Shown piece by piece: positions 1 to 64,000 of a DNA stretch of 64,000 bases; the first letter of the stretch is position 1; each line of letters starts with the position of its first letter. The notes beneath the pieces are model-generated. The model saw only the letters and a program-made list of their open reading frames with translations, searched no databases and was not told the DNA's origin. Made by a program: the position numbers and the translations under genes. Source of the stretch: Alphaproteobacteria bacterium (GTDB lineage Bacteria > Pseudomonadota > Alphaproteobacteria > UBA6615); NCBI GenBank assembly GCA_965205535.1, contig CBDBHH010000005.1, positions 2,317,773 to 2,381,772 of the forward strand. The letters are read 5' to 3'.

Positions 1-2083
1 CGCGTGCCTCGTCCGGTGTCTCCATGAGCGCGCCGGCCGCCATGGCCGCCTTGCGGTCGACGGGGACGGGGTCGGGCGTATCGGGCGGCGGCATCATGTT
101 GGCGTGGTAATAGGCCATGCGCTGCTTGGCCGGATCGACCTTGCGTGACGGGTCGATCTCGCGCTGGTTGACCCCCTTGGGCGCGACCGTGCGGTCGCCG
201 ACCACTTCATGATCGAACCACCATTTCTTTTTCAGATTACGCCTGCCGTTGCCCAGCGCGTCGTCCAGCCAGGTCGCGATCGGTACCATGATCGGTTTCA
301 GGAACAGGGCGTTGACCCCCATCCAGCTCGCCAGGCGGGTGAGCAGGGCGCCGTCGGTATCGACCACCTTGTTGATGGGACAGGTCTTCATGCAGCGCCC
401 ACAGGCCGACCCGTGCGGATTGGTGACACGGTAGCGCGCGCAACGTTCGGCGTCCGGCTTCCAGATCTCGTAGCCGTTGAACATTACCTTGTCGCCGAAC
501 GGGATGGCGTCGCATGGGCATTCGCGCGCGCATTTAAGGCAGTTGTTGCAGAAGGTCTGGAGCCCGAAATCGATCGGCTTGTCGGCCTCGAGTGGTATGT
601 CCGTGGTCAGCACGACGGATTTGAAGCGCGGCCCGACAAACGGGTTCAACACCAGCTCACCAATTCGGCTCATTTCGCCCAACCCCGCGAGCAGAACCAG
701 GGGGATCTGCAATACGTCGCTGTCGGCGTTGGTCTGGGCGCGGGCGGGAAACCCCAACTGGCCGAGCATGTGAGACATCACGCCGGCGATCTCCGCCCCG
801 CGCTGGTAACCGCGCATCGACTGACTGCCGGAAATCCAGTCGTCGCCGCTGGCGCCTTCCATCGTGTCGAAGCCCTGGTCGATCAGCATCACCACGGCAT
901 ATTTGTGATACATCTCGATTTCAGTGCCGTCATCCTTGTGGGAATACCAGGCATAGCGGGGGATCTCGCAAATGCCTGTCAGGTCGGCCCCCAGAAAGTA
1001 GGACAGCGACTTCAGTGCCTTGCTGTTCTGTGCCGCGTCGGAATATTTCGACATATCCGGCGCGGTTGTCGGGTTGCCATCCTGATGGGGCACCATGGCG
1101 CGGATCAAAGACACCATCGAGCGGGCGAGCGGGTGCTTCGTGGCAAACCGGGCGCGTTCGCGTTGGGCCTTGTCGCCGAGATCGCCCTGGAGGGCACGCT
1201 CAAAAAACGCCGCCCGCTTTGGCACCCGCGGGACTTCGTCATCGAGAATAAGCGTCGTGGGCCGATCAATGCGTTTGACCGTTTCCATCGGGTAGCGGCT
1301 GGCATGTGACGGGCGTCCTGCGCGGCGGTTTCGTTCGCGGCCGGACTGGGCGTCGTTGATGCCCCACCAGTAGCGCAGGCCCTTGGCATTCATCGCCTTC
1401 GCGGCCAGGGGGCGGTCGCATTCAAGCTGATAGCTGGTCGAGATGACGGCGAAGGTGAAGTTCTCGATATACGGGTTGGCGAGGCTGTCATCGTCGTTGC
1501 GGATGGCGATACCGGCCAGCACGGCGAGGCGGTCTTCGTCGAGCATCCGGTCGCCGGGAACGTCGGCGCGTGCGTCATAGCCCATCAGCCGGATATGGCC
1601 TGCAATATTGACGGCGATCTCGGTGGCCCGCATTTCGGCCGTCTCGACCACCGCGGGTTTTGTCCACTCCGCCGAGAGCGGCTCATCATCGGGCACGCGG
1701 CTATGTTCGACCATGATGACGATCGCGTGGCTGTGGGGCAGGGGCGTCGTGCCGGTTCGCCACGCGCTTTCGGGGATCAGGCAAATACCGGCCTGGCTTG
1801 CATCCAGGAAATAAGCCGCGCCCATGATGTCGACCGTGCAGCGTTTCACATCATCGGTATCGGGGGCGGTCTCGGGCGCAACATCACCGACCGCGAATTG
1901 CGCAAACATGTCGCGGAAGTTGCGCGTGACTTCGCCGAGCAGCGGCGACGCCGGGCGATCATCGGCCGGTGGGGCGGGCGGTCGTGATATTTCAAGTGTC
2001 CCGAGAGAGTCGTCTCGAGGCAACGTTTCCAGGGGAAACGAACCCAGATGAAACGGCCGATTTCCGTTCTTCAGCAGGTGCAT
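1..2083 (-). CDS. reductive dehalogenase-like protein (RdhA family, corrinoid plus two [4Fe-4S]); C-terminus runs off the window start
   Basis: Hand translation of the minus strand gives an open frame from ATG at 2083-2081 (in-frame TGA at 2098-2096) to position 1 with no stop. The C-terminal part contains FCNNCLKCARECPCDAIPF (CxxCxxCxxxCP, plus coords ~520-470) and CARYRVTNPHGSACGRCMKTCP (C-x11-CxxCxxxCP, ~455-385), the two-cluster arrangement typical of RdhA. The N-terminus has no twin-arginine motif. It is absent from the ORF track because no stop lies inside the window. Confidence 0.6.
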   Translation of the reverse strand, partial: MHLLKNGNRPFHLGSFPLETLPRDDSLGTLEISRPPAPPADDRPASPLLGEVTRNFRDMFAQFAVGDVAPETAPDTDDVKRCTVDIMGAAYFLDASQAGICLIPESAWRTGTTPLPHSHAIVIMVEHSRVPDDEPLSAEWTKPAVVETAEMRATEIAVNIAGHIRLMGYDARADVPGDRMLDEDRLAVLAGIAIRNDDDSLANPYIENFTFAVISTSYQLECDRPLAAKAMNAKGLRYWWGINDAQSGRERNRRAGRPSHASRYPMETVKRIDRPTTLILDDEVPRVPKRAAFFERALQGDLGDKAQRERARFATKHPLARSMVSLIRAMVPHQDGNPTTAPDMSKYSDAAQNSKALKSLSYFLGADLTGICEIPRYAWYSHKDDGTEIEMYHKYAVVMLIDQGFDTMEGASGDDWISGSQSMRGYQRGAEIAGVMSHMLGQLGFPARAQTNADSDVLQIPLVLLAGLGEMSRIGELVLNPFVGPRFKSVVLTTDIPLEADKPIDFGLQTFCNNCLKCARECPCDAIPFGDKVMFNGYEIWKPDAERCARYRVTNPHGSACGRCMKTCPINKVVDTDGALLTRLASWMGVNALFLKPIMVPIATWLDDALGNGRRNLKKKWWFDHEVVGDRTVAPKGVNQREIDPSRKVDPAKQRMAYYHANMMPPPDTPDPVPVDRKAAMAAGALMETPDEAR

Positions 2084-2217
2084 GGAAGGCGTGCCTCAGT
2101 GTCAGGTCGGAAGGGTGCTTCGACGCTCGAAGCGGGACCATTCTCGCGGTGAACGCCCTTAACCACAACCGCCATCGCGCGGCGACAAGTTGGCATGCAG
2201 ATTGCTCTAGAGGGGGT

Positions 2218-2430
2218 ATGAACAATCTATCTCTCATCCGTGGCCGGAATCACGATGTTGCCAATGATGTTGGCCACTCTGATGCGGACCGCGAGGCAAT
2301 GCGCAGCTGGATCACAATGCTGCGAAAGGAAGCCAAGAACCTTCGTTCCGAGGCGCAACACATGCTCGAAGTCGCTGAAGAGGCCGAAACACTGGCCGGC
2401 CGGATCGATTTTCAGCTGAAAAGCCAATAA
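2218..2430 (+). CDS. small hypothetical protein (70 aa), divergent from the rdhA-like gene
   Basis: ATG at 2218 inside ORF 1969..2430 (MNNLSLIRGRNHDV...). It is followed by a hairpin and T-run at 2504-2545. No recognisable domain. Confidence 0.25.
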   Translation: MNNLSLIRGRNHDVANDVGHSDADREAMRSWITMLRKEAKNLRSEAQHMLEVAEEAETLAGRIDFQLKSQ

Positions 2431-2503
2431 ATGCGAGCAACAGGCACGCCGGTTGCATCGTTAGGGGTAGGACACTTGAGTGTATTTGTGTCCTCCTCCC
2501 CCA

Positions 2504-2545
2504 ATAAGGCGGCGTCCAACCTGGTCGCCGCCTTTATTGTTTTCG
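2504..2545 (+). terminator. intrinsic terminator-like hairpin (aaggcggcg-N11-cgccgcctt) followed by tattgttttcg; possibly bidirectional
   Basis: GC stem of 9 bp plus a T-rich tract seen directly; an A-rich tract on the other side could serve the minus-strand Fis-like gene. Confidence 0.4.
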
Positions 2546-2722
2546 GGCCGAAACAGATTAAAACAACAATTAAATCAAATGCTTGATATGAATTATTGGT
2601 CTCGATCAGCGCTACGAACCGACCTCTGCGGGTGCGCCGCCATTGTGTCTTCGCGGTCGCAGTTTGAGACACGAAATCGCATTGTGAAACGTGATACCGC
2701 AGTCAAAATGCGAGGCGAAAGC

Positions 2723-2914
2723 CTAGTCTGCGTCGACGGCCGGGTCGGTTTCGTCCCATTTAGCGCGCTTGCGGTAGAGCGTGGCGGGCGAGACTTCCAG
2801 ATACGTCGCCGCCATACGCACATTGCCATCGCACAACTCGATCGCGCGCTCGATGGCGTCGCGCTCCATATCCTCCAACGGCCGAATGTCATCCGGCACA
2901 TTGTCCGTCGTCAT
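2723..2914 (-). CDS. small Fis-family (HTH_8) DNA-binding protein, 63 aa
   Basis: ERDAIERAIELCDGNVRMAATYLEVSPATLYRKRAKW matches the Fis/NtrC C-terminal helix-turn-helix. The start codon lies 7 bp from the IS3 element end. Confidence 0.6.
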   Translation of the reverse strand: MTTDNVPDDIRPLEDMERDAIERAIELCDGNVRMAATYLEVSPATLYRKRAKWDETDPAVDAD

Positions 2915-2974
2915 ATAAAATGGGACATCAGAGTGGTTTGAGCATTGGAGTCTCTGGCTCGTTTGTGTGATTGA

Positions 2975-3955
2975 TTATGCGGCTTGTTTCTGATGTTGCA
3001 AGCGGCGTTGTTTGATTGTGTTTTTCTTAATCTTTTCCCTTTCTCTGAGAATTGCTTTGTCGCGGCCGAAGTAGACGTCGACTGGTGTGACGTTGTTCAG
3101 GCTCTCGTGGTAGCGCCGGTTGTTGTAGTATTCGACGAAGGCCCCGATCTGGCGTTCAAGATCGCCTGGCAGATAGTAATTCTCCAGCAGAACCCGGTTC
3201 TTCATGGTCTGGTGCCAGCGTTCGATTTTGCCTTGGGTTTGTGGGTGGAACGGCGCGCCGCGAACATGCGTCATTTTTTGATCCTCCAACCAGTTGGCCA
3301 GATCGCCGGAGATGTAGCATGAACCGTTGTCGCTGAGCAGACGTGGCTTGTGACGCACAACCGCCTGGTCGCAACCAGACGCCGTCAGCGCCAGCTCGAT
3401 CGTGTCTGTCACGTCCTCAGCACGCATGTTGGTGCAAAGCTTCCACGCAATGATGTAGCGGCTGTAATCATCGAGGATCGTGCTCAGATAATACCAGCCC
3501 CAGCCAATGATCTTGAAGTAGGTGAAGTCTGTTTGCCACATCTCGTTGATGGCCGTGGTTTTGTCGGTGAACTCGTCGGCAGCTTTGATCACCATGTAGT
3601 CTGGCGCGGTGATGAGGTCAGCTGCTTTGAGAATGCGATAAGCTGATGATTCAGAGACAAAATACCGCCTCTCATCCGTGTATTTGACCGCCAGTTCCCG
3701 TGTGGTCAGCGCCTCATGTTCCAGCGCGAACTCGATCAGGTCATCACGACGAGCATCAGGGATGCGGTTCCAGACCGATCCTGGGCGTGGGGATTTGTCA
3801 GCCAGTCCATCCAGGCCGCCGTCAATATAGAGATCATACCATCGGTAGAATGTCGTGCGTGGGATGCCCAGCATGTCGAGGGTTTGTTTCACCGGCAGAT
3901 GTGATCCCTCAACGGTGCGGATGATCTCCAGTTTCTCAGACGCAGGGTATCTCAT
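2975..3955 (-). CDS. IS3 family transposase OrfB (integrase core, DDE)
   Basis: Protein with WQTDFTY...DNGSCY...QTQGKIERWH motifs typical of IS3 OrfB (rve domain); expressed as an OrfAB fusion by -1 frameshifting. Confidence 0.9.
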   Translation of the reverse strand: MRYPASEKLEIIRTVEGSHLPVKQTLDMLGIPRTTFYRWYDLYIDGGLDGLADKSPRPGSVWNRIPDARRDDLIEFALEHEALTTRELAVKYTDERRYFVSESSAYRILKAADLITAPDYMVIKAADEFTDKTTAINEMWQTDFTYFKIIGWGWYYLSTILDDYSRYIIAWKLCTNMRAEDVTDTIELALTASGCDQAVVRHKPRLLSDNGSCYISGDLANWLEDQKMTHVRGAPFHPQTQGKIERWHQTMKNRVLLENYYLPGDLERQIGAFVEYYNNRRYHESLNNVTPVDVYFGRDKAILREREKIKKNTIKQRRLQHQKQAA

Positions 3956-4326
3956 TCCTCGAACTCCCCAGCCCCTGTCATGCTTTTTTTGAGCAGACGG
4001 TTCTCAAGGGTGAGATCGGCAACGCATTCCTTTAATGCCAGCGACTCCGAGCGCAGATCCTTCACTTCGGGCGGCGTAGCCTGCCGTGCCGTGTCACCAG
4101 ATAACCGGCGCTTGCCAGCTTCGAGAAATTCCTTGGACCAGCTATAATACAGGCTCTCGGCAATCCCCTCGCGGCGGCACAGCACCGAGATGCTTTCCTC
4201 GCCACGCAGGCCCGCCAAGACGATGCGGATTTTCTCTTCAGCTGAATAGGTTTGCCGCGTCTTGCGGCGGATGTTCTTAACCACCTTGCCGGCGGCGTCT
4301 TTCGATGTCTGGGGCTTCTTCGTCAT
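3952..4326 (-). CDS. IS3 family transposase OrfA (HTH)
   Basis: RRKTRQTYSAEEKIRIV...LKKS pattern of IS3 OrfA; ends at the AAAAAAG slippery site. Confidence 0.9.
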   Translation of the reverse strand: MTKKPQTSKDAAGKVVKNIRRKTRQTYSAEEKIRIVLAGLRGEESISVLCRREGIAESLYYSWSKEFLEAGKRRLSGDTARQATPPEVKDLRSESLALKECVADLTLENRLLKKSMTGAGEFEE

Positions 4327-4480
4327 CTCGATCTCCTAATCGATAAGATGAACCAGAAATCCTCCGTTATTCAAATCCTCAATTCTGTCCCACGGGTGCT
4401 GACGTCAGACAGGGATACATGCTACAGGTGTCGCAGTCGCCTACCAAAGGCCAAAATCGTCAGTATAGGGGGGGCATCGC

Positions 4481-5101
4481 ATGACCGAGTCCAGTCTGAG
4501 GCGCTACACAAACCTTTCTGCCACGCTTCATATTTTGCAGGACAGGAGTCTCACGCTGCTCAGCCCAAGTAGTTGGGATGATAGAAATGACGCTTATTAT
4601 CTGACCGAGTATCAAAGAAGAGTCCATGCGCAGTCTGTGCTCGCTCTTTGTTTTGCAGAAGCACCCGAGACCTACCACCATTGGCGGGTGTTTTCGTCCG
4701 GCTCTGGTGGCGTATGTTTGGAGTTTGATAAAGCCAAGGTCGAAAAGTGTGTTCAGGACGATGGTCGGTTTACATGCAGATCAGTTGATTACAGGACGAT
4801 TGATGCTGCCGCGACAAAGGGTTTTGAGACAGATCAACTGCCATTTGTTAAGCGGTTTCCTTACTCGGATGAGAAAGAATTTCGCATAATCTTTGTTGAC
4901 AAGGATGATGGCAAAAATATTCAGCGGATGGAAATCTCTCTAAATGCAATCAGACGCATAACGCTCAGCCCTTGGATGCCAAGACCCCTCGCAGATGCAG
5001 TGAAATCGACGTTGAAAGGTATAAAAGGGTGCCAACACTTGAAAGTTTATCGCTCCACTCTTGTCGATAATGAACGTTGGAAAAACGCTGTTAATCAATA
5101 A
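4481..5101 (+). CDS. hypothetical protein (206 aa) in a low-GC module
   Basis: ORF with G-rich RBS (ggggggg) upstream; visibly AT-richer than flanking DNA; no confidently recognised domain. Confidence 0.5.
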   Translation: MTESSLRRYTNLSATLHILQDRSLTLLSPSSWDDRNDAYYLTEYQRRVHAQSVLALCFAEAPETYHHWRVFSSGSGGVCLEFDKAKVEKCVQDDGRFTCRSVDYRTIDAAATKGFETDQLPFVKRFPYSDEKEFRIIFVDKDDGKNIQRMEISLNAIRRITLSPWMPRPLADAVKSTLKGIKGCQHLKVYRSTLVDNERWKNAVNQ

Positions 5102-5310
5102 CTCAAGTGACTCCAATGCGTGACCCGCGCATATGGTTGTGTGGCACCGGGTCTTCTTGATGGGATGTATTGGGCGAGATAAGGGGTCTTACGCAGGTAA
5201 AGTGGCTTTCAAAGAGAGAACCCTAAAAACAGTATATTCAATAGGTTGACAGTTTTAAGTGCCTTTATCAGGTGTCGAGCGTTCGCAAAAACTAGGAAAT
5301 CTAACAATCG

Positions 5311-6387
5311 ATGGATGAGATTCCCCATACACCGAGAACGGTTTTTGTAGATACAGGCGAATACCGGTCGAAGAATTTTCATTTCGGCAACCCGGCTTTG
5401 TCGGCATTAAAATCGCATGCAAAAGAAAGAAGGGTCAGACTAATTTCGACCTCAATCACCGAAATGGAAATTCGGCGAAAAATTGCTGAATCGGTGAAAG
5501 ACGGCCTATCAAAATTATCCGGCGCTCAGGCGAATCTCGCATCTCTCCGAGATGTGCCTTCCGATGTTTATACCTTCACGCGGATCAAATTTTCTGAAGC
5601 CGGGTTGATTAGAAAAGTACATGAACTCTATGAAGCTTATTTCCGTGATTGCTCCGGAACCGTTCTGGATGCTTTTCAATGTGATGCCGAAAGCATTTTT
5701 AACGACTACTTCCACGTAAAGCCGCCCTTCAAGGAAGGCAAAAAATCAAAAGAATTTCCGGACGCTTTCGTAATGGCGACGTTGAAAGAATGGAGCGAAA
5801 CTAACGGACAAAAGCTGCACGTGATTAGCACCGACGGCGATATCAAGGCGTTCTGCGAGGTGACAGATCAGCTAATACATTTTCCGTCAACCGAAGCCTA
5901 TGTGAACTTTTTGTTTGTTGGCGAGGATATAGCCAGCGCGGAAACGCTAACCGCCTTTAACAGGATGAAACCCAAAATTGAGAAACGAATTATCGACTGG
6001 GTTCCCAACAATTTTGGCGACCTCGGCTTTGTAATCGAAGACCAGTATGACGGTGAGGTTTCTAATGTTGATGTACACGATACGGCCATCGTTGATTGGT
6101 ATGTATTGGATGTAAGCGATGACCATGTTCATGCCGAGGTGAAGTTAGAAGTGGAATTTGAAGCGGAATTTTCGTATCCCGACTACGACACTGCCTCATA
6201 CGATAGTGAGGATAAGGTGCTCATACCATGGCGCGACATTTCAGGCTCCAAGTTGACGACAACTACCGTGATGGCCGAACTTCACTACAAGGTAGATCAC
6301 AAAAAACCTGAAAACTCTGCAATCGAATCTCTGCAGTTGCCGACCCTATCAACTATCGAGATTGATGTCGGAGACGAAGGCCTGTAG
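5311..6387 (+). CDS. PIN-like domain protein (DUF4935-like N-terminus), 358 aa, acidic C-terminal half
   Basis: The N-terminus TVFVDTGEYRSKNFHFGN...RLISTSITEMEI resembles PIN-like/DUF4935 openings. Low-GC context. Family assignment is from memory and not verified. Confidence 0.45.
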   Translation: MDEIPHTPRTVFVDTGEYRSKNFHFGNPALSALKSHAKERRVRLISTSITEMEIRRKIAESVKDGLSKLSGAQANLASLRDVPSDVYTFTRIKFSEAGLIRKVHELYEAYFRDCSGTVLDAFQCDAESIFNDYFHVKPPFKEGKKSKEFPDAFVMATLKEWSETNGQKLHVISTDGDIKAFCEVTDQLIHFPSTEAYVNFLFVGEDIASAETLTAFNRMKPKIEKRIIDWVPNNFGDLGFVIEDQYDGEVSNVDVHDTAIVDWYVLDVSDDHVHAEVKLEVEFEAEFSYPDYDTASYDSEDKVLIPWRDISGSKLTTTTVMAELHYKVDHKKPENSAIESLQLPTLSTIEIDVGDEGL

Positions 6388-6462
6388 CCTTTCCGATGAG
6401 AAATATGTCACAGTATATTACACAGTGAGTCTGTAACTCATTGAAAAATAACAAGAACAATA

Positions 6463-6520
6463 GGACTTAAAATCCCTCGGCCTCACGGCCTTGCCGGTTC
6501 AAGTCCGGCCGCCCGCACCA
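6463..6520 (+). other. tRNA 3' fragment (type II tRNA, Leu-like; variable arm, T-arm, acceptor 3' strand, CCA), putative island attachment-site repeat
   Basis: ggcctcacggcc (variable-arm hairpin), gccGGTTCAAGTCCggc (T-arm), cgcccgc-A-CCA (acceptor plus CCA) ending at 6520. No matching 5' acceptor strand (gcgggcg) or D-arm upstream, so this is only the 3' part. Confidence 0.45.
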
Positions 6521-6554
6521 AATTCCTTCTATTGGTACGCTGCACCCTGAAGGA

Positions 6555-7238
6555 TCACGCGGCGTCCGCAGCGTCGCGGGCGCGGGCGTTGAGGTCGTCG
6601 AAATCATCGGGCCAGTTGTCGGCGAGCCAACGCAGATAGGTCTTTATGTTCGCCGGGTCGATGCGCACGGAGCCCCGGATCTTGTCCACCTCGGGCTGCG
6701 CCTCGATCGGCAGCTTCAGGGAATCGTTGAAGCGGTTGATCATGTTGAACATCGCGCAGATCAGTGTCAGCTCGATGATCTCGGCTGAATCAAACTGCGC
6801 CTCTACGCGCTCGAACACGTCGTCGCGCGCAGCGGCGGTGTTCTTGGTCATGTGTTCGGCCCACTCGATGGCGGCGCGTTCGCGCGCGTCAAACAAGTCA
6901 GATGTCAGGTAGTCGTCGGACGAGATGGCAATCACCTGGTCGTGTGAGATGCCGGCCGCCTCACCGAGTGCGGTGTTGTGGGCGTAGCAATATTCGCAGC
7001 CGTTGACGTGGCTGGTCTTGATGATGACCATTTCCTTGAGCTTCGATGACAGGTGCACGCCCGGCCACTCGCGCTGGTTAGCAGCCTGGAAGGGCAGGTA
7101 CAGCATCGCCAGGTAGGGTGCATGCGCCATCGTGCGATAGGCGTTCGGGACCCGGCCGACGAGGCCCGTGACCGCGTCATAGAAATGCTTGAGCTCGTCC
7201 GGGGCATTCTCGGGATTGATGTTCGGTACGCGCGACAT
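6555..7238 (-). CDS. carboxymuconolactone decarboxylase family protein (AhpD-like, CxxC)
   Basis: HVNGCEYCYAHN motif and 227 aa length; strong RBS AGGAGAGAAAGC before the ATG. Confidence 0.8.
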   Translation of the reverse strand: MSRVPNINPENAPDELKHFYDAVTGLVGRVPNAYRTMAHAPYLAMLYLPFQAANQREWPGVHLSSKLKEMVIIKTSHVNGCEYCYAHNTALGEAAGISHDQVIAISSDDYLTSDLFDARERAAIEWAEHMTKNTAAARDDVFERVEAQFDSAEIIELTLICAMFNMINRFNDSLKLPIEAQPEVDKIRGSVRIDPANIKTYLRWLADNWPDDFDDLNARARDAADAA

Positions 7239-7255
7239 GCTTTCTCTCCTGGTGC

Positions 7256-8242
7256 CTAGTCGTCCGCCCAGCGTTTGGTGTCATTCCAACTCCGCTTGGG
7301 CTCGGTAAACTCAGTCGGTGGATTGTTCATCTGTATGAACTGTTCCACAAGGGCAGATACGGTCTCCGGCGCATCTTCCTGAAGATAATGCCCGACGCCC
7401 GGCAGGGAAATAAGCGGTCCGTTGGGCCAGAAGCTCTTGAAGCGGAACTTCACCCAGTGGGGCGGCATGGCCCGGTCTTCCTCGCCGACGATGCACATCG
7501 CGGGGATGGTCTTGAGCACATTGATGTCGTGGGTCTCAGCCATTTCATTGAAAAAGCCGAACGTGTCCGGGTTGGCGATCGCCCGCGGGAAGGCCAGCGC
7601 GCCGCGGCAGGATTCGACGGTCGGGAAGGGGCCGGAGAAGGCGCGGACCCAGGTCTCGTCGACATGATTGGTATTCTCGAAGCCGACACGCTTCATGACC
7701 GACAGGATGGTCGAGCCGAGATGGGACAGGGTCGGCTCGAACTCGTGGGTCTGGGTCCAGTTGAACCATTTGTGGTGTTCGGTCGGGAAGGTGGCGTCCA
7801 TCGGCTCGTCGGACCAGGGCGCGTAGGTGTTGCAGATCGCCAGGCATTTGACCCGGTCGGGGTGGCGCAGCGCAAAGCTGATGCCGATTGAGCCGCCCCA
7901 ATCCTGCATGATGAAGGTGATGTTGCGTACATCCAGATCGAGCAGCAGCCGCTCCAGATTGTCGGCGTGATCGCGGATCGAGTAGTCGCGGTCCTGTGGC
8001 GTTTCGCTTTTCCCGAAGCCCATATGGTCCGGCACGATGACCCTGCCGACCTTGCTTAACCGGGGGATGAAGTTCCGGTAGAGGTAGCCCCAGGTCGGTT
8101 CCCCATGGAGGGGGATGATGACGTCATCCGCGCCATCGGGCGCGTTGTTCACATCGACATAGTGCTGGCGAAAGCCATTGCCCTCGAAAAAATGCGGCGC
8201 GTACGGCCAGGTGCCGTCGAATGTCTCGTCTGCCGGTATCAT
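7256..8242 (-). CDS. dhlA: haloalkane dehalogenase, HLD-I (DhlA-like) alpha/beta hydrolase
   Basis: LHGEPTWGYLYRN...HMGFGKSE...QDWGGSIG (Asp nucleophile and Trp) closely parallel Xanthobacter DhlA. Start reassigned to MIPADETF with RBS GGAGAA, since the track ORF is over-extended to 8356. Confidence 0.8.
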   Translation of the reverse strand: MIPADETFDGTWPYAPHFFEGNGFRQHYVDVNNAPDGADDVIIPLHGEPTWGYLYRNFIPRLSKVGRVIVPDHMGFGKSETPQDRDYSIRDHADNLERLLLDLDVRNITFIMQDWGGSIGISFALRHPDRVKCLAICNTYAPWSDEPMDATFPTEHHKWFNWTQTHEFEPTLSHLGSTILSVMKRVGFENTNHVDETWVRAFSGPFPTVESCRGALAFPRAIANPDTFGFFNEMAETHDINVLKTIPAMCIVGEEDRAMPPHWVKFRFKSFWPNGPLISLPGVGHYLQEDAPETVSALVEQFIQMNNPPTEFTEPKRSWNDTKRWADD

Positions 8243-8420
8243 GATGTTCTCCCTTATTGGCATACAGCCTAACAATGGCCGGAACCGTCGAACTATGGAT
8301 AAGTTCCGCGTCTCAATGCCTGAGCGCAATCCATTCTGCCCACACGGCCCTGACAATCGTCGCCAGACAGCCTATTTTCAGGGGCACCTATTCGTTTGAC
8401 CTCACGTCGGAGCCTCCGCA

Positions 8421-9404
8421 ATGCCCACCATCGATATCCATACCCACATGTTCGGCGACGGCTGGCTCGACATGATCAAGAAGCATGGCGCGCCCGCCTA
8501 TGAGATTGCCGATATGGAAGACCGGCGCAACTATCTGGTCGAATACGGCACGCCGGCCTGCGCCCTGGAGGTCGAGGCGTTCGACTATGACAAGCGTGTA
8601 GAGATGATGGACCGGCTGGGCATCGACATCTCCATCGTCTCGCTGACCTCGCCCAATGTGCATTTCGGCGACGAGGCGATCAGCGTGGCCACCGCGCGCC
8701 TGGCGAATGACGAGATGGCCGCCGGGCAGACGGCGCACCCCGACCGCATCCGCTGGTTTGCGTCCCTGCCATGGGAGTACCCCGATGCCGCCATTGCCGA
8801 GCTCGACCGCTGCATCGCGCTGGGCGCTGTCGGCGTCATGTGCGTGGCCCATATCGGCCAGCGGCACCTGATCGATCCGCTGTTCGCGCCGGTCTGGGAC
8901 GCGCTGAACAAGCGCGCGTTCCCGGTGCTCATCCATCCGACCGCGCCGCTGGGGGCCAAGGACGTCAACTTCGGCTTCGAGCGCATCCTGATGCCGGCGG
9001 CAGGCTTCATGTATGACACCACGATCGCGCTCGCGCGGATGGCCATCGACGGCTTCTTCGAGCGCTATTCGGACATCAAGATGATCGCCAGCCATGGCGG
9101 CGGCTATCTTCCGTTCGTGAATGGTCGCGTGGATATGTTCTTCGGCGTCGAGACCCTGGCGAAGTTCGATATTCCCAAGCTGCCGAGTGACTATTTCAGC
9201 CAGCTCTATTATGACGCCATCGTCTACGATCCGGCGGCGCTGCAGCTGGTGATCGATATCGCCGGCCCCGAAAAGGTGATGTTCGGCACCGACCTGCCGA
9301 TGCCGGCGGATGTCCCCAAGCTCTACGACCTCGTGGATGGCCGCCCCGCGGACGAAATCGCGGCGATTCGCGGTGACAACGCGGTCCGGGTATTCGGGCT
9401 ATAG
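8421..9404 (+). CDS. amidohydrolase 2 family protein (ACMSD/2-pyrone-4,6-dicarboxylate hydrolase-like)
   Basis: MPTIDIHTHMF...; PF04909-type metal-binding HxH start and length of 327 aa. Confidence 0.8.
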   Translation: MPTIDIHTHMFGDGWLDMIKKHGAPAYEIADMEDRRNYLVEYGTPACALEVEAFDYDKRVEMMDRLGIDISIVSLTSPNVHFGDEAISVATARLANDEMAAGQTAHPDRIRWFASLPWEYPDAAIAELDRCIALGAVGVMCVAHIGQRHLIDPLFAPVWDALNKRAFPVLIHPTAPLGAKDVNFGFERILMPAAGFMYDTTIALARMAIDGFFERYSDIKMIASHGGGYLPFVNGRVDMFFGVETLAKFDIPKLPSDYFSQLYYDAIVYDPAALQLVIDIAGPEKVMFGTDLPMPADVPKLYDLVDGRPADEIAAIRGDNAVRVFGL

Positions 9405-9428
9405 AATGTTGCGATCCGGAGCAATGGC

Positions 9429-9833
9429 ATGACCGTGCATGATTCACCTGTGCGTTATCTTGCACCCGCAGGTGCCATCGAACCCACAGGTACCTGGTCG
9501 TTGGCGAGCCGTGCCGGGGACTATGTGTTTGTCGCCGGCATGCGCGGTATCGACCCCGCCACGAACGCATTGGTCGAAGGCGATGAGAACCGCATACGCC
9601 AGGCATTTGTGAACATGGCGCATATTGCGGCGTCGGAAGGCGCGGGATTGGGCGATGCTGTCCGACTGACCGTCTATGTCACCGATATGGACCGCTATCG
9701 GCCGATCGTGAACAAGGTGCAGGAAGAGATGTGGTCCGGCGGGCCCTATCCGCCGCGCACGATCCTGGAGGTGTCGGCCTTGAACCAGGATGATATCTTC
9801 GAAGTCGAAGGTACTTTTTACGTCCCCGTCTGA
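9429..9833 (+). CDS. RidA/YjgF family protein (possibly an AmnD-like deaminase)
   Basis: 134 aa with RidA-like fold signature (...VRLTVYVTDMD...); RBS GGAG 7 nt upstream. The earlier ATG at 9424 hits TGA immediately. Confidence 0.8.
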   Translation: MTVHDSPVRYLAPAGAIEPTGTWSLASRAGDYVFVAGMRGIDPATNALVEGDENRIRQAFVNMAHIAASEGAGLGDAVRLTVYVTDMDRYRPIVNKVQEEMWSGGPYPPRTILEVSALNQDDIFEVEGTFYVPV

Positions 9834-11038
9834 ACGCGGCGATTGAAGACGAAGACGAGCAGCAGCGCCGTGGTCAGGCCGAGGCCGGTGGTGGCCATCT
9901 GCGCGATGCCGAGCGGCAATGACGTAAGATGCGGGACACTGGCCACCGTAAGCGTCAGGACGAACGCCCATCCCATATGTATGAAACCGCTGAGTGCCGA
10001 TGCCGCACCGGCGTATGACGGTGTGACCGTATTGAGCGCCTGCGCATAGCAGCAGGCGAGCACCAGACCGGTGCCCAGGTTTGAAATGGCGAAGGCGCCG
10101 AGCACATGCAACGGCGTGACCTCGACCCCGCCGACTCCAAGTCCAAAGCCTAGCTGCAGCAACCCGCCGCTTGCGCTGGTCAGCGCGCCGGCCAGAACGA
10201 TCCCGTCGATCGGTACCCGCAATGTCAGCCGGCCGGCAATGTAACTGCCGACCATATAAAACATTGGCATGACCATGACGCAGATGCCGTAGATCGCGGG
10301 TGGCACGTCCATCCGAATGATCAGGACGATGGGCGACGCGGTCAGAAAGGCCTGCATGGCGCCGCTCGCCAATGCAACAGTCAGGCTGTATCCGACAAAG
10401 ACCGGATTTCCCAATAGTCTGACATAGGTCACGAGCTGCTCGCCGATGTGTGCAGTCCGTCGCTGGCTGGGCGGCAAGGTCTCTTCGAGATAATGCAGTA
10501 CGGCGAAGGTTGTGACGGCGCCGATCAGGCAGGTGAAATAGAACGTGGCACGCCAGTCAAACCAGGTCACGAGCTGACCGCCGAAGAGAGGCGCGGCTGA
10601 CGGACCGACGGCCATCGCAATGGCGAGTGCACTCATCGCGCGCGCCGCCGCCGCGCCCTGGGCGGTATCGCGGATGATGGCGCGCGCCACGACCATGGTC
10701 GCGCAGGCTCCGCTGGCCTGCAGGGCGCGCGCGGTCAGAAGCAATTCGATGTCGGGTGCCAACGCCGCGGCGAGGCTGGCCAGACTGAACAATCCCAGGC
10801 CGCCGATGATCACACGCCGGCGTCCGAAGGAATCCGACAGGGGGCCGACGACGAGTTGTGCGATCGCGAAGGAACCGAGATAGGCCGGCAGCAACATTTG
10901 TGCGGCCGAAAGGCTTGTCTGCAGATCATTCGCGATGCCCGGCAGTCCGGGCAGGAAAATCGTGGTGGCGAGCTGGCTCGCAAACATCATCGCGAACAGC
11001 AGCGGCATTGATGGCGCCTGGGGGGCGGCTCTGGTCAT
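9818..11038 (-). CDS. MFS transporter (Bcr/CflA-type drug efflux family)
   Basis: 406 aa with 12 predicted TM helices and the GPLSDSFGRRRV motif. Confidence 0.85.
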   Translation of the reverse strand: MTRAAPQAPSMPLLFAMMFASQLATTIFLPGLPGIANDLQTSLSAAQMLLPAYLGSFAIAQLVVGPLSDSFGRRRVIIGGLGLFSLASLAAALAPDIELLLTARALQASGACATMVVARAIIRDTAQGAAAARAMSALAIAMAVGPSAAPLFGGQLVTWFDWRATFYFTCLIGAVTTFAVLHYLEETLPPSQRRTAHIGEQLVTYVRLLGNPVFVGYSLTVALASGAMQAFLTASPIVLIIRMDVPPAIYGICVMVMPMFYMVGSYIAGRLTLRVPIDGIVLAGALTSASGGLLQLGFGLGVGGVEVTPLHVLGAFAISNLGTGLVLACCYAQALNTVTPSYAGAASALSGFIHMGWAFVLTLTVASVPHLTSLPLGIAQMATTGLGLTTALLLVFVFNRRVQTGT

Positions 11039-11089
11039 GGCGTCATCAGTGATGTTGTCTCGTGGGACCGTTCCGCACGATCAGGAAAG

Positions 11090-11128
11090 AAAAAGGGCGC
11101 CGGCTGGTGCCGACGCCCTTTTCTTGTT
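11090..11128 (-). terminator. intrinsic terminator (palindromic hairpin with flanking A- and T-runs) downstream of the OmpA-like gene
   Basis: aaaaagggcgccggc-tggt-gccgacgcccttttcttgtt seen directly. Confidence 0.5.
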
Positions 11129-11143
11129 CGGTATCAATGTCGC

Positions 11144-11998
11144 TTACGGCGCGACAGAAACCTCAACGCGACGGTTCTTGGCTTCGTCAACACCATCCGC
11201 GGTGCGCTTGGCCAGGAAGTCCTCGCCATAGCCATCCATCTTCATGTTATCGCGCGAGATGCCGCGGATACGAAGAGCGGCTGCGACCACAGCGGCACGG
11301 CGCTTCGAAAGCGCATCGTTGCTGGCAGCGCTGCCGACCGTGTCGGTGTAACCGCTGACGACAACCTGAACCGGGCTGAAGTTCGCGGAATACTTGACCG
11401 CGTCGGTCAGAACCGCGTTTGCGGCCGCATCAAGCTTGGCACCACCGGTCGGGAAGTTCACGACGAAGGTCTTGCCCTTCGGCGGCTTGGCTTTCTTCGC
11501 AGGCGCGGCTTCGGCAACGGCCGTTGCATTACGCAGCGCCGGGATCAGCCCATCGAGCTGGTCGCGACATGCTTCGATATGCGGCGGCTGGTTGTTCTCT
11601 TCGAGTTCCTGGGTCCAGCACTCGTAGGCCACCTGTGCGGCGGCAGCGAGCTGCGGTGCGCGAACGCGGGCGCCGGCTTCAAGAACCTCAGCGAGCTCCT
11701 GGCGGGCCGTGGCGACATAGATCGCGTCGGCTTTCGGCAGGTTGCGCACGTTTGCTTCCGGAAGGTCAACCACCTTCTGGGGGTTCGCCGCTGCCATGGA
11801 CTGGAGAGCGAAATAGTCGGCGTCGGCGTAGTCGCCTTCGGCCTGTTCGGACTGAGCCAGCCGCAGATAGCCGGCCGCCAGTGCGTTATCGAACTCTGTA
11901 CTGTCCGCTGCAGTCATCTGCGCCTTGCCCAGTTGCTGCCCCGTGCACGCTGTCAGTGCGATCATTGCCGCGGCAGCGAGTAATGCCTTTTTGGTCAT
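11144..11998 (-). CDS. OmpA-family lipoprotein (C-terminal OmpA peptidoglycan-binding domain)
   Basis: MTKKALLAAAAMIALTAC lipobox start (RBS AGGGGA); C-terminus ...VSGYTDTVGSAASNDALSKRRA...NRRVEV, the OmpA motif. Track ORF over-extended to 12067. Confidence 0.8.
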   Translation of the reverse strand: MTKKALLAAAAMIALTACTGQQLGKAQMTAADSTEFDNALAAGYLRLAQSEQAEGDYADADYFALQSMAAANPQKVVDLPEANVRNLPKADAIYVATARQELAEVLEAGARVRAPQLAAAAQVAYECWTQELEENNQPPHIEACRDQLDGLIPALRNATAVAEAAPAKKAKPPKGKTFVVNFPTGGAKLDAAANAVLTDAVKYSANFSPVQVVVSGYTDTVGSAASNDALSKRRAAVVAAALRIRGISRDNMKMDGYGEDFLAKRTADGVDEAKNRRVEVSVAP

Positions 11999-12154
11999 CC
12001 TAAGGATCCCCTTGTAAAATTTATTCCGGTCGATGTTAGGGAACGACTTTACACGGCCCCCGCTCACATACTCCCCCGACCGGTTTTGTCCGATCGTGGG
12101 GATTTTACCAAAGTAGAAAATTAATCCAACCCGTTAGGTACCAAGATATGCAGT

Positions 12155-12640
12155 TTATGATTCATTCAGACATAGCATGAACAAAGCCAGCGCTTCCGCG
12201 GAAAACCGCCACATATTGGCGCTACGGTCGCCATTTCCGGTCTCAATCGTCGATACTTTGGACACAGGCCCGGATACGGCAATGCAAGTATGTCCCGCAT
12301 CGTCGCCATATCTGTTACCCGTGGGCCCGGCGGCGCCCGTCTCTGCCAACCCCCAAGTTGCCCCGAGGCGCACGCGCAATGTCTCTGCCAGAAGCTGCGC
12401 AAACGGCTCGCTGCTGGAGCGAATACCGGCCATGTCCTCGTCCGTAATCCCGGCCAGACCCACACGGGATTCGCCGGTGTAGAGCACCCCGCCTCCCAGG
12501 AAATAGGCAGAGGCCCCCGGGACCGCGAGGAGCTGGGCTGATACCAAACCGCCGGCAGATGTCTCGGCGACGGCGACTGTCTCGCCGCGAGCCTTCAGCA
12601 GTTCGGCAATGGCGCTTGTGTGTTCGAGCAGGTCGGTCAT
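12155..12640 (-). CDS. CinA C-terminal domain protein (PncC-like nicotinamide-nucleotide amidohydrolase)
   Basis: MTDLLEH...AETSAGGL...HTCIAVSG typical of CinA_C; RBS GGAGAAAAAG; ATGA overlap with the upstream EamA gene stop. Confidence 0.8.
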   Translation of the reverse strand: MTDLLEHTSAIAELLKARGETVAVAETSAGGLVSAQLLAVPGASAYFLGGGVLYTGESRVGLAGITDEDMAGIRSSSEPFAQLLAETLRVRLGATWGLAETGAAGPTGNRYGDDAGHTCIAVSGPVSKVSTIETGNGDRSANMWRFSAEALALFMLCLNES

Positions 12641-13539
12641 GGCTTTTTCTCCATATTGGCGCTGGGGATGCGTATGTCGGTCAAGCGTAGCGACACGACG
12701 GCCGCGATGACCAGAGCGGCGCCGAGCATTTGCAAGGTGCTCAGGGCCTGGCCGAGAATCAGGAATCCGAACATCAGGCTCGCCACGGGTTCCACGTTCA
12801 TCGACATCGCGGCCGGGGCAGGCCCTGCAAGAGAGATGGCAACGAAGACGGTAACAATGGCGAAGGCGTAAGCGCTTGGTCCGATAAGGAAGCCGGTCCA
12901 CCCCGACAGCGTCTGAGGCAGGGCGTAGTCGCCGGCGATCCAGGTGACGAGGGCGAATATGATCGACGCCGACAGCATCATGTGGAACGTGATCGGCTGG
13001 GAATCCCCGTCACCCACCAGCCGGTTGTTGAGGATGATTACGGTGGTGAGGCCCAGCGCCGCCATCGCGGCGAGGCCGACGCCCCGGAGGTCGAGTGCTG
13101 CGGCGCCCTGGATATCGAGCGCCAGGACGAGCCCGAAGAACGCCACGAGCAATGCGCCGACAGACAGGAATGTCGGTCGTTCCTGGCCGCTGACCCATGT
13201 GTAGATGCTTGTCAGAAGCGGGAAGGTGTAGAGGATCAGGATGGCGAGGGCGACGGGGATAAACTGGATCGATGCCAGCGTGCCATAGGAATAGATCGCG
13301 AGCAGGCCGCCGATCGCGATCGCTGCCAACCTGCGCCGCATCGGCATGTGCAGGCTCCGCCGGTTCGCGAGAATGATGATCAGAACGAGGATGGCCGCGA
13401 GCGCCGAGCGCAGGGTCAGGAATGTCAGGGGGTTTGTGCCGCCTTCATAGGCCACCTTTGCCGCGGTGGAATTCGTGGCAAAGCCTATACCGGCGGCACC
13501 CGCCAATGCGGCACCGAGCAACATGTTGGGACGTGACAT
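12637..13539 (-). CDS. DMT superfamily (EamA-like) transporter
   Basis: ~300 aa, 10 TM helix pattern with two EamA-like halves; start chosen at MSRPNMLLG (uncertain; the track ORF runs to 13701). Confidence 0.7.
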   Translation of the reverse strand: MSRPNMLLGAALAGAAGIGFATNSTAAKVAYEGGTNPLTFLTLRSALAAILVLIIILANRRSLHMPMRRRLAAIAIGGLLAIYSYGTLASIQFIPVALAILILYTFPLLTSIYTWVSGQERPTFLSVGALLVAFFGLVLALDIQGAAALDLRGVGLAAMAALGLTTVIILNNRLVGDGDSQPITFHMMLSASIIFALVTWIAGDYALPQTLSGWTGFLIGPSAYAFAIVTVFVAISLAGPAPAAMSMNVEPVASLMFGFLILGQALSTLQMLGAALVIAAVVSLRLTDIRIPSANMEKKP

Positions 13540-13649
13540 CGTGTGCCGTTTCAGTGGACCATGTGTTCGCGTGACATTGGACATATCGGACGCGCCGATC
13601 AACACATCAGGTTCAATCGGCGATATCGGTATCTGCAGAGCAGGAGAGA

Positions 13650-15089
13650 GTGGTGACGGCGTTTGATGAATTTGAAGACCATGACGCAGTGGGATTGGCA
13701 ACGCTGATCAGGGAAGGTGAAGTCACGGCCGCCGATGTACTTGAAGCCGCGATTGCCCGCTGCGAGGCGCGCAATCCGGCACTTAATGCGGTTGTTATGG
13801 AGCTTTATGACCACGGCCGGACGGCAGTGGCTGGCGATCTTCCCGATGGCCCGCTGGCGGGTGTTCCTTATCTGATCAAGGACCTCGGGGCGGCCCTGGC
13901 CGGGACGCCTACGACGGGCGGCAGCAAGTTCATGGCCGGTGTTGTGCCGGACGCGGACAGTGAAACCGTCACGCGCCTGAAGGCGGCGGGGATGGCGATC
14001 TTCGGCAAGACCAACACCTGCGAGTTCGGCATGTCGATCACCTGTGAGCCGCAGCTTTACGGCCCGACACGCAACCCATGGGATGACGCGGTCACCCCCG
14101 GCGGGTCGTCGGGTGGGGCGGCCTCCGCGGTGGCTGCGCGCATTTTGCCCGCGGCCCACGCCAGCGACGGGTTCGGGTCCATACGTGTGCCGGCGTCGTG
14201 TTGCGGGCTGGTCGGGATGAAGCCGACGCGTGGCCGCAACAGCTTCTCGCCGGGGCTCGGTGAGCGCATGGGTGGGATTGTTGCCGAGCACACGGTCTCG
14301 ATTTCCGTGCGCGATCACGCAGCGATCCTCGATGCGACGGCGGGCCCGGCACCGGGAGATCCGTACTATGCGCCGCCACCGTCACGGCCATTTCTGGATG
14401 AAGTGGGGGTCGATCCGGGGAAACTGCGGATCGGGTTCAGTTATGGCGGGGCCACGGGTGCACGTACGGATGGCGAGCATACACGCGTGCTCGACGAGAC
14501 CCTGTCGGTGCTGGCGGGGCTCGGCCATGACCTGGTCGAGGCAGATCCGCCCCTCGACAATGATGAGATGCAGGAGATTTTTCGCACCCTGATGGCGTCG
14601 AATGCGGCGCAGACCATTCGCTTGCATCCGACCAAGGGGCGCTTGCCGGAACCGGGCGAGGTCGAGAATGTCGTCGCGGCGACGGCTGAGAAGGGCAAGA
14701 GCGTGACCGGATACGATGTGTTCCTGGCGCAGGGCCGGATGCATCAGGCCGGCCGGCGCATGGCGGCGTTCCACGACGATTACGATGTACTGTTAACCCC
14801 GGGGCTCGGTCACATGCCGCCGAAGCTCGGTTGGCTCGACATGATGATGGACGATGCCGATGAGTATTGGGGTCGGGTGGCCGCGTTTTCCCCGTTCACG
14901 GTCTGGTTCAACCTGACCGGTCAGCCGGCGATCAGTCTGCCCGTGGGGACGACCGATGAAGGTTTCCCGGTTTCGGTTCAGGCAGTCGGACGCTTTGCGG
15001 ATGAGGCGACGTTATTCCGCCTTTCGGCGCAGCTCGAGGAGGCGATGCCGTGGCGTGACCGAAAACCGCCGGGGCTTCCGGCCGCCTGA
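13650..15089 (+). CDS. amidase (amidase-signature family)
   Basis: [13 protein letters not shown] and KDL...G motifs; GTG start after RBS AGGAGA. Confidence 0.85.
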
Positions 15090-15094
15090 AGTTG

Positions 15095-16507
15095 CTAGAC
15101 GTAGCCCGGTGCCGCGGCGAATGGCTGCGCTTTTTCGTAGGCGCGTGCGGTCCTGAGCACCAGCGCGTCTTCCCAGTGGCGGCCGACAAGCTGGAATGCA
15201 ACGGGCAGGCGTTCGCTCCCTAACCCGCAAGGGACGGAACAGGCCGGTTGCATGGTCAGGTTGAACGGATAGGTGAACGGGCACCAGTCGACCCACTGCT
15301 TCATGTCCCGCCCGTCGGGCACGGTCTTGCCGGCCTCGATCGCTTCCAGCGGCATTTGCGGGGTCAGCAGCAGGTCATAATTCTCGTGAAACACGGCCAT
15401 CCGGTTGCCCAGCTCGACGCGTGCGGCGTGGGCGCCCACCAGGTCGGTGACGCTTAGCTTGCGCCCTTCCTCGGCGATGGCCAGCAGACCGGGATCCATG
15501 AGTTCATGTTTGTCGGCCGGTATCTGGTCCACCAGCCACGCATCTGCCGCAGCCCAGATGACTTCGATGATCGGCCGGACGGGCGGAATGTCGGGATCGA
15601 CCTCTTCGACGACGGCACCAAGTTCACGCAAGGTTTCGGCAGCCGCAGCGACGGCGGCGGCGACATCGTCATCCGCCCAGCCATTCTCGCCCAGGGTCGG
15701 GCTGTAGGCGATACGTACGCCTTCGATGCCGGCGTCGAGGGCGTTCAGATAGTTTTCGTTCTGGGCCGATGCCGGGGCGGCCATCGAATCTCGCGAATCC
15801 GCGCTGGCGAGAATATTCAGCATCAACGCGGCGTCGGTCACCGTCCGGGTCATGGGGCCCATGTTGGCCAGGTTGCCGATATGGCCGGGCAGGGGATAGT
15901 TGGGCACGAGGCCGAAGGTCGGCTTGTGGCCGAAGATGCCTGCGAAGGCAGCGGGAATCCGGATCGAACCTGCCGCGTCCGAGCCTTGATGCAAAGGCCC
16001 CATGAAGGACGCGCAGGCCGAAGACGCACCACCGGAAGATCCCCCCGGCGTGCGCTCAGGGTTCCACGGGTTGCGCGTGATCCCGGTGAGCGGGTTGTCG
16101 GTGACACCCTTCCAGCCGAATTCGGGCGTCGTTGTTTTGCCGGTGAGCACCGCCCCCGCTTCGCGAAGGCGCGCCGTCGCCGGGGCATCTTCATCCCACG
16201 GACCGTCGGGGTTGCCCGTGCGCGATCCACGCATGGTGGGCCAGCCCTTGGTGAGGGTCAGGTCCTTGATCGAAACGGGAACACCGTCGATAGCGGACAG
16301 AGGTTCGCCTTTTTGCCAGCGCGCTTCCGATGCGCGCGCTGTCTCAAGCGCAGAGTCCGGGTCGACCAGGCAGAAGCAGTTCAGGGTCGGGTTGTGCGTC
16401 TCGATCTGATCGAGCACGGCCTGCGTTGCATCCACAGGTGAAGCCTCGCCACTGGCGTACAGATCACTCAGCTGGGTGGCGGTAAGTGCAGCAAGATTGT
16501 CAGTCAT
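15095..16507 (-). CDS. amidase (amidase-signature family)
   Basis: GGSSGGASSA and SIKDL motifs; start MTDNLAAL overlaps the upstream aminotransferase stop by 8 nt (translational coupling). Confidence 0.85.
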   Translation of the reverse strand: MTDNLAALTATQLSDLYASGEASPVDATQAVLDQIETHNPTLNCFCLVDPDSALETARASEARWQKGEPLSAIDGVPVSIKDLTLTKGWPTMRGSRTGNPDGPWDEDAPATARLREAGAVLTGKTTTPEFGWKGVTDNPLTGITRNPWNPERTPGGSSGGASSACASFMGPLHQGSDAAGSIRIPAAFAGIFGHKPTFGLVPNYPLPGHIGNLANMGPMTRTVTDAALMLNILASADSRDSMAAPASAQNENYLNALDAGIEGVRIAYSPTLGENGWADDDVAAAVAAAAETLRELGAVVEEVDPDIPPVRPIIEVIWAAADAWLVDQIPADKHELMDPGLLAIAEEGRKLSVTDLVGAHAARVELGNRMAVFHENYDLLLTPQMPLEAIEAGKTVPDGRDMKQWVDWCPFTYPFNLTMQPACSVPCGLGSERLPVAFQLVGRHWEDALVLRTARAYEKAQPFAAAPGYV

Positions 16508-17897
16508 CCATCGTCCCCTGGTCACGCAGCATCGCAAGTGTGTCGTCGAGCGCACGCGTGAAACGCTTGATCATCTCCGCGATCTCGTCCTTGTTGATAA
16601 TCAGCGGCGGGCAGAATGAGATGGTGTCGCCGATGGCACGCACGATCAGCCCATGTTCCTCCGCGCGTTCATTGCAGTAGGGGCCGACGCCGAGTGCCGG
16701 GTCGAAGGCCTCGCCCGTCGTCCTGTCGCGGACCAGTTCCACACCAGCCACGAGGCCCTTGCCGCGCACTTCGCCGACGAGGGGGTGTTCGAGCAGCGCT
16801 TCTAATCCACCCATGAAGTGCGGTTCCATGGCCCGAACATGGCCGACGATGTCTTCCTCTTCGTAGATGCGCAGGGTTTCGCGGGCCACGGCCGCCGACA
16901 CCGGATGTCCGGAATAGGTGAAACTCAGCCCGAACACGCCGACCCGGTCGCTTTCTTCCGCGATCACGTCGAACACGCGGGCATTCACCATCAGTGCCGA
17001 AATCGGGATGTATGCGCTCGACAGGCCCTTGGCGCAGACCAGCATATCGGGCTCCAGGCCCATCGTGGTCGTGCCGAACATATTGCCGGTTCGCCCGAAG
17101 GCCGTGATCACCTCGTCGGCAATCAGCAGCATGTCGTGCTTGCGGATGACCGCCTGGATTTTCTCGTAATAGGTCGGCGGCGGCACGATCACGCCGCCAG
17201 AGCCCATGATCGGCTCTGTGAAGAACGCGCCCACCGTCTCGGGACCCTCGGCCTCGATCAGCGCGTCGAGTTCATCGGCCAGGCGGGTGGCGAAATCTTC
17301 CTCGCTCTCGCCCGGTTTTGCGTAGCGATAGTGATGGGGCGGGGTGACATGCAGGAAGCCGTCGAGCGGCAGTCCGAATGACGCGTGATTGTAGTGCATG
17401 CCCGACAGGCTGGCCGAGGCAATCGTGTTGCCGTGATAGGCGCGTTGATGGGCGATGATCTTTCGCTTCTCGGGCTTGCCCATCGCGTGCCAGTAGTACC
17501 AGACGATCCGCGCGGCGCTGTCGTTGCCTTCCGAGCCTGAATTGGCGAACCAGATTTTCGACATTGGCACAGGCGCGAGTTCGAGCAGCTTCTCCGCCAG
17601 GTCGATCACCGGCGAATGGCTCTTGTGATTGGTGAGGTGATAGTAGGGCAGGCGGGCCATCTGGTCGGCGGCGGCCTTGACCAGCCGGTCCTGCCCGTAG
17701 CCCAGCGAGATACACCACAGGCCAGCCATGCCCTCGATGTATTTCTTGCCATGGGCATCCGCGACCCAAACGCCCTTGCCCTCTTCGATGACGACAGGGC
17801 CTTTGTCCAGATGCGTCTTCAGGTTGGTGAGCGGGTGGATTACCGATGCGGCATCACGCGCTTCGGGCGAGTTTGGGCGAGGTGAATCGTCGGGCAT
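16500..17897 (-). CDS. class III aminotransferase (omega-transaminase, beta-alanine/pyruvate-type family)
   Basis: PLP fold-type I class III motifs (...FIADEVITAFGRTG..., ...CAKGLSS...); start MPDDS with RBS GGAGA. Confidence 0.85.
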   Translation of the reverse strand: MPDDSPRPNSPEARDAASVIHPLTNLKTHLDKGPVVIEEGKGVWVADAHGKKYIEGMAGLWCISLGYGQDRLVKAAADQMARLPYYHLTNHKSHSPVIDLAEKLLELAPVPMSKIWFANSGSEGNDSAARIVWYYWHAMGKPEKRKIIAHQRAYHGNTIASASLSGMHYNHASFGLPLDGFLHVTPPHHYRYAKPGESEEDFATRLADELDALIEAEGPETVGAFFTEPIMGSGGVIVPPPTYYEKIQAVIRKHDMLLIADEVITAFGRTGNMFGTTTMGLEPDMLVCAKGLSSAYIPISALMVNARVFDVIAEESDRVGVFGLSFTYSGHPVSAAVARETLRIYEEEDIVGHVRAMEPHFMGGLEALLEHPLVGEVRGKGLVAGVELVRDRTTGEAFDPALGVGPYCNERAEEHGLIVRAIGDTISFCPPLIINKDEIAEMIKRFTRALDDTLAMLRDQGTMDD

Positions 17898-17959
17898 GCC
17901 GGTCTCCAGTCTGGAAGCCATCATGATACATCACCGAAACCCGGTGCGGTATCGGTGGG

Positions 17960-19315
17960 CTATGCGGCCAGCTTGATACCCTTGAGGACGCGCCGGCCGG
18001 ATTTGGCGAGTTCATCCATCTTGCCGCGCAGACCGCGATATTTGAGCTTGCCGTTCTGCTTCTGGATCTTGCCCGCGATCATGACCGTGTCCACGTTGCC
18101 GCCATGGGCGTGGAAGACCACGCTTTCGATCGGGTTGTGAACCGGGAACAGGTTCAGGTCGTTCCCATTGATCATAATGATATCGGCCTGTTTGCCGACC
18201 TTGAGTGAGCCGACTTTCCGCTCCAGGCCCATCGCCCTGGCAGCGTTGATGGTCGCCCATTCAAGCGCTTCGCGCGGTTTGATCGAAAGGCTGCCCACCA
18301 TGGCCTTGGTCTTGTGGAACGTCGCCTGATTGTCGAGCAGGCGTTGGGGCTGCATGGCCATGCGCATCACCGTGAACATATCGCCGGAGATGTTGCACTC
18401 CACATCAATGCCGATGCTCGGCTTGCCGCCCAGTGCGCGCACACGCCCGATCAACGGGTTGCCGTGCCCCATCTGGATCTCGACTTCGGGCGTGATTGTT
18501 GTCGACGCACCGCTGTCGATGACGAGCTTGAGTTCCGCGTCCGACAGGTAGTTGCCGTGAACCATGTTGTGCCGGCGGTCGAGCAAATTGAGTTTGGCGA
18601 GTTTCTTGTAGCCGTCGGGGTTCAGACGATTGGGCGCGCCCCAGACATGGGTGCTGATGATCAGGTCGAGTTCCTTGGCCAGTCGGAAATCATGCTCAAC
18701 GACGTCCCATGTAGAAAAGTCGACACCGAGTGCCGACATCGCCAGCGTGACGAGGCCGTCGTCGTCGGACAGGGCGCCTGCGCGCAATCTCTCCAGCTCG
18801 GCCCGCGGGTGCGGAATTTCGCTGAAATGTTTTGCGCCTTTTTTGGCGTCGGGTTTGGGTGAGCCGTGGCCGAACAGGGCCCGCACTCCCGCTTCCTGTA
18901 GCCCCCGAACGCCGGCATCGGAATGGGCCGGGGTCGAGTTGTTGTGGCACCAGTCGAATATTGTGGTCGCACCCAGATTGATCTGGTTCAGGGCACCAAC
19001 AAGATTGCCGAGATAGGTATCGTTCGCTGTGTAGCGCGGCGCGATCGTGGCGTGCATCTGGTGCAGATATTCAGGAATGGACCAGTTGCCTGCGACCCCA
19101 CGAATGCCGGTCTGCCAGGTGTGAAGATGGGCATTCACGAAGCCCGGCATAACGATCATGCCGGTCGCATCGATCACTTTTGCGCCCGGTGAACGGATCG
19201 ACTTGCCGATTTTCTCGATTTCGCTGCCATTGACGAGAATGTCGCCCTTGGCCAAGTCACCGGTCTTGCGGTCCATCGATATGATGGCGCCGCCCTTGAT
19301 GAGGGTCTTGGTCAT
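17960..19315 (-). CDS. amidohydrolase (cytosine deaminase/chlorohydrolase-like, HxH metal site)
   Basis: MTKTLIKGGAIISMD...GFVNAHLHTWQ... typical of amidohydrolase_1 deaminase/chlorohydrolase enzymes; RBS AAGGAA. Confidence 0.8.
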   Translation of the reverse strand: MTKTLIKGGAIISMDRKTGDLAKGDILVNGSEIEKIGKSIRSPGAKVIDATGMIVMPGFVNAHLHTWQTGIRGVAGNWSIPEYLHQMHATIAPRYTANDTYLGNLVGALNQINLGATTIFDWCHNNSTPAHSDAGVRGLQEAGVRALFGHGSPKPDAKKGAKHFSEIPHPRAELERLRAGALSDDDGLVTLAMSALGVDFSTWDVVEHDFRLAKELDLIISTHVWGAPNRLNPDGYKKLAKLNLLDRRHNMVHGNYLSDAELKLVIDSGASTTITPEVEIQMGHGNPLIGRVRALGGKPSIGIDVECNISGDMFTVMRMAMQPQRLLDNQATFHKTKAMVGSLSIKPREALEWATINAARAMGLERKVGSLKVGKQADIIMINGNDLNLFPVHNPIESVVFHAHGGNVDTVMIAGKIQKQNGKLKYRGLRGKMDELAKSGRRVLKGIKLAA

Positions 19316-19334
19316 TGGTGGGTTCCTTGAAAAT

Positions 19335-20273
19335 TTACTCGGCGGCGTCTTTCAGGCCGTCATCGACCTCGACATTCTCGGCCTTGATCTCGTAGCCGGC
19401 GGCCTTCGCCTGCATCTTGATCAGCGCGGCGAAATCGTCTTCTCCGTGGCCCGCACCAATCAGCGCCTGGACCATCTCGCGGGTCAGATTGGTGATGGGC
19501 ATCGGCACTTCCAGGTCACGCGCCTCGGCGAGGGCCAGATCGAGGTCCTTGCGCAGCATCTTCGACGTATGGGTCGCCGTGTAGTCGAGGTTTACCAGGG
19601 CCGGTGCCTTGTAATTGGTGAAGATCGACGACATGGCGCTGTTGTTGAAATAGTTCAGGAAGGCATGGCGCTCAATTCCGCCTTTCTCGCAAAGAACCGT
19701 AATTTCGGCCATGCATTGCGCGACAACGCCGAGCATGACGTTGTGCGCGAGCTTCGCGAGACGTGAGGAATCACCCTCGCCGATATATGTCTCGGCGCGC
19801 CCGAGGGCGCCGATATAAGGTCGCGCGATGTCGTAGGCCTCGCGCGGGCCGGATACCCCCAGTGTTGCCTTGCCCGCGGCCACCGCATGGCCGTTGCCGC
19901 TGATCGGCGTGGCCAGGAACATGACACCCTTGGCCTCGCATGCAGCGCGCATTTCCATCGATGTTTCAATCGAGATCGTCGAGCTGTCACTGATGATTTT
20001 CGGCAAGGCCGAACCGGACAGCACACCGTCCGGGCCTGTGATCATTTCACGGATTGCCGTGTCGTCGGTGACGATCGTGAAGACGATATCCCGGTCGGCG
20101 AGATCGGACGGCTTACCGACAACTTCGACGCCCAGTGGTTCCGCCTTGACGGCCGTGCGATTGTAGGCTTTCACATCGGCGCCCGCCGCGATCAGAAGCC
20201 CGGCCATCGGGTAGCCCATCTTGCCCGTACCGATCCAACCGACGGTATGTGACTTCAGATTGTCGCCAGACAT
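19335..20273 (-). CDS. NAD(P)-dependent dehydrogenase, 3-hydroxyisobutyrate dehydrogenase family
   Basis: VGWIGTGKMG dinucleotide fold plus HIBADH-family C-terminus; RBS GAGGGAGAG. Confidence 0.8.
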   Translation of the reverse strand: MSGDNLKSHTVGWIGTGKMGYPMAGLLIAAGADVKAYNRTAVKAEPLGVEVVGKPSDLADRDIVFTIVTDDTAIREMITGPDGVLSGSALPKIISDSSTISIETSMEMRAACEAKGVMFLATPISGNGHAVAAGKATLGVSGPREAYDIARPYIGALGRAETYIGEGDSSRLAKLAHNVMLGVVAQCMAEITVLCEKGGIERHAFLNYFNNSAMSSIFTNYKAPALVNLDYTATHTSKMLRKDLDLALAEARDLEVPMPITNLTREMVQALIGAGHGEDDFAALIKMQAKAAGYEIKAENVEVDDGLKDAAE

Positions 20274-20378
20274 TATTCTCTCTCCCTCGGGAATGCTGTT
20301 TGATTGTTAGCGTAACAGGTGCTGGGCTATACCGCGTCGACTTTCTATCGAACGGTTCGCACCGCGTACGGAATTGAG

Positions 20379-21014
20379 ATGCCAGAAGAACCCGTTAATC
20401 CACCGCCGACATCCTTCGTCGAATGGAGCGATACCGCGCGCACTGCGAACCTTCGTGAAACGCTCGCCGCAGCACCCGACGCGGATACATTGTGGGTGTT
20501 TGCGGCCGGGTCCCTGATCTGGGACCCGCGTTTCGAACCCGACGAAACCCGCATCGCCACGCTGTCGGACTATCGCCGCGCCTTCAGTTTCTGGACCATT
20601 CGCTCGCGCGGATCCTTCGAGCGCCCGGGCCTCGGCCTGGCGCTGGAGCCGGGTGGCACTTGTGAAGGCATGGTGTTTCGCGTGCCAGAGACGGGGCGCG
20701 ACGAGATTCTGGATGCCTTGTGGCGGCGCGAAATGAGCGGCGGGGTTTATGTGCCGACCTGGGCAAAGGCAGAAACCGACGCGGGCGAGGTCTGGGCGCT
20801 GGGGTTCGTCGCGAACCGGGATCATCTGAACTATGCGGGGCAATTGCCCGTCGAGACATCGGCGCGGATTATCGCTACCGCGCTCGGAACCTTCGGGACC
20901 TGCCACGAGTATCTCTCACTGCTGGTCGAGGCGCTGGACCACCACGGCCTCGAGGACCGAGAGACACGCGAGCTGCATGAACTTGTGCAGCGTGAGCTCG
21001 GCGCCGCGACGTGA
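20379..21014 (+). CDS. ChaC-like gamma-glutamylcyclotransferase
   Basis: WVFAAGSLIW motif and ChaC length; an alternative GTG start at 20319 is possible. Confidence 0.7.
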   Translation: MPEEPVNPPPTSFVEWSDTARTANLRETLAAAPDADTLWVFAAGSLIWDPRFEPDETRIATLSDYRRAFSFWTIRSRGSFERPGLGLALEPGGTCEGMVFRVPETGRDEILDALWRREMSGGVYVPTWAKAETDAGEVWALGFVANRDHLNYAGQLPVETSARIIATALGTFGTCHEYLSLLVEALDHHGLEDRETRELHELVQRELGAAT

Positions 21015-21625
21015 CCGAGCAACAGACATCGGCCGATCGCAATCGTGATGACATTTTTATGGTGTTGCGTGAGGTCGTGCCGGAAGCGGGAAGCATTCTG
21101 GAGATCGCGAGCGGTGCGGGAAAACATGCGGCTCATTTTGCCGCTGAGTTTGCCCCGCGCGTCTGGCAATCCAGCGAATATGATCCCGATCGGATCGAGA
21201 TCATGCGCGGACGGTTCTCGCGTCTCGATCTGCCAAATCTGCGCGACCCCGTTCTGTTGGACGTGAGTGCCGACTGCTGGCCTGTCGAGGTGAGCTGGTC
21301 CGACCCGCCGATACGCATGATCTACAACGTCAACATGATCCACATCGCACCCTGGTCGGCATGCCTGGGTCTTCTCGCCGGGGCGGCGCGCATTCTTCGC
21401 GCTGATGGCGTGTTGTTCATCTACGGACCGTTCAATCGCGATGGTGCGTACACATCGGAAGGTAACGCGGAATTTGACCGCTCACTGCGTGCGCAGAATG
21501 CCGAATGGGGATTGCGGGACCTGACCGAGGTGTGCGACGCGGCAGGGGCGGCGGGTCTTTCGCTGGACCGGGTCGTCGAGATGCCGGTCAACAACTTGTC
21601 TGTGGTATTTCGCGCCGCGAGATAG
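21011..21625 (+). CDS. DUF938 family protein (SAM-dependent methyltransferase-like)
   Basis: GTGA overlap with the chaC-like stop; EIASGAGKHAAHFA...IHIAPW pattern of DUF938. Confidence 0.65.
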   Translation: MTEQQTSADRNRDDIFMVLREVVPEAGSILEIASGAGKHAAHFAAEFAPRVWQSSEYDPDRIEIMRGRFSRLDLPNLRDPVLLDVSADCWPVEVSWSDPPIRMIYNVNMIHIAPWSACLGLLAGAARILRADGVLFIYGPFNRDGAYTSEGNAEFDRSLRAQNAEWGLRDLTEVCDAAGAAGLSLDRVVEMPVNNLSVVFRAAR

Positions 21626-21653
21626 AATGATAGCCCGGCTTGGGGAGGCCATG

Positions 21654-21997
21654 ATGACCGTCAAGAAACTTCAGAACGCTTACTATGTCACGGCAGACAT
21701 GGACCGTGCGATCGCGTTTTACCGCGACACGCTGGGGCTCGATCTGGCGTTTCAGGACGGTGGAAAATGGGCCCAGCTCAAGGCAACTTCGCGCTGAGTT
21801 CTGCCGAGGAGGCCCCCGAAGGTGCGGTTGGCGCGACCGTGGTGTTCGAAGTGCCCGATGCGGCGGCGGCGGGTGCCGCTATTGCAGAAGCGGGCGGTGA
21901 AATTCTCGGCGAACGGGACATGGGCGACCATGGCAAGACGCTGACCTTCCGTGACCCCGACGGCAATCTCGTGCAGCTGTTCCAGCGCGCGTCCTGA
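21654..21997 (+). pseudogene. VOC (glyoxalase/bleomycin-resistance) family gene interrupted by a 1-bp frameshift near 21785
   Basis: N-part MTVKKLQNAYYVTADMDRAIAFYRDTLGLDLAFQDGGKWAQLKA hits TGA at 21796. The C-part (NFALSSAEEAPEGAVGATVVFEVPD...DPDGNLVQLFQRAS) continues in the +1 frame (track ORF 21767..21997). Confidence 0.5.
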
Positions 21998-22034
21998 TAT
22001 CAAATTAATCAATCAAGAGTTCGAGGAGAGAGTT

Positions 22035-23021
22035 ATGGAGACCAACGCATTCCGCATCTACAAGTTTGGCGGCACCGAGGAGATGAAGTGGGAGACCGTC
22101 GAGGTCCCCAAGCCGGGGCGCGGCGAGGTCCTGTTGCGACACACCGTTGTCGGGCTCAACCTGGCCGATACCTACCGCCGGACCGGGCTCTACCCGATGC
22201 CGCTGCCAAATGGCATGGGCAACGAGGCCGTGGGCGTGGTTGAGGCGGTTGGCCCGGGCGTGCGCGCCCTGAAGGTCGGTGACCGGGTGGGCTATATCGG
22301 TGGCCAGACATTCGATGCGTATTCAAAACGTCGCGTGGCGAAGGTGTCGGGCCTGATTCCGCTGCCGAAGTTCATCAACGACCGCACCGCTGCGGCCGCC
22401 TTGCTCAAGGGAATCACCGCGCAGTATCTCCTGCGTGACGCCTACAAGGTGAAGCGGGGCGACACGATCCTCGTACACGCCGCCGCAGGCGGTGTCGGGC
22501 TCATCATGTGCCAGTGGGCCAGTGCCATCGGGGCGACGGTGATCGGTACAGTCAGCACCGCGGCAAAGGCGAAGATCGCCAAGCGCAACGGCTGCCATCA
22601 CCCCATCGTGGTCAAGCGCAAGGGGCCGAAGTTCGCCAAGAAGGTCCGCGAACTGACGGACGGCAAGGGTGTGCATTGCGTATATGACTCTGTCGGCAAG
22701 GAAACCTGGGAAGAATCCCTGGCCTCGGTTCGCCTCCGCGGCTCCGTCATCAATTTCGGCAGCGCGTCGGGTAACCCGCCGCTCACGGACATCGCTGCCA
22801 CCGGACCGATCGGCTCTCCCTATATCGCGCGCTGCGCCCTGGTGAACTACACGACCAGCCGCAAGGAAACGATGGCGCGCGCCGACGACCTGTTCAAGGC
22901 GATCAAGAAGGGCCATGTCAAAATCCGCGTGAATCAGCGCTATCCCTTGAAGGATGCCGCCAAGGCACACCGTGATATCGAGGGCCGCCGGACGACCGGA
23001 CAGACGATCCTGATTCCGTAA
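22035..23021 (+). CDS. NADPH:quinone oxidoreductase (zeta-crystallin/Qor family)
   Basis: METNAFRI... start with RBS GAGGAGAGAG; AAGGVGL NADPH motif; MDR superfamily. Confidence 0.85.
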   Translation: METNAFRIYKFGGTEEMKWETVEVPKPGRGEVLLRHTVVGLNLADTYRRTGLYPMPLPNGMGNEAVGVVEAVGPGVRALKVGDRVGYIGGQTFDAYSKRRVAKVSGLIPLPKFINDRTAAAALLKGITAQYLLRDAYKVKRGDTILVHAAAGGVGLIMCQWASAIGATVIGTVSTAAKAKIAKRNGCHHPIVVKRKGPKFAKKVRELTDGKGVHCVYDSVGKETWEESLASVRLRGSVINFGSASGNPPLTDIAATGPIGSPYIARCALVNYTTSRKETMARADDLFKAIKKGHVKIRVNQRYPLKDAAKAHRDIEGRRTTGQTILIP

Positions 23022-23045
23022 CCCAAAGCACGTGAAGGACGCGAG

Positions 23046-23924
23046 ATGACCTGGACAGACAAGAAGTTTGCCGACGTCAACGGCCGCCGTATGGCCTATG
23101 TGGAAACCGGCGACCTCGATGGCGATCCCATCCTGTTTCTGCACGGCAATCCCACGTCCAGCTATCTCTGGCGTAACATCATCCCCTATGCCGAGGGCCT
23201 CGGGCGCTGTCTTGCGCCCGACCTCATCGGCATGGGGGATTCCGAGAAACTTCCCGATAGCGGGCCGGACCGGTACCGCTTCGTCGAGCATCGCGAATAT
23301 CTCGACGCGCTGCTCGACCAGCTTGGCGTGAACGCCAATGTCACCCTGGTGATTCACGACTGGGGGAGCGGGCTCGGATTCGACTGGGCAAACCGCAATC
23401 GTGATGCGGTTAAGGGCATCGCGTACATGGAAGCCATGGTCAAACCGCGCAGTTGGGAGGATTTCCCGGAGCGTGCGCGGCCAGCCTTCCAGGCGATGCG
23501 TTCGCCCAAAGGCGACGAGATGGTGCTCGAGAACAACTTCTTCGTCGAGACGATGTTGCCGGGGTCGATCCTGCGGGACCTGACCCAGACGGAGCATGAC
23601 GAGTATCGCCGGCCATTCACCGAGCCCGGCGAGGCCCGTCGTCCTACCCTGACCTGGCCGCGCCAGCTTCCCATTGATGGCGAGCCGGCCGATGTCACGC
23701 AGATCATGGAAGACTATGCCGAATGGCTTTCGACGTCCGAGGTACCGAAACTGTTCGTAGACGCCAGTCCCGGTGCGATTCTCAGTGATGGTCCGAGCCG
23801 GGATTTCTGTCGAACATGGCCGAACCAGACCGAGGTCCAGGTCAAGGGATCTCATTTCATCCAGGAAGATTCACCCGACGAGATCGGCCAGGCGCTTGCC
23901 GATTGGCTGAAGGCTATCGGCTAG
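23046..23924 (+). CDS. dhaA: haloalkane dehalogenase, HLD-II (DhaA/LinB-like)
   Basis: LHGNPTSSYLWRNIIP, DLIGMGDS, IHDWGSGLGF, IAYMEAM and a C-terminal HFIQED-like His region match DhaA/LinB almost motif-for-motif; 292 aa. Confidence 0.9.
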   Translation: MTWTDKKFADVNGRRMAYVETGDLDGDPILFLHGNPTSSYLWRNIIPYAEGLGRCLAPDLIGMGDSEKLPDSGPDRYRFVEHREYLDALLDQLGVNANVTLVIHDWGSGLGFDWANRNRDAVKGIAYMEAMVKPRSWEDFPERARPAFQAMRSPKGDEMVLENNFFVETMLPGSILRDLTQTEHDEYRRPFTEPGEARRPTLTWPRQLPIDGEPADVTQIMEDYAEWLSTSEVPKLFVDASPGAILSDGPSRDFCRTWPNQTEVQVKGSHFIQEDSPDEIGQALADWLKAIG

Positions 23925-23933
23925 GCTCGCGCG

Positions 23934-24679
23934 ATGGAGTTTGACCTTGCCGGACTGGCGCTCGTGGCCGCCGTGTTCGGCGCTGCGGGAATTGTGAAGG
24001 GCGTCATCGGGTTTGGACTGCCGACCATCTCGATGGGCGTTCTCGGTGCCCTGATCGCACCGGATGTTGCCGCCGCGATCCTGATCATCCCGACATTCCT
24101 GACCAATGTCTGGCAGTCCTTCGCGGGCCGCATGTGAAAGCGGTTCTGCGGCGTTTCTGGCCGATGCTTGCGGGCGTCTTCATCGGCACGCTGGCGACCG
24201 CCGGTGTGATCACGGGCGCCGACCCGCGCATCGCCGTGCCGCTGATCGGCACGATGCTTGTCACTTATGCCGTGTTCGGGCTGTCGAGGCCGCGTTTTCG
24301 CGTTCCGCGGAAGGCCGAGATTGCCGCCAGTCCGGTCGCGGGGTTGACGACAGGCCTGATTAACGGTGCGACGGCGATCTTCGTTCTGCCGGGCGCCCCC
24401 TATATGCAGGCGCTGGACCTCGAAAAGGGCGAGCTCATTCAGGCGCTGGGGTTCGTCGGCCTGGTGGCGCCGCTGGCCCTGGCCCTTGGTTTCGGGCTGA
24501 ACCGGCCGTTCGAGCTCGAATTGTGGCCGGCCGTCCTTGTCGCCCTGGTTGCCGCCATCGCGGGGATGACCATCGGGCAACGCGTACGCGGCCGGCTCTC
24601 CCTCGCGGTCTTTCAGCGGTGGGTGCTGATCGGACTGGGCGCGCTTGGCGCTTCGATGATCGCGCGCGTGCTGGTCTGA
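23934..24679 (+). pseudogene. TauE/SafE (DUF81) sulfite-exporter family membrane protein, apparently frameshifted at ~24125
   Basis: N-part (67 aa) ends ...SFAGRM*. The remainder continues in another frame from GPHVKAVLRRF (track ORF 24134..24679). A single missing base in gcgggccg would restore one ~248-aa protein. Confidence 0.5.
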
Positions 24680-24682
24680 CAG

Positions 24683-24721
24683 CGCTTAGGTCGCCGCCTG
24701 CCAGTCGTTGCGCACAAGACG
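24683..24721. repeat. direct repeat copy A: decayed duplicate of the gloB 3' end
   Basis: tcgccgcctgccagtcgttgcgcacaagacg versus copy B tcgccgcctaccaatcgttgcgcaagaggcg (26/31 identical in the core, ~45 bp with flanks). Confidence 0.6.
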
Positions 24722-24740
24722 TAGACCGCGCACCTGCCCG

Positions 24741-26660
24741 TCAATCGGCGCGCAGGGTCTCGAGGATAACCTTGGTCAGCTTTTCGGACATGTTCGGCCA
24801 GAGATGGGAATGATCGAGCGTGTAGAGTTGCTCGCCGTCATGCGCCTGACACTTTCCGTCTTTGCAGAACACGTCGATCGCGGAGACGAACTCAACACCT
24901 TCGTCGCGCGCCAGTTTTGCGAGATTCTTGTCCAGTGGACCACGCGGCCCCTGACCAAGTGTCACATACTCCGGGTATGATTTTGTCTTGGCGAATTCTT
25001 CCTGAAGCAGCTCAAGTGGCTTCTTGCCCCACATCGGGCTCGGCCCGATCACCAGAATTTTGCTGTCGACGTTTTCCTTTATCCTTTTGATCGTATCTTT
25101 CAGTTCGTCCAGCTCAGACAATGTGCCGGCGGCAATCACGATGTAGTCGGGTTCCGTGCTCACGAGGTCTTCGAAAATCTCGTCGTTCACGACCGCGCAT
25201 CTGGCACCCAACTTGCCATTCTGTGTGCCAGTGAAATTCAGCAGAGGCTGGCACCCCGATATTGATCGGCTGATGATCGGCGTTCTAGGTGGAAGCAGGC
25301 GCGTGAAGCCCGTGTAGAGATGCCAGACATGGCTATCTCCCCAGAGAAAATAGGATTCCTTATCGAAATCGAACGCGGTCTCGTCAGCCCTGCAATTGTC
25401 AAAGAGATTGTCCTTCATCACCATATCGGGCGATCGATGGCCACAAATAGGCTGACCGTGACTGCGATATTCGTTAGGTGACGTCGCGGCGGTGTTCTTG
25501 ACAATTGTTTCGAACGGGAACCGGCCCGGGAGACCATTCGAGATATAGAAGTGGCTGTATGCGGCGAGTAAGGCCAGAAAGACTGGCGCTGACAAGATCA
25601 CAAATCGCTTTGTTGAAACGCGACGACGATTTCGCATTGGTCGTTCAATTGCGTAGAACGTCACCGTCGCCCCGAACAGCGATATTCCCACGCCCGCAAG
25701 CATGTCAGTATTTGACGGGATGTCGACATAGGTTCGGACGAATGCGAACACAGTGAAATGCCATAGATAAAGGCTGTAGGAGATCAAGCCGATCCATACG
25801 AGCGGCCGCATCGACAAGATTCTGGTCGAGAGGCCGTCAGTATTCGAAAACCAGATGACCAACATGGTTCCGAGGACGGGCGCCAGGGTGAGAAACGACG
25901 GGTGGCTGGTGTTCTCGTCGAAAAATGCGATCGATCCGAAAATCAAAAGAAATCCAACGATCGGCATTGCAAGATTGAGGGAGCGGCTACTGGCCCGTCC
26001 CTTTCTCAGTTCGATCCGCGCGAGAATCGCTCCCCCCATCAACTCCCAGATTCGCGTGGGCAGAAGATAGAACGCAGCGTCGGGGTCTACATCGCTTTCA
26101 AACTGCGAGAACAGCAAAGAGAGCAGGAAAACAACGGCAAGCGCGCCAGTGATATACTTTCCGGCAAACCTCCACATCGCGATGAGAAAGATCGGATAAA
26201 GCAGATAGAACTGCTCTTCGACGGCCAGCGACCAGGTGTGCAGAAACGGCTTGAGTTGGCTCGCCACCGCCAGGTAGCTGTTTTCTTGCCAGAACCAGAT
26301 ATTCGAGCTGAAGAACAGCGCTGCCAGCGCTGATCCGGCGTACTGCTTCATTTCGTAGGGGAAGAGAAGCAGCCATGCGGCGGGAATCGAAATCACCATC
26401 ACGGTGAACAGTGATGGGAGAAGGCGCCGCGCGCGCCTTAGATAAAAGTCCTTGATGGAGAATTGGTCGGCACCGAGGTCTTTCATTATCAACGAGGTAA
26501 TCAGGTAACCCGAGATAACGAAAAAGACGTCGACCCCCAAAAAGCCGCCGCGGAGAAATTTGTCACCGCTCGAGAAAACAAAATCGGCATGGAAAAGAAC
26601 GATCGAAATCACTGCGATCGCGCGCAAGCCGTCAATTTCTGGGCGATATCTCAACGACAT
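24741..26660 (-). CDS. acyltransferase family 3 (OafA/YrhL-like) with C-terminal SGNH hydrolase domain
   Basis: MSLRYRPEIDGLRAIAVISIVLFHAD... with ~10 TM helices and a C-terminal GDSH-type domain; lower GC than neighbours. Confidence 0.85.
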   Translation of the reverse strand: MSLRYRPEIDGLRAIAVISIVLFHADFVFSSGDKFLRGGFLGVDVFFVISGYLITSLIMKDLGADQFSIKDFYLRRARRLLPSLFTVMVISIPAAWLLLFPYEMKQYAGSALAALFFSSNIWFWQENSYLAVASQLKPFLHTWSLAVEEQFYLLYPIFLIAMWRFAGKYITGALAVVFLLSLLFSQFESDVDPDAAFYLLPTRIWELMGGAILARIELRKGRASSRSLNLAMPIVGFLLIFGSIAFFDENTSHPSFLTLAPVLGTMLVIWFSNTDGLSTRILSMRPLVWIGLISYSLYLWHFTVFAFVRTYVDIPSNTDMLAGVGISLFGATVTFYAIERPMRNRRRVSTKRFVILSAPVFLALLAAYSHFYISNGLPGRFPFETIVKNTAATSPNEYRSHGQPICGHRSPDMVMKDNLFDNCRADETAFDFDKESYFLWGDSHVWHLYTGFTRLLPPRTPIISRSISGCQPLLNFTGTQNGKLGARCAVVNDEIFEDLVSTEPDYIVIAAGTLSELDELKDTIKRIKENVDSKILVIGPSPMWGKKPLELLQEEFAKTKSYPEYVTLGQGPRGPLDKNLAKLARDEGVEFVSAIDVFCKDGKCQAHDGEQLYTLDHSHLWPNMSEKLTKVILETLRAD

Positions 26661-26752
26661 TCAGAACAGCAATCTCAAAAACCCACCAATCGCACACCCC
26701 GCAAGCCTATCCCGCTGACGTGTGTCGGGGCCAATCACCAAACCAAGCGGCT

Positions 26753-26792
26753 GCGCGCAGATCGCCGCCTACCAATCGTTGCGCAAGAGGCG
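26753..26792. repeat. direct repeat copy B: authentic 3' end of gloB (encodes ...SLRLLRNDW*)
   Basis: See copy A; the two copies sit 2070 bp apart and bracket the acyltransferase gene. Confidence 0.6.
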
Positions 26793-27557
26793 CAGGCTGA
26801 GGAACACATCCTCGTCGCTCGGTGTGTCGGGCAGGTCCGGGAACTTCGCCTTAATGCCGGCGACGACGCCCGCGCTGTCGAGGCGCATGAAGGTGTTCAC
26901 CTTCCGCTCCATGCCCAGCGTCGTCACAAGTGCGTCGTCGGGATCCTGACCCTCGACGTCGGCCAGAAGGGCTTTTGCGTCTGCGTTGTCGGGCTCGCGG
27001 TCGAGGGTGAACTGCAGATTGTTCGTGATGTAGTCATGCCCGGGGTAAATTCGCGTGGCGTCCGGCAGTTTCGAGATTTTGTCCCGAAAGGTCGCGTACA
27101 GCACGTTCGGGTCGCCCGAGTGGCAATGGCCCACACCGGCGTTGAACACGGTGTCGCCGCACAGCAGGTGTGGTTCGTCATTCTCGCCGAACAGCGAGAT
27201 ATGGATCGGGGTGTGCCCCGGGGTCTCGATGACTTCCAGGTCGACCGTGTTTCCGAGTTTCAGATGGTCACCCTCGCGCACGCCTTCGTCGATTCTCGGG
27301 ATGCGGTTGCCGGAATTGTACGGCGCGATCAGCTTGGCGCCAGTTGCCGCAATCACGTCGTCGTTGCCGGCGATATGGTCGGCATGTTCGTGGGTGTTGA
27401 AAACGCGGGTGATGTCCCAGCCCTTGTCCTTGGCCACGGCCAGACATTTGGGCGGGTCGATCGGATCAATGGCCATGGCTTCGCCCGTGTCCGAGCATGC
27501 GACCATGTAGAAGAAGTTGCGGCCCGAATTCCCGGTCCATATCTGTTCGACGATCAT
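26769..27557 (-). CDS. gloB: hydroxyacylglutathione hydrolase (glyoxalase II, MBL fold)
   Basis: THEHADHIAGN metal-binding motif, 262 aa, GloB-like C-terminal domain. Confidence 0.85.
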   Translation of the reverse strand: MIVEQIWTGNSGRNFFYMVACSDTGEAMAIDPIDPPKCLAVAKDKGWDITRVFNTHEHADHIAGNDDVIAATGAKLIAPYNSGNRIPRIDEGVREGDHLKLGNTVDLEVIETPGHTPIHISLFGENDEPHLLCGDTVFNAGVGHCHSGDPNVLYATFRDKISKLPDATRIYPGHDYITNNLQFTLDREPDNADAKALLADVEGQDPDDALVTTLGMERKVNTFMRLDSAGVVAGIKAKFPDLPDTPSDEDVFLSLRLLRNDW

Positions 27558-27636
27558 GTCTCTACCCCGTGATTTGTCCTGTTGGCCTCAACATACGCCG
27601 CCACCGGTACCTAGGCTAGGTTCCGGCGAACGGGAA

Positions 27637-28728
27637 TCAGTCGATCATGCCGCGCTTGCGCATGAGCTTGAACAGCAGTGGCACCAGCATCACCACGACG
27701 GTGATGCGTACGATATGGTGGGTCGCGACGAACGCCGTATCGACATTAAGTGCCAGCGCCACGAGGCTCATTTCTGTCAATCCGCCCGGTGAGAAGGCGA
27801 GCACGAGGGATTCGAACGGTATCCCCGTCAGCGCGTTCAGGCCGACGGCAAAAGCTCCTGTGATGGTCAGCAGAATGATCGTTGCAATCCCTCCCAGCCG
27901 CAGCACACGTCCCAGATCGCGGTAAGTCAGCCCCGCGAACCGCGCGCCAACCGAAGCGCCGAGCAGAATTTGCGCGGCGGCCACCACGATGACCGGCGGC
28001 GCGGCGTGCGTCAGGCCCAACAGATGCACCGTCGCACTGGCGACCATCGGGCCCGCCAGATGCGGCGCGGGCAGCCGCAGGAATCGTGCGACATAGAGCC
28101 CGACGATGGCGCTCCCGGCGAGCATCATGAAATCGCTGACGGTGAGCGGCGCCCCGTCACCCGAGAATGTCCGCAAGCCGGGATCGAAGTCCTCGATCAG
28201 GCGAAACAGGAAGGGCAGGATCATCACCACGAGGAAGATACGTGTTGTGTGCGCGACGCTGACCTGGCGTTCATCGCCGCCCATCGATCCCGTCAGCGTC
28301 ACCATTTCGTTCAGCCCGCCGGGCACCCCGGAAAAGAAGGCGGTCTTGGGTTCGAACCCGGCGATGCGGAAATAGATGTACCCCGTCACCGTGCTAAGGA
28401 GCACATAGCCGGCCAGCGAGACGAGCGTGATAGGCCAGAGGGCCGCCCGGTCCAGGATCTCGGGTGAGAACGCGCTGCCGAGCAATACCCCCAGCACGAT
28501 GATCATCAGGGTGCGCAACCGAACATCCATGTTCGTCTCGATCCGCATCAACGTGACCGACCCGGTGGCCATCATCGCACCCAGCATCCAGGGCAGCGGC
28601 AGATTGAGGGCGTTGAATATGGCGCCGCCGACAAAGGCGATCGCGACCGTCCGCATGAACACCGGCATATCCGCTCGCTTCAGGCGACGGACCGGGATGA
28701 TCTCTGGTGACGGCTGCGTATCAGACAT
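27637..28728 (-). CDS. AbrB-family membrane protein (putative ammonia monooxygenase-like duplicated AbrB domains)
   Basis: 363 aa polytopic membrane protein with two similar halves (PF05145-like). Confidence 0.65.
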   Translation of the reverse strand: MSDTQPSPEIIPVRRLKRADMPVFMRTVAIAFVGGAIFNALNLPLPWMLGAMMATGSVTLMRIETNMDVRLRTLMIIVLGVLLGSAFSPEILDRAALWPITLVSLAGYVLLSTVTGYIYFRIAGFEPKTAFFSGVPGGLNEMVTLTGSMGGDERQVSVAHTTRIFLVVMILPFLFRLIEDFDPGLRTFSGDGAPLTVSDFMMLAGSAIVGLYVARFLRLPAPHLAGPMVASATVHLLGLTHAAPPVIVVAAAQILLGASVGARFAGLTYRDLGRVLRLGGIATIILLTITGAFAVGLNALTGIPFESLVLAFSPGGLTEMSLVALALNVDTAFVATHHIVRITVVVMLVPLLFKLMRKRGMID

Positions 28729-29719
28729 CGAAGCGCTTCTCGATCTGGTGCTGGCGACCCAGTCGAACCGCGGTTTGTCCGGCAGTCGGTTGGCGCGATG
28801 GCATGATCAGGACGCAATCGTCATAGGGTGTGCGTATGGGAGACATGCCGTCGTGGGCGATCACCGTGCCACGATCCGCGATCACCTCCATGCCAACGAA
28901 AGGTTTGGTGAATTGCGCATTGCGATGGCGCGGAATGAAACTTCCGGTCACCTCGATCCAGTGCTTCGGCGTGTCGTCCGCCAACAGGTAATCGGCCGCC
29001 ACCGACGCCGTGGTCATGCCGGACGCCAGCAGGAAACGGTAGGCGGTATCGATGGCCGTCGTTTCCGTTTCGGCCTTCCAGTGCTGACCGCATTCCGCGA
29101 GGACAGATTTCTGCGGTTGGCCCGGGGTGTTGAACGGACCAAAGTCCCGCAGCCGTGTTCCATTGGCGTGCCCGGTGTCGCAAACAATCACGGCCGGGCT
29201 TGAAAGGCTGTGAGAAAAGCTTCGGCCCTTCTCGCCAGGCCCTGCGAGCAACAGGGCGGGGCTTTCCGATTGCATGGAGTGCAGATCAAGCAACAGGTCG
29301 ACGGTTTCGAAGAACGGTCGCAGAGCCTGTACACGCATGCCTTCAACGGATGCGCGTTCGACGGCTTGGTCGATGTTGGTACCCCAAAGTCGGTTCATGT
29401 CATGGTCGACATACCGCGACGCACTCGGGTTGTGCCGGTCGAATTTTTCATAGGCCACAACGTTGGCGAAAACCATTGAGAGCGTGCCGGAAGCAGGTCG
29501 TAAATAGCTGCGCAGGAGGTGGTCCAGAGCCAGGGCGCCCGATATTTCGTTGCCATGGGTCAGCGCCACGATCGCGGCGTGGGGCCCCGGGCGACCGCTG
29601 CGGAAGCTGGTCACATAGGGGATGCCGGTGTTTCCCGCTCGGTAAGCCGAAATATCCGGTGGTTCGAGTTCCACCCTGTCGGCGTTGCCGGCGTGCATCG
29701 AAGTGCGGCCGGCGCTCAT
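28721..29719 (-). CDS. succinylglutamate desuccinylase/aspartoacylase family protein
   Basis: AstE/AspA family Zn-carboxypeptidase-like motifs (HGNE..., ...DLH...); start overlaps the nadK stop (TAATG). Confidence 0.75.
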   Translation of the reverse strand: MSAGRTSMHAGNADRVELEPPDISAYRAGNTGIPYVTSFRSGRPGPHAAIVALTHGNEISGALALDHLLRSYLRPASGTLSMVFANVVAYEKFDRHNPSASRYVDHDMNRLWGTNIDQAVERASVEGMRVQALRPFFETVDLLLDLHSMQSESPALLLAGPGEKGRSFSHSLSSPAVIVCDTGHANGTRLRDFGPFNTPGQPQKSVLAECGQHWKAETETTAIDTAYRFLLASGMTTASVAADYLLADDTPKHWIEVTGSFIPRHRNAQFTKPFVGMEVIADRGTVIAHDGMSPIRTPYDDCVLIMPSRQPTAGQTAVRLGRQHQIEKRFDV

Positions 29720-30525
29720 TATGGCGCGAACTGTTCCTTGAGGATCCGTTCCTCGAGGTTGGTCTCCGGATCGAAGAGGATTTCGAAACTTCGTGTCCGG
29801 TCCTCCCGGATGCTGACCTCGACGACGTTGCGGACTTCGAAATCATCGGCAGTCGCGCTGACCGGTCGCTTCTCGGCTTCGAGAATGCGGAAGACGACGT
29901 CGGCGTCGTGGGGCAGCAATGCGCCGCGCCAGCGTCTCGGCCGAAATGCGCTGATCGGCGTGAGCGCCAGGATTTCCGCGCTGAGAGGGATGATCGGACC
30001 GTGCGCGGATAGATTATAGGCCGTGCTGCCCGCCGGGGTGGAGACCAGCGCGCCGTCGCAGATCAGTTCCGGCATGCGTACGACACCGTCGACCAGGATT
30101 TCGAGTTTGGCTGCCTGATAGGTCTCGCGCAGCAGGGAGACTTCGTTGATGGCCACGGATTCCTGAGTGCTGCCTCCGACCGTCTTGGCGATCATTTGCA
30201 GCGGATACAGGGTCACGGCCTGGGAGTTTTTCAGTCGATCGGGCAGGTCCTCGGGCCTGAATTCATTCATGAGGAAGCCGACCGAACCGCGGTTGAGGCC
30301 GAATACGGGCACGCTGCTGTCGATGAAGCGACGCAGGGTCTGCAACATAAAACCGTCACCACCCAGTGCCACGACCACGTCGGCATCTTCCGGTGCGACA
30401 TTGTCATAGGTTGACGTCAGGCTCTTCAGCGTCTCTTGGGCGGCGTCAAAGTTTGCTGCGACGAATGCGATACGATCGGCTCTGATTTCGCTCGCCTTGT
30501 CGGATGTTGCTTGGGACACGGTCAT
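29719..30525 (-). CDS. nadK: NAD kinase
   Basis: GGDGFML and NEVS...[18 protein letters not shown] motifs. Confidence 0.85.
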
Positions 30526-30689
30526 GCACGCGGGTAACAGGGTTTGGCCGTCGGCCGGGGAAAATGCAGTATATCGTAGGGATATGGTGACAAACCAGCC
30601 GTAGTCACGCTAACGACGTCACGGTATCCACGTCATGCCAGCGTGTTGCGGGACCAGATGCCGCTCCAGTTTCCGAAGGACGAACGCCA

Positions 30690-31088
30690 ATGAAGTTCTA
30701 TCGTTTGATGACCATAACGTTGGTCGCCGGGTTGGCAGTGCCAGCGTTCGGGATGTCTGCCCACGCCCAGTCGAATGACCGTCATGTCGGATACTATTAT
30801 CCCGCGCCAGCGACGTTTGAGGTTTACGAAGTCCGGGTCCCGATTCTGCCGGGCAGCGACCGCCGGCGCCGTGTCGGTTTCGTCACCGTCATGACGAACG
30901 AGATGCTTAAGAATCCCTACCCGCCGGAGTTCGCGATTTTGACAGCCATCGCGCGTGGCACACCATTCTTCCAGGAACAGCCTGAATCCGACCGCTTCAC
31001 ATTCTTCGATCTTGCGAAGCTTTTGGGGTTTAGCCAGATCACCTACACCGACGGGGCGTCATTCGCACATCAGATAGAACTTCGGTGA
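30690..31088 (+). CDS. hypothetical secreted protein (signal peptide)
   Basis: MKFYRLMTITLVAGLAVPAFGMSAHAQ signal sequence; 132 aa. Confidence 0.5.
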   Translation: MKFYRLMTITLVAGLAVPAFGMSAHAQSNDRHVGYYYPAPATFEVYEVRVPILPGSDRRRRVGFVTVMTNEMLKNPYPPEFAILTAIARGTPFFQEQPESDRFTFFDLAKLLGFSQITYTDGASFAHQIELR

Positions 31089-31095
31089 AGTGCTG

Positions 31096-33516
31096 CTAGG
31101 CGCCGAATGAACGCAGCGTGCGCGCAACGTCACGGTGTTTGCCTTCGATCGCGTAATCGAGCGCCGATTTTCCGTTGCCGTCTTTCAAGCCCGCACGTGC
31201 GCCGGATTCGATCAGCAGACGCACGATCGTATCATGGCCGTTCCATGCGGCCCGCATCAGGGGTGTAAGTCCGTCGCCATCGATCACATTGGGGCGCGCG
31301 CCGGCCTCGACGAGCTTCTGCACGATATCCTTGTGACCGTTGCTCGCGGCCCAGGATACGGCTGTGCGGCCGTCATAATCCGTGACGTTGAAGTCTGCGC
31401 CCAGTTCGACAAGAAGATCGACAACTTCGGTTCGTCCGCGCCATGAAGCATTGATAACGGCGGTGCGCCCCGATGTGTCGTTGCCCTCGAGGTCGGCGCC
31501 GCGTGATAGCAATTCGGCGATCTTCGCCGTATTGCCGGCCGCCGCCGCGTCGAGCAGTTCATCGCGCAGCCCGTCACCTGACGAACCCCGTGCGCGCGGC
31601 TGAGCGACCGCATCGAGCAGACGTTTGTATTCCCGCGCCAATCGACGGGAATCGGCGATCTCTCTCGGCGCCATCTGGCGTTCGAGGACCGGCAGGATTT
31701 CATTCGCCTCTTCGCTGCCCTGCGCCGCGGCCAGATCGAAGAAAACATGAGACTGGACCGTATCCTGGGGCACGATACGTCCGTCGGCGAATAATGCGCC
31801 GAGCATGAGTTGCGCTTCCTCATCGCCGCGTTCGGCGGCGTTACGAAGCAGTTCGATCAGCTCATCGGGATCGCTTCCGTCGACGAGGCCGAGAACGTAG
31901 CGCTTCGCGAGTTTGGTCTGTGCCTGTGCCAAACCGGCTTCTGCGGCCTTCTCCAGAATTTCGTTGGTGCGCTGGGTGCCGGGATCGGGAACACCGCCAA
32001 TCGTGTCGAAGGGACTGGGGTCGGAAAAGGCGCGCGCGAATGTTTCGTCCTCGCCTGCGATTGCCGCGATGACCTTGGCGAGCGGGTCGTCTTCGCCGTC
32101 GCGCAGTGCGGGCCTGTCGAATTCGTTGGTTTCGGGCGCACGGAAAGCCTCGCCGGGCTTTACGGCTGCGATCTCTGTGCCGGCCAGGTCGGAATCCTCG
32201 GATTTTTCAGCCCGCTCCAGTTCGCTTTCCGGTGCGCCGTCTCTCACTTCTTCGGATTTCCGCGCAAGCAGAGGTGCGTCGGCCAGACCCTCGGCGACCT
32301 TTACCTGTCGCTGGGGGGTATCCTCATTCTGGCCGATCAGCCCGTCTTCCTGTTCGGTCACACCGGCGAGCTTCGAGCCGATGCGAGCCAAAGAGGTTCC
32401 GACTTCCTCGGGTTCTCGTAGTTGCTGATGGTCCTTGATCTGCGGTGCGGGCGTGAGGGCACCCGGAATACCCTTGAGCGGCACCGCCACGGTCTGTTGC
32501 GCCTGGGCCGTGATATCGGCCGGGATCGGTTCATTCTTTGGTTTCACTTCCGGACCGGCGTCGGGCAGGCCAGGCTGGCCGGTTGCGGCCTGAACGGCCG
32601 TGGTTTGTTCGGATGCTTCGGCCACGCCGGTCGGGTCTTCATCCTGGTTGATCGCAGCGGTGGTCTGTGTCGGGGCCAATGAATTCTCGTTTGCGACCGG
32701 CACGGTGTCCGGGAGGCCGCCCTCGACGTCCGCTTTCGCCGCTGCGGTGCCGCTGGTAGCTGAGTTTTCGCCGATTTCGGGGGCGATGGCCTTGGTCGGG
32801 TCGATTGTGCTCTGACGACCCTCGGCGCTCTCACCGTCCTCCGGGGCATCGGGATCGCCGGCGCGCTCTGCGTCGGGTTCGACAGTTGGTTCGGTTTCGT
32901 CGAGCGCGGCAAGCTGTGCCAGCGCTTCGCCTGCCGTCTCAGCGGAAATCGGTGCGGGTATATCGGTGGGGCCGGCTTCGCGTGCCGGGTCGGCCTCGAC
33001 GACTTCCTGATCGGGCTCGGGTTCGGGCCGGAGGTTAACGAAAATTATGATCTCGCGTGTGGCTTCACCCACTTCTTCTGCATCACCCGTGTCGCCTTCG
33101 TCCTCACGTTCGCCCTCGAGGCTGGCCTCCTTGGCCTGATCCTCGCCCTGGCCGGCGCCGCCGGCAGGCTCGTTCAGCTGGCGAAGGGCATCGGGCGAAC
33201 CGCGCCGCGTGTCGGTCTGGGATGATTCGCCGACTTCGTCGAAGCCGAAATCGCCGCTGGTAAGGCTGTCGACATCGTCATCGGGATCGACGCCGGAAGC
33301 ATTTTCATCCTCGATGGTCTCGCCCGGGGTGTCGGTCAGCGCGCCGGTCGAGAACTTGCTCTGGAATTCATTGCTTTCCTCATAGGACAGGACGTCGCGG
33401 GTGGCGCCGCGACCGAAACGGTCTCCGAAGGCCAGTTCGATGGCGGGCAGAGTACCCAGCGATGCTGCCACAATGACAACATGGACGATGCCCGAAGTGC
33501 CGGTCGAGAAATACAT
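31096..33516 (-). CDS. membrane-anchored ankyrin-repeat/Sel1-repeat protein with a ~500-aa acidic low-complexity linker
   Basis: N-terminal TM helix (GIVHVVIVAASLGTLPAIELAF), long D/E/P-rich region, Sel1-like repeat (AQTKLAKRYVLGL...GDEEAQLMLGALF), and C-terminal ankyrin repeats (GRTAVINASWRGRTEVVDLLVELGADFN..., GLTPLMRAAWNGHDTIVRLLIESGA...). Confidence 0.75.
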   Translation of the reverse strand: MYFSTGTSGIVHVVIVAASLGTLPAIELAFGDRFGRGATRDVLSYEESNEFQSKFSTGALTDTPGETIEDENASGVDPDDDVDSLTSGDFGFDEVGESSQTDTRRGSPDALRQLNEPAGGAGQGEDQAKEASLEGEREDEGDTGDAEEVGEATREIIIFVNLRPEPEPDQEVVEADPAREAGPTDIPAPISAETAGEALAQLAALDETEPTVEPDAERAGDPDAPEDGESAEGRQSTIDPTKAIAPEIGENSATSGTAAAKADVEGGLPDTVPVANENSLAPTQTTAAINQDEDPTGVAEASEQTTAVQAATGQPGLPDAGPEVKPKNEPIPADITAQAQQTVAVPLKGIPGALTPAPQIKDHQQLREPEEVGTSLARIGSKLAGVTEQEDGLIGQNEDTPQRQVKVAEGLADAPLLARKSEEVRDGAPESELERAEKSEDSDLAGTEIAAVKPGEAFRAPETNEFDRPALRDGEDDPLAKVIAAIAGEDETFARAFSDPSPFDTIGGVPDPGTQRTNEILEKAAEAGLAQAQTKLAKRYVLGLVDGSDPDELIELLRNAAERGDEEAQLMLGALFADGRIVPQDTVQSHVFFDLAAAQGSEEANEILPVLERQMAPREIADSRRLAREYKRLLDAVAQPRARGSSGDGLRDELLDAAAAGNTAKIAELLSRGADLEGNDTSGRTAVINASWRGRTEVVDLLVELGADFNVTDYDGRTAVSWAASNGHKDIVQKLVEAGARPNVIDGDGLTPLMRAAWNGHDTIVRLLIESGARAGLKDGNGKSALDYAIEGKHRDVARTLRSFGA

Positions 33517-33534
33517 GTCGGGGCGCTACCCTGA

Positions 33535-34581
33535 CTAGCCGCCCGTCACGCTCATGTGACGGCCGACCGCCGGAGCATTGTGGCGTCGATCGATGACGAA
33601 ATCATGGCCCTTCGGTTTGCGGCCGATGGCTTCATGGATGGCTTCCGTCAGGAGGGCGTCGTCTTCGCTGGCCCGCAAGGGTGCGCGCAAATCCGCCGCA
33701 TCATCCTGCCCGAGGCACATGAACAAAGTGCCGGTGCAGGTCAGGCGAACCCGGTTGCAGGATTCGCAGAAATTGTGGGTCAGCGGGGTGATGAAACCCA
33801 ACCGCTGGCCGGTTTCGGCCAGTTCGAAGTAGCGTGCCGGGCCGCCGGTCGAATGATCGGATTCGGTCAGGGTCCAGCGTTCCGCGAGGTCGCTCCGGAC
33901 CATCGAGAGCGGGAGATACTGGTCGAGCCGCTGCTCGCCAATCTCGCCCATCGGCATGACTTCGATGAAGGTCAGGTCGAAATCACATTCACCACACCAG
34001 TTGATCAGGCGATCGATCTCGTCATCGTTCACGCCGCGCAGTGCGACCGTGTTGATCTTGATCGCCAGGCCGGCCTTGCGGGCGGCAGCAACGCCGTCGA
34101 GCACCTGGTCGAGGTCGCCCCACCGGGTGATCGCCTTGAACTTCACGGGATCGAGCGTGTCGAGGGAGATGTTGATCCGGCGAACGCCGGCATCCGCGAG
34201 GTCGTCTGCATAACGCGCCAGCTGCGTGCCGTTCGACGTCAGCGTCAGTTCGTCCAGTGCGCCGGTATCGAGGTGACGGCCAAGGCGCCGGATCAGCCAC
34301 ATGATGTTTTTGCGTACCAGCGGTTCGCCGCCGGTCAGGCGCAGTTTCCGCACACCCAGATCGACAAATGTGCTGCACAGCCGGTCCAGTTCTTCCAGGG
34401 ACAGGATCTCGGCCTTGGGCAGGAAGGTCATATCTTCCGCCATGCAATACACGCAGCGGAGGTCGCACCTGTCCGTGACCGAGACCCGCAAATAGTCGAT
34501 TGGCCGCGCATACGGGTCAATCAACGCCGGTTCGGTTGGTGCCTTCTGGGAATTCGCGTTTTTAGACAGTTCAGTGCTCAT
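33535..34581 (-). CDS. moaA: GTP 3',8-cyclase (molybdenum cofactor biosynthesis protein A)
   Basis: Radical-SAM CDLRCVYC motif, C-terminal second cluster [13 protein letters not shown], and GG tail; start at MSTELSKN. Confidence 0.85.
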
Positions 34582-34756
34582 GCTTGTGTATGTAGTACAT
34601 TTCGCGAACGGTATGTAGGGCACGATCCGCGTCAATTCGGCCTTATCGGCGTAAAAGTGCATACTTCCGGCGCTTTTTGCGTCGAATAGTCAATTCTCTT
34701 CAGTATCAAAGAAGCATGTTTCGTGCCACGCACGGCGTTCATGCCGCAGCATCAGG

Positions 34757-35887
34757 TCATGGTGACGGCGGCTTTGGCCTGTCACGCGGTATCGGGACGT
34801 CTATCCCACGCGCCAGTCCAAGCGGTGGCGGTCGATCGGGTATGCTCGGCTTGATCCGCGGTCGCGGCCCGGCGATGTCTGCCCAATCAACAACCGAGCG
34901 TTGGCCGAGGGCGGTTTCGCGTTCAAGAGCCGCTATATCGATACGGGCACGCGCGTCCTGATTGACCACCAGATGGGATGCCCGCGCGCGTTCGAAGGGC
35001 GCGCGTGAGGCAGCATCATCCTCCAGAATTCGTGCGACGAGATTGCCGAGCTGGACACCGATCCCGAAGGGTTCCACGACCATTGCTGCCAGCGCGCCAC
35101 GAACCACGCTGTCCTCGTCATTTGCAAACAGCGGAAGTTTTCGGGTCTCGGCCGCGGCGGCAAGCGCCTCGACCGGGGCGTTCGACAACAGGTCCCGGTC
35201 CAGAAGGATGACGCTGGTTTTCGGGTCGAGTTCCGAGATCCTGTTGCTGACGGCGTTTTGAAGCACCGAAACCGGCAGCGGCATGATCGACAGTCCCTTG
35301 CGTCGCGCGGTTGCGGTCAGCGCACGCAAACGGGTTTGCATGTTCCCGTCGATCGGGTCCACCGGCACGGCGACTGTCTTGGTTTCCGGTGCCAGTTTCC
35401 GGATCAGGTCGAGCTGTTCGTTGTGGGTGTCGCCGGACACGATGCCGGTTACCGTCCGGCGACGTCGCGTGCGTTTATGGGCTTCTGCTGTCTCGAGAGA
35501 GACCCCGGCCACCACCAGCGGGAGGCGCGAATTTGCTGCCACGGCCGCTTCGATCGATGGACCGGAGATCGCGACCAGAATGTCGGCACCGCGCCGTACG
35601 AACGCGCGCACCTGTTCCGTTGCGCGCGTGGCGTCTGCCCCGGCGTCGGCGATTTCGATGGTGATCGTATCACCGGGCCAGCGGTCACGTTGCGCAAGTT
35701 GATCGCGCATTCCGTCGATGATCGCCTGGGTTTCTGCGCTACTGGTGATTGTCGTCACCGCAATGAACGGCGTTTTCTTTTCCGCGTCGCGGTCCTGGGC
35801 GTGCACAACACCGCCGCTCGCGAACAAGGCGATGAGCATAATCGCGAGTGCAGCAATGATTCTCCGGGAAGATGAGATTCCGACCAT
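34757..35887 (-). CDS. ABC transporter substrate-binding protein (ABC_sub_bind/PF04392-like)
   Basis: Signal/TM start MVGISSSRRIIAALAIMLIALFASGG; periplasmic-binding fold pattern. Family assignment is tentative. Confidence 0.55.
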   Translation of the reverse strand: MVGISSSRRIIAALAIMLIALFASGGVVHAQDRDAEKKTPFIAVTTITSSAETQAIIDGMRDQLAQRDRWPGDTITIEIADAGADATRATEQVRAFVRRGADILVAISGPSIEAAVAANSRLPLVVAGVSLETAEAHKRTRRRRTVTGIVSGDTHNEQLDLIRKLAPETKTVAVPVDPIDGNMQTRLRALTATARRKGLSIMPLPVSVLQNAVSNRISELDPKTSVILLDRDLLSNAPVEALAAAAETRKLPLFANDEDSVVRGALAAMVVEPFGIGVQLGNLVARILEDDAASRAPFERARASHLVVNQDARARIDIAALERETALGQRSVVDWADIAGPRPRIKPSIPDRPPPLGLARGIDVPIPRDRPKPPSP

Positions 35888-35939
35888 ATCGACAGCGTGG
35901 CGGTGTCGGTTTGGCACGTCAATCATGGCCTTTCGCGGC

Positions 35940-36761
35940 CTACCGGACGGGTGCGAAGGGTGGTTCGCCGTCGACCCGGAAGTCGCCGATAAAGGATTGC
36001 CCCACCGGTCCGGTCAGCCAGTCCACGAACTTCTGGGCCGACGTCGCGGCAACATGGGGGTGGCGTTCGGGATTGACCGGGATGATGGCGTAAGGGTTGG
36101 CCAGATGTGGGCCGCCCTCAAACAGCACATCGAGATCGCCGCGATTGGCGAAATTCGTCCAGGAGCCGCTTTCGGTGAAGGTGTAGGCGAACAGCACGCT
36201 CGCCATGTTCAAGGTCGCGCCCATGCCCGATCCGGTCTCCCGGTACCAGCGGGCGCGATCGATCCACGGCGTCTGTTTCGCCAGACCCCAAAGGCCCCGC
36301 TCCGCGGCGTTGGTGCCGCTTTCATCACCGCGCGAAATAAAGCCGAACTCGCCGTCCGCGATCCGGGCCAATGCTGTTGCAGCGTCCGGCGCGTTGCGGA
36401 CATTCGCCGGGTCGTTCCCGGGGCCGACGATCAGGAACCGGCTGGTCATCACCGGGTGGCGGGCAACGCCGTCGCCGCCCGCAACGAAGGCCGCCTCGGC
36501 CCGGGGGTGATGAACCAGAACCGCGTCGAAATCACCGCTGCGCCCGAGCTGGAGGATCGCGCCGGTGCCGCGAATGACCGCGCGCACCTCGATTCCGGTC
36601 TCGTCGTAAAACGCATCGAGCAGGGGGGCGAGCAGGCCGGAATTGTCGACCGACGTGGTGGTACCGAGTAACAGCGTGCTGTCATCGTCTGCCGCCATGG
36701 CCCGAGCGGGCGCCAGCAACATGATCGCGACAATGCTTATGCGGGCCCATTGCACTACCAC
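35940..36761 (-). CDS. tupA: tungstate/molybdate ABC transporter substrate-binding protein (TupA-like)
   Basis: Signal peptide and PBP-like domain (GTTTSVDNSGLL...) typical of TupA/WtpA. Confidence 0.7.
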   Translation of the reverse strand: MVVQWARISIVAIMLLAPARAMAADDDSTLLLGTTTSVDNSGLLAPLLDAFYDETGIEVRAVIRGTGAILQLGRSGDFDAVLVHHPRAEAAFVAGGDGVARHPVMTSRFLIVGPGNDPANVRNAPDAATALARIADGEFGFISRGDESGTNAAERGLWGLAKQTPWIDRARWYRETGSGMGATLNMASVLFAYTFTESGSWTNFANRGDLDVLFEGGPHLANPYAIIPVNPERHPHVAATSAQKFVDWLTGPVGQSFIGDFRVDGEPPFAPVR

Positions 36762-37477
36762 AGCAGTTCGCCGGCGATGAAGGCGCGACCCTCTTCGGTC
36801 TGGGGTTTATCGAAAAACGTTGCCGCATCCGAAGCCTCCAGGAGCCGGCCCTTGTGCAGAAAAAGGATGTCGTCGGCGATCCGACGGGCCTGACCCAGGT
36901 CATGGGTCGCCATGACGATCTTGGTGTCGGCGGCGTGGAACCCCTCGATCAGCGTCTCGACGGCGCGGGTGGCGGCCGGGTCGAGGCTCGCCGTCGGCTC
37001 GTCGAGGAACAGTATCTCCGGTTCGGTCGCCCAGGCGCGTGCCAGCGCGAGACGTTGCTGCTCGCCGCCGGAGAGCACCCGGGCCGGTCGGCGCGCGGCA
37101 GGGGTGAGCCCCGCCAGTGCGAGTGCCGCGTTCGCGCGGGGTATCCTGTCGGCACGCGGCACGCCATGCGCGGCGAGCGCGTGGCTGATATTGCCGATCG
37201 CCGAGCGTCGCAGCATCACCGGCTGTTGGAAGACCATGGCTTGCCGCCGCGCGGACCGCCGCGTGTCGATGGCCCAGCGCACCTCGCCCGATGTGGGCTG
37301 GAGGAGCCCGTGACACAGGCGGAGCAGGAGGCTTTTTCCCGCACCGTTCGGGCCCAGCAGAACCGTGCGCCGCCCGGCTTGCAGATTGAAGGACACGTCG
37401 TCGAGCAGACGTGAGCCGCCGGCCTCGAAGGCCAGGCGGTGGGCCTGCAGGGGCAGGATCGAGGCGGGGCCGCTCAT
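36755..37477 (-). CDS. tupC: ABC transporter ATP-binding protein (TupC-like)
   Basis: Walker A GPNGAGKS, signature LSGGEQQRLALARA, Walker B LFLDEP. Confidence 0.8.
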   Translation of the reverse strand: MSGPASILPLQAHRLAFEAGGSRLLDDVSFNLQAGRRTVLLGPNGAGKSLLLRLCHGLLQPTSGEVRWAIDTRRSARRQAMVFQQPVMLRRSAIGNISHALAAHGVPRADRIPRANAALALAGLTPAARRPARVLSGGEQQRLALARAWATEPEILFLDEPTASLDPAATRAVETLIEGFHAADTKIVMATHDLGQARRIADDILFLHKGRLLEASDAATFFDKPQTEEGRAFIAGELLW

Positions 37478-37487
37478 GGAAGCCTGC

Positions 37488-38198
37488 TCATGCCAGCGCT
37501 GCCCGTTTGCCGGCCGAGGTGTTGATGATCTGCACGGCGGCGTTGACCGTGAGAGCCAGGAACAGCAACACGATGCCGAGCCCGAGTGCGGTCGAGAGAT
37601 TGCCCTTGCTGGTCTCGAGCGCGATGGCGCTGGTCATCACCCGGGTCACATGATCGATGTTGCCGCCGACAATCATCACCGCGCCCACTTCGGCGATCGC
37701 CCGGCCGAATCCGGCGAGCACGACCGTGGCGAGAGAATAGCGCGCATCCGTGATCAGGGTCGCGAGTGTGGTCACGGGTCCGGCATCCAAAGAACGCAGA
37801 TGCTCGCCATATTCGACCCACAGGTCGGCAACGATCTGCCGGGTCAGCGCCGCCACGATGGGTGTGACCAGGATCGTCTGGGCGATGATCATGGCTGTCG
37901 GGGTGAACAGCAGGCCCAGCACGCCGAGTGGGCCGGCGCGGGACAGGATCAGAAACACGATCAGGCCGACGACGACCGGCGGCAGGCCCATGAAGGTGTT
38001 GAGCAGCAGGATGACGAAACCGCGGCCTGGAAAGCGCTTCAGCGCGACGATGGCGCCCAGGGGAAAGCCGATCAGGCAGGCCAGTGCGACCGCCGTCAGG
38101 CTGACACGCAGCGACAACCCGACGATGGACATGAAGTCGGGGTCGAAGCTGACCAGCAGGGCGCCGGCTTCCGCGAAGGCTGTGGCGAAGGTTTCCAT
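37488..38198 (-). CDS. tupB: ABC transporter permease (TupB-like)
   Basis: Six-TM BPD_transp_1 permease; start chosen at METFATAF (the track ORF runs to 38240). Confidence 0.75.
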   Translation of the reverse strand: METFATAFAEAGALLVSFDPDFMSIVGLSLRVSLTAVALACLIGFPLGAIVALKRFPGRGFVILLLNTFMGLPPVVVGLIVFLILSRAGPLGVLGLLFTPTAMIIAQTILVTPIVAALTRQIVADLWVEYGEHLRSLDAGPVTTLATLITDARYSLATVVLAGFGRAIAEVGAVMIVGGNIDHVTRVMTSAIALETSKGNLSTALGLGIVLLFLALTVNAAVQIINTSAGKRAALA

Positions 38199-38302
38199 CT
38201 GGTTTCCGAGTAAATCCGCTGGTTTGGGTCCAAGGCCCATTATCTATGCAGGCCGGCCGCGCATGTCCAATCACGCGGCGTTTTTGATATGCTCTGGTCA
38301 CC

Positions 38303-39139
38303 ATGGCATCCGACGACAGCATTCAGCCCAATCCGGACGATCCGCGCCTGACCGAACCGGTCCGCGGGATCGATCAGGACGGCAATCCTGTCGACGCGCG
38401 GGTTGTGGTCGAGCGTCCGCTCACCCTGTTCCTCAACGGGCAGGAGATCGTCACCATGATGACCATCGGCGACTATCCCGATTATCTCGCCGTCGGTTAC
38501 CTGGCCAACCAGAACATGCTGCTGCCCGACGACGAGATCATCGGTATCGATCATGACGATGACCTGGGGGTCGTGGTGGTCCGCACAAACCGGGAGACCG
38601 ACTACGAGGCGCGGCTCAAGAAGAAGACGCTGACCAGCGGCTGCGCCCAGGGGACTGTGTTCGGCGACCTGATGGAAAGCCTTGAAGGCGTGGTCCTGAA
38701 GCCGGATGCGGAGCTACGGACCTCATGGCTGTATGCGTTGACCAAGACCATCAACACCATGCCGAGCCTTTATCTCGCCGCCGGCGCGATTCATGGTTGC
38801 GTTCTGTGCGAAAAAGACCGGCCGCTGATCTACATGGAAGACGTTGGCCGACATAACGCGGTGGACAAGATCGCCGGCTACATGCGCCTCAAGGGCATCC
38901 CGGCCGACGACAAGATATTCTACACCACCGGCCGGCTCACCTCGGAGATGGTCATCAAGACCGTGCATATGGGCATCCCCATCCTGGTCTCCCGCTCGGG
39001 CTTCACGGCCTGGGGCGTGGACCTGGCGCGCGAGGCAAATCTCACCCTAATCGGCCGCGCCCGGGGCAAGCGCTTCATGGCACTGGCGGGGGAAGACCGG
39101 ATTACGTTTGATGCAGACATCGGTGAGGTCGCGGAATGA
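38303..39139 (+). CDS. fdhD: formate dehydrogenase accessory sulfurtransferase FdhD
   Basis: 278 aa with the conserved SGCxxG motif (TLTSGCAQGTV) and FdhD fold length. Confidence 0.85.
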   Translation: MASDDSIQPNPDDPRLTEPVRGIDQDGNPVDARVVVERPLTLFLNGQEIVTMMTIGDYPDYLAVGYLANQNMLLPDDEIIGIDHDDDLGVVVVRTNRETDYEARLKKKTLTSGCAQGTVFGDLMESLEGVVLKPDAELRTSWLYALTKTINTMPSLYLAAGAIHGCVLCEKDRPLIYMEDVGRHNAVDKIAGYMRLKGIPADDKIFYTTGRLTSEMVIKTVHMGIPILVSRSGFTAWGVDLAREANLTLIGRARGKRFMALAGEDRITFDADIGEVAE

Positions 39140-39531
39140 CTGATGAGGCCAACAACTTGTCCGAAGATGATTGGGAGTTTCGCCATCCGCGCATGTTGTG
39201 GATTGCGATCGCGGCCCTGGCGCCTCTCTCCATTGCTGCCGTCGTCTCCTACGGCTTGTTGGGGATTGGGCTGCCGATCCTGCCGTGGTTCGGCGCGGCG
39301 ATGTTCGCCGCTGCGACGGTTGTCTTCGCGGTGCTGCTGGCGATCCTGATCGCCGATTTCGGTATTCTCATCTGCTTTGTCGTCATGGCCGACGGCGGAG
39401 ACATTCCCGGCACGGTCATGTCGATCTGGCTCGTCGGGTCCTTTCTGATGTGGCTGCTCGGCACCCCGATCGCGTTTCTCCGCGTGCTGCTGTTCGGCTA
39501 CATCGCGCTCGGGCGGATCCCCGGGCGTTGA
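39136..39531 (+). CDS. small hypothetical membrane protein (131 aa, 3-4 TM helices)
   Basis: ATGA overlap with the fdhD stop; hydrophobic segments. The overlapping frame (track ORF 39171..40148 N-terminal part) is Arg-rich nonsense, which supports this frame. Confidence 0.55.
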   Translation: MTDEANNLSEDDWEFRHPRMLWIAIAALAPLSIAAVVSYGLLGIGLPILPWFGAAMFAAATVVFAVLLAILIADFGILICFVVMADGGDIPGTVMSIWLVGSFLMWLLGTPIAFLRVLLFGYIALGRIPGR

Positions 39532-40148
39532 CCGGTTCGCCTTCCATCCTCGGTGTCATCCTCGCAGGCGGGCAGGCGCGGCGTCTCGGCGGCGGGGACA
39601 AGGCGCTGCGGGAGGTCGCGGGTCGGCCGCTGCTGGCTCACGCGATCGAGCGGCTCACACCGCAGGTTACGCGAATCGCGATCAACGCCAATGGCGACCC
39701 GCGACGGTTTGAGCCGTTCGGGTTGCCTGTTGTCCCCGACAGCGTTGCGGGCGCCGGCCCGCTGGCGGGGGTGCTTGCGGGGCTCGACTGGGCGGCGAAA
39801 AACACACCTGATTGCGAGTGGGTGGCGACCGTGGCGACGGACGCACCGTTCTTTCCCCAAGACCTCGTCGCGCACCTCCTGTCGGCGACGACGTCAGAGT
39901 CTGCCGACCTCGCATGCGCGGAAACCGGGGGGCGAACGCATCCGGTGTTCGGTTTATGGCCGGTGAGGCTACGAGGCGACTTGCGTCATGCGCTGGTCGA
40001 TGAGGGCATCCGCAAGGTCGATCTCTGGACTGCACGCCACAGGTTGGCCGTGGTTTCGTTTCCCGCTCCAGTGGTCGATCCGTTCTTTAATATCAACCAT
40101 CCCGAAGATGTCGTTGCGGCGGAAGATATATTCGCAATCAAGAAATAG
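39528..40148 (+). CDS. mobA: molybdenum cofactor guanylyltransferase MobA
   Basis: ILGVILAGGQARRLGGGDKAL... matches the MobA N-terminal nucleotide-binding motif; probable TTG start at 39528 overlapping the previous stop. Start is uncertain. Confidence 0.75.
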   Translation: MTGSPSILGVILAGGQARRLGGGDKALREVAGRPLLAHAIERLTPQVTRIAINANGDPRRFEPFGLPVVPDSVAGAGPLAGVLAGLDWAAKNTPDCEWVATVATDAPFFPQDLVAHLLSATTSESADLACAETGGRTHPVFGLWPVRLRGDLRHALVDEGIRKVDLWTARHRLAVVSFPAPVVDPFFNINHPEDVVAAEDIFAIKK

Positions 40149-40392
40149 TCCGAAGAGATGAGACGTGAATTGACTCTTGTCTCCGGACTCACTTAAATCG
40201 CGTCCGCAGAATAAAGCACCCTGGCAAAGCCGAGGTGTCGCGCACCAGCCGGAAGCAAATTTTGGCGGTGCGCATGACGGCCCGAGGGAGGGGAGGAGAG
40301 GAGAGCAAAGACGGACGAGCGCCTGGCGCTCAACCAGCGGGAACGGAACAAAAATAGACCTACCCGTGGAAAATGCTCTTGCTTAGATCTGA

Positions 40393-40431
40393 GGGGTCCG
40401 GTGCGGATACGCGCCGGACCTTTTCTTTTTG
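40393..40431 (+). terminator. intrinsic terminator (ggtccggtgcg-gatac-gcgccggacc plus ttttcttttt)
   Basis: Perfect GC-rich hairpin followed by a T-run on the plus strand. Confidence 0.6.
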
Positions 40432-40470
40432 CCCACCACAAATCCGTGAATTGCCGGGCACAGTATTGCG

Positions 40471-41019
40471 CTACTCGAGCTCTTTGAGATTTCCGTCATC
40501 GTCCACTTCAAGGCCGGTCTCCCGCGCGCGGTCGATCACGCTTGGGTGCCAGGCGACGTTCCCGGCGTCGGGCCCACCGACGATGGCCAGCATCAGCGCG
40601 TCGTCTTCATCGGTGATGCAGCGGAAACCGCGATAGACGCCTGTCGGTACGCTGACCACGTCCAGCGGTTCCAGTGCAATCGCGCGTTCCTCGTCCCCCT
40701 CCAGCCAGACCACTTCCCAGGTGCCCTTCATGGGCACGAACACCTCCTCGGTCTGGTGCACATGGAAGGCCGGACCTGCGCCGCCGTCATTCGTCCGCTT
40801 GTTGTAGACGAGGGAGAAGCCCACCGCGTTGCCCAGCTTCGGGACCAAATCGGGGTCGTCGCGATTCTCCGTCACGTTCATGCCGATGACGTTGACGATC
40901 TCGCGCTCATGCCCGGGCATGCGCTGGTCGAGATAGGCGAGCTCTGACCCGTTGCAGTCGGCGTAGCGCACGACATGGTTTTTCTCCATGTCGGCGGTGG
41001 AAACTTTCGGTGTGTCCAT
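40471..41019 (-). CDS. cupin domain protein
   Basis: Two-His cupin motif region (GPAFHVHQTEEVFVPMKGTWEV); start MDTPKV with RBS GGGAGG. Confidence 0.7.
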   Translation of the reverse strand: MDTPKVSTADMEKNHVVRYADCNGSELAYLDQRMPGHEREIVNVIGMNVTENRDDPDLVPKLGNAVGFSLVYNKRTNDGGAGPAFHVHQTEEVFVPMKGTWEVVWLEGDEERAIALEPLDVVSVPTGVYRGFRCITDEDDALMLAIVGGPDAGNVAWHPSVIDRARETGLEVDDDGNLKELE

Positions 41020-41085
41020 GGGGCGTCCTCCCGTTGTCGAGCGGGAAAGTCTCGGGCGGCCCAAAGGCGAAGTCAATCTTGGTGG

Positions 41086-43857
41086 TTACTCCGCGGCACT
41101 CCTGGCGCCGGCTTCCACCTTCGCTGCGCAGAATTTGAACTCGGGGATTTTGCCGACCGGGTCCAGTTGCGGGTTTGTCAGCAGGTTGGCTGCCGCTTCG
41201 GCGAAGCAGAAGGGAATGAACACCATGCCCTCGGGCACATCGCGATCCGAACGCGCCGCGATCTCGATGGTGCCGCGCCGGGTCGAGACCTGGATCGGGT
41301 CGCCGGGCCAGACATCGAGGCGCTTCATCTCACGCGGATGGAGCGAGGCCACTGCGGCGGGCTCGAGATGGTCGAGGATTGTCGCGCGCCGGGTGATCGC
41401 ACCGGTGTGCCAATGTTCGAGCAGGCGCCCGGTCGACAGCACCATCGGGTAGTCCGGGTCCGGCAACTCGTCGGGGGGCAGCACTTCGGTCGGCACGAAT
41501 TTGCCGCGGCCGGATTTCGTGGGGAAGCCGTTGGCAAACATGATTTCCGTGCCGGGACCGTCCTCATGGTCACACGGATAGGTCACAGCATCCTCGCGCT
41601 CCAGCCGCTCCCAGCTGATGCCGTCGATCGAGTGCATGGCCTCGCGCAACTCGCCATAGACTTCGGCCGGCCCCTCATAGTTCCAGTCGAGCCCGACACG
41701 TCGTGCGAGTTCCTGGATAATCCACCAATCCTGTCTGGCTTCACCCGGCGCATCCAGGGCGGGGCGGCCGAGCTGGACCTGGCGGTTGGTGTTGGTGACC
41801 GTGCCGGATTTCTCGGGCCAGGCGGACGCGGGCAGGATCACGTCCGCATGAAACGCCGTCTCGGTTAGGAAGATTTCCTGCACCACCAGATGATCGAGGG
41901 CGGCCAGGCCCTGGCGGGCGTGATGCTGGTCCGGGTCCGACATGGCCGGGTTCTCGCCCATCACATACATGGCGCGGATGTCGCCTGCGCGTGCGGCGTC
42001 CACGATCTCGACCACGGTCAGCCCCGGTTCGGGGTTGAGATTCTCGACATCCCACAGCTTTTCGAACTTTGCCTTCGTGTCGGGGTCGGCCAAGCTCTGG
42101 TAGTCGGGATAGACCATCGGGATCAGGCCCGCGTCCGACGCGCCCTGGACGTTGTTCTGGCCCCGTAGCGGGTGCAGGCCGGTGCCGGGGCGGCCCACCT
42201 GGCCGGTCATCAGCGCCAGCGAGATCAGGCAGCGCGCATTGTCGGTGCCGTGGACATGCTGGGAGATGCCCATGCCCCAGAAGATGATCGCCCGCTCGGC
42301 GGTGGCATAGGTGCGGGCAATGGTTTTGATGGTCTCGGCGTCGACGCCGCAGACCTCCGACATGGCCTCGGGCGTGAAGTCGATGAGGGACGCGCGCAGC
42401 GCCTCATAATCTTCCGTATAGCCGGCGATATATTGCTCGTCGGTCAGCTCTTCGGCGACGATCGTGTGCATGATCGCGTTCAAAAGTGCGACGTCCGTTC
42501 CCGGCTTGAACTGCAGGAAGTGATCGGCATGGCGGGTCAGCGCGTAGCCGCGCGGGTCCATGATGATCAGCTTTGCCCCGCGCTTGGCCGCATCCTTGAT
42601 GTAGGTGGCCGCGACCGGGTGGTTTTCCGTCGGCCGTGCGCCGATGACGATGATGCAGTCGGTGTCTTCGGCCGCCGTGAACGGTGCGGTGACCGCACCC
42701 GAGCCGATGGTCTCCATCAGCGCCGCCACGGAACTGGCGTGACACAAACGCGTGCAGTGATCGACATTGTTGGTGTGGAACCCGGCGCGGATCAGTTTCT
42801 GAAACAGATACGCCTCTTCGTTGGAGCCCTTGGCCGAGCCGAACCCGGCGACGGCGTTGCCACCATGGGCGTCACGCACCCGGTTCAGGCCCCCGGCGGC
42901 CACTTCGAGGGCTTCTTCCCAGCTTGCCTCGCGGAAATGGGTCGAGGGGTTGGTCGGGTCGACCTGGTCGTCCCAGCGTTTGCCCACACCGTCCTTGCGG
43001 ATCAGCGGCGTGGTCAGTCGGTGGGGGTGGTGCACATAGTCGAGCCCGAAGCGGCCTTTCACACATAGCCGCTGCTCGTTGGCCGGGCCGTCGCGGCCCT
43101 CGACCTTCTGAATCTTGCCGTCTTTCAGATGATAGGTGATCTGGCAGCCGACCCCGCAGAAGGGGCACACGCTGTCGACCGTCTCGTCCGCCTTCGCCAC
43201 GCCGATACCGGCTTCGTCGACCATGGTCGACGGTAGCAGCGCGCCGGTCGGACAGGCCTGCACGCATTCGCCGCAGGCCACGCAGGTCGACTGGCCCATG
43301 GGATCGTCGAAGTCGAACACGATCTTCGATTCCGCGCCGCGCATGGCCATGCCGATCACATCGTTCGACTGGACCTCGCGGCACGCCCGCACACACAGAT
43401 TGCAATGGATACAGGCGTCGAGATTGACCGCCATGGCCGCGTGGCTGGAATCGGCCTCTGGTGCTGAATCACGTGCGGGAAACCGGCTGGATTCAACATT
43501 CATCCGGTCGGCCCACTGCCAGAACTTGGAATCCCCGTCATGGGCCGTCGCGCGATCCGGCTGATCGGCCGCCAGCATCTCGATGACCATTTCACGGGCC
43601 TTGCTGGCGCGCTCGGCCTCAGTGTCGACCACCATGCCGTCGGTTGGCTGGCGCAGGCATGATGCTGCCAGCACGCGTTCGCCCTCGATATGGACCATGC
43701 AGGCACGGCAATTGCCGTCGGGCCGGTAGCCCGGCTCGGGGGCATAACAGAGATGCGGAATCTCGGTGCCTTCGCGGGCCGCGACCTGCCAGATGGTCTC
43801 ATCGGGCGCGGCGGTGACCTCGCGCCCGTTGAGGGTGAAACGGATCGTGTTGCTCAT
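41086..43857 (-). CDS. fdsA: formate dehydrogenase alpha subunit (NAD-dependent FdsA-type molybdopterin enzyme with N-terminal 2Fe-2S/4Fe-4S domains)
   Basis: 923 aa; N-terminal ferredoxin-like Cys clusters, molybdopterin oxidoreductase domain, and C-terminal molybdopterin dinucleotide-binding domain. Confidence 0.9.
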   Translation of the reverse strand: MSNTIRFTLNGREVTAAPDETIWQVAAREGTEIPHLCYAPEPGYRPDGNCRACMVHIEGERVLAASCLRQPTDGMVVDTEAERASKAREMVIEMLAADQPDRATAHDGDSKFWQWADRMNVESSRFPARDSAPEADSSHAAMAVNLDACIHCNLCVRACREVQSNDVIGMAMRGAESKIVFDFDDPMGQSTCVACGECVQACPTGALLPSTMVDEAGIGVAKADETVDSVCPFCGVGCQITYHLKDGKIQKVEGRDGPANEQRLCVKGRFGLDYVHHPHRLTTPLIRKDGVGKRWDDQVDPTNPSTHFREASWEEALEVAAGGLNRVRDAHGGNAVAGFGSAKGSNEEAYLFQKLIRAGFHTNNVDHCTRLCHASSVAALMETIGSGAVTAPFTAAEDTDCIIVIGARPTENHPVAATYIKDAAKRGAKLIIMDPRGYALTRHADHFLQFKPGTDVALLNAIMHTIVAEELTDEQYIAGYTEDYEALRASLIDFTPEAMSEVCGVDAETIKTIARTYATAERAIIFWGMGISQHVHGTDNARCLISLALMTGQVGRPGTGLHPLRGQNNVQGASDAGLIPMVYPDYQSLADPDTKAKFEKLWDVENLNPEPGLTVVEIVDAARAGDIRAMYVMGENPAMSDPDQHHARQGLAALDHLVVQEIFLTETAFHADVILPASAWPEKSGTVTNTNRQVQLGRPALDAPGEARQDWWIIQELARRVGLDWNYEGPAEVYGELREAMHSIDGISWERLEREDAVTYPCDHEDGPGTEIMFANGFPTKSGRGKFVPTEVLPPDELPDPDYPMVLSTGRLLEHWHTGAITRRATILDHLEPAAVASLHPREMKRLDVWPGDPIQVSTRRGTIEIAARSDRDVPEGMVFIPFCFAEAAANLLTNPQLDPVGKIPEFKFCAAKVEAGARSAAE

Positions 43858-43904
43858 ATCCCGTTTATATCACGCGGGAAGGGCCTGCGCGGAGGTCTGT
43901 TGAG

Positions 43905-44351
43905 CTACCTGATCTCGATCAGTTCGACGTCGAACATCAGCGTGGCGTTCGGCGGAATGACGCCGCCCGCGCCGCGCGCGCCGTAACCGAGCGCGGGGGG
44001 AATGATCAGCGTCCGTTTGCCGCCCGGGCGCATGCCCGCCACGCCTTCATCCCAGCCACCGATCACGCGACCGGCGCCCAGCGGGAAGTTGAAGGGCTGA
44101 TTGCGGTCGACCGAGCTGTCGAACTTGCTGCCCTTCTCACCATCGACATAGAGCCAGCCGGTGTAGTGGACGACCACGTTGTCGCCGGCCTTGGCCGCTT
44201 CGCCGGCGCCTTGGGCGTTGTCGACATAGCGCAGACCGCTGGACGTGGTGATGGTGTCTTGGGCGTTTGAATCGTTGGGCATGATGAAAACCATTGCCGC
44301 GGCCAGAAGCATCGCGGTCAGCAAGTGTTGGAGACGATTTAGGCGTGCCAT
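43905..44351 (-). CDS. FKBP-type peptidyl-prolyl cis-trans isomerase (secreted)
   Basis: Signal peptide then the FKBP domain GDNVVVHYTGWLYVDGEKGSKFDSSVDRNQPFNFPLGAGRVIGGWDEGVAGM; start MARLNRL with RBS GAGG. Confidence 0.8.
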   Translation of the reverse strand: MARLNRLQHLLTAMLLAAAMVFIMPNDSNAQDTITTSSGLRYVDNAQGAGEAAKAGDNVVVHYTGWLYVDGEKGSKFDSSVDRNQPFNFPLGAGRVIGGWDEGVAGMRPGGKRTLIIPPALGYGARGAGGVIPPNATLMFDVELIEIR

Positions 44352-44437
44352 GGGATACCTCTGATTTGAATAGTACGGGACCGGACCAGCACTAGCCCGG
44401 TCCTGCACTCTATCGAAATAAACAGCGCGTGAAGACA

Positions 44438-44881
44438 TCACGCGTTGGCCTGGAGAACACCCCGTTGCACCGCGCTCGTCAGCGCTGGACCTTCATAAAG
44501 TCCCATCGCGTTGGTTTGCGGCAGGAATCCGAACTTTGCGTAGAAATCCTCCTTGCCGAAAACCGACGTCAGGAAAATCCGCTCGAACGGGAGCTTTGCC
44601 AGCAGGCCCTCCATCAGCATCCGACCGACCCCGCAGCCCTGATGCTCTGTGGCGACCACCACATCGAATACCGTTGCGTAATAGACCCCGTCGGATGTCG
44701 CGCGTGCGGCGGCGACGAGTTCGTCGCCCTTATGGACGAAAACCGATGCGTAGCTACTGTGAAAGGCGCGCGCGATATCGAATGCCTTGCGGTCGAACAG
44801 GTTCGCCGCGGCCATGATGTTGGCCAGCGCCCACCAGTCGATGGTCGAGAGTTCGTCGCTTAGTCTGTATTCGCTTTGCAT
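44438..44881 (-). CDS. GNAT family N-acetyltransferase
   Basis: Acetyl-CoA binding motif QGCGVGRMLMEGL; 147 aa. Confidence 0.8.
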   Translation of the reverse strand: MQSEYRLSDELSTIDWWALANIMAAANLFDRKAFDIARAFHSSYASVFVHKGDELVAAARATSDGVYYATVFDVVVATEHQGCGVGRMLMEGLLAKLPFERIFLTSVFGKEDFYAKFGFLPQTNAMGLYEGPALTSAVQRGVLQANA

Positions 44882-44924
44882 GGTTCGGTCCCCGCTCGCT
44901 TGGGTTGTTTGCCGGGTCCACGCA

Positions 44925-44960
44925 CAAAAAAACCGCCGTGCATGTTGCCGGCGGTCCGTT
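44925..44960 (-). terminator. intrinsic terminator downstream of fdsB (hairpin ccgccg-N9-cggcgg plus T7 on the minus strand)
   Basis: aaaaaaaccgccgtgcatgttgccggcgg on the plus strand equals hairpin plus T-run on the minus strand. Confidence 0.55.
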
Positions 44961-45191
44961 GGTCTTCTGTGATGTGATGGGTGCTAAGCCATCGTCCTCA
45001 CAAACACGGAACCGCCCTCGCTCGCGCGTCGCGCGGCAAGTTTCCACATGTAATTCGTCATGGCGGTTCGGTTTGTCATGGCGCGGCTTTTATGCGCGTT
45101 CACGCACCGGGTCAACCCGTGAATGTTGACCGCGCAGGTGTCGCGTAGCATTGAAGAAATGGCGCGGCGACCGGTTCTCGGACGCGCGTCG

Positions 45192-46880
45192 CTAGTCGGT
45201 GAAGTGCTTCAGCACGCTTTCCATGGGGTTGGGGGCAGCCTGGCCGAGCCCGCAGATCGAGGCGTCGCGCATGGTCTGTGACAACTCACCGAGCAGTTCC
45301 GCGTCCCAGTTGTCGGCCTGCATCAGCGTGACGGCCTTCTCACAGCCGACCCGGCAGGGCGTGCACTGGCCGCAGCTCTCATCCTCGAAGAACTGCGTGA
45401 GGTTGAGCGCGACGGCACGGACATCGTCTTCCTGCGAGAGCACGACGACCGCGCCGGACCCGACGAACGCGCCATGTTTCTCGAGCGACCCGAAGGCCAG
45501 CGGCAGGTCGGCCATGGATGCGGGCAGAATGCCGCCCGACGCGCCGCCGGGCAGATAGGCACGAAGTTCGTGGCCGTCGGCCATGCCGTCGCAATATTCT
45601 GCGACCAGTTCGTTGAGGGTAATGCCGTTGGGTGCAATTTTGACGCCCGGTGTCCTGACCCGGCCCGAGACGGAATAGGCCCGCACGCCGGCATGCCCGC
45701 GGCGGCCCTGATCCTTGTACCAATCAACACCGGTTTCCAGGATCTCACGAATCCAGAAGACGGTTTCGACATTGTGCATCAGGGTCGGCTGACCGAAGAC
45801 ACCGTTCTGGGCCACATAGGGTGGCCGGTGGCGGGGCAGGCCGCGCTTGCCCTCGATGGATTCGATGAGGGCGCTTTCCTCGCCACAAATATACGCACCC
45901 GCGCCGCGCCGGAGCTGGATGAAGCCCGGCCCGATGATACCCGCTTCCTCGATGGCCGCGATTTCGCGCCGGAGTATCTCCCGCGCGGCGGGATACTCAT
46001 CACGCGGATATATCCATAGTGATTCCGCATCGACCGCCCAGGCCGCGATCAGCGCGCCTTCAAGAATGGAATGCGGCGAGCGCTCGAGAAAATGCCGGTC
46101 CTTGAAGGTACCCGGTTCGCCTTCGTCGGCGTTGATCACGACCGCGCGTGCGCCATCTTCGGCGCGCACGAAGTCCCATTTGCGCGCCACGGGGAAACCG
46201 GCACCGCCCATGCCGCGCAGGTCTGCTTTTTCAAGGGCGGCGTGTACCTCCTCGTAGGTTCTGTGATCCGAGACGCAAGACTGGAAAATGCCATAGGCGC
46301 CGCGCTTCAAGGCGACATCGAGGGTCTGATAAGGCTCGATACGGGCCTCGGTCTCACCCGCGGAAACGGCCGCGACGACATTCTCCTGGGTGGCGAAGTC
46401 GATGTGCCGATGGCCCACTTCGGCGACGGGTGCATGATCGCAGCGGCCCATGCAAGGCGCACGCACGACGCGCACATCGTCTGCCGTGTCGGCCGCCAAT
46501 GCGGCCAACAACTGGTCCGCGCCGGCCTGCATGCAGGGCAGGCTGTCACACACCCGGATGGTCAGCGCGGGCATATCCACGTCGTCGTCGGTCGCGACGT
46601 CGAAATGGGCGTAGAAGGTCGCGACCTCGTATACCTCGACCAGGGACAGTTTCATCAGCTCGGCCAGTGCCGCCAGATGGCGTGGTGACAGGCCGTTCCA
46701 GGCGTCCTGGATCAGATGCAGATGCTCGATCAGGAAGTCGCGGCGTATTGGTGCATCGCCGAGGAGCGTCTGCACTTCCGCCATTGCGTCGGGATCAACC
46801 TGCCGGCCCTTGGGCAAAGACGGCGCCTTTCGGCGCCCGCTGCCCGGGTGGTGAAAGTCCTGTGGCGTCTGTTCACTCAT
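45192..46880 (-). CDS. fdsB: NAD-dependent formate dehydrogenase beta subunit with fused gamma (NuoE-like plus NuoF-like)
   Basis: N-terminal thioredoxin-like 2Fe-2S NuoE-type region (CDSLPC...CMGRC) followed by the NuoF-type NADH/FMN domain (GGAGFP, GEPGTFKDR) and a C-terminal 4Fe-4S (ESCGQCTPCR). Confidence 0.85.
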   Translation of the reverse strand: MSEQTPQDFHHPGSGRRKAPSLPKGRQVDPDAMAEVQTLLGDAPIRRDFLIEHLHLIQDAWNGLSPRHLAALAELMKLSLVEVYEVATFYAHFDVATDDDVDMPALTIRVCDSLPCMQAGADQLLAALAADTADDVRVVRAPCMGRCDHAPVAEVGHRHIDFATQENVVAAVSAGETEARIEPYQTLDVALKRGAYGIFQSCVSDHRTYEEVHAALEKADLRGMGGAGFPVARKWDFVRAEDGARAVVINADEGEPGTFKDRHFLERSPHSILEGALIAAWAVDAESLWIYPRDEYPAAREILRREIAAIEEAGIIGPGFIQLRRGAGAYICGEESALIESIEGKRGLPRHRPPYVAQNGVFGQPTLMHNVETVFWIREILETGVDWYKDQGRRGHAGVRAYSVSGRVRTPGVKIAPNGITLNELVAEYCDGMADGHELRAYLPGGASGGILPASMADLPLAFGSLEKHGAFVGSGAVVVLSQEDDVRAVALNLTQFFEDESCGQCTPCRVGCEKAVTLMQADNWDAELLGELSQTMRDASICGLGQAAPNPMESVLKHFTD

Positions 46881-46996
46881 GGTCGGCCGGCTGCTCGCGG
46901 TTGATCGTGTGAATGGGGTGGGCGAATCGCATTAGATTGCCCCCCGTAGCCGCGGTCAACCGGGCGGTGAGATTGGCAGACTATCGAGGACCAGTG

Positions 46997-47632
46997 ATGG
47001 AACCGACAATCGAATTGCGGGTCGCCGAACTTCTCGCATCGCGCCTGTGTCATGATCTCATCAGCCCCGTGGGTGCGGTGAACAGCGGCATCGAGCTGAT
47101 GACCGAGTTCGGCGACGATCCGGACGGCGAGAGCATGGCGTTGATTACGAGCAGCGCGCGCACGGCCTCGGACAAGTTGCTGTTTTTCCGGATCGCCTAT
47201 GGCAATGCGGGCTCGGGGACCAACGTGCCGTTGGCGGACGGTCTCAACCTTGTCGCGCCGGTGTGCGTGAACCAGCGCACGGAGACCGTGATCGATGACG
47301 CGAGTGCAGGGACGATGCCTGGGGCGGGGGCAGTCAAGCTGCTGCTTTGTGTCGTGCTTATGGCCGGGGAATGCCTGCCGCGTGGTGGCACGCTCACGGT
47401 GCGGGTCGGCCCGGATATGACGGCAGAAATCACAGCTGCCGGAGAGGGCGCGCGTATCAGTGAGGACGAGAAGGCCGCTCTGGATGGCACATTCGACGTC
47501 GATGGGCTCGATCCGAAAACCGCGCATGCCTATTTCACCCGTTGCGTCAGCCAGCGTCTGTCGGTCGACGTGGCGGTTTCGGCCACGGATGACCGCGTGA
47601 GTTTCAGCGCGCAATTGCCCGCCGGAGCCTAG
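46997..47632 (+). CDS. chpT: histidine phosphotransferase ChpT
   Basis: RLCHDLISPVGAVNSGIELM (HisKA-like HPt motif of ChpT); start MEPTIEL with RBS GAGGA. Confidence 0.8.
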   Translation: MEPTIELRVAELLASRLCHDLISPVGAVNSGIELMTEFGDDPDGESMALITSSARTASDKLLFFRIAYGNAGSGTNVPLADGLNLVAPVCVNQRTETVIDDASAGTMPGAGAVKLLLCVVLMAGECLPRGGTLTVRVGPDMTAEITAAGEGARISEDEKAALDGTFDVDGLDPKTAHAYFTRCVSQRLSVDVAVSATDDRVSFSAQLPAGA

Positions 47633-47646
47633 CCGGCGCCGCAAAT

Positions 47647-47676
47647 GCAAACGGCCGGCAAAATGCCGGCCGTTGT
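47647..47676. terminator. perfect palindrome aacggccggca-aaa-tgccggccgtt between convergent chpT and ctrA (bidirectional terminator candidate)
   Basis: 11-bp inverted repeat seen directly in the 65-bp convergent intergenic space. Confidence 0.5.
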
Positions 47677-47697
47677 AAATGCTTCGGAAAGACTGAC

Positions 47698-48414
47698 CTA
47701 GGCGGCTTTCGCCTTGGCCTTCTTCGTTTGGGGTTCTTCGACCGGGTCGCGGAGCACATAGCCGCGCCCCCAGACCGTTTCGATGTAATTTTCGCCGTCG
47801 GTGGCGGTCGACAGCTTCTTGCGCAGCTTGCACACGAACACATCGATGATCTTGAGTTCGGGCTCGTCCATCCCGCCATAAAGGTGGTTCAGGAACATTT
47901 CCTTCGTCAGGGTTGTGCCCTTGCGCAGGCTCAACAGTTCGAGGATGCCATATTCCTTGCCGGTGAGATGAACCGGCTTGCCTTCGACCGACACGGTCCG
48001 GGCGTCGAGGTTCACGTCCATCAGGCCGGTATGGATGACCGAATCTGCATGCCCCTTGGACCGGCGAACGATGGCCTGGACGCGGGCGACCAGCTCACGC
48101 TTGTCGAACGGCTTGGTCAGATAGTCATCGGCGCCGAACCCGAGGCCCTTGATCTTGTTGTCCGGCTCGTTGAGGCCGGAAAGGATCAGGATCGGTGTTT
48201 CAACGCGGGCCTCGCGGAGGCGTCGCAGGACCTCGTAGCCATCCATGTCGGGCAGCATCAGATCCAGGATAATGATGTCGTAGTCGTAGAGTTTGCCGAT
48301 CTCCAGGCCGTCTTCGCCGAGATCGGTGGTGTCGCAAATATACCCCTCGGACTTGAGCATCATCTGGATGCTCTGGGCGGTTGCGGTATCGTCCTCAACT
48401 AATAGAACACGCAT
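47698..48414 (-). CDS. ctrA: cell-cycle response regulator CtrA (OmpR family)
   Basis: [25 protein letters not shown]...[23 protein letters not shown]... near-identical in pattern to Caulobacter CtrA; winged-helix C-terminus. Confidence 0.95.
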
Positions 48415-48462
48415 TCTATCTCTCCGTAGATTGCCCACCCATGTGCCAGGGTGTTCTTCGCC

Positions 48463-48477
48463 TTAATCATCGTTAAC
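48463..48477. promoter_or_regulatory. CtrA box TTAA-N7-TTAA in the ctrA/fliI divergent intergenic region
   Basis: ccTTAAtcatcgtTTAAca matches the CtrA full-site consensus TTAA-N7-TTAA; a half-site TTAAC recurs ~17 bp downstream. Confidence 0.5.
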
Positions 48478-48630
48478 AGACTAGGCCCAAATGGTTAACG
48501 GAATGTTGCCAGATTTGGCCAGAGCTGAAATTCCCCGGCACATATTCACTCTTCCTTAAACACGATGCGGGCAGAATTGCTTGGTTCTCAGGGGTTTGGG
48601 CGGTTTTCGAGGCCGTTCTCTCCCAGCATA

Positions 48631-49803
48631 ATGAACCCAAGCGATGGGTGTTACGTGGTTAATTTTCGTCATCTTTTGTCCCAGGTCGACGCCATTCCCG
48701 ACTGTTACCGGCATGGGCGCGTTGCCGCCGTTAAAGGCATGATGGTTGAAGTCGGGGGTGTCCACAGATCACTTTCGGTGGGCGGACGCTGCAATATAGA
48801 GAAGCGTGGCGGCGGGCATGTCGCGTGCGAAGTTGTCGGCTTTCGCGATGACCGGGCATTGCTGATGCCGTTCGATACGCTCGATGGCGTGGGTATCGGT
48901 TCACGCGCCGAGCTGGCCGATTCCTCTCCGATGGTGCGCCCCGACCCGAGCTGGCTCGGCCGGGTGGTCAATGCCATGGGGGAGGCAGTTGACGGAAAGG
49001 CGCCGATTGAAAGCGGAAGTCAGGCTTATCCGCTGCGCGCGAATCCGCCCCCGGCCCACCAACGCCGCCGGGTCGGCGAGAAACTCGATTTGGGCGTGCG
49101 CGCACTCAACACCATGCTTACTTGCTGTCGCGGTCAGCGCATGGGGATTTTCTCGGGCTCGGGCGTCGGCAAGTCGGTGCTGATGTCGATGCTGTCGCGC
49201 TACACCAGTGCGGATGTAAATGTCATCGGACTGATCGGCGAACGCGGGCGCGAGGTGCAGGAATTTCTCGAGGATAATCTGGGCCCCGAAGGCCTGGCCA
49301 AGAGTGTGGTCGTCATCGCCACGTCGGATGAGTCTCCGCTCATGCGTCGGCAGGCCGCCTACCTGACGATGTCGATCGCTGAATATTTCCGCGATCAGGG
49401 CAATGAGGTTCTGTGCCTGATGGACAGCGTGACCCGATTTGCCCAGGCTCAGCGCGAGATCGGCCTGAGTGCGGGTGAACCGCCGGCCAGCAAGGGTTAT
49501 ACCCCGACGGTCTTCTCCGAACTGCCCAAGCTTCTGGAGCGGGCGGGGCCGGGTGTGGAGGGCACCGGCAATATTACGGGCCTGTTCACGGTCCTGGTTG
49601 AAGGAGACGACCATAATGAGCCGGTCGCGGATGCCGCCCGCGGAACGCTCGATGGTCATATTGTGCTGGAACGCGCCATTGCGGAACGCGGGCGGTACCC
49701 GGCGGTGAACATCCTGCGATCTATTTCGCGAACAATGCCGGACTGCAATGACAGTTTCGAGAACTCGCTCGTGCTGCGCGCGCGCTTTGCTCTCTCGCTA
49801 TGA
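48631..49803 (+). CDS. fliI: flagellum-specific ATP synthase FliI (reading frame broken at ~49785; C-terminal part continues in another frame to 50170)
   Basis: Walker A GSGVGKS, Walker B, and the FliI-type N-terminal domain. After ...[11 protein letters not shown] the homologous sequence ([24 protein letters not shown]...AFLSQ) continues in the +1 frame (track ORF 49748..50170). The shift sits in a (GC)5 repeat at 49776-49785. Confidence 0.7.
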
Positions 49804-50166
49804 AGATATGGCCGAGATGATACGACTGGGCGCTTACCGCCACGGCGCCGATCCGGATGTCGACGAGGCGATCAAGTATTACCCCGCGCTTGAAGCGTTC
49901 CTGTCACAAGCCATCGACGAGCGTTGCACCCTCGACGAGGGTTACGCCGCCCTGGGGCAAATTCTCGAAATGTCGAACAACGATGCTCTCGATTTCGACC
50001 TGCCACCGGGGGCACAGCCATTATCCGACCCGGGAATAAACAACCCGGAAGCCATTGCTTCGGCATTCGGCGCTGACCTTCCGGAATTCGGAGAGGCGAC
50101 GCCGGACGAACCGCCAGTTTCCTTTTCGCCCCAGCCTATCGGAACCGCGCTGGCACCGAGTGACGC

Positions 50167-50586
50167 ATGAAATCACTCACGACCCTGATCCGTCTCCGCA
50201 AGCATACCCTCGATGAAGCCCGACGTGAGTTGACCGTGTTGCAGCAGGCCGTTGATGCGATTCATGCAGCACGTGAAAACCTCGAACGTGAGCTGGCGGC
50301 CGAATCTGCGACCGCCCGGGACGATGTCGAAGCGTCCTACCGGTATGGCAACTACCTGGTCACGGTGCGCGAGCGTCACCGGCTGCTTGATGCCCAGGAG
50401 AACGAACTCCTGCAGAAAATTGCACTGGCGGAAGCCGGGGTGCGCGAGGCGTTTCGCGATCTAAAACAGTTCGGAATCGCCGATGCGCAGCGTCTCGAAA
50501 AAGAGCGCGCCGCGGCGGGTCACCGTGAGCAGGCGGCACTGGATGAAGTGGCGCTGTCGGCGTTTCGCAACCGGGAAAACGGCTAG
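50167..50586 (+). CDS. fliJ: flagellar export protein FliJ
   Basis: 139 aa coiled-coil protein immediately after fliI (ATGA overlap with the extended fliI frame). Confidence 0.65.
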   Translation: MKSLTTLIRLRKHTLDEARRELTVLQQAVDAIHAARENLERELAAESATARDDVEASYRYGNYLVTVRERHRLLDAQENELLQKIALAEAGVREAFRDLKQFGIADAQRLEKERAAAGHREQAALDEVALSAFRNRENG

Positions 50587-50653
50587 GTTGAGCACGTCTC
50601 GCGCGCACTGCGAGGCGCTTGATCCCCGCTGACGAGACCAAACACAGGTAGCG

Positions 50654-51469
50654 CTAGAAGTACCGCCGCAGGCTTTTGGAGATTTTCTCCACATCGCCGG
50701 CCGCGGTGGCTGTCGGATGGCGGGTCATCATCAGGGTTTGATTGCGAATGGTCTCGGTGACCAGTCGGTCGACATGGATGATGCCGGCCAGCTGTGGCGT
50801 GTTTCCGAGAAACTTTTCGCATGCCTTGGACAGCGTTTGGTAGACGCGCTCACCCTCGGCCGTGCTGGCAGCCTGGTTGACGACAATACGCATGTCTTTT
50901 TCGGGTTCGCGCATCTTCATCAGTTTGACGAATGCGTAGGCATCCGTCAGAGCTGTCGGTTCGGTCGTCGTCACCACCAATATGATGTCGGCGCTGGCGG
51001 CGAGCGAGCGCACCATGTTGTCCACGCCGGCGCCAAGATCCAGGATCATGCGATCATAGTCGCGGCTGACAATATCAAGGTCGGCGAGTAACCGGTCGAT
51101 TCTACCCTGCGGGAGTGTTGCCAGGGCTGCCGTCCCGGAACTACCGGCGATGACATCCAGATTGTCGGCCACGTCGGTTGTCACGGAATCTTCGATCCGT
51201 GCGCGCCCGGCAATAACTTCGGACAAGTCCGTCTCGGGGGAAATTCCGAGTTGAACATCGACGTTTGCGAGACCCAGATCGCCATCGAACAACAAGGTGC
51301 GACGGCCCTTGAGCGCAAAGTTATGCGCAAGCGTTGACGAGAACCATGTCTTGCCGACACCGCCTTTGCCCGATGCGACCGCGATCCGCAGGACATCTGT
51401 ACCTGGCGTTGTGTTCGGCGTGGCGGACGGCGCCGCCGTTGGGTCCTGATGCGTGCCAAGTTCGGTCAT
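50654..51469 (-). CDS. flhG: MinD/ParA-family ATPase FlhG (FleN)
   Basis: Deviant Walker A SGKGGVGKT; position directly downstream of flhF. Confidence 0.8.
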   Translation of the reverse strand: MTELGTHQDPTAAPSATPNTTPGTDVLRIAVASGKGGVGKTWFSSTLAHNFALKGRRTLLFDGDLGLANVDVQLGISPETDLSEVIAGRARIEDSVTTDVADNLDVIAGSSGTAALATLPQGRIDRLLADLDIVSRDYDRMILDLGAGVDNMVRSLAASADIILVVTTTEPTALTDAYAFVKLMKMREPEKDMRIVVNQAASTAEGERVYQTLSKACEKFLGNTPQLAGIIHVDRLVTETIRNQTLMMTRHPTATAAGDVEKISKSLRRYF

Positions 51470-52521
51470 GATGCCGAAATCCTTTCTGCACCAAAGGCGG
51501 GTTTCTCCGCCTCTGCGTCTTCGTGAAGTAACATTGCCGGGAGCATCAACCGCGCCAGCGCGACCGGATTCAGGGTGCCCAGTCCGCCGCCGTTTTGCCC
51601 CAGAATCTCGGGAGATACGGAAACGTCGGAGAAGGCCAGACCGCCCTCATGCGCAGCGTCGAGCAGGCTGCCGAGACGACGTGTCATATCGACCCGCGTC
51701 ACGATCATTCGTTTGCATTTGAGTTGCGTGAAGGCATGCGCCGTTTCGATCGCATCGACCCGGTCGATACCGGCCGGCATGACCAGGATCGGTTCGACAT
51801 CTGCTGCCTCGATGAATTCGGAAAGATGATCGACGTCGACACTGTCAAACGGGTTGATGCCACTGCTGTCGATAATCGACACATCGCCCGTGCTGCCGGC
51901 AACCAGTGCCGCCAGCTCTCGCGGGTCCTGCGCGGCCCGCATGCCCACGCCGAGCGCCTCGGCCAGCGCACGCAGATGGTCAATGCCGCCTGTCTTGAGG
52001 GTGTCGATCGAATAGAGGCGTACACCATGTCCGGCGCGATCTGCGCGGGCGGCCATTTTCGCCGCGGTGACTGTTTTGCCTGAGCCCGGTGGGCCAATAA
52101 GCAACGTTGCGCGTTTGAGGCCGGCGTCGGTGACGACACGACCACCGAGTTTACCGAGCGGCTGGAAGTCGAAGACAGTATCCAGCGCGGCGGCGAGGGC
52201 GAGAGCGGGCGCGATTGGCTTGGTGACGAAGGATGCCGTTTCCAGCAGGCGCGTTGCGAGATCGCTCGTGACACCATTGTCGGCCAGTGCGGCGCGCAGT
52301 GTGGGAATCGGATCGTCGACCGGTTGTCCGTTGAATGGCTTTTTGTCGATGACGAGCGAATTGGCGTCCGTGTCCTTCTCCGGGATCGCGGCGGTGACGC
52401 GCATCGCCTTGCCCTTCTTGACCCGGTCGGTGGAAACGATCAGGGCGTCTTCGCCAAACGTCTCGCGTACCTTCTTGATTGCGTCCTGCAAACTTCCAGC
52501 TTCGAAACTCTTTAGTCGCAT
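51466..52521 (-). CDS. flhF: flagellar biosynthesis GTPase FlhF (SRP-like)
   Basis: LIGPPGSGKTVTAAKMAA G1 motif, DTLKTG G3-like motif, FlhF N-terminal region. Confidence 0.8.
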   Translation of the reverse strand: MRLKSFEAGSLQDAIKKVRETFGEDALIVSTDRVKKGKAMRVTAAIPEKDTDANSLVIDKKPFNGQPVDDPIPTLRAALADNGVTSDLATRLLETASFVTKPIAPALALAAALDTVFDFQPLGKLGGRVVTDAGLKRATLLIGPPGSGKTVTAAKMAARADRAGHGVRLYSIDTLKTGGIDHLRALAEALGVGMRAAQDPRELAALVAGSTGDVSIIDSSGINPFDSVDVDHLSEFIEAADVEPILVMPAGIDRVDAIETAHAFTQLKCKRMIVTRVDMTRRLGSLLDAAHEGGLAFSDVSVSPEILGQNGGGLGTLNPVALARLMLPAMLLHEDAEAEKPAFGAERISAS

Positions 52522-52533
52522 GGGGTTTTGCTC

Positions 52534-54783
52534 CTAGACCGCACCAAGGGTCCGGATGCGGACCTTCGGATGAACTTCGTTCTGGGACAGGATTGTCGTT
52601 TGTGGCCGGAACCGCTCGACGACGGAGCGAACAAACGGCCGCACACCGGGGCTGGTGAGCAGAATGGGAGCCGCACCTTCCAGAGCCTGGCGGTCGAACT
52701 CCTGGCGCACGATCGTGATGAAGTCCTGAAGCTTGGATGGCGCTATCGCGAGATGGATATCGTCACCCTCGCCGATCAGTGATTCCGAGAATGCCTGTTC
52801 CCAGTCCGGCGACATCGTGACAATTGGCAGGAAACCATCGTCATTGATGTGGCTGTCGCTGAGTTGGCGCGCCAGACGCGAGCGCACATGTTCGGTTATG
52901 GCGGTCACGTTGCGCGTCGCGACACAGGCTTCGTTGATTGCCTCGAGGATGGTGGCGAGGTCACGGATCGACACCCGCTCGGTCAGCAAGTTCTGCAGTA
53001 CCCGTTGGATGCCGCCGACCGTGATCTGGTTGGGGACCAGGTCCTCGATCAGCTTCTGGTGATCCTTGTCGAGCTCGTCGAGGAGGCGTTGGGTTTCGCT
53101 GAATGACAACATTTCGGACATGCTGTCCTTCACCACTTCGGTCAGGTGGGTGGTGATAACCGTTGGCGGGTCGACGACGGTGTAGCCGCGGAAAAGGGCT
53201 TCTTCCTTGTGGCCATCGGAGACCCACATGGCCGGCAGCCCGAAGGTGGGTTCGACGGTATCTTCGCCCGGCAGAGTGATCGGCTCGCCGCGCGGGTCCA
53301 TCGTCAGCAGCATGTTCGGGCGCACATCACCACGCCCGGCAGCGATTTCCTTGACCCGTACGACATAGGCGTTGGGCCCCAGTTGCATATTGTCCTGGAT
53401 ACGTACGGCGGGAAGTATGAAACCCATCTCGGACGCGAGCTGGCGGCGTAATGCCTTGATCTGATCGGTCAGGCGTTGGCCTTTCTCCGAATTGATCATC
53501 GACAGTAATCCGTAGCCGAGCTCGAGCCGGATCTGGTCGATCTGCAGCGCCGTTGAAATGGGTTCGTCCTCGACCGGCACAGCCGCCGCTTCGGCTGCTT
53601 CCGCGTCCACGACTTCTTGGGCTTCGTTTTGGTTGCGCTTCATCAACGCATACGCACCCGCACCGGTGGCACCCGCCAATGCCAGGAATGGCAGGGACGG
53701 AATCCCGGGCAGCAGCGCGAGGCAAACCATCAGAAAAGAGCTGACGCCGAGCGCGCTCGGATAGCCTGACAGCTGGCCGAACACCGCTTTGTCTGCGCTG
53801 CCGCTGACGCCGGCCTTGGTGACGACCATGCCGGCTGCCGTCGAGACAATCAGCGCCGGGATCTGGCTAACGAGCCCATCGCCGACCGTCAGCAATGTAT
53901 AAGTGTCAGCCGCTTGCGAGAATGTCAGGCCCTGCTGGCCCACACCGATGATGATGCCGGCGACGACGTTGATAAAGGTAATCATCAGCCCGGCGATGGC
54001 GTCGCCGCGCACGAACTTCGCGGCACCGTCCATGGCGCCGAAAAAGCTCGATTCTTCTTCCAATGTGCGCCGTCGGGTGCGCGCGTCATCCTCGCTGATC
54101 AGTCCGGCCGAGAGATCGGCATCGATGGCCATCTGCTTGCCCGGCAACGCATCGAGGCTGAATCGCGCCGCGACTTCCGCGATGCGCCCGGAACCTTTGG
54201 TGATGACGATGAAGTTCACGATGATAAGGATCGCGAATACGATAATTCCGATGACGAAATTACCGCTCATGACAAAGTTGCCGAAGGCCTCGATGACCCC
54301 GCCTGCCGCCGCGGTACCTTCATGCCCGTGACCAAGAATCAGCCGTGTTGAAGCCAAGTTTAGCGAAAGCCGCAGCATGGTCGCGATCAACAGAATCGTG
54401 GGGAAGGAACTGAACTCGAGCGGTGTTCGAATAAACAGCGCCGTCATCAGGATCAACACAGCGAAGGTGATCGAAATGGCGAGGCTCATATCGAGCAGCC
54501 ATTTCGGCATGGGCAGGATCAACACCACGAGGATGGCGACAATGCCGAGCGCCAGCCCGATGTCACCGCGCCGGAGGAGCGCCTGAAGCATGCCGCTCAG
54601 ATCGAAGGTGGTTACAGTCGATCGGTCGACGTCGAAAGTCTCGCCGCCGCTGCCAGGCATCGGCTGCGCCAGTCCCGGTTCGGTTGAATCACCTGTTCCC
54701 CCCGAGCCGCCATGTCCGCCGCCACCGGTTACCGGCACAACGGATGTAGGCGCGGGTAGCGCATTGGTGGAAAGATCGCTCAT
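52534..54783 (-). CDS. flhA: flagellar biosynthesis protein FlhA (with ~64-aa Gly/Ser/Thr-rich N-terminal extension if the start is at 54783)
   Basis: Canonical FlhA starts at ...MLQALLRRGDIGLALGIVAILVVLILPMP. The upstream 64 residues are G/S/T/P-rich. No SD before either start, so the alternative start is 54591. Confidence 0.85.
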   Translation of the reverse strand: MSDLSTNALPAPTSVVPVTGGGGHGGSGGTGDSTEPGLAQPMPGSGGETFDVDRSTVTTFDLSGMLQALLRRGDIGLALGIVAILVVLILPMPKWLLDMSLAISITFAVLILMTALFIRTPLEFSSFPTILLIATMLRLSLNLASTRLILGHGHEGTAAAGGVIEAFGNFVMSGNFVIGIIVFAILIIVNFIVITKGSGRIAEVAARFSLDALPGKQMAIDADLSAGLISEDDARTRRRTLEEESSFFGAMDGAAKFVRGDAIAGLMITFINVVAGIIIGVGQQGLTFSQAADTYTLLTVGDGLVSQIPALIVSTAAGMVVTKAGVSGSADKAVFGQLSGYPSALGVSSFLMVCLALLPGIPSLPFLALAGATGAGAYALMKRNQNEAQEVVDAEAAEAAAVPVEDEPISTALQIDQIRLELGYGLLSMINSEKGQRLTDQIKALRRQLASEMGFILPAVRIQDNMQLGPNAYVVRVKEIAAGRGDVRPNMLLTMDPRGEPITLPGEDTVEPTFGLPAMWVSDGHKEEALFRGYTVVDPPTVITTHLTEVVKDSMSEMLSFSETQRLLDELDKDHQKLIEDLVPNQITVGGIQRVLQNLLTERVSIRDLATILEAINEACVATRNVTAITEHVRSRLARQLSDSHINDDGFLPIVTMSPDWEQAFSESLIGEGDDIHLAIAPSKLQDFITIVRQEFDRQALEGAAPILLTSPGVRPFVRSVVERFRPQTTILSQNEVHPKVRIRTLGAV

Positions 54784-54819
54784 GCGGGTTCGGTGTCGCG
54801 TCTGGCGGAAATATCGAGG

Positions 54820-56187
54820 TTACGCTGCGGCGCCGGTACTGGCGCCGGCGCCTGGCATGGGCACCTCGGTGCCCTGCTCGGTGTAGAGTTTGAGCTTGTT
54901 GCGCAGGGTGCGGATTGAGATGCCTAGTATGTTTGCCGCATGGGTGCGATTGCCCAACGTGTGGCTCAGCGTGTCGAGAATGAGCTCGCGTTCGACTTCG
55001 GCCACAGTACGGCCGACCAATGCCTCGGTCGTGGCATCGTCCAGGATTTCGCCGTCAGTCCCGAGCGCGGTTGTTGCCTGACCCATGGTCGCGCTTGTCA
55101 GCTGGACGGCCTCCGGTCCGATTTCGTCACCCGACGCCAGCAGGACGGCGCGATGCATGGCATTTTCGAGTTCGCGAACATTCCCGCGCCAGTGATGGCT
55201 TCGCAGCAGTGCCAGGGCGGTTTCGGATACCGGCAGCAAAGGTACGGCATTGGCCTCGGCGTACTTTTGGGCGAAATGGTCGGCCAACAGCGAGATATCC
55301 AGGGGGCGTTCGCGCAATGGCGGCAGCGTCAGGTTCATAACGTTCAAACGGAAGTACAGATCCTCGCGAAACTTGCCTTCGGCAGCTTCGGTCGCGAGAT
55401 CGCGGTTGGATGTTGCGATCAAGCGGATATCGACTTTGATCGGCTCGTTGTTTCCGACGCGTGAGATCTCGCGTTCCTGAATGGCCCGCAGGAGTTTGGC
55501 CTGCAATCGGATGTCCATCTCCGAGATTTCGTCCAGCAGCAGGGTGCCGCCGTCGGCCTCCTCGAAGCGGCCGATCCGCCGGGCCACCGCGCCGGTGAAG
55601 GCGCCTTTTTCATGGCCGAACAGTTCCGATTCCAGGAGATTCTCCGGGATCGCGGCACAATTGACCGATACGAAACTTGCCTTTGCGCGTTTCGACTTTC
55701 GATGAATATGGCGCGCCATCAATTCCTTGCCCGTCCCGGATTCGCCGAGGATCAGAATTGAAGCCTCCGATGGCGCGACCTTTTCGGCCAGCGTGATGAC
55801 ATCTGCGGTCACGGGATCGCGAAAGATGATTTCGCTATCTTCCTCGACCACGGCCTCCAGCACTGCGGCGATAAGCTCGGGGTCGGGGGGCAGGGGGATG
55901 TATTCTTTCGCGCCGGCCTTGATGGCCGCGACAGCGGCTTCGGCGTCGTTACGGAACCCGCAGGCAACGACCGGAACGCTGATACGTTCGCTCGCGAGGC
56001 TTGTCACCAGCCCGGCGATATCGAGATCAATATCGACCATCACCAGTTCGGCGCCATAGCCCGACCGAATGGTGTTCATGCCGGCTTCGACATCATCGAC
56101 CTGGGTGACTTTCGCCCCGCGGGCGATGGCGATCTTGCTCGCCATGGTGATGTGGCCTTCGAGGCTACCGATGATCAACAAACGCAT
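54820..56187 (-). CDS. flbD: sigma-54-dependent flagellar transcriptional regulator FlbD (receiver-AAA+-HTH)
   Basis: GESGTGKE Walker A, GAFTGA sigma-54 contact motif, and a C-terminal Fis HTH; RBS TGGAGA. Confidence 0.85.
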   Translation of the reverse strand: MRLLIIGSLEGHITMASKIAIARGAKVTQVDDVEAGMNTIRSGYGAELVMVDIDLDIAGLVTSLASERISVPVVACGFRNDAEAAVAAIKAGAKEYIPLPPDPELIAAVLEAVVEEDSEIIFRDPVTADVITLAEKVAPSEASILILGESGTGKELMARHIHRKSKRAKASFVSVNCAAIPENLLESELFGHEKGAFTGAVARRIGRFEEADGGTLLLDEISEMDIRLQAKLLRAIQEREISRVGNNEPIKVDIRLIATSNRDLATEAAEGKFREDLYFRLNVMNLTLPPLRERPLDISLLADHFAQKYAEANAVPLLPVSETALALLRSHHWRGNVRELENAMHRAVLLASGDEIGPEAVQLTSATMGQATTALGTDGEILDDATTEALVGRTVAEVERELILDTLSHTLGNRTHAANILGISIRTLRNKLKLYTEQGTEVPMPGAGASTGAAA

Positions 56188-56224
56188 GTGATTTCTCCAA
56201 TACGGACGGGATTTGTCCGGTGGT

Positions 56225-57100
56225 TCATCCGAAGTAGGAAATTCGTTTTGCCGGCGGCAGGATTGTGTTCAGCAGAACTTCCAGCCGGCGGGGGTGTTCC
56301 TGGCGGGCGACCGAGACGATCGCGAGCAGGTGGATTTCATTGAGCAGCGCTTCCTTGTCGGATTTGCGCTCCAGTTTCGCGGCGAGCGGTCCGAAGACCA
56401 TGCTGCCCAGAACCGCGCCATAGAAGGTGGTGAGCAAGGCAACAGCCATTGCCGGGCCGATCGCTGCCGGATCGTCGAGATTACCCAACATTTGCACCAG
56501 GCCGACCAACGTGCCGATCAGTCCCATCGCGGGTGCGACTTCCGCGGCGCGTCTGAGAATGTCCGCGCCCTTGTTGTGACGTTCGGCGATCGCATGCATC
56601 TCGGTCTGCATGACACGTTCGGTTTCGCCTGCCGGTGTGCCGTCGATCACGAGACCCAGGCCGCGTCCGAGAAACGGGTCTCCGCGGCCCTCGTCCAGAT
56701 AGTTCTGCAGCGACAAGACACCGTCCTTGCGGGCGCGTTCGGCAAGTTGGAGTGAACCCAATGCGGATTCGGCCGGGTCGCGTGAGATGTTGAAGATGCT
56801 CTTCGCGACCACGCGCTGGGAGCGCAGGATGTCCGTCAGATTGAAACTGATGCTGGTGACGGCGACCGTGCCGAGAAACACGATCAACACGACCGGCACA
56901 TCGATAAAGCCGCCGATCGAACCACTCATGAACATCGCCCCGACGATCAATGCGAGGCCACCCGATAATCCGGCGACCGTCGCGATGTCGATGCTGCGGC
57001 TCCGGCTTGGTTCGACCAGCGGTGTGTCGCCGTTCGAACCCTTCCGGTTGCGTTTTTGCGCGACCGAATTGGCCGTTGCGGGGGCGGTGGTTTCGCTCAT
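56225..57100 (-). CDS. motA: flagellar motor stator protein MotA
   Basis: MotA/TolQ/ExbB family with the ...APAMGLIGTLVGLVQM... plug/TM3-4 region. Confidence 0.8.
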   Translation of the reverse strand: MSETTAPATANSVAQKRNRKGSNGDTPLVEPSRSRSIDIATVAGLSGGLALIVGAMFMSGSIGGFIDVPVVLIVFLGTVAVTSISFNLTDILRSQRVVAKSIFNISRDPAESALGSLQLAERARKDGVLSLQNYLDEGRGDPFLGRGLGLVIDGTPAGETERVMQTEMHAIAERHNKGADILRRAAEVAPAMGLIGTLVGLVQMLGNLDDPAAIGPAMAVALLTTFYGAVLGSMVFGPLAAKLERKSDKEALLNEIHLLAIVSVARQEHPRRLEVLLNTILPPAKRISYFG

Positions 57101-57107
57101 TTTGCGT

Positions 57108-57510
57108 TCAGTCGGCCTTGATGATTTCCGTCATCGTCACGCCCAGGCGCTCATTGACGACAACGACCACGCCGGCGTACGACCAGGCGGTTGTTGACGT
57201 AGATATCGATGGCCTCGCCGACCTTTCGATCGAGTTCGACGACCGCGCCGCGCCCCAGTTTCAGAAGCTGACTGACCTGCATCTGGGAGGTGCCCAGAAC
57301 GGCGGCGATCTGAACCGGGATGTCGTAAACCGCACCGAGACCGGCGGCATTGAGCTCCGGATCTTCGCCGTCGGCAGGCAACACCTCCTGGCCCACGTCG
57401 AGCGCCTCGAGATCCTCGGCGTTGAGCATTGGCTCAGCGCTGACGGCCTCCGGTGGTGCTTCGGGTTCGGTGTCCAGATCGGATAGTTCGAGATTTTCAG
57501 TTTCATCCAT
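57108..57510 (-). CDS. fliN: flagellar motor switch protein FliN (apparent +1 frameshift at ~57170-57177; the annotated frame stops at 57151)
   Basis: The acidic N-terminus and SpoA-like region ...LLKLGRGAVVELDRKVGEAIDIYVNNRLVV, then the frame reads RRRGRCRQ* and stops. The other frame continues GVVVVVNERLGVTMTEIIKAD*, which matches the FliN C-terminus (stop at 57110-57108). An extra C in cgccggcg explains the break. Confidence 0.7.
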
Positions 57511-58249
57511 GCCCGCTCTCCTGTTTCGCGGTGTCGTTTTCGACGGTCGTGGGGGTCTGCGCGGCTGCGGCGATATGCGCGTCCGGCAGGTCGTTGGGTT
57601 GTGCCGTCAGGCCTTCGAGATCCTCGAGAGGCGATGCCGGCGTCGGTTGTGTTCTTGTGTCGTCAAGCGTGCTGACGGCGGTGGTGAGCTCGGCCCAAAG
57701 TCGGTCGAGTTTCCGTTCCGCACCGCCATCGGCCCAAAGCAGACTGCAATCGGTCTCGGCGAGCTCGTCGTCGCCCAGCAGCACGAGCGATCCCTCGAAG
57801 GCTCCGGCCATCCGCTCGAAACGGGTTTGCAGGTCTTCAACCTTGGCGTCGGCGACACGCACGACGAGGCGAGGTTCGTCCTGCATTTCGGTAATCGTAC
57901 GTACGATCCACCCTTCGATTTCGGTCATGGCATTTTGGGCCGAGAGTGTTGGCAGAATTTTTCGACAGATGGTCAGCGCGAGCTCTCCTGCCTGCGTGGC
58001 TGCATTGTCGATTTCGGATCTCCGTTGCGTGCAAAGGCTCTCCACAGCACCGGACAGCTGCGTGAGAAGCGTGAATATTTCCTGTTCGTCGGCGGCCTCT
58101 TGTTCCGCCTGCATGGCGGCGCGGCCCTCCGCAAAACTTTGCGCGCGTGCGGCCGCCAAATCCTCATCGGTGTGGATCGCGGCACGTTTGCGCGCCTCAT
58201 CGGGATGGGCGAAGTCGTTTTCGAAGAGAAATTTCTGTCCTGCGCCCAT
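57503..58249 (-). CDS. fliH: flagellar assembly protein FliH (FlbE-like)
   Basis: Position between fliG and fliN as in Caulobacter (flbE); a coiled-coil N-terminus and FliH-like C-terminal domain. Confidence 0.6.
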   Translation of the reverse strand: MGAGQKFLFENDFAHPDEARKRAAIHTDEDLAAARAQSFAEGRAAMQAEQEAADEQEIFTLLTQLSGAVESLCTQRRSEIDNAATQAGELALTICRKILPTLSAQNAMTEIEGWIVRTITEMQDEPRLVVRVADAKVEDLQTRFERMAGAFEGSLVLLGDDELAETDCSLLWADGGAERKLDRLWAELTTAVSTLDDTRTQPTPASPLEDLEGLTAQPNDLPDAHIAAAAQTPTTVENDTAKQESGHG

Positions 58250-58252
58250 GAT

Positions 58253-59275
58253 CTAGTACACCAGCTCATCTTCGTCTTTGGTGTCGGCGATCATGATCTC
58301 GCCCTTGTCGGCAAGCTCCTTTGCCGTGTTCACGATTTCGACCTGTGCATCGTCGACGTCGCGCAGTTTCACGGGGCCCATCCCCTCCATGTCCTCGCGC
58401 AGAATTTTGCCCGCGCGTTCGGACATGTTCGAGAAGAAGAGCTCGCGGATCTGTTCCGAAGAGCCCTTCATGGCCATGGCCAGTTTGTCTTTCTCGACTT
58501 CACGTAACAGGGTCTGAACGCCCGAGGCCTCCAGGTTCAACAGGTCCTCGAAGGTGAACATCAGCGCCTTGATTTTCTCTGCGGCGTCCTTGTTGCGGTC
58601 TTCGAGCGAAGTCAGGAACTGGGCCTCGGTCTGACGGTCGAGACCGTTGAATATTTCCGCCATCATTTCGTGGGAGTCCGTCCGCTGCGCGCGTGCGAGA
58701 TTCGACATGAATTCGGTGCGCAAGGTGCGCTCGACATCGTCCAGAATTTCCTTCTGAACCGATTCCATGTTGAGCATCCGCATCACCACTTCCATGGCGA
58801 AGGATTCCGGAAGCGTGGCCAGGACCTTGGCCGCGTGTTCCGAACGGATTTTGGACAGAATCACCGCGACCGTTTGCGGATATTCGTTCTTCAGGTAGTT
58901 GGCGAGCACCTGTTCGTTCACGTTGGCCAGCTTGTCCCACATGGTGCGACCGGCCGGCCCCCGGATCTCTTCCATGATGCCCTTGACCCGATCGTCAGGA
59001 AGCACCTTGGCGAGCAGCCGTTCGGTGCTGTCCATCGAACCGGTCAGCGAACCGGTTGCGGACATCTGGTCGACGAACTCGTGGAAAATCTTCTCGACGA
59101 TCTTGGAGTCGATGGTTCCAAGGTTGGCCATCGACTGGGAAACCTCGCGGATTTCCTCATCGTCCATCATGCCGAAGAGACGCGATGCGCCTTCTTCACC
59201 AACCGCAAGCATCATGATCGCTGCTTTTTCGGCACCGTTGATTGCACGGATGTCTTCGCGTAGCCGTCCCGCCAT
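58253..59275 (-). CDS. fliG: flagellar motor switch protein FliG
   Basis: 340 aa with FliG N/M/C domains and a conserved charged C-terminus (...[20 protein letters not shown]...). Confidence 0.9.
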
Positions 59276-59286
59276 CTCAAATGCTC

Positions 59287-60984
59287 CTAGGCGTCCTGGT
59301 ACATCCAGCCGCGCATGATCGAAATCGTCTCGTCGGGATGCTTCTCGACGATCTGGTTGATCTGCGACAGCGAGGATTTCTTCACTTTGCCATCCACCTG
59401 GGCGATATCGATTTCGGGATCATCATCCTCATCGATTTCACGCGGCATGGGTTCGGCTTCGGCACTCATATCAAGCGCTTCGTAATCACCCGACGGCGGT
59501 GCCAGGCGCATTTGTTCGGCACCCGCAGGCAACATGGCCGCAGCTTCGCCTGCAGCATTTGCCGTTGCCGCGGCATCGAACGCGCGGGTCAGAAGCGGAC
59601 GCACGACGAGCAGCAGGACGAGCACCGAGACGATCCCGAGCACCAGCATTTCGGCCAGCCGGAAAAGGTCGTTCTTCTGGAAACCGAGCAAGCCGGCTTC
59701 CACCGCAACCTCGTCACCGATATCCGGGGCGACGAATTGCTGGTTGATCACCTGCACGACGTCGCCACGCTCTTCGTTGAAGCCGATTGCCGACTTCACC
59801 AATGCAACGTAGTTCTCGAGATCTTCGGCAGAACGCGGTGAATAGCTTCCCTCGGCGTCATAGGTGCCATCGACCAGGACCGCGACACTGATGCGTTTTA
59901 CCTGGCCGGATTCACGGACCAGCGTTGTGACTTTTCGCGAAATCTCGAAATTGACGGTTTCTTCCGCACGGCGGGAATTGTTGGTGTTGCGGTTGGCATC
60001 TCCGGCACCATCGACGCTCCCAGCGTTGGGCAGGTTATTGGTGATCGATACGGAATCATTGTTCTGCGCTTCGCTGTTGGCGTCTTCCTGTTCGACCGAT
60101 TGGGTCGAGCGCACGACCTGGCCGTCGGGATCATAGGATTCATCAGTCGTCGTGACCCGGTCGAAGTCGATTTCGGCCGAGATTTCGGCCCGAACACCAC
60201 CAAATCCGATCGTGCTTTCGAGGAGTTTCTCGATCGAACGGGCGAGGCGCGCTTCATACCGCTGACGCGCTTCCTCGCCGTTGGCGCCGGACAGGCCGTC
60301 ATCGCTTGATCCGCCGCCGCGTGCGTGCAGGCGTCCGGTATGGTCGACGACCGATATCTGATCCGTGGTCAGGCCGGGAACGGCGGATGCAACAAGGTTC
60401 TGGACAGCCAGGACCTGGCTCGCCTGGATCGACGAGCCGCGGAGTTTCAGGACCACAGACGCGGTCGGCTCCTGTTTGTCGCGGGTGAACAATTCACGGC
60501 GCGGCAGCACAAGATGCACTCTGGCGGTCTGAACCTGCGCGAGCGCACTGATGGTGCGCGCCAGTTCGCCTTCGAGTGCACGAACATGGTTAATGCGCTG
60601 GACAAAATTAGTCGTGCCGATGGCGTCGGTCTGGTCGAACAGTTCATAGCCGACCGAGCCGCCGTTTGGCAGACCATCTGCCGCCATCGTCAGGCGCAGG
60701 CGCCCGACGGAATCTGACGGTACGTATATTTGAGTGCCATTCCCGCGAACTTCGAAGGGAATGTTGCTGGATTCGAGCCGCTGGGAAATCGCACCGGCGT
60801 CCTCAACGGCGAGATCGCCGAACAGGAGCGACATATCGGTGCTTCCGAGGCGGGTGGACATGAACATGAAGAAGGCGACCAGGCCCACCGCGACGAAGCC
60901 CATGATCGCGAGCCGGGCAGGACCCAGCTGTTGCAGCATTTGTTGAAACCCGTTCACCCTGTCGACCGTCCCTGAGTAACCCAA
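59287..60984 (-). CDS. fliF: flagellar M-ring protein FliF
   Basis: 565 aa, N-terminal TM then a YscJ/FliF domain, a second TM near residue ~440, and a C-terminal FliG-binding tail. Confidence 0.9.
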
Positions 60985-61178
60985 AAAAATCTGCCCACCG
61001 GTTGCGGCGGGAACAGGGGCAATTTAGGGGTGCCGGATGAAGAAGCAGTTAACAGGCGGCAAGAATTGCCGCCTCACTGGGAAAAGTTTTCCCAGTGCGG
61101 AATCTCTGGCGTCACACCGTTCAGGCGTGATGGCAAGAAGGTCGTCACCGCGCCGGTCGCCCGTCGCGGTGGGTCGGC

Positions 61179-61466
61179 CTATCGATAGTCCTGAAGCCGA
61201 GTGACCCGCAGCGCGCGAACCCCGTGCTCGTCGATCAGACGTTGCCAGGAAAGGAACTCCTCGACGGTCAGACCGTATCGTTCGCAAGCCTGCTCAACCG
61301 TCAGGAGACCATCGCGCACGCCGTTCACGACAGCGGCTTTGCGACGAACGACCCAGCGCTTCGTATCGCGCGGGGGCAGTTCCTCCATATTGGTAAGTCG
61401 ACGTTTTGCGATCGTATCGATGGGTGACACTTCGGCGTCCTGCCGGGTGTAAAATTGACTGTCCAT
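61179..61466 (-). CDS. sciP: DUF1153 family HTH protein (SciP-like CtrA inhibitor homolog)
   Basis: RWVVRRKAAVVNGVRDGLLTVEQACERYGLTVEEFLSWQRLIDEHGVRALRVTRLQDYR matches the DUF1153/SciP pattern; ~95 aa; RBS GGAAGAGGTGG. Confidence 0.65.
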   Translation of the reverse strand: MDSQFYTRQDAEVSPIDTIAKRRLTNMEELPPRDTKRWVVRRKAAVVNGVRDGLLTVEQACERYGLTVEEFLSWQRLIDEHGVRALRVTRLQDYR

Positions 61467-61648
61467 TATGCAACCACCTCTTCCTGATTGTGGTCCGAGG
61501 AAGGTAGTGCTCCGTGGTTTAAGGAAAGGCTAAATGGCGGATTTTATATGGTTGGATTTTAGGTATCTGCCGTCGCCGAACGCGGCTACGGCCCCGATGC
61601 TCCCTGCCACGTTGGAAGCATCGGGGTCGCCGCTTCACCCGCGGGCGC

Positions 61649-62968
61649 CTACCGCTTGATTCGCACCAACTCTTCAAGCATCTGATCCGCCGTCGTGATG
61701 ATTCGACTTGAGGCGGAGTAGGCACGCTGGGTGATAATCATGTTGGTGAATTCCTCACCTAGATCGACAGTCGAGGCCTCGAGGCTCGCGGGTGAGATGT
61801 TGCCTGCCGAGGCCGTGCCGGCCGGGTTGAGGAACACGTTGCCGGCATTGACCGTATGTGACCAAGCGTTGCCGCTCTGGGCCTGCAATGCGTTCGGGTT
61901 TGCAAATGTTGCGACCGGCAGCTTGTAGATTGACCGGGTGCCACCATTGTCGAACAGGGCATTCACGCCACCATTCTCATCGACCTCGATCGACTGGAAG
62001 CGGCCAAAGGTGACGCCATTCTGGTTGATCGACGTGATCGAATAGTTCGATGCGAATTGGGTAATGCCGTCTGCCTGGTTGGCCGTGCCCAGGTCGAAAG
62101 TGATGCTGCTGGAAGCCGCAGCGGTCGTCCAATCGGCGGTCGGGATCGCCAGGGCGGTTGGCGTGTAGCTCGCCGGTGTACCGTCGCCGTTGAACACCAC
62201 GGTGTCCAGGGTCAGAGGCAAGGAGGCGAGGGTCGCACCCTGCAGGGATGCCGCACCATTGTCGGACCGGGTGATGCCGGTCGCGTTGACCTGCCATGTC
62301 GGCGGTGCGGCGACGGTCTTGGTCCACTCCAGCGCGACGTTGTGACCAACCCCGAGGGAGTCATAGACGAGAACCGTCAGGTTTTGGGTATCGCTGACCG
62401 CAGCTGTCGCCGGCAGGTTGAGCGCCAGGGTCACATTGGATGTCGGGGTTGCGGTGCCCGACAGGCTGGTAACCTGGATGGACTGAAGGTTGGTCAGGCT
62501 CGTCGGGTCGGGCACGCTGCCATCGTCGACGCCGTTCTGATCAACATCGTAGGATCCGTCGGGAAGGGTCGGCCAACCGAGCAGATACTGCCCGGTGTTG
62601 TTCACCAGATAGCCGTTTGCGTCGACCGAGAACTGCCCGGCGCGGGAGTAGAGATAGGTGCCCGCCGTGGGGGTGGAGTCCGAGTTGACGACAAAGAAGC
62701 CTTTGCCCGCGACGGCGAGATCGGTGGGATTCTGCGAGGCCTGCAGGAGGCCCTGGCGGTCAACCATCTGGAACGGATTGGATTGCACACCGCCAGGTGC
62801 GTAGCGGTTCAACGAAGAGGCGTTGGTGACCAGGGTCGAGAACCGGGCCTGGGTGTGCTTGTAACCAATCGTGTTCAGATTGGAGATGTTGTCGGAAATC
62901 ATGCCCATCGCCTGACTGTTGGCATTGAGGCCTGATACGCCCGAGAACATTGCGCCGTAGATACTCAT
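61649..62968 (-). CDS. flgE: flagellar hook protein FlgE
   Basis: N-terminus MSIYGAMFSGVSGLNANSQAMGMISDNISNLNTIGYK and C-terminus ITQRAYSASSRIITTADQMLEELVRIKR, the flagellar rod/hook family termini. Confidence 0.9.
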   Translation of the reverse strand: MSIYGAMFSGVSGLNANSQAMGMISDNISNLNTIGYKHTQARFSTLVTNASSLNRYAPGGVQSNPFQMVDRQGLLQASQNPTDLAVAGKGFFVVNSDSTPTAGTYLYSRAGQFSVDANGYLVNNTGQYLLGWPTLPDGSYDVDQNGVDDGSVPDPTSLTNLQSIQVTSLSGTATPTSNVTLALNLPATAAVSDTQNLTVLVYDSLGVGHNVALEWTKTVAAPPTWQVNATGITRSDNGAASLQGATLASLPLTLDTVVFNGDGTPASYTPTALAIPTADWTTAAASSSITFDLGTANQADGITQFASNYSITSINQNGVTFGRFQSIEVDENGGVNALFDNGGTRSIYKLPVATFANPNALQAQSGNAWSHTVNAGNVFLNPAGTASAGNISPASLEASTVDLGEEFTNMIITQRAYSASSRIITTADQMLEELVRIKR

Positions 62969-63016
62969 ATTCGGTTCTCCACTTGGGGTTGGAAAGCAGC
63001 TGAAACGGTGGCCGAA

Positions 63017-63694
63017 CTATTCGGCGGGAATTTCGTCGGGCGTTGCCGCCGCGAAAATTGATGTGAGAGGTATGTTGATCGGGCCGACCTGGACGAAGGT
63101 CTGTCCTGATTCCTGGGTTACGCCCGTGGCCGTGCCTTTGAGGAAGACCGAAACGGGGTCGAGCGGGACGTCGTCCTGATCCAGCGCACTGACGAGAATC
63201 GAGTAAATTCCGTCGGCCTGCAGGACACCCTGTTCGTTCAGACCGTTCCAGGATCCACTGTGATGTCCCGGGTCGGTCTCGGCCGGCAGGGTCTTGATGA
63301 TATTGCCGTCGGCATCGAAGACCGTGATCGACGTGGTGTGTGCGCCGACCGGCATGTCGTATGAAAATTCCGTGCTGCCGCCGTCGAGATAAACTGCGGA
63401 GCTTTGTGCCTCGATCTCGGTGCCCAGATAGGACAGTGCGGCCGTGGCCTCGGCCGACTGCTGGAGCGCGATGACCTGTTCCAGGTTGTCGTTCGCCTTT
63501 ATCTCCTGCTCGAGCTGGCTGAACATGACGAGCTGGTTGGTGAACTCTGTCGAATCCATCGGCGAGAGCGGGTCCTGGTTCTGAAGCTGGACGGTCAGCA
63601 TAGTCAGGAACTGGTCGAAATTCTCCGACAGCGATTTCTTGGCGACATCGGCGTCAGATGCGCTCGCGCCGGCGGTGAGTGCTGCGATATCCAT
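63017..63694 (-). CDS. flgD: flagellar hook assembly/capping protein FlgD
   Basis: FLTMLTVQLQNQDPLSPMDSTEFTNQLVMFSQLEQ is the FlgD N-terminal signature, followed by the C-terminal Ig-like/Tudor region. Confidence 0.85.
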   Translation of the reverse strand: MDIAALTAGASASDADVAKKSLSENFDQFLTMLTVQLQNQDPLSPMDSTEFTNQLVMFSQLEQEIKANDNLEQVIALQQSAEATAALSYLGTEIEAQSSAVYLDGGSTEFSYDMPVGAHTTSITVFDADGNIIKTLPAETDPGHHSGSWNGLNEQGVLQADGIYSILVSALDQDDVPLDPVSVFLKGTATGVTQESGQTFVQVGPINIPLTSIFAAATPDEIPAE

Positions 63695-63705
63695 CGGATT
63701 CCTTC

Positions 63706-64000
63706 CTAGACTTCCACATCCAGCAGGCCGTCATGGGTCCGCCGGTTGGAGGTTTCGACCTCGACCAGGTCACTGCCGTCTTCTTGCTGCGAGGGATCGG
63801 AACCGTTTGCTCCGTTCGATGTTTCCTGTTCGGAGTCCGCGGCGTTGTCGACCGTTGCACCCGGATCCCGGCGTTCAAAGGAGAGGCTGTCGGAGTTGGT
63901 CCGCAGTCCCGCTTCTTCAAGCGCGCGCTGCAGAGTTCGTGCATCGCGCTCCAGGATGTCGAGCGTCTCGGGCTTCTCAGCCGTCACGATCGCCTGCACG
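63706..64000 (-). CDS. fliK: flagellar hook-length control protein FliK, C-terminal fragment (N-terminus beyond the window end)
   Basis: ...LDILERDARTLQRALEEAGLRTNSDSLSF... resembles the FliK C-terminal (T3S4) domain; position upstream of flgD. Confidence 0.55.
   Translation of the reverse strand, partial: VQAIVTAEKPETLDILERDARTLQRALEEAGLRTNSDSLSFERRDPGATVDNAADSEQETSNGANGSDPSQQEDGSDLVEVETSNRRTHDGLLDVEV

Follow-up and report, generated by a model that had tools for sequence, protein, structure and literature searches.

An old one-gene O-acyltransferase islet between diverged copies of the gloB 3' end in a marine alphaproteobacterium

Background

How does a single gene come to sit at the convergent junction of two other genes, with an imperfect copy of the end of one of them on either side? 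The question is raised by a locus in the window, as we call the whole 64-kb stretch of alphaproteobacterial DNA analysed here, where the unique DNA between two repeat copies amounts to 2,026 nt and holds one intact O-acyltransferase gene with fused AT3 and SGNH domains (Table 1). In enzymes of this family cytoplasmic acetyl-CoA supplies the acyl group, the AT3 membrane domain passes it across, and the periplasmic SGNH domain moves it onto LPS O-antigen, capsule, EPS or peptidoglycan. O-acetylation of surface glycans alters the chemistry of the cell surface and of phage receptors, as well as antigenicity.

Table 1. Coordinates of the islet and its neighbours in the window
Feature	Position	Strand	Remarks
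tauE/safE-family gene	23934..24679	+	convergent with gloB; frame disrupted by loss of 1 nt near 24123
Repeat copy A, 45 nt	24680-24724	.	non-coding, diverged duplicate of the gloB end plus 18-nt spacer; abuts the tauE stop codon
Insert tail, 16 nt, acyltransferase stop to copy A	24725..24740	-	first 7 nt (CGGGCAG) kept in the second carrier, L081
AT3+SGNH fused O-acyltransferase (OafA/OafB type), 639 aa, intact	24741..26660	-	PF01757 + PF19040
Leader, 90 nt, copy B to acyltransferase start codon	26661..26750	-	part of the unique insert
Repeat copy B, 45 nt	26751-26795	.	functional last 8 codons and stop of gloB (26769-26795) plus 18-nt spacer copy (26751-26768)
gloB, hydroxyacylglutathione hydrolase, 262 aa	26769..27557	-	target gene; terminal 27 nt within copy B

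The repeats and their surroundings

A repeat search returns a direct repeat of 43 nt (24682-24724 and 26753-26795) with 79% identity and a spacing of 2071 nt. When the locus is compared with the closest empty sites, the repeated unit becomes 45 nt, made up of the terminal 27 nt of gloB, stop codon included, and the complete 18-nt spacer between gloB and tauE. The two copies match at 35 of 45 bases (22% divergence), and seven of the ten mismatches, counted from the sequences, are transitions. A 27-nt core of the repeat differs between the copies by three C/T transitions alone, which fits an old att site as well as it fits simple decay. The spacer halves agree at 14/18 positions with one another and at 12/18 (copy A) and 13/18 (copy B) with the local empty-site spacer; since both resemble the local spacer, the duplicated DNA is local and calls for no distant donor.

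It could be argued that there is no meaningful feature here, only a chance repeat around a gene that is core and syntenic, or else a chimeric assembly; this is GC-rich DNA with many short GCGC-type matches, and other short repeats in it are at chance level. However, the best ungapped 43-mer pair within 24400-27100 scores 34, while 200 Markov-1 randomisations gave a mean of 26.2 (sd 0.9) and a maximum of 29. A 19-nt core, CAACGAYTGGYAGGCGGCG, occurs at 2 places in the 64 kb, both of them the repeat copies, with 0.05 occurrences expected. Moreover, the gene is missing from 27 related contigs and the right junction recurs in an independent assembly (see below), and copies that are only 78% identical are not something that an assembler would collapse or join on. 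We give this explanation next to no credence.

An earlier note on this DNA, made from the letters alone, had described imperfect direct repeats of about 45 bp taken from the gloB 3' end, one copy being the real end of the gene and the other a decayed duplicate by the tauE stop, and both parts of that description hold. Copy B translates into the genuine terminus, ...SLRLLRNDW*. The gloB protein has Pfam matches to PF00753 and to PF16123 (HAGH_C), the second of which extends to the final residue, and every one of the gloB orthologues, at 83-94% amino acid identity, terminates in ...LRNDW*. Copy A begins directly after the tauE stop and translates into LRLVRNDWQAAT*, its gloB stop codon having mutated from TAG to CAG. 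In tauE the TauE Pfam match is divided over two frames, and alignment indicates that one base is missing relative to intact 248-aa orthologues.

The acyltransferase is probably co-transcribed with gloB by read-through. Its 90-nt leader contains no promoter-like or terminator-like site and no significant fold; at both junctions the z-scores for RNA or terminator structure are near zero, with no terminator, and Rfam and tRNA scans gave no match. Inverted repeats near the insert ends do not stand out from the other 11 pairs of the region, and a 17-nt one there is at chance level.

A true insertion with two carriers

In 27 related contigs (L001-L010, L082-L089 and L095-L103) the gloB stop is followed by a short spacer and then by the stop of tauE; the repeat is present once, and the acyltransferase is absent. 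This is a true insertion, patchily distributed. The note had proposed as much, and the relatives bear it out: they do not carry two copies, and the acyltransferase is not a core gene.

Only two sequences bear the insert, the window and L081. The latter is an independent assembly with an acyltransferase about 81% identical to that of the window, at the same gloB/tauE junction. It reproduces the right junction, on the side of copy A; the left junction is seen in the window only. Copy A of L081 is a shorter version in which the TAG is intact. Its 19-nt core differs from that of the window at 1/19 positions, the adjacent spacer is not conserved, and the left joint of copy A is shifted by 11-12 nt between the two carriers. 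Just right of copy A the identity between them drops sharply. In a tree of the flanks L081 clusters with the empty-site contigs L002 and L001 (bootstrap 92-93%), so that the two carriers are not sisters.

The acyltransferase and its composition

The protein matches PF01757 (Acyl_transf_3) over residues 7-334 (E=2e-36) and, fused C-terminally to it, PF19040 (SGNH) over residues 418-632 (E=7e-24). A hydropathy scan gives 11 hydrophobic stretches, partly overlapping, within residues 9-374, where about 10 transmembrane segments are expected for the type. The residues essential in OafA are R/K-X10-H in TMH1, GG-F/Y-XGV-D, RXXR and the Ser/Asp/His triad of SGNH (Pearson et al. 2020, PMC7448272). In the islet protein we find R13-X10-H24, GGFLGVD at 38-44, FFVISG at 46-51 and RRARR at 75-79 in the AT3 part, and GDS at 441-443 and DHSH at 616-619 in the SGNH part, the last two aligning with the same blocks of PDB 6SE1 (E=3e-9 for the SGNH domain). 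All domains and motifs that define the AT3-SGNH fused O-acyltransferases of the OafA/OafB type are present, and the gene, which the note had called OafA-like, encodes an intact OafA-type enzyme with complete catalytic motifs. The Salmonella O-antigen acetylases OafA and OafB share with it the two-domain architecture and every OafA-essential residue (PMC7448272). Phage and chromosomal O-antigen acetylases can be aligned with it over the full length, yet the identity to the phage and Salmonella enzymes is only about 32%. By analogy its substrate would be a surface glycan; the 64-kb window holds no LPS, EPS or other polysaccharide genes.

The lower GC content of the gene was also noticed earlier and withstands correction for the encoded protein. 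GC is 0.51-0.56 within the insert and 0.60-0.68 outside it. The acyltransferase has a GC of 0.534, and the same protein written in host codon usage would have 0.573, so that amino acid composition accounts for about half of the deficit. The residual of -0.039 is below that of all 37 host genes compared (-0.030 to +0.036), and GC3, at 0.67, is likewise lower than in the genes next to it (0.71-0.82). The nearest full-length homologues, with 41-43% identity, come from genomes of about 44% GC. On these compositional grounds the insert appears foreign, which points to horizontal acquisition from a donor of lower GC. The window has another low-GC island with a 23-nt repeat around it, which we estimate to be at chance level.

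Age of the insertion and recombination in its flanks

Between the two acyltransferase alleles dS is about 0.68 and dN/dS is 0.17. Typical orthologues of the window and its closest empty-site relatives differ by a dS of about 0.55-0.85. The insertion is old: its alleles have diverged about as far as the host lineages. A dS of 0.68 makes them as old as the lineages, hence there was no recent transfer, and the low dN/dS suggests that purifying selection has acted on what is now a resident gene. Synonymous conservation amounts to 36/46 over the final 50 codons of the acyltransferase and to 150/231 elsewhere, a difference that is not significant (Fisher p=0.087).

We had considered independent site-specific entry into two lineages, reading it from the identity drop, the non-sister carriers and an acyltransferase dS that is lower than that of three of the four right-flank genes between the carriers (0.75-1.38). 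The right flank of the window tells a different story. Its tauE differs from that of L095 by a dS of 0.30, with neighbouring genes at 0.56-0.86, while against L001 and L002 the window tauE, QOR and DUF938 genes reach 1.0-1.6, with gloB-side genes at 0.6-0.9. These dS values show the right flank to be a recombination mosaic, homologous recombination having visibly reshuffled the locus. This mosaic, seen in dS against L002, L001, L003, L082 and L095, explains most of the signal of independent entry, and we have dropped that reading.

The same evidence bears on the idea that the islet is an active or recently active non-autonomous cassette, similar to a CIME or a satellite, with the repeats as attL and attR and a tyrosine recombinase encoded elsewhere, which corresponds to the mobilisation in trans that the note had offered as one option. 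Regeneration of a conserved gene's 3' end by the repeat is a classical hallmark of such cassettes, and the placement of the carriers on the flank tree, the comparatively low acyltransferase dS and the copy-A core kept between carriers beside a spacer that is not would all agree with it. However, the low dS and the identity drop are largely due to the recombinant right flank, the age of the alleles matches that of the lineages, and copy A in the window has lost its stop codon and gathered ten mismatches to copy B. Together with the searches below this makes the idea, in our opinion, distinctly unlikely. The islet is a non-autonomous passenger gene with no sign of present mobility.

Searches for mobility genes and related cassettes

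An integrase or recombinase, or the remnant of one, was found neither in the insert nor in the 39 ORFs of the window that were compared with Pfam, which agrees with the earlier note; the sole transposase among these ORFs is an IS3-type DDE enzyme at 2975-4326. In 80 genomes no second copy of the gloB 3' end was found within 6 kb downstream of gloB, the best match, 28/43, being background. As none of these 80 gloB loci has an element flanked by gloB-3' repeats, gloB is not a demonstrated attachment site. Both of these results count against the active cassette, as do the blank searches for a related cassette in viral, plasmid and metagenome collections.

Searches at the protein level, with the acyltransferase complete or reduced to its N-terminal half, yielded one close match, the protein P0001 of L081 (about 81%); the remaining matches reach at most 43% over the full length and at most 58% in the AT3 domain. 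The 41-43% homologues are surrounded by housekeeping genes, with no gloB, phage genes or polysaccharide cluster. A peptide-pattern scan of JGI metagenomes found no relatives, and exact look-up of the window acyltransferase and gloB proteins gave no identical entry. L090 and L091, found with a degenerate DNA pattern designed on the conserved C-terminus, are chance matches without homology. In viral contigs and plasmids there is no close relative either, and the best phage matches are 32-33% identical. The note had called such acetyltransferases classic phage or island cargo and had suggested a search for this one on prophages. At the level of the family this is fair, given the resemblance to phage O-antigen acetylases, but a phage origin of this particular gene is not supported, as the searches brought up no close relative on phages, plasmids or viral contigs. 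We likewise rejected a prophage or phage moron as the class of the islet, which is a single ORF with no adjacent phage genes.

How the islet may have entered

Our tentative preference, held with somewhat less than even confidence, is for an old, horizontally acquired one-gene islet that entered by a single Campbell-type (att-like) integration duplicating its target. A 2.03-kb piece of lower-GC donor DNA with one AT3-SGNH gene would have come into the convergent gloB/tauE junction through one reciprocal crossover between the chromosome and a circular DNA which, we infer, already bore this site, and the shared 45 bp would be left as a direct repeat at either side. Since such a crossover leaves the 45 bp on both sides, the gloB C-terminus would be kept and tauE would be untouched by the insertion. 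The crossover might have been catalysed by a recombinase acting in trans (att-like) or by RecA on short homology. In related lineages the islet would then have been lost, or never fixed, through deletion between the repeats or replacement by an empty allele. The circular form would read ...CGGGCAGGTGCGCGGT, then the 45-nt unit, then CCGCTTGGTTTGG....

Of the site-specific integration proposed in the earlier note, the regenerated target end stands, while the mechanism is one of several that fit, with 80 gloB loci free of any other such element. A number of observations do not sit easily with a Campbell-type integration. The insert has no recombinase remnant, and the tightness of leader, ORF and tail is unusual for a decayed integrative element. 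Neither a demonstrated attachment site in gloB nor a pool of related cassettes stands behind it, and the longest run identical in both copies is 10 nt, TGCGCAACGA. Only two carriers are at hand, and the left junction comes from one of them. Finally, the copies are 22% apart, where a back-of-envelope calculation would expect about 38% at the age of coalescence of the acyltransferase alleles. With this divergence and the fresh copy-A core, a one-event model needs gene conversion, recombinational 'refreshing' or functional constraint.

A rival is a two-step history. Here a fragment would have entered the 18-nt spacer, at the stop of tauE, by illegitimate recombination and with no duplication, and copy A would have been added later by an incoming empty-site allele, joined homologously in tauE and illegitimately at the end of the cassette (homology-facilitated illegitimate recombination), perhaps independently in each lineage. 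The window tauE was exchanged with an L095-like empty-site lineage, as the dS values above indicate, and the left end of the exchanged tract must fall at or beside copy A. By our count copy A differs from the gloB end and spacer of L095 at 11/45 positions, about what a dS of 0.30 plus neutral decay would give. This history accounts for the overly fresh copy-A core, and the displaced left joint in L081 is consistent with it. On the other hand, it requires two rare illegitimate joints, or else one that predates the split of the lineages, in which case its advantage is gone, and a full homologous replacement that deletes the insert is far likelier than one that retains it. The shift of 11-12 nt could be a simple deletion, and on such short sequences the divergence arithmetic has no power to discriminate. 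We consider the two-step history unlikely.

A further possibility is that the target was duplicated in situ while foreign DNA was being captured, for instance by fill-in repair at a long staggered break or by template switching where a fork had collapsed, with no circle and no att site. The copies do look locally derived, as the spacer comparisons indicate, and the insert is pared down to the minimum, lacks element-like ends and has inverted repeats at background. Why the core of copy A is conserved across lineages would be left unexplained. Further, we know of no established bacterial mechanism that duplicates 45 bp when foreign DNA is captured. In our opinion duplication in situ is improbable.

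We find it improbable that the 45-bp repeats are working att sites by which the cassette moved among marine alphaproteobacterial lineages with the help of a trans-acting recombinase or RecA, the 19-nt core of copy A being functional. If they were true att sites, the locus would represent a minimal trans-mobilised cassette that uses the end of a protein-coding gene, and present evidence is not in favour of this.

Relation to known systems

CIMEs are decayed integrative elements that keep attL and attR in the 3' end of a target gene and have lost the integrase and transfer genes (PMC5704250). The islet has in common with them repeats that take in a protein-coding gene's 3' end, a regenerated target, the lack of a recombinase, and empty sites in relatives; the 45-nt repeat and the 27 empty-site contigs are what an integrative element or CIME should show. 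It differs from them in several respects. The insert holds one ORF, which is not a recombinase; reuse of the attachment site was seen neither in the 80 genomes nor in the viral, plasmid and metagenome collections; and no parent element targeting gloB and no tandem partner was found. Moreover, the islet is a tight single gene without pseudogene debris, and its repeat, 22% diverged, takes in local non-coding spacer.

Tycheposon-type and other marine cargo islands bear integrases and are flanked by partial target copies, and integrase-less remnants of them have been described (bioRxiv 10.1101/2020.12.28.424599). The marine host and a cargo flanked by a partial copy of a target-gene end are shared with the islet. 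However, the tycheposon-type islands target tRNA genes and carry tyrosine recombinases, and the islet has neither.

We also rejected a transposon or IS, as the insert has no transposase, its inverted repeats are at background and the duplication is 45 nt rather than 2-15 nt. An integron cassette was rejected as well: there is no attC hairpin, z for folding of the 3' junction lies between -0.3 and +1.1 over the two strands, and Rfam is blank.

Minimal mobile elements, as PMC3787668 presents them with reference to Saunders & Snyder 2002, are flexible islets swapped by homologous recombination between conserved flanks. The locus agrees with this class in its variable slot content, its lack of mobility genes and the dS mosaics of its flanks. 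Between gloB and a dehalogenase gene some relatives have only tauE and others have nothing; in others again the slot is taken by a 167-aa ORF or by a set of four genes, a LysR regulator among them. The class is not defined by flanking target repeats, whereas the 45-bp duplication of the islet marks a distinct integration event. The class describes how the islet is retained or lost, not how it first entered.

Implications

The islet is a fairly ordinary accessory-gene gain for marine bacteria, and current understanding is not challenged by it. Its interest is that of a clean, datable case of a surface-modification trait, encoded by one gene, entering a free-living marine alphaproteobacterium with neither neighbour disrupted by the insertion, and it shows patchy persistence in a heavily recombining clade. 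O-acetylation of surface glycans affects phage receptors and antigenicity, and so carriage of the gene may be a marker of ecologically distinct populations.

The insertion between gloB and tauE

In our opinion, the locus is best read as an old, non-autonomous, single-gene islet, which entered by one crossover duplicating 45 bp of the local target and whose acyltransferase has since settled as a resident gene, kept by purifying selection in a variable slot. It belongs to known kinds, being an OafA-type acyltransferase and a genomic islet with att-like repeats. That the acyltransferase is a real insertion is clear from the relatives. In the ten genomes compared (marine Rhodospirillaceae-like or unclassified alphaproteobacterial MAGs, with gloB at 83-94% amino acid identity) the common gene order is NAD kinase, (AstE), AbrB, gloB and then, on the opposite strand, tauE, dehalogenase and quinone oxidoreductase; the gap between gloB and tauE is 4-30 nt and lacks the acyltransferase in all ten. 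The same empty arrangement is seen in 17 more contigs from ENA and Logan assemblies. None of these relatives carries two repeat copies without the insert, and the acyltransferase is not a core syntenic gene among them. The anatomy proposed in the earlier note, an insert with an acyltransferase flanked by repeats of the gloB end, is correct.

In the closest empty sites (contigs L095-L103, with GloB 94% and locus DNA 83-87% identical) the junction reads ...AACGACTGGTAG, followed by GCGGCAGCCGGCGCGCGG and the tauE stop, TCA. A repeat search in the window returned a direct repeat of 43 nt (24682-24724 versus 26753-26795, 79% identical, 2071 nt apart), and comparison with these empty sites gives a full unit of 45 nt, identical at 35 positions between copy A and copy B. 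The unit comprises 27 nt of gloB, namely its eight final codons and the stop, together with the whole 18-nt gloB-tauE spacer, which lies between the two stop codons in relatives without the insert. Since the unit is 45 nt, the unique insert is 24725-26750, or 2,026 nt. The repeat is beyond chance: the best pair of 43-mers in the region has 34 matches, against a mean of 26.2 (sd 0.9, maximum 29) in 200 randomisations, and a 19-nt core occurs at two places in 64 kb, both within the repeat copies, where 0.05 would be expected. Transitions make up 7 of the 10 mismatches counted between the copies, and such an excess is the expectation for real divergence from one ancestor.

Coordinates of features discussed in the text
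Feature	Position	Strand	Remark
gloB	27557 to 26769	minus	
Spacer stretch, 18 nt	26768 to 26751	read on minus	next after gloB
Copy B, 45 nt	26751-26795		
Leader, 90 nt	between 26751 and acyltransferase ORF	minus	
Acyltransferase ORF, 639 aa	26660 to 24741	minus	
16-nt stretch	between acyltransferase ORF and copy A	minus	
Copy A, 45 nt	24724 to 24680		adjoins stop codon of convergent tauE
tauE	23934-24679	plus	convergent with gloB
tauE stop codon	24677-24679		
Stop resulting from tauE deletion	24135-24137		
AstE/AspA-family gene	28721-29719	minus	between NAD kinase gene and AbrB
Ankyrin-repeat protein, 806 aa	31096-33516	minus	
IS3-type transposase orfA	3952-4326	minus	low-GC island
IS3-type transposase orfB	2975-3955	minus	low-GC island
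PIN_12-domain protein	5311-6387		low-GC island
Flagellar cluster	48565-64000		

The genes and their expression

In the acyltransferase ORF an acyltransferase-3 domain (PF01757, 2e-36) is fused to an SGNH domain (PF19040, 7e-24), for which the OafB structure 6SE1 is a match with E=3e-9. All residue classes defined as essential in Salmonella OafA (PMC7448272) are present: R13-X10-H24, GGFLGVD, FFVISG, RRARR, GDS441-443 and DHSH616-619. Membership of the OafA-type family is well supported. The protein aligns end to end with O-antigen acetylases of Salmonella and Pseudomonas phages, and likewise with Roseobacter plasmid acyltransferases, in each case at 32-35% identity. With phage proteins only this similar, and no related cassette in the collections searched, a phage origin is unsupported. 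There are no polysaccharide genes within the 64-kb window.

GloB has metallo-beta-lactamase and HAGH_C domains, the second extending to the final residue. TauE is divided over two frames: one base is missing near 24123 (TTCG-CGGGCC in the window, TTCGCCGGGCC in orthologues), while the gene is intact, at 248 aa, in all relatives. It is either a pseudogene beside the insert or the product of a sequencing error.

As the leader contains no promoter-like site and no terminator follows gloB, read-through from gloB is the likeliest route by which the acyltransferase would be expressed. No significant fold or terminator lies at either insert junction, and neither an Rfam family, a tRNA nor an attC-like hairpin was found; the inverted repeats close to the ends of the insert do not exceed background.

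Composition and possible donor

GC is 0.51-0.56 in the insert and 0.60-0.68 outside, and GC3 of the acyltransferase is 0.67 versus 0.71-0.82 in its neighbours. As a control, when the protein is recoded using codon frequencies from 37 genes of the window, a GC of 0.573 is expected, against 0.534 observed; at -0.039, the residual falls beyond the range of the host genes (-0.030 to +0.036). About half of the deficit is due to amino acid composition and about half to codon choice. Such a split would be expected of a gene that came from a donor of lower GC and has been partly ameliorated. Membrane location is not the cause, since native membrane proteins in the window have a GC of 0.61-0.68. Full-length homologues reach 41-43% identity at best; these nearest ones come from genomes of about 44% GC, where they are orphans amid housekeeping genes, neither in phages nor in polysaccharide clusters.

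A second carrier, and how old the insert is

Among 5.8 billion proteins the only close relative is P0001, at 81% identity, encoded on contig L081. This Logan contig begins within the acyltransferase gene, and its nt 1-36 appear to be Illumina adapter (CTTTCCCTACACGACGCTCTTCC...); if so, that start would be an assembly artefact and no biological end. From there it runs through a shorter copy A (TGCGGCAACGACTGGTAGGCGGCGG, stop codon intact) to the tauE, dehalogenase and oxidoreductase genes, colinear with the window at 77.8% identity across 5.2 kb. Between the two acyltransferases dN is 0.117 and dS 0.68; the resulting dN/dS of 0.17, with this dS, indicates that the gene is functional and the two alleles old. 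Since ordinary orthologues in the window and its closest relatives have diverged to the same extent (dS 0.55-0.86), the insert is no recent arrival.

Mechanism of entry

When a repeat regenerates the conserved C-terminus of its target gene, this is the classical signature of an att-like or Campbell-type crossover, and repeats of this length are typical of such events. The regenerated gloB C-terminus, the repeat length and the foreign insert all point toward such a crossover here. Against an ordinary integrative element counts the minimal content of the insert (the ORF with 90 nt before it and 16 nt after it). No integrase or remnant lies in the insert and none turned up in the 39 window ORFs that were scanned; the sole mobility gene there is an IS3-type transposase, 20 kb from the insert. 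At 80 gloB loci no further element flanked by a gloB-3' repeat was seen, and the collections searched contain no related cassette. Site-specific integration with mobilisation in trans, one of two options in the earlier note, agrees with the regenerated gloB end; given the missing integrase and the 80 negative loci we regard it as possible, and do not favour it.

The two spacer halves match the local empty-site spacer at 12 and 13 of 18 positions, and one another at 14 of 18; spacers of more distant relatives are unalignable. Since both halves resemble the local spacer, the duplicated DNA came from the same or a very close lineage. Either the incoming circle arose at this very site in a close relative, or the target was duplicated in situ. 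A single crossover would have brought in the islet along with the second copy of the local target.

The copies differ by 22%, where a rough neutral estimate is near 38% if the duplication dates back to the coalescence of the acyltransferase alleles. In addition, the copy-A core differs between the window and L081 at 1 of 19 positions, though third codon positions are just 66% identical, and the left joint of copy A is offset by 11-12 nt. There are two explanations that would fit all three points. 1. Empty alleles may have refreshed copy A by recombination, with a crossover inside it. 2. An att site may be under functional constraint. With two short sequences to go by, both are tentative.

A mosaic of recombined genes

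A right-flank tree joins L081 to the empty-site contigs L002 and L001 (92-93% bootstrap) and places the window elsewhere. Between the two carriers the acyltransferase dS is lower than that of tauE, oxidoreductase and DUF938 (1.15-1.38), and at copy A itself identity drops sharply, 93% giving way to about 55-65%. These three observations suggested that the islet had entered two lineages independently; that reading was dropped, as wider dS tables account for most of the signal. Gene-by-gene dS over 20500-30525 was compared with five relatives' contigs (L001, L002, L003, L082 and L095). For the gloB-side genes, L001, L002 and L095 are equally distant from the window (about 0.6-0.9); the window's tauE is closest to L095 (0.30), its quinone oxidoreductase is close to L003 (0.69), and tauE, quinone oxidoreductase and DUF938 are distant from the L001/L002/L081 group (1.0-1.6). 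Recombination has made the locus a mosaic that changes from gene to gene, and the discontinuity beside copy A reflects tauE exchange, not necessarily cassette entry. One old gain with losses or empty-allele replacement would account for the distribution, and so would an early transfer; the data fit either.

The slot from gloB to the haloalkane-dehalogenase-like gene varies among relatives, holding tauE only, nothing, a 167-aa ORF (L016) or four genes. TauE is missing in L011-L013, and in L018 the slot spans about 4.3 kb, whose genes include a cupin-like ORF and a LysR regulator. The variable slots of L011-L018 contain no gloB-3' repeats. Two kb from the insert, the AstE/AspA-family gene shows a presence/absence polymorphism as well, being missing or fragmentary in six contigs (L001, L003, L004, L012, L013 and L015).

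Other features of the window

A second, stronger low-GC island lies at about 2000-7000 (GC 0.45-0.55). Besides the genes in the table it has ORFs without a Pfam match, and in two of these GC is well under what host codon usage predicts (-0.09 and -0.11); a 23-nt repeat at 2844/6859 looks like chance. Near the locus is a multiple-ankyrin-repeat protein, conserved in relatives such as L084; such a protein is unusual in a free-living marine alphaproteobacterium. The flagellar cluster (with, among others, a FliI-like ATPase, FlhF-like GTPase, FlhA, sigma-54 activator, MotA, FliF, FlgE and FlgD) is ordinary context; phage receptors include both flagella and surface glycans.
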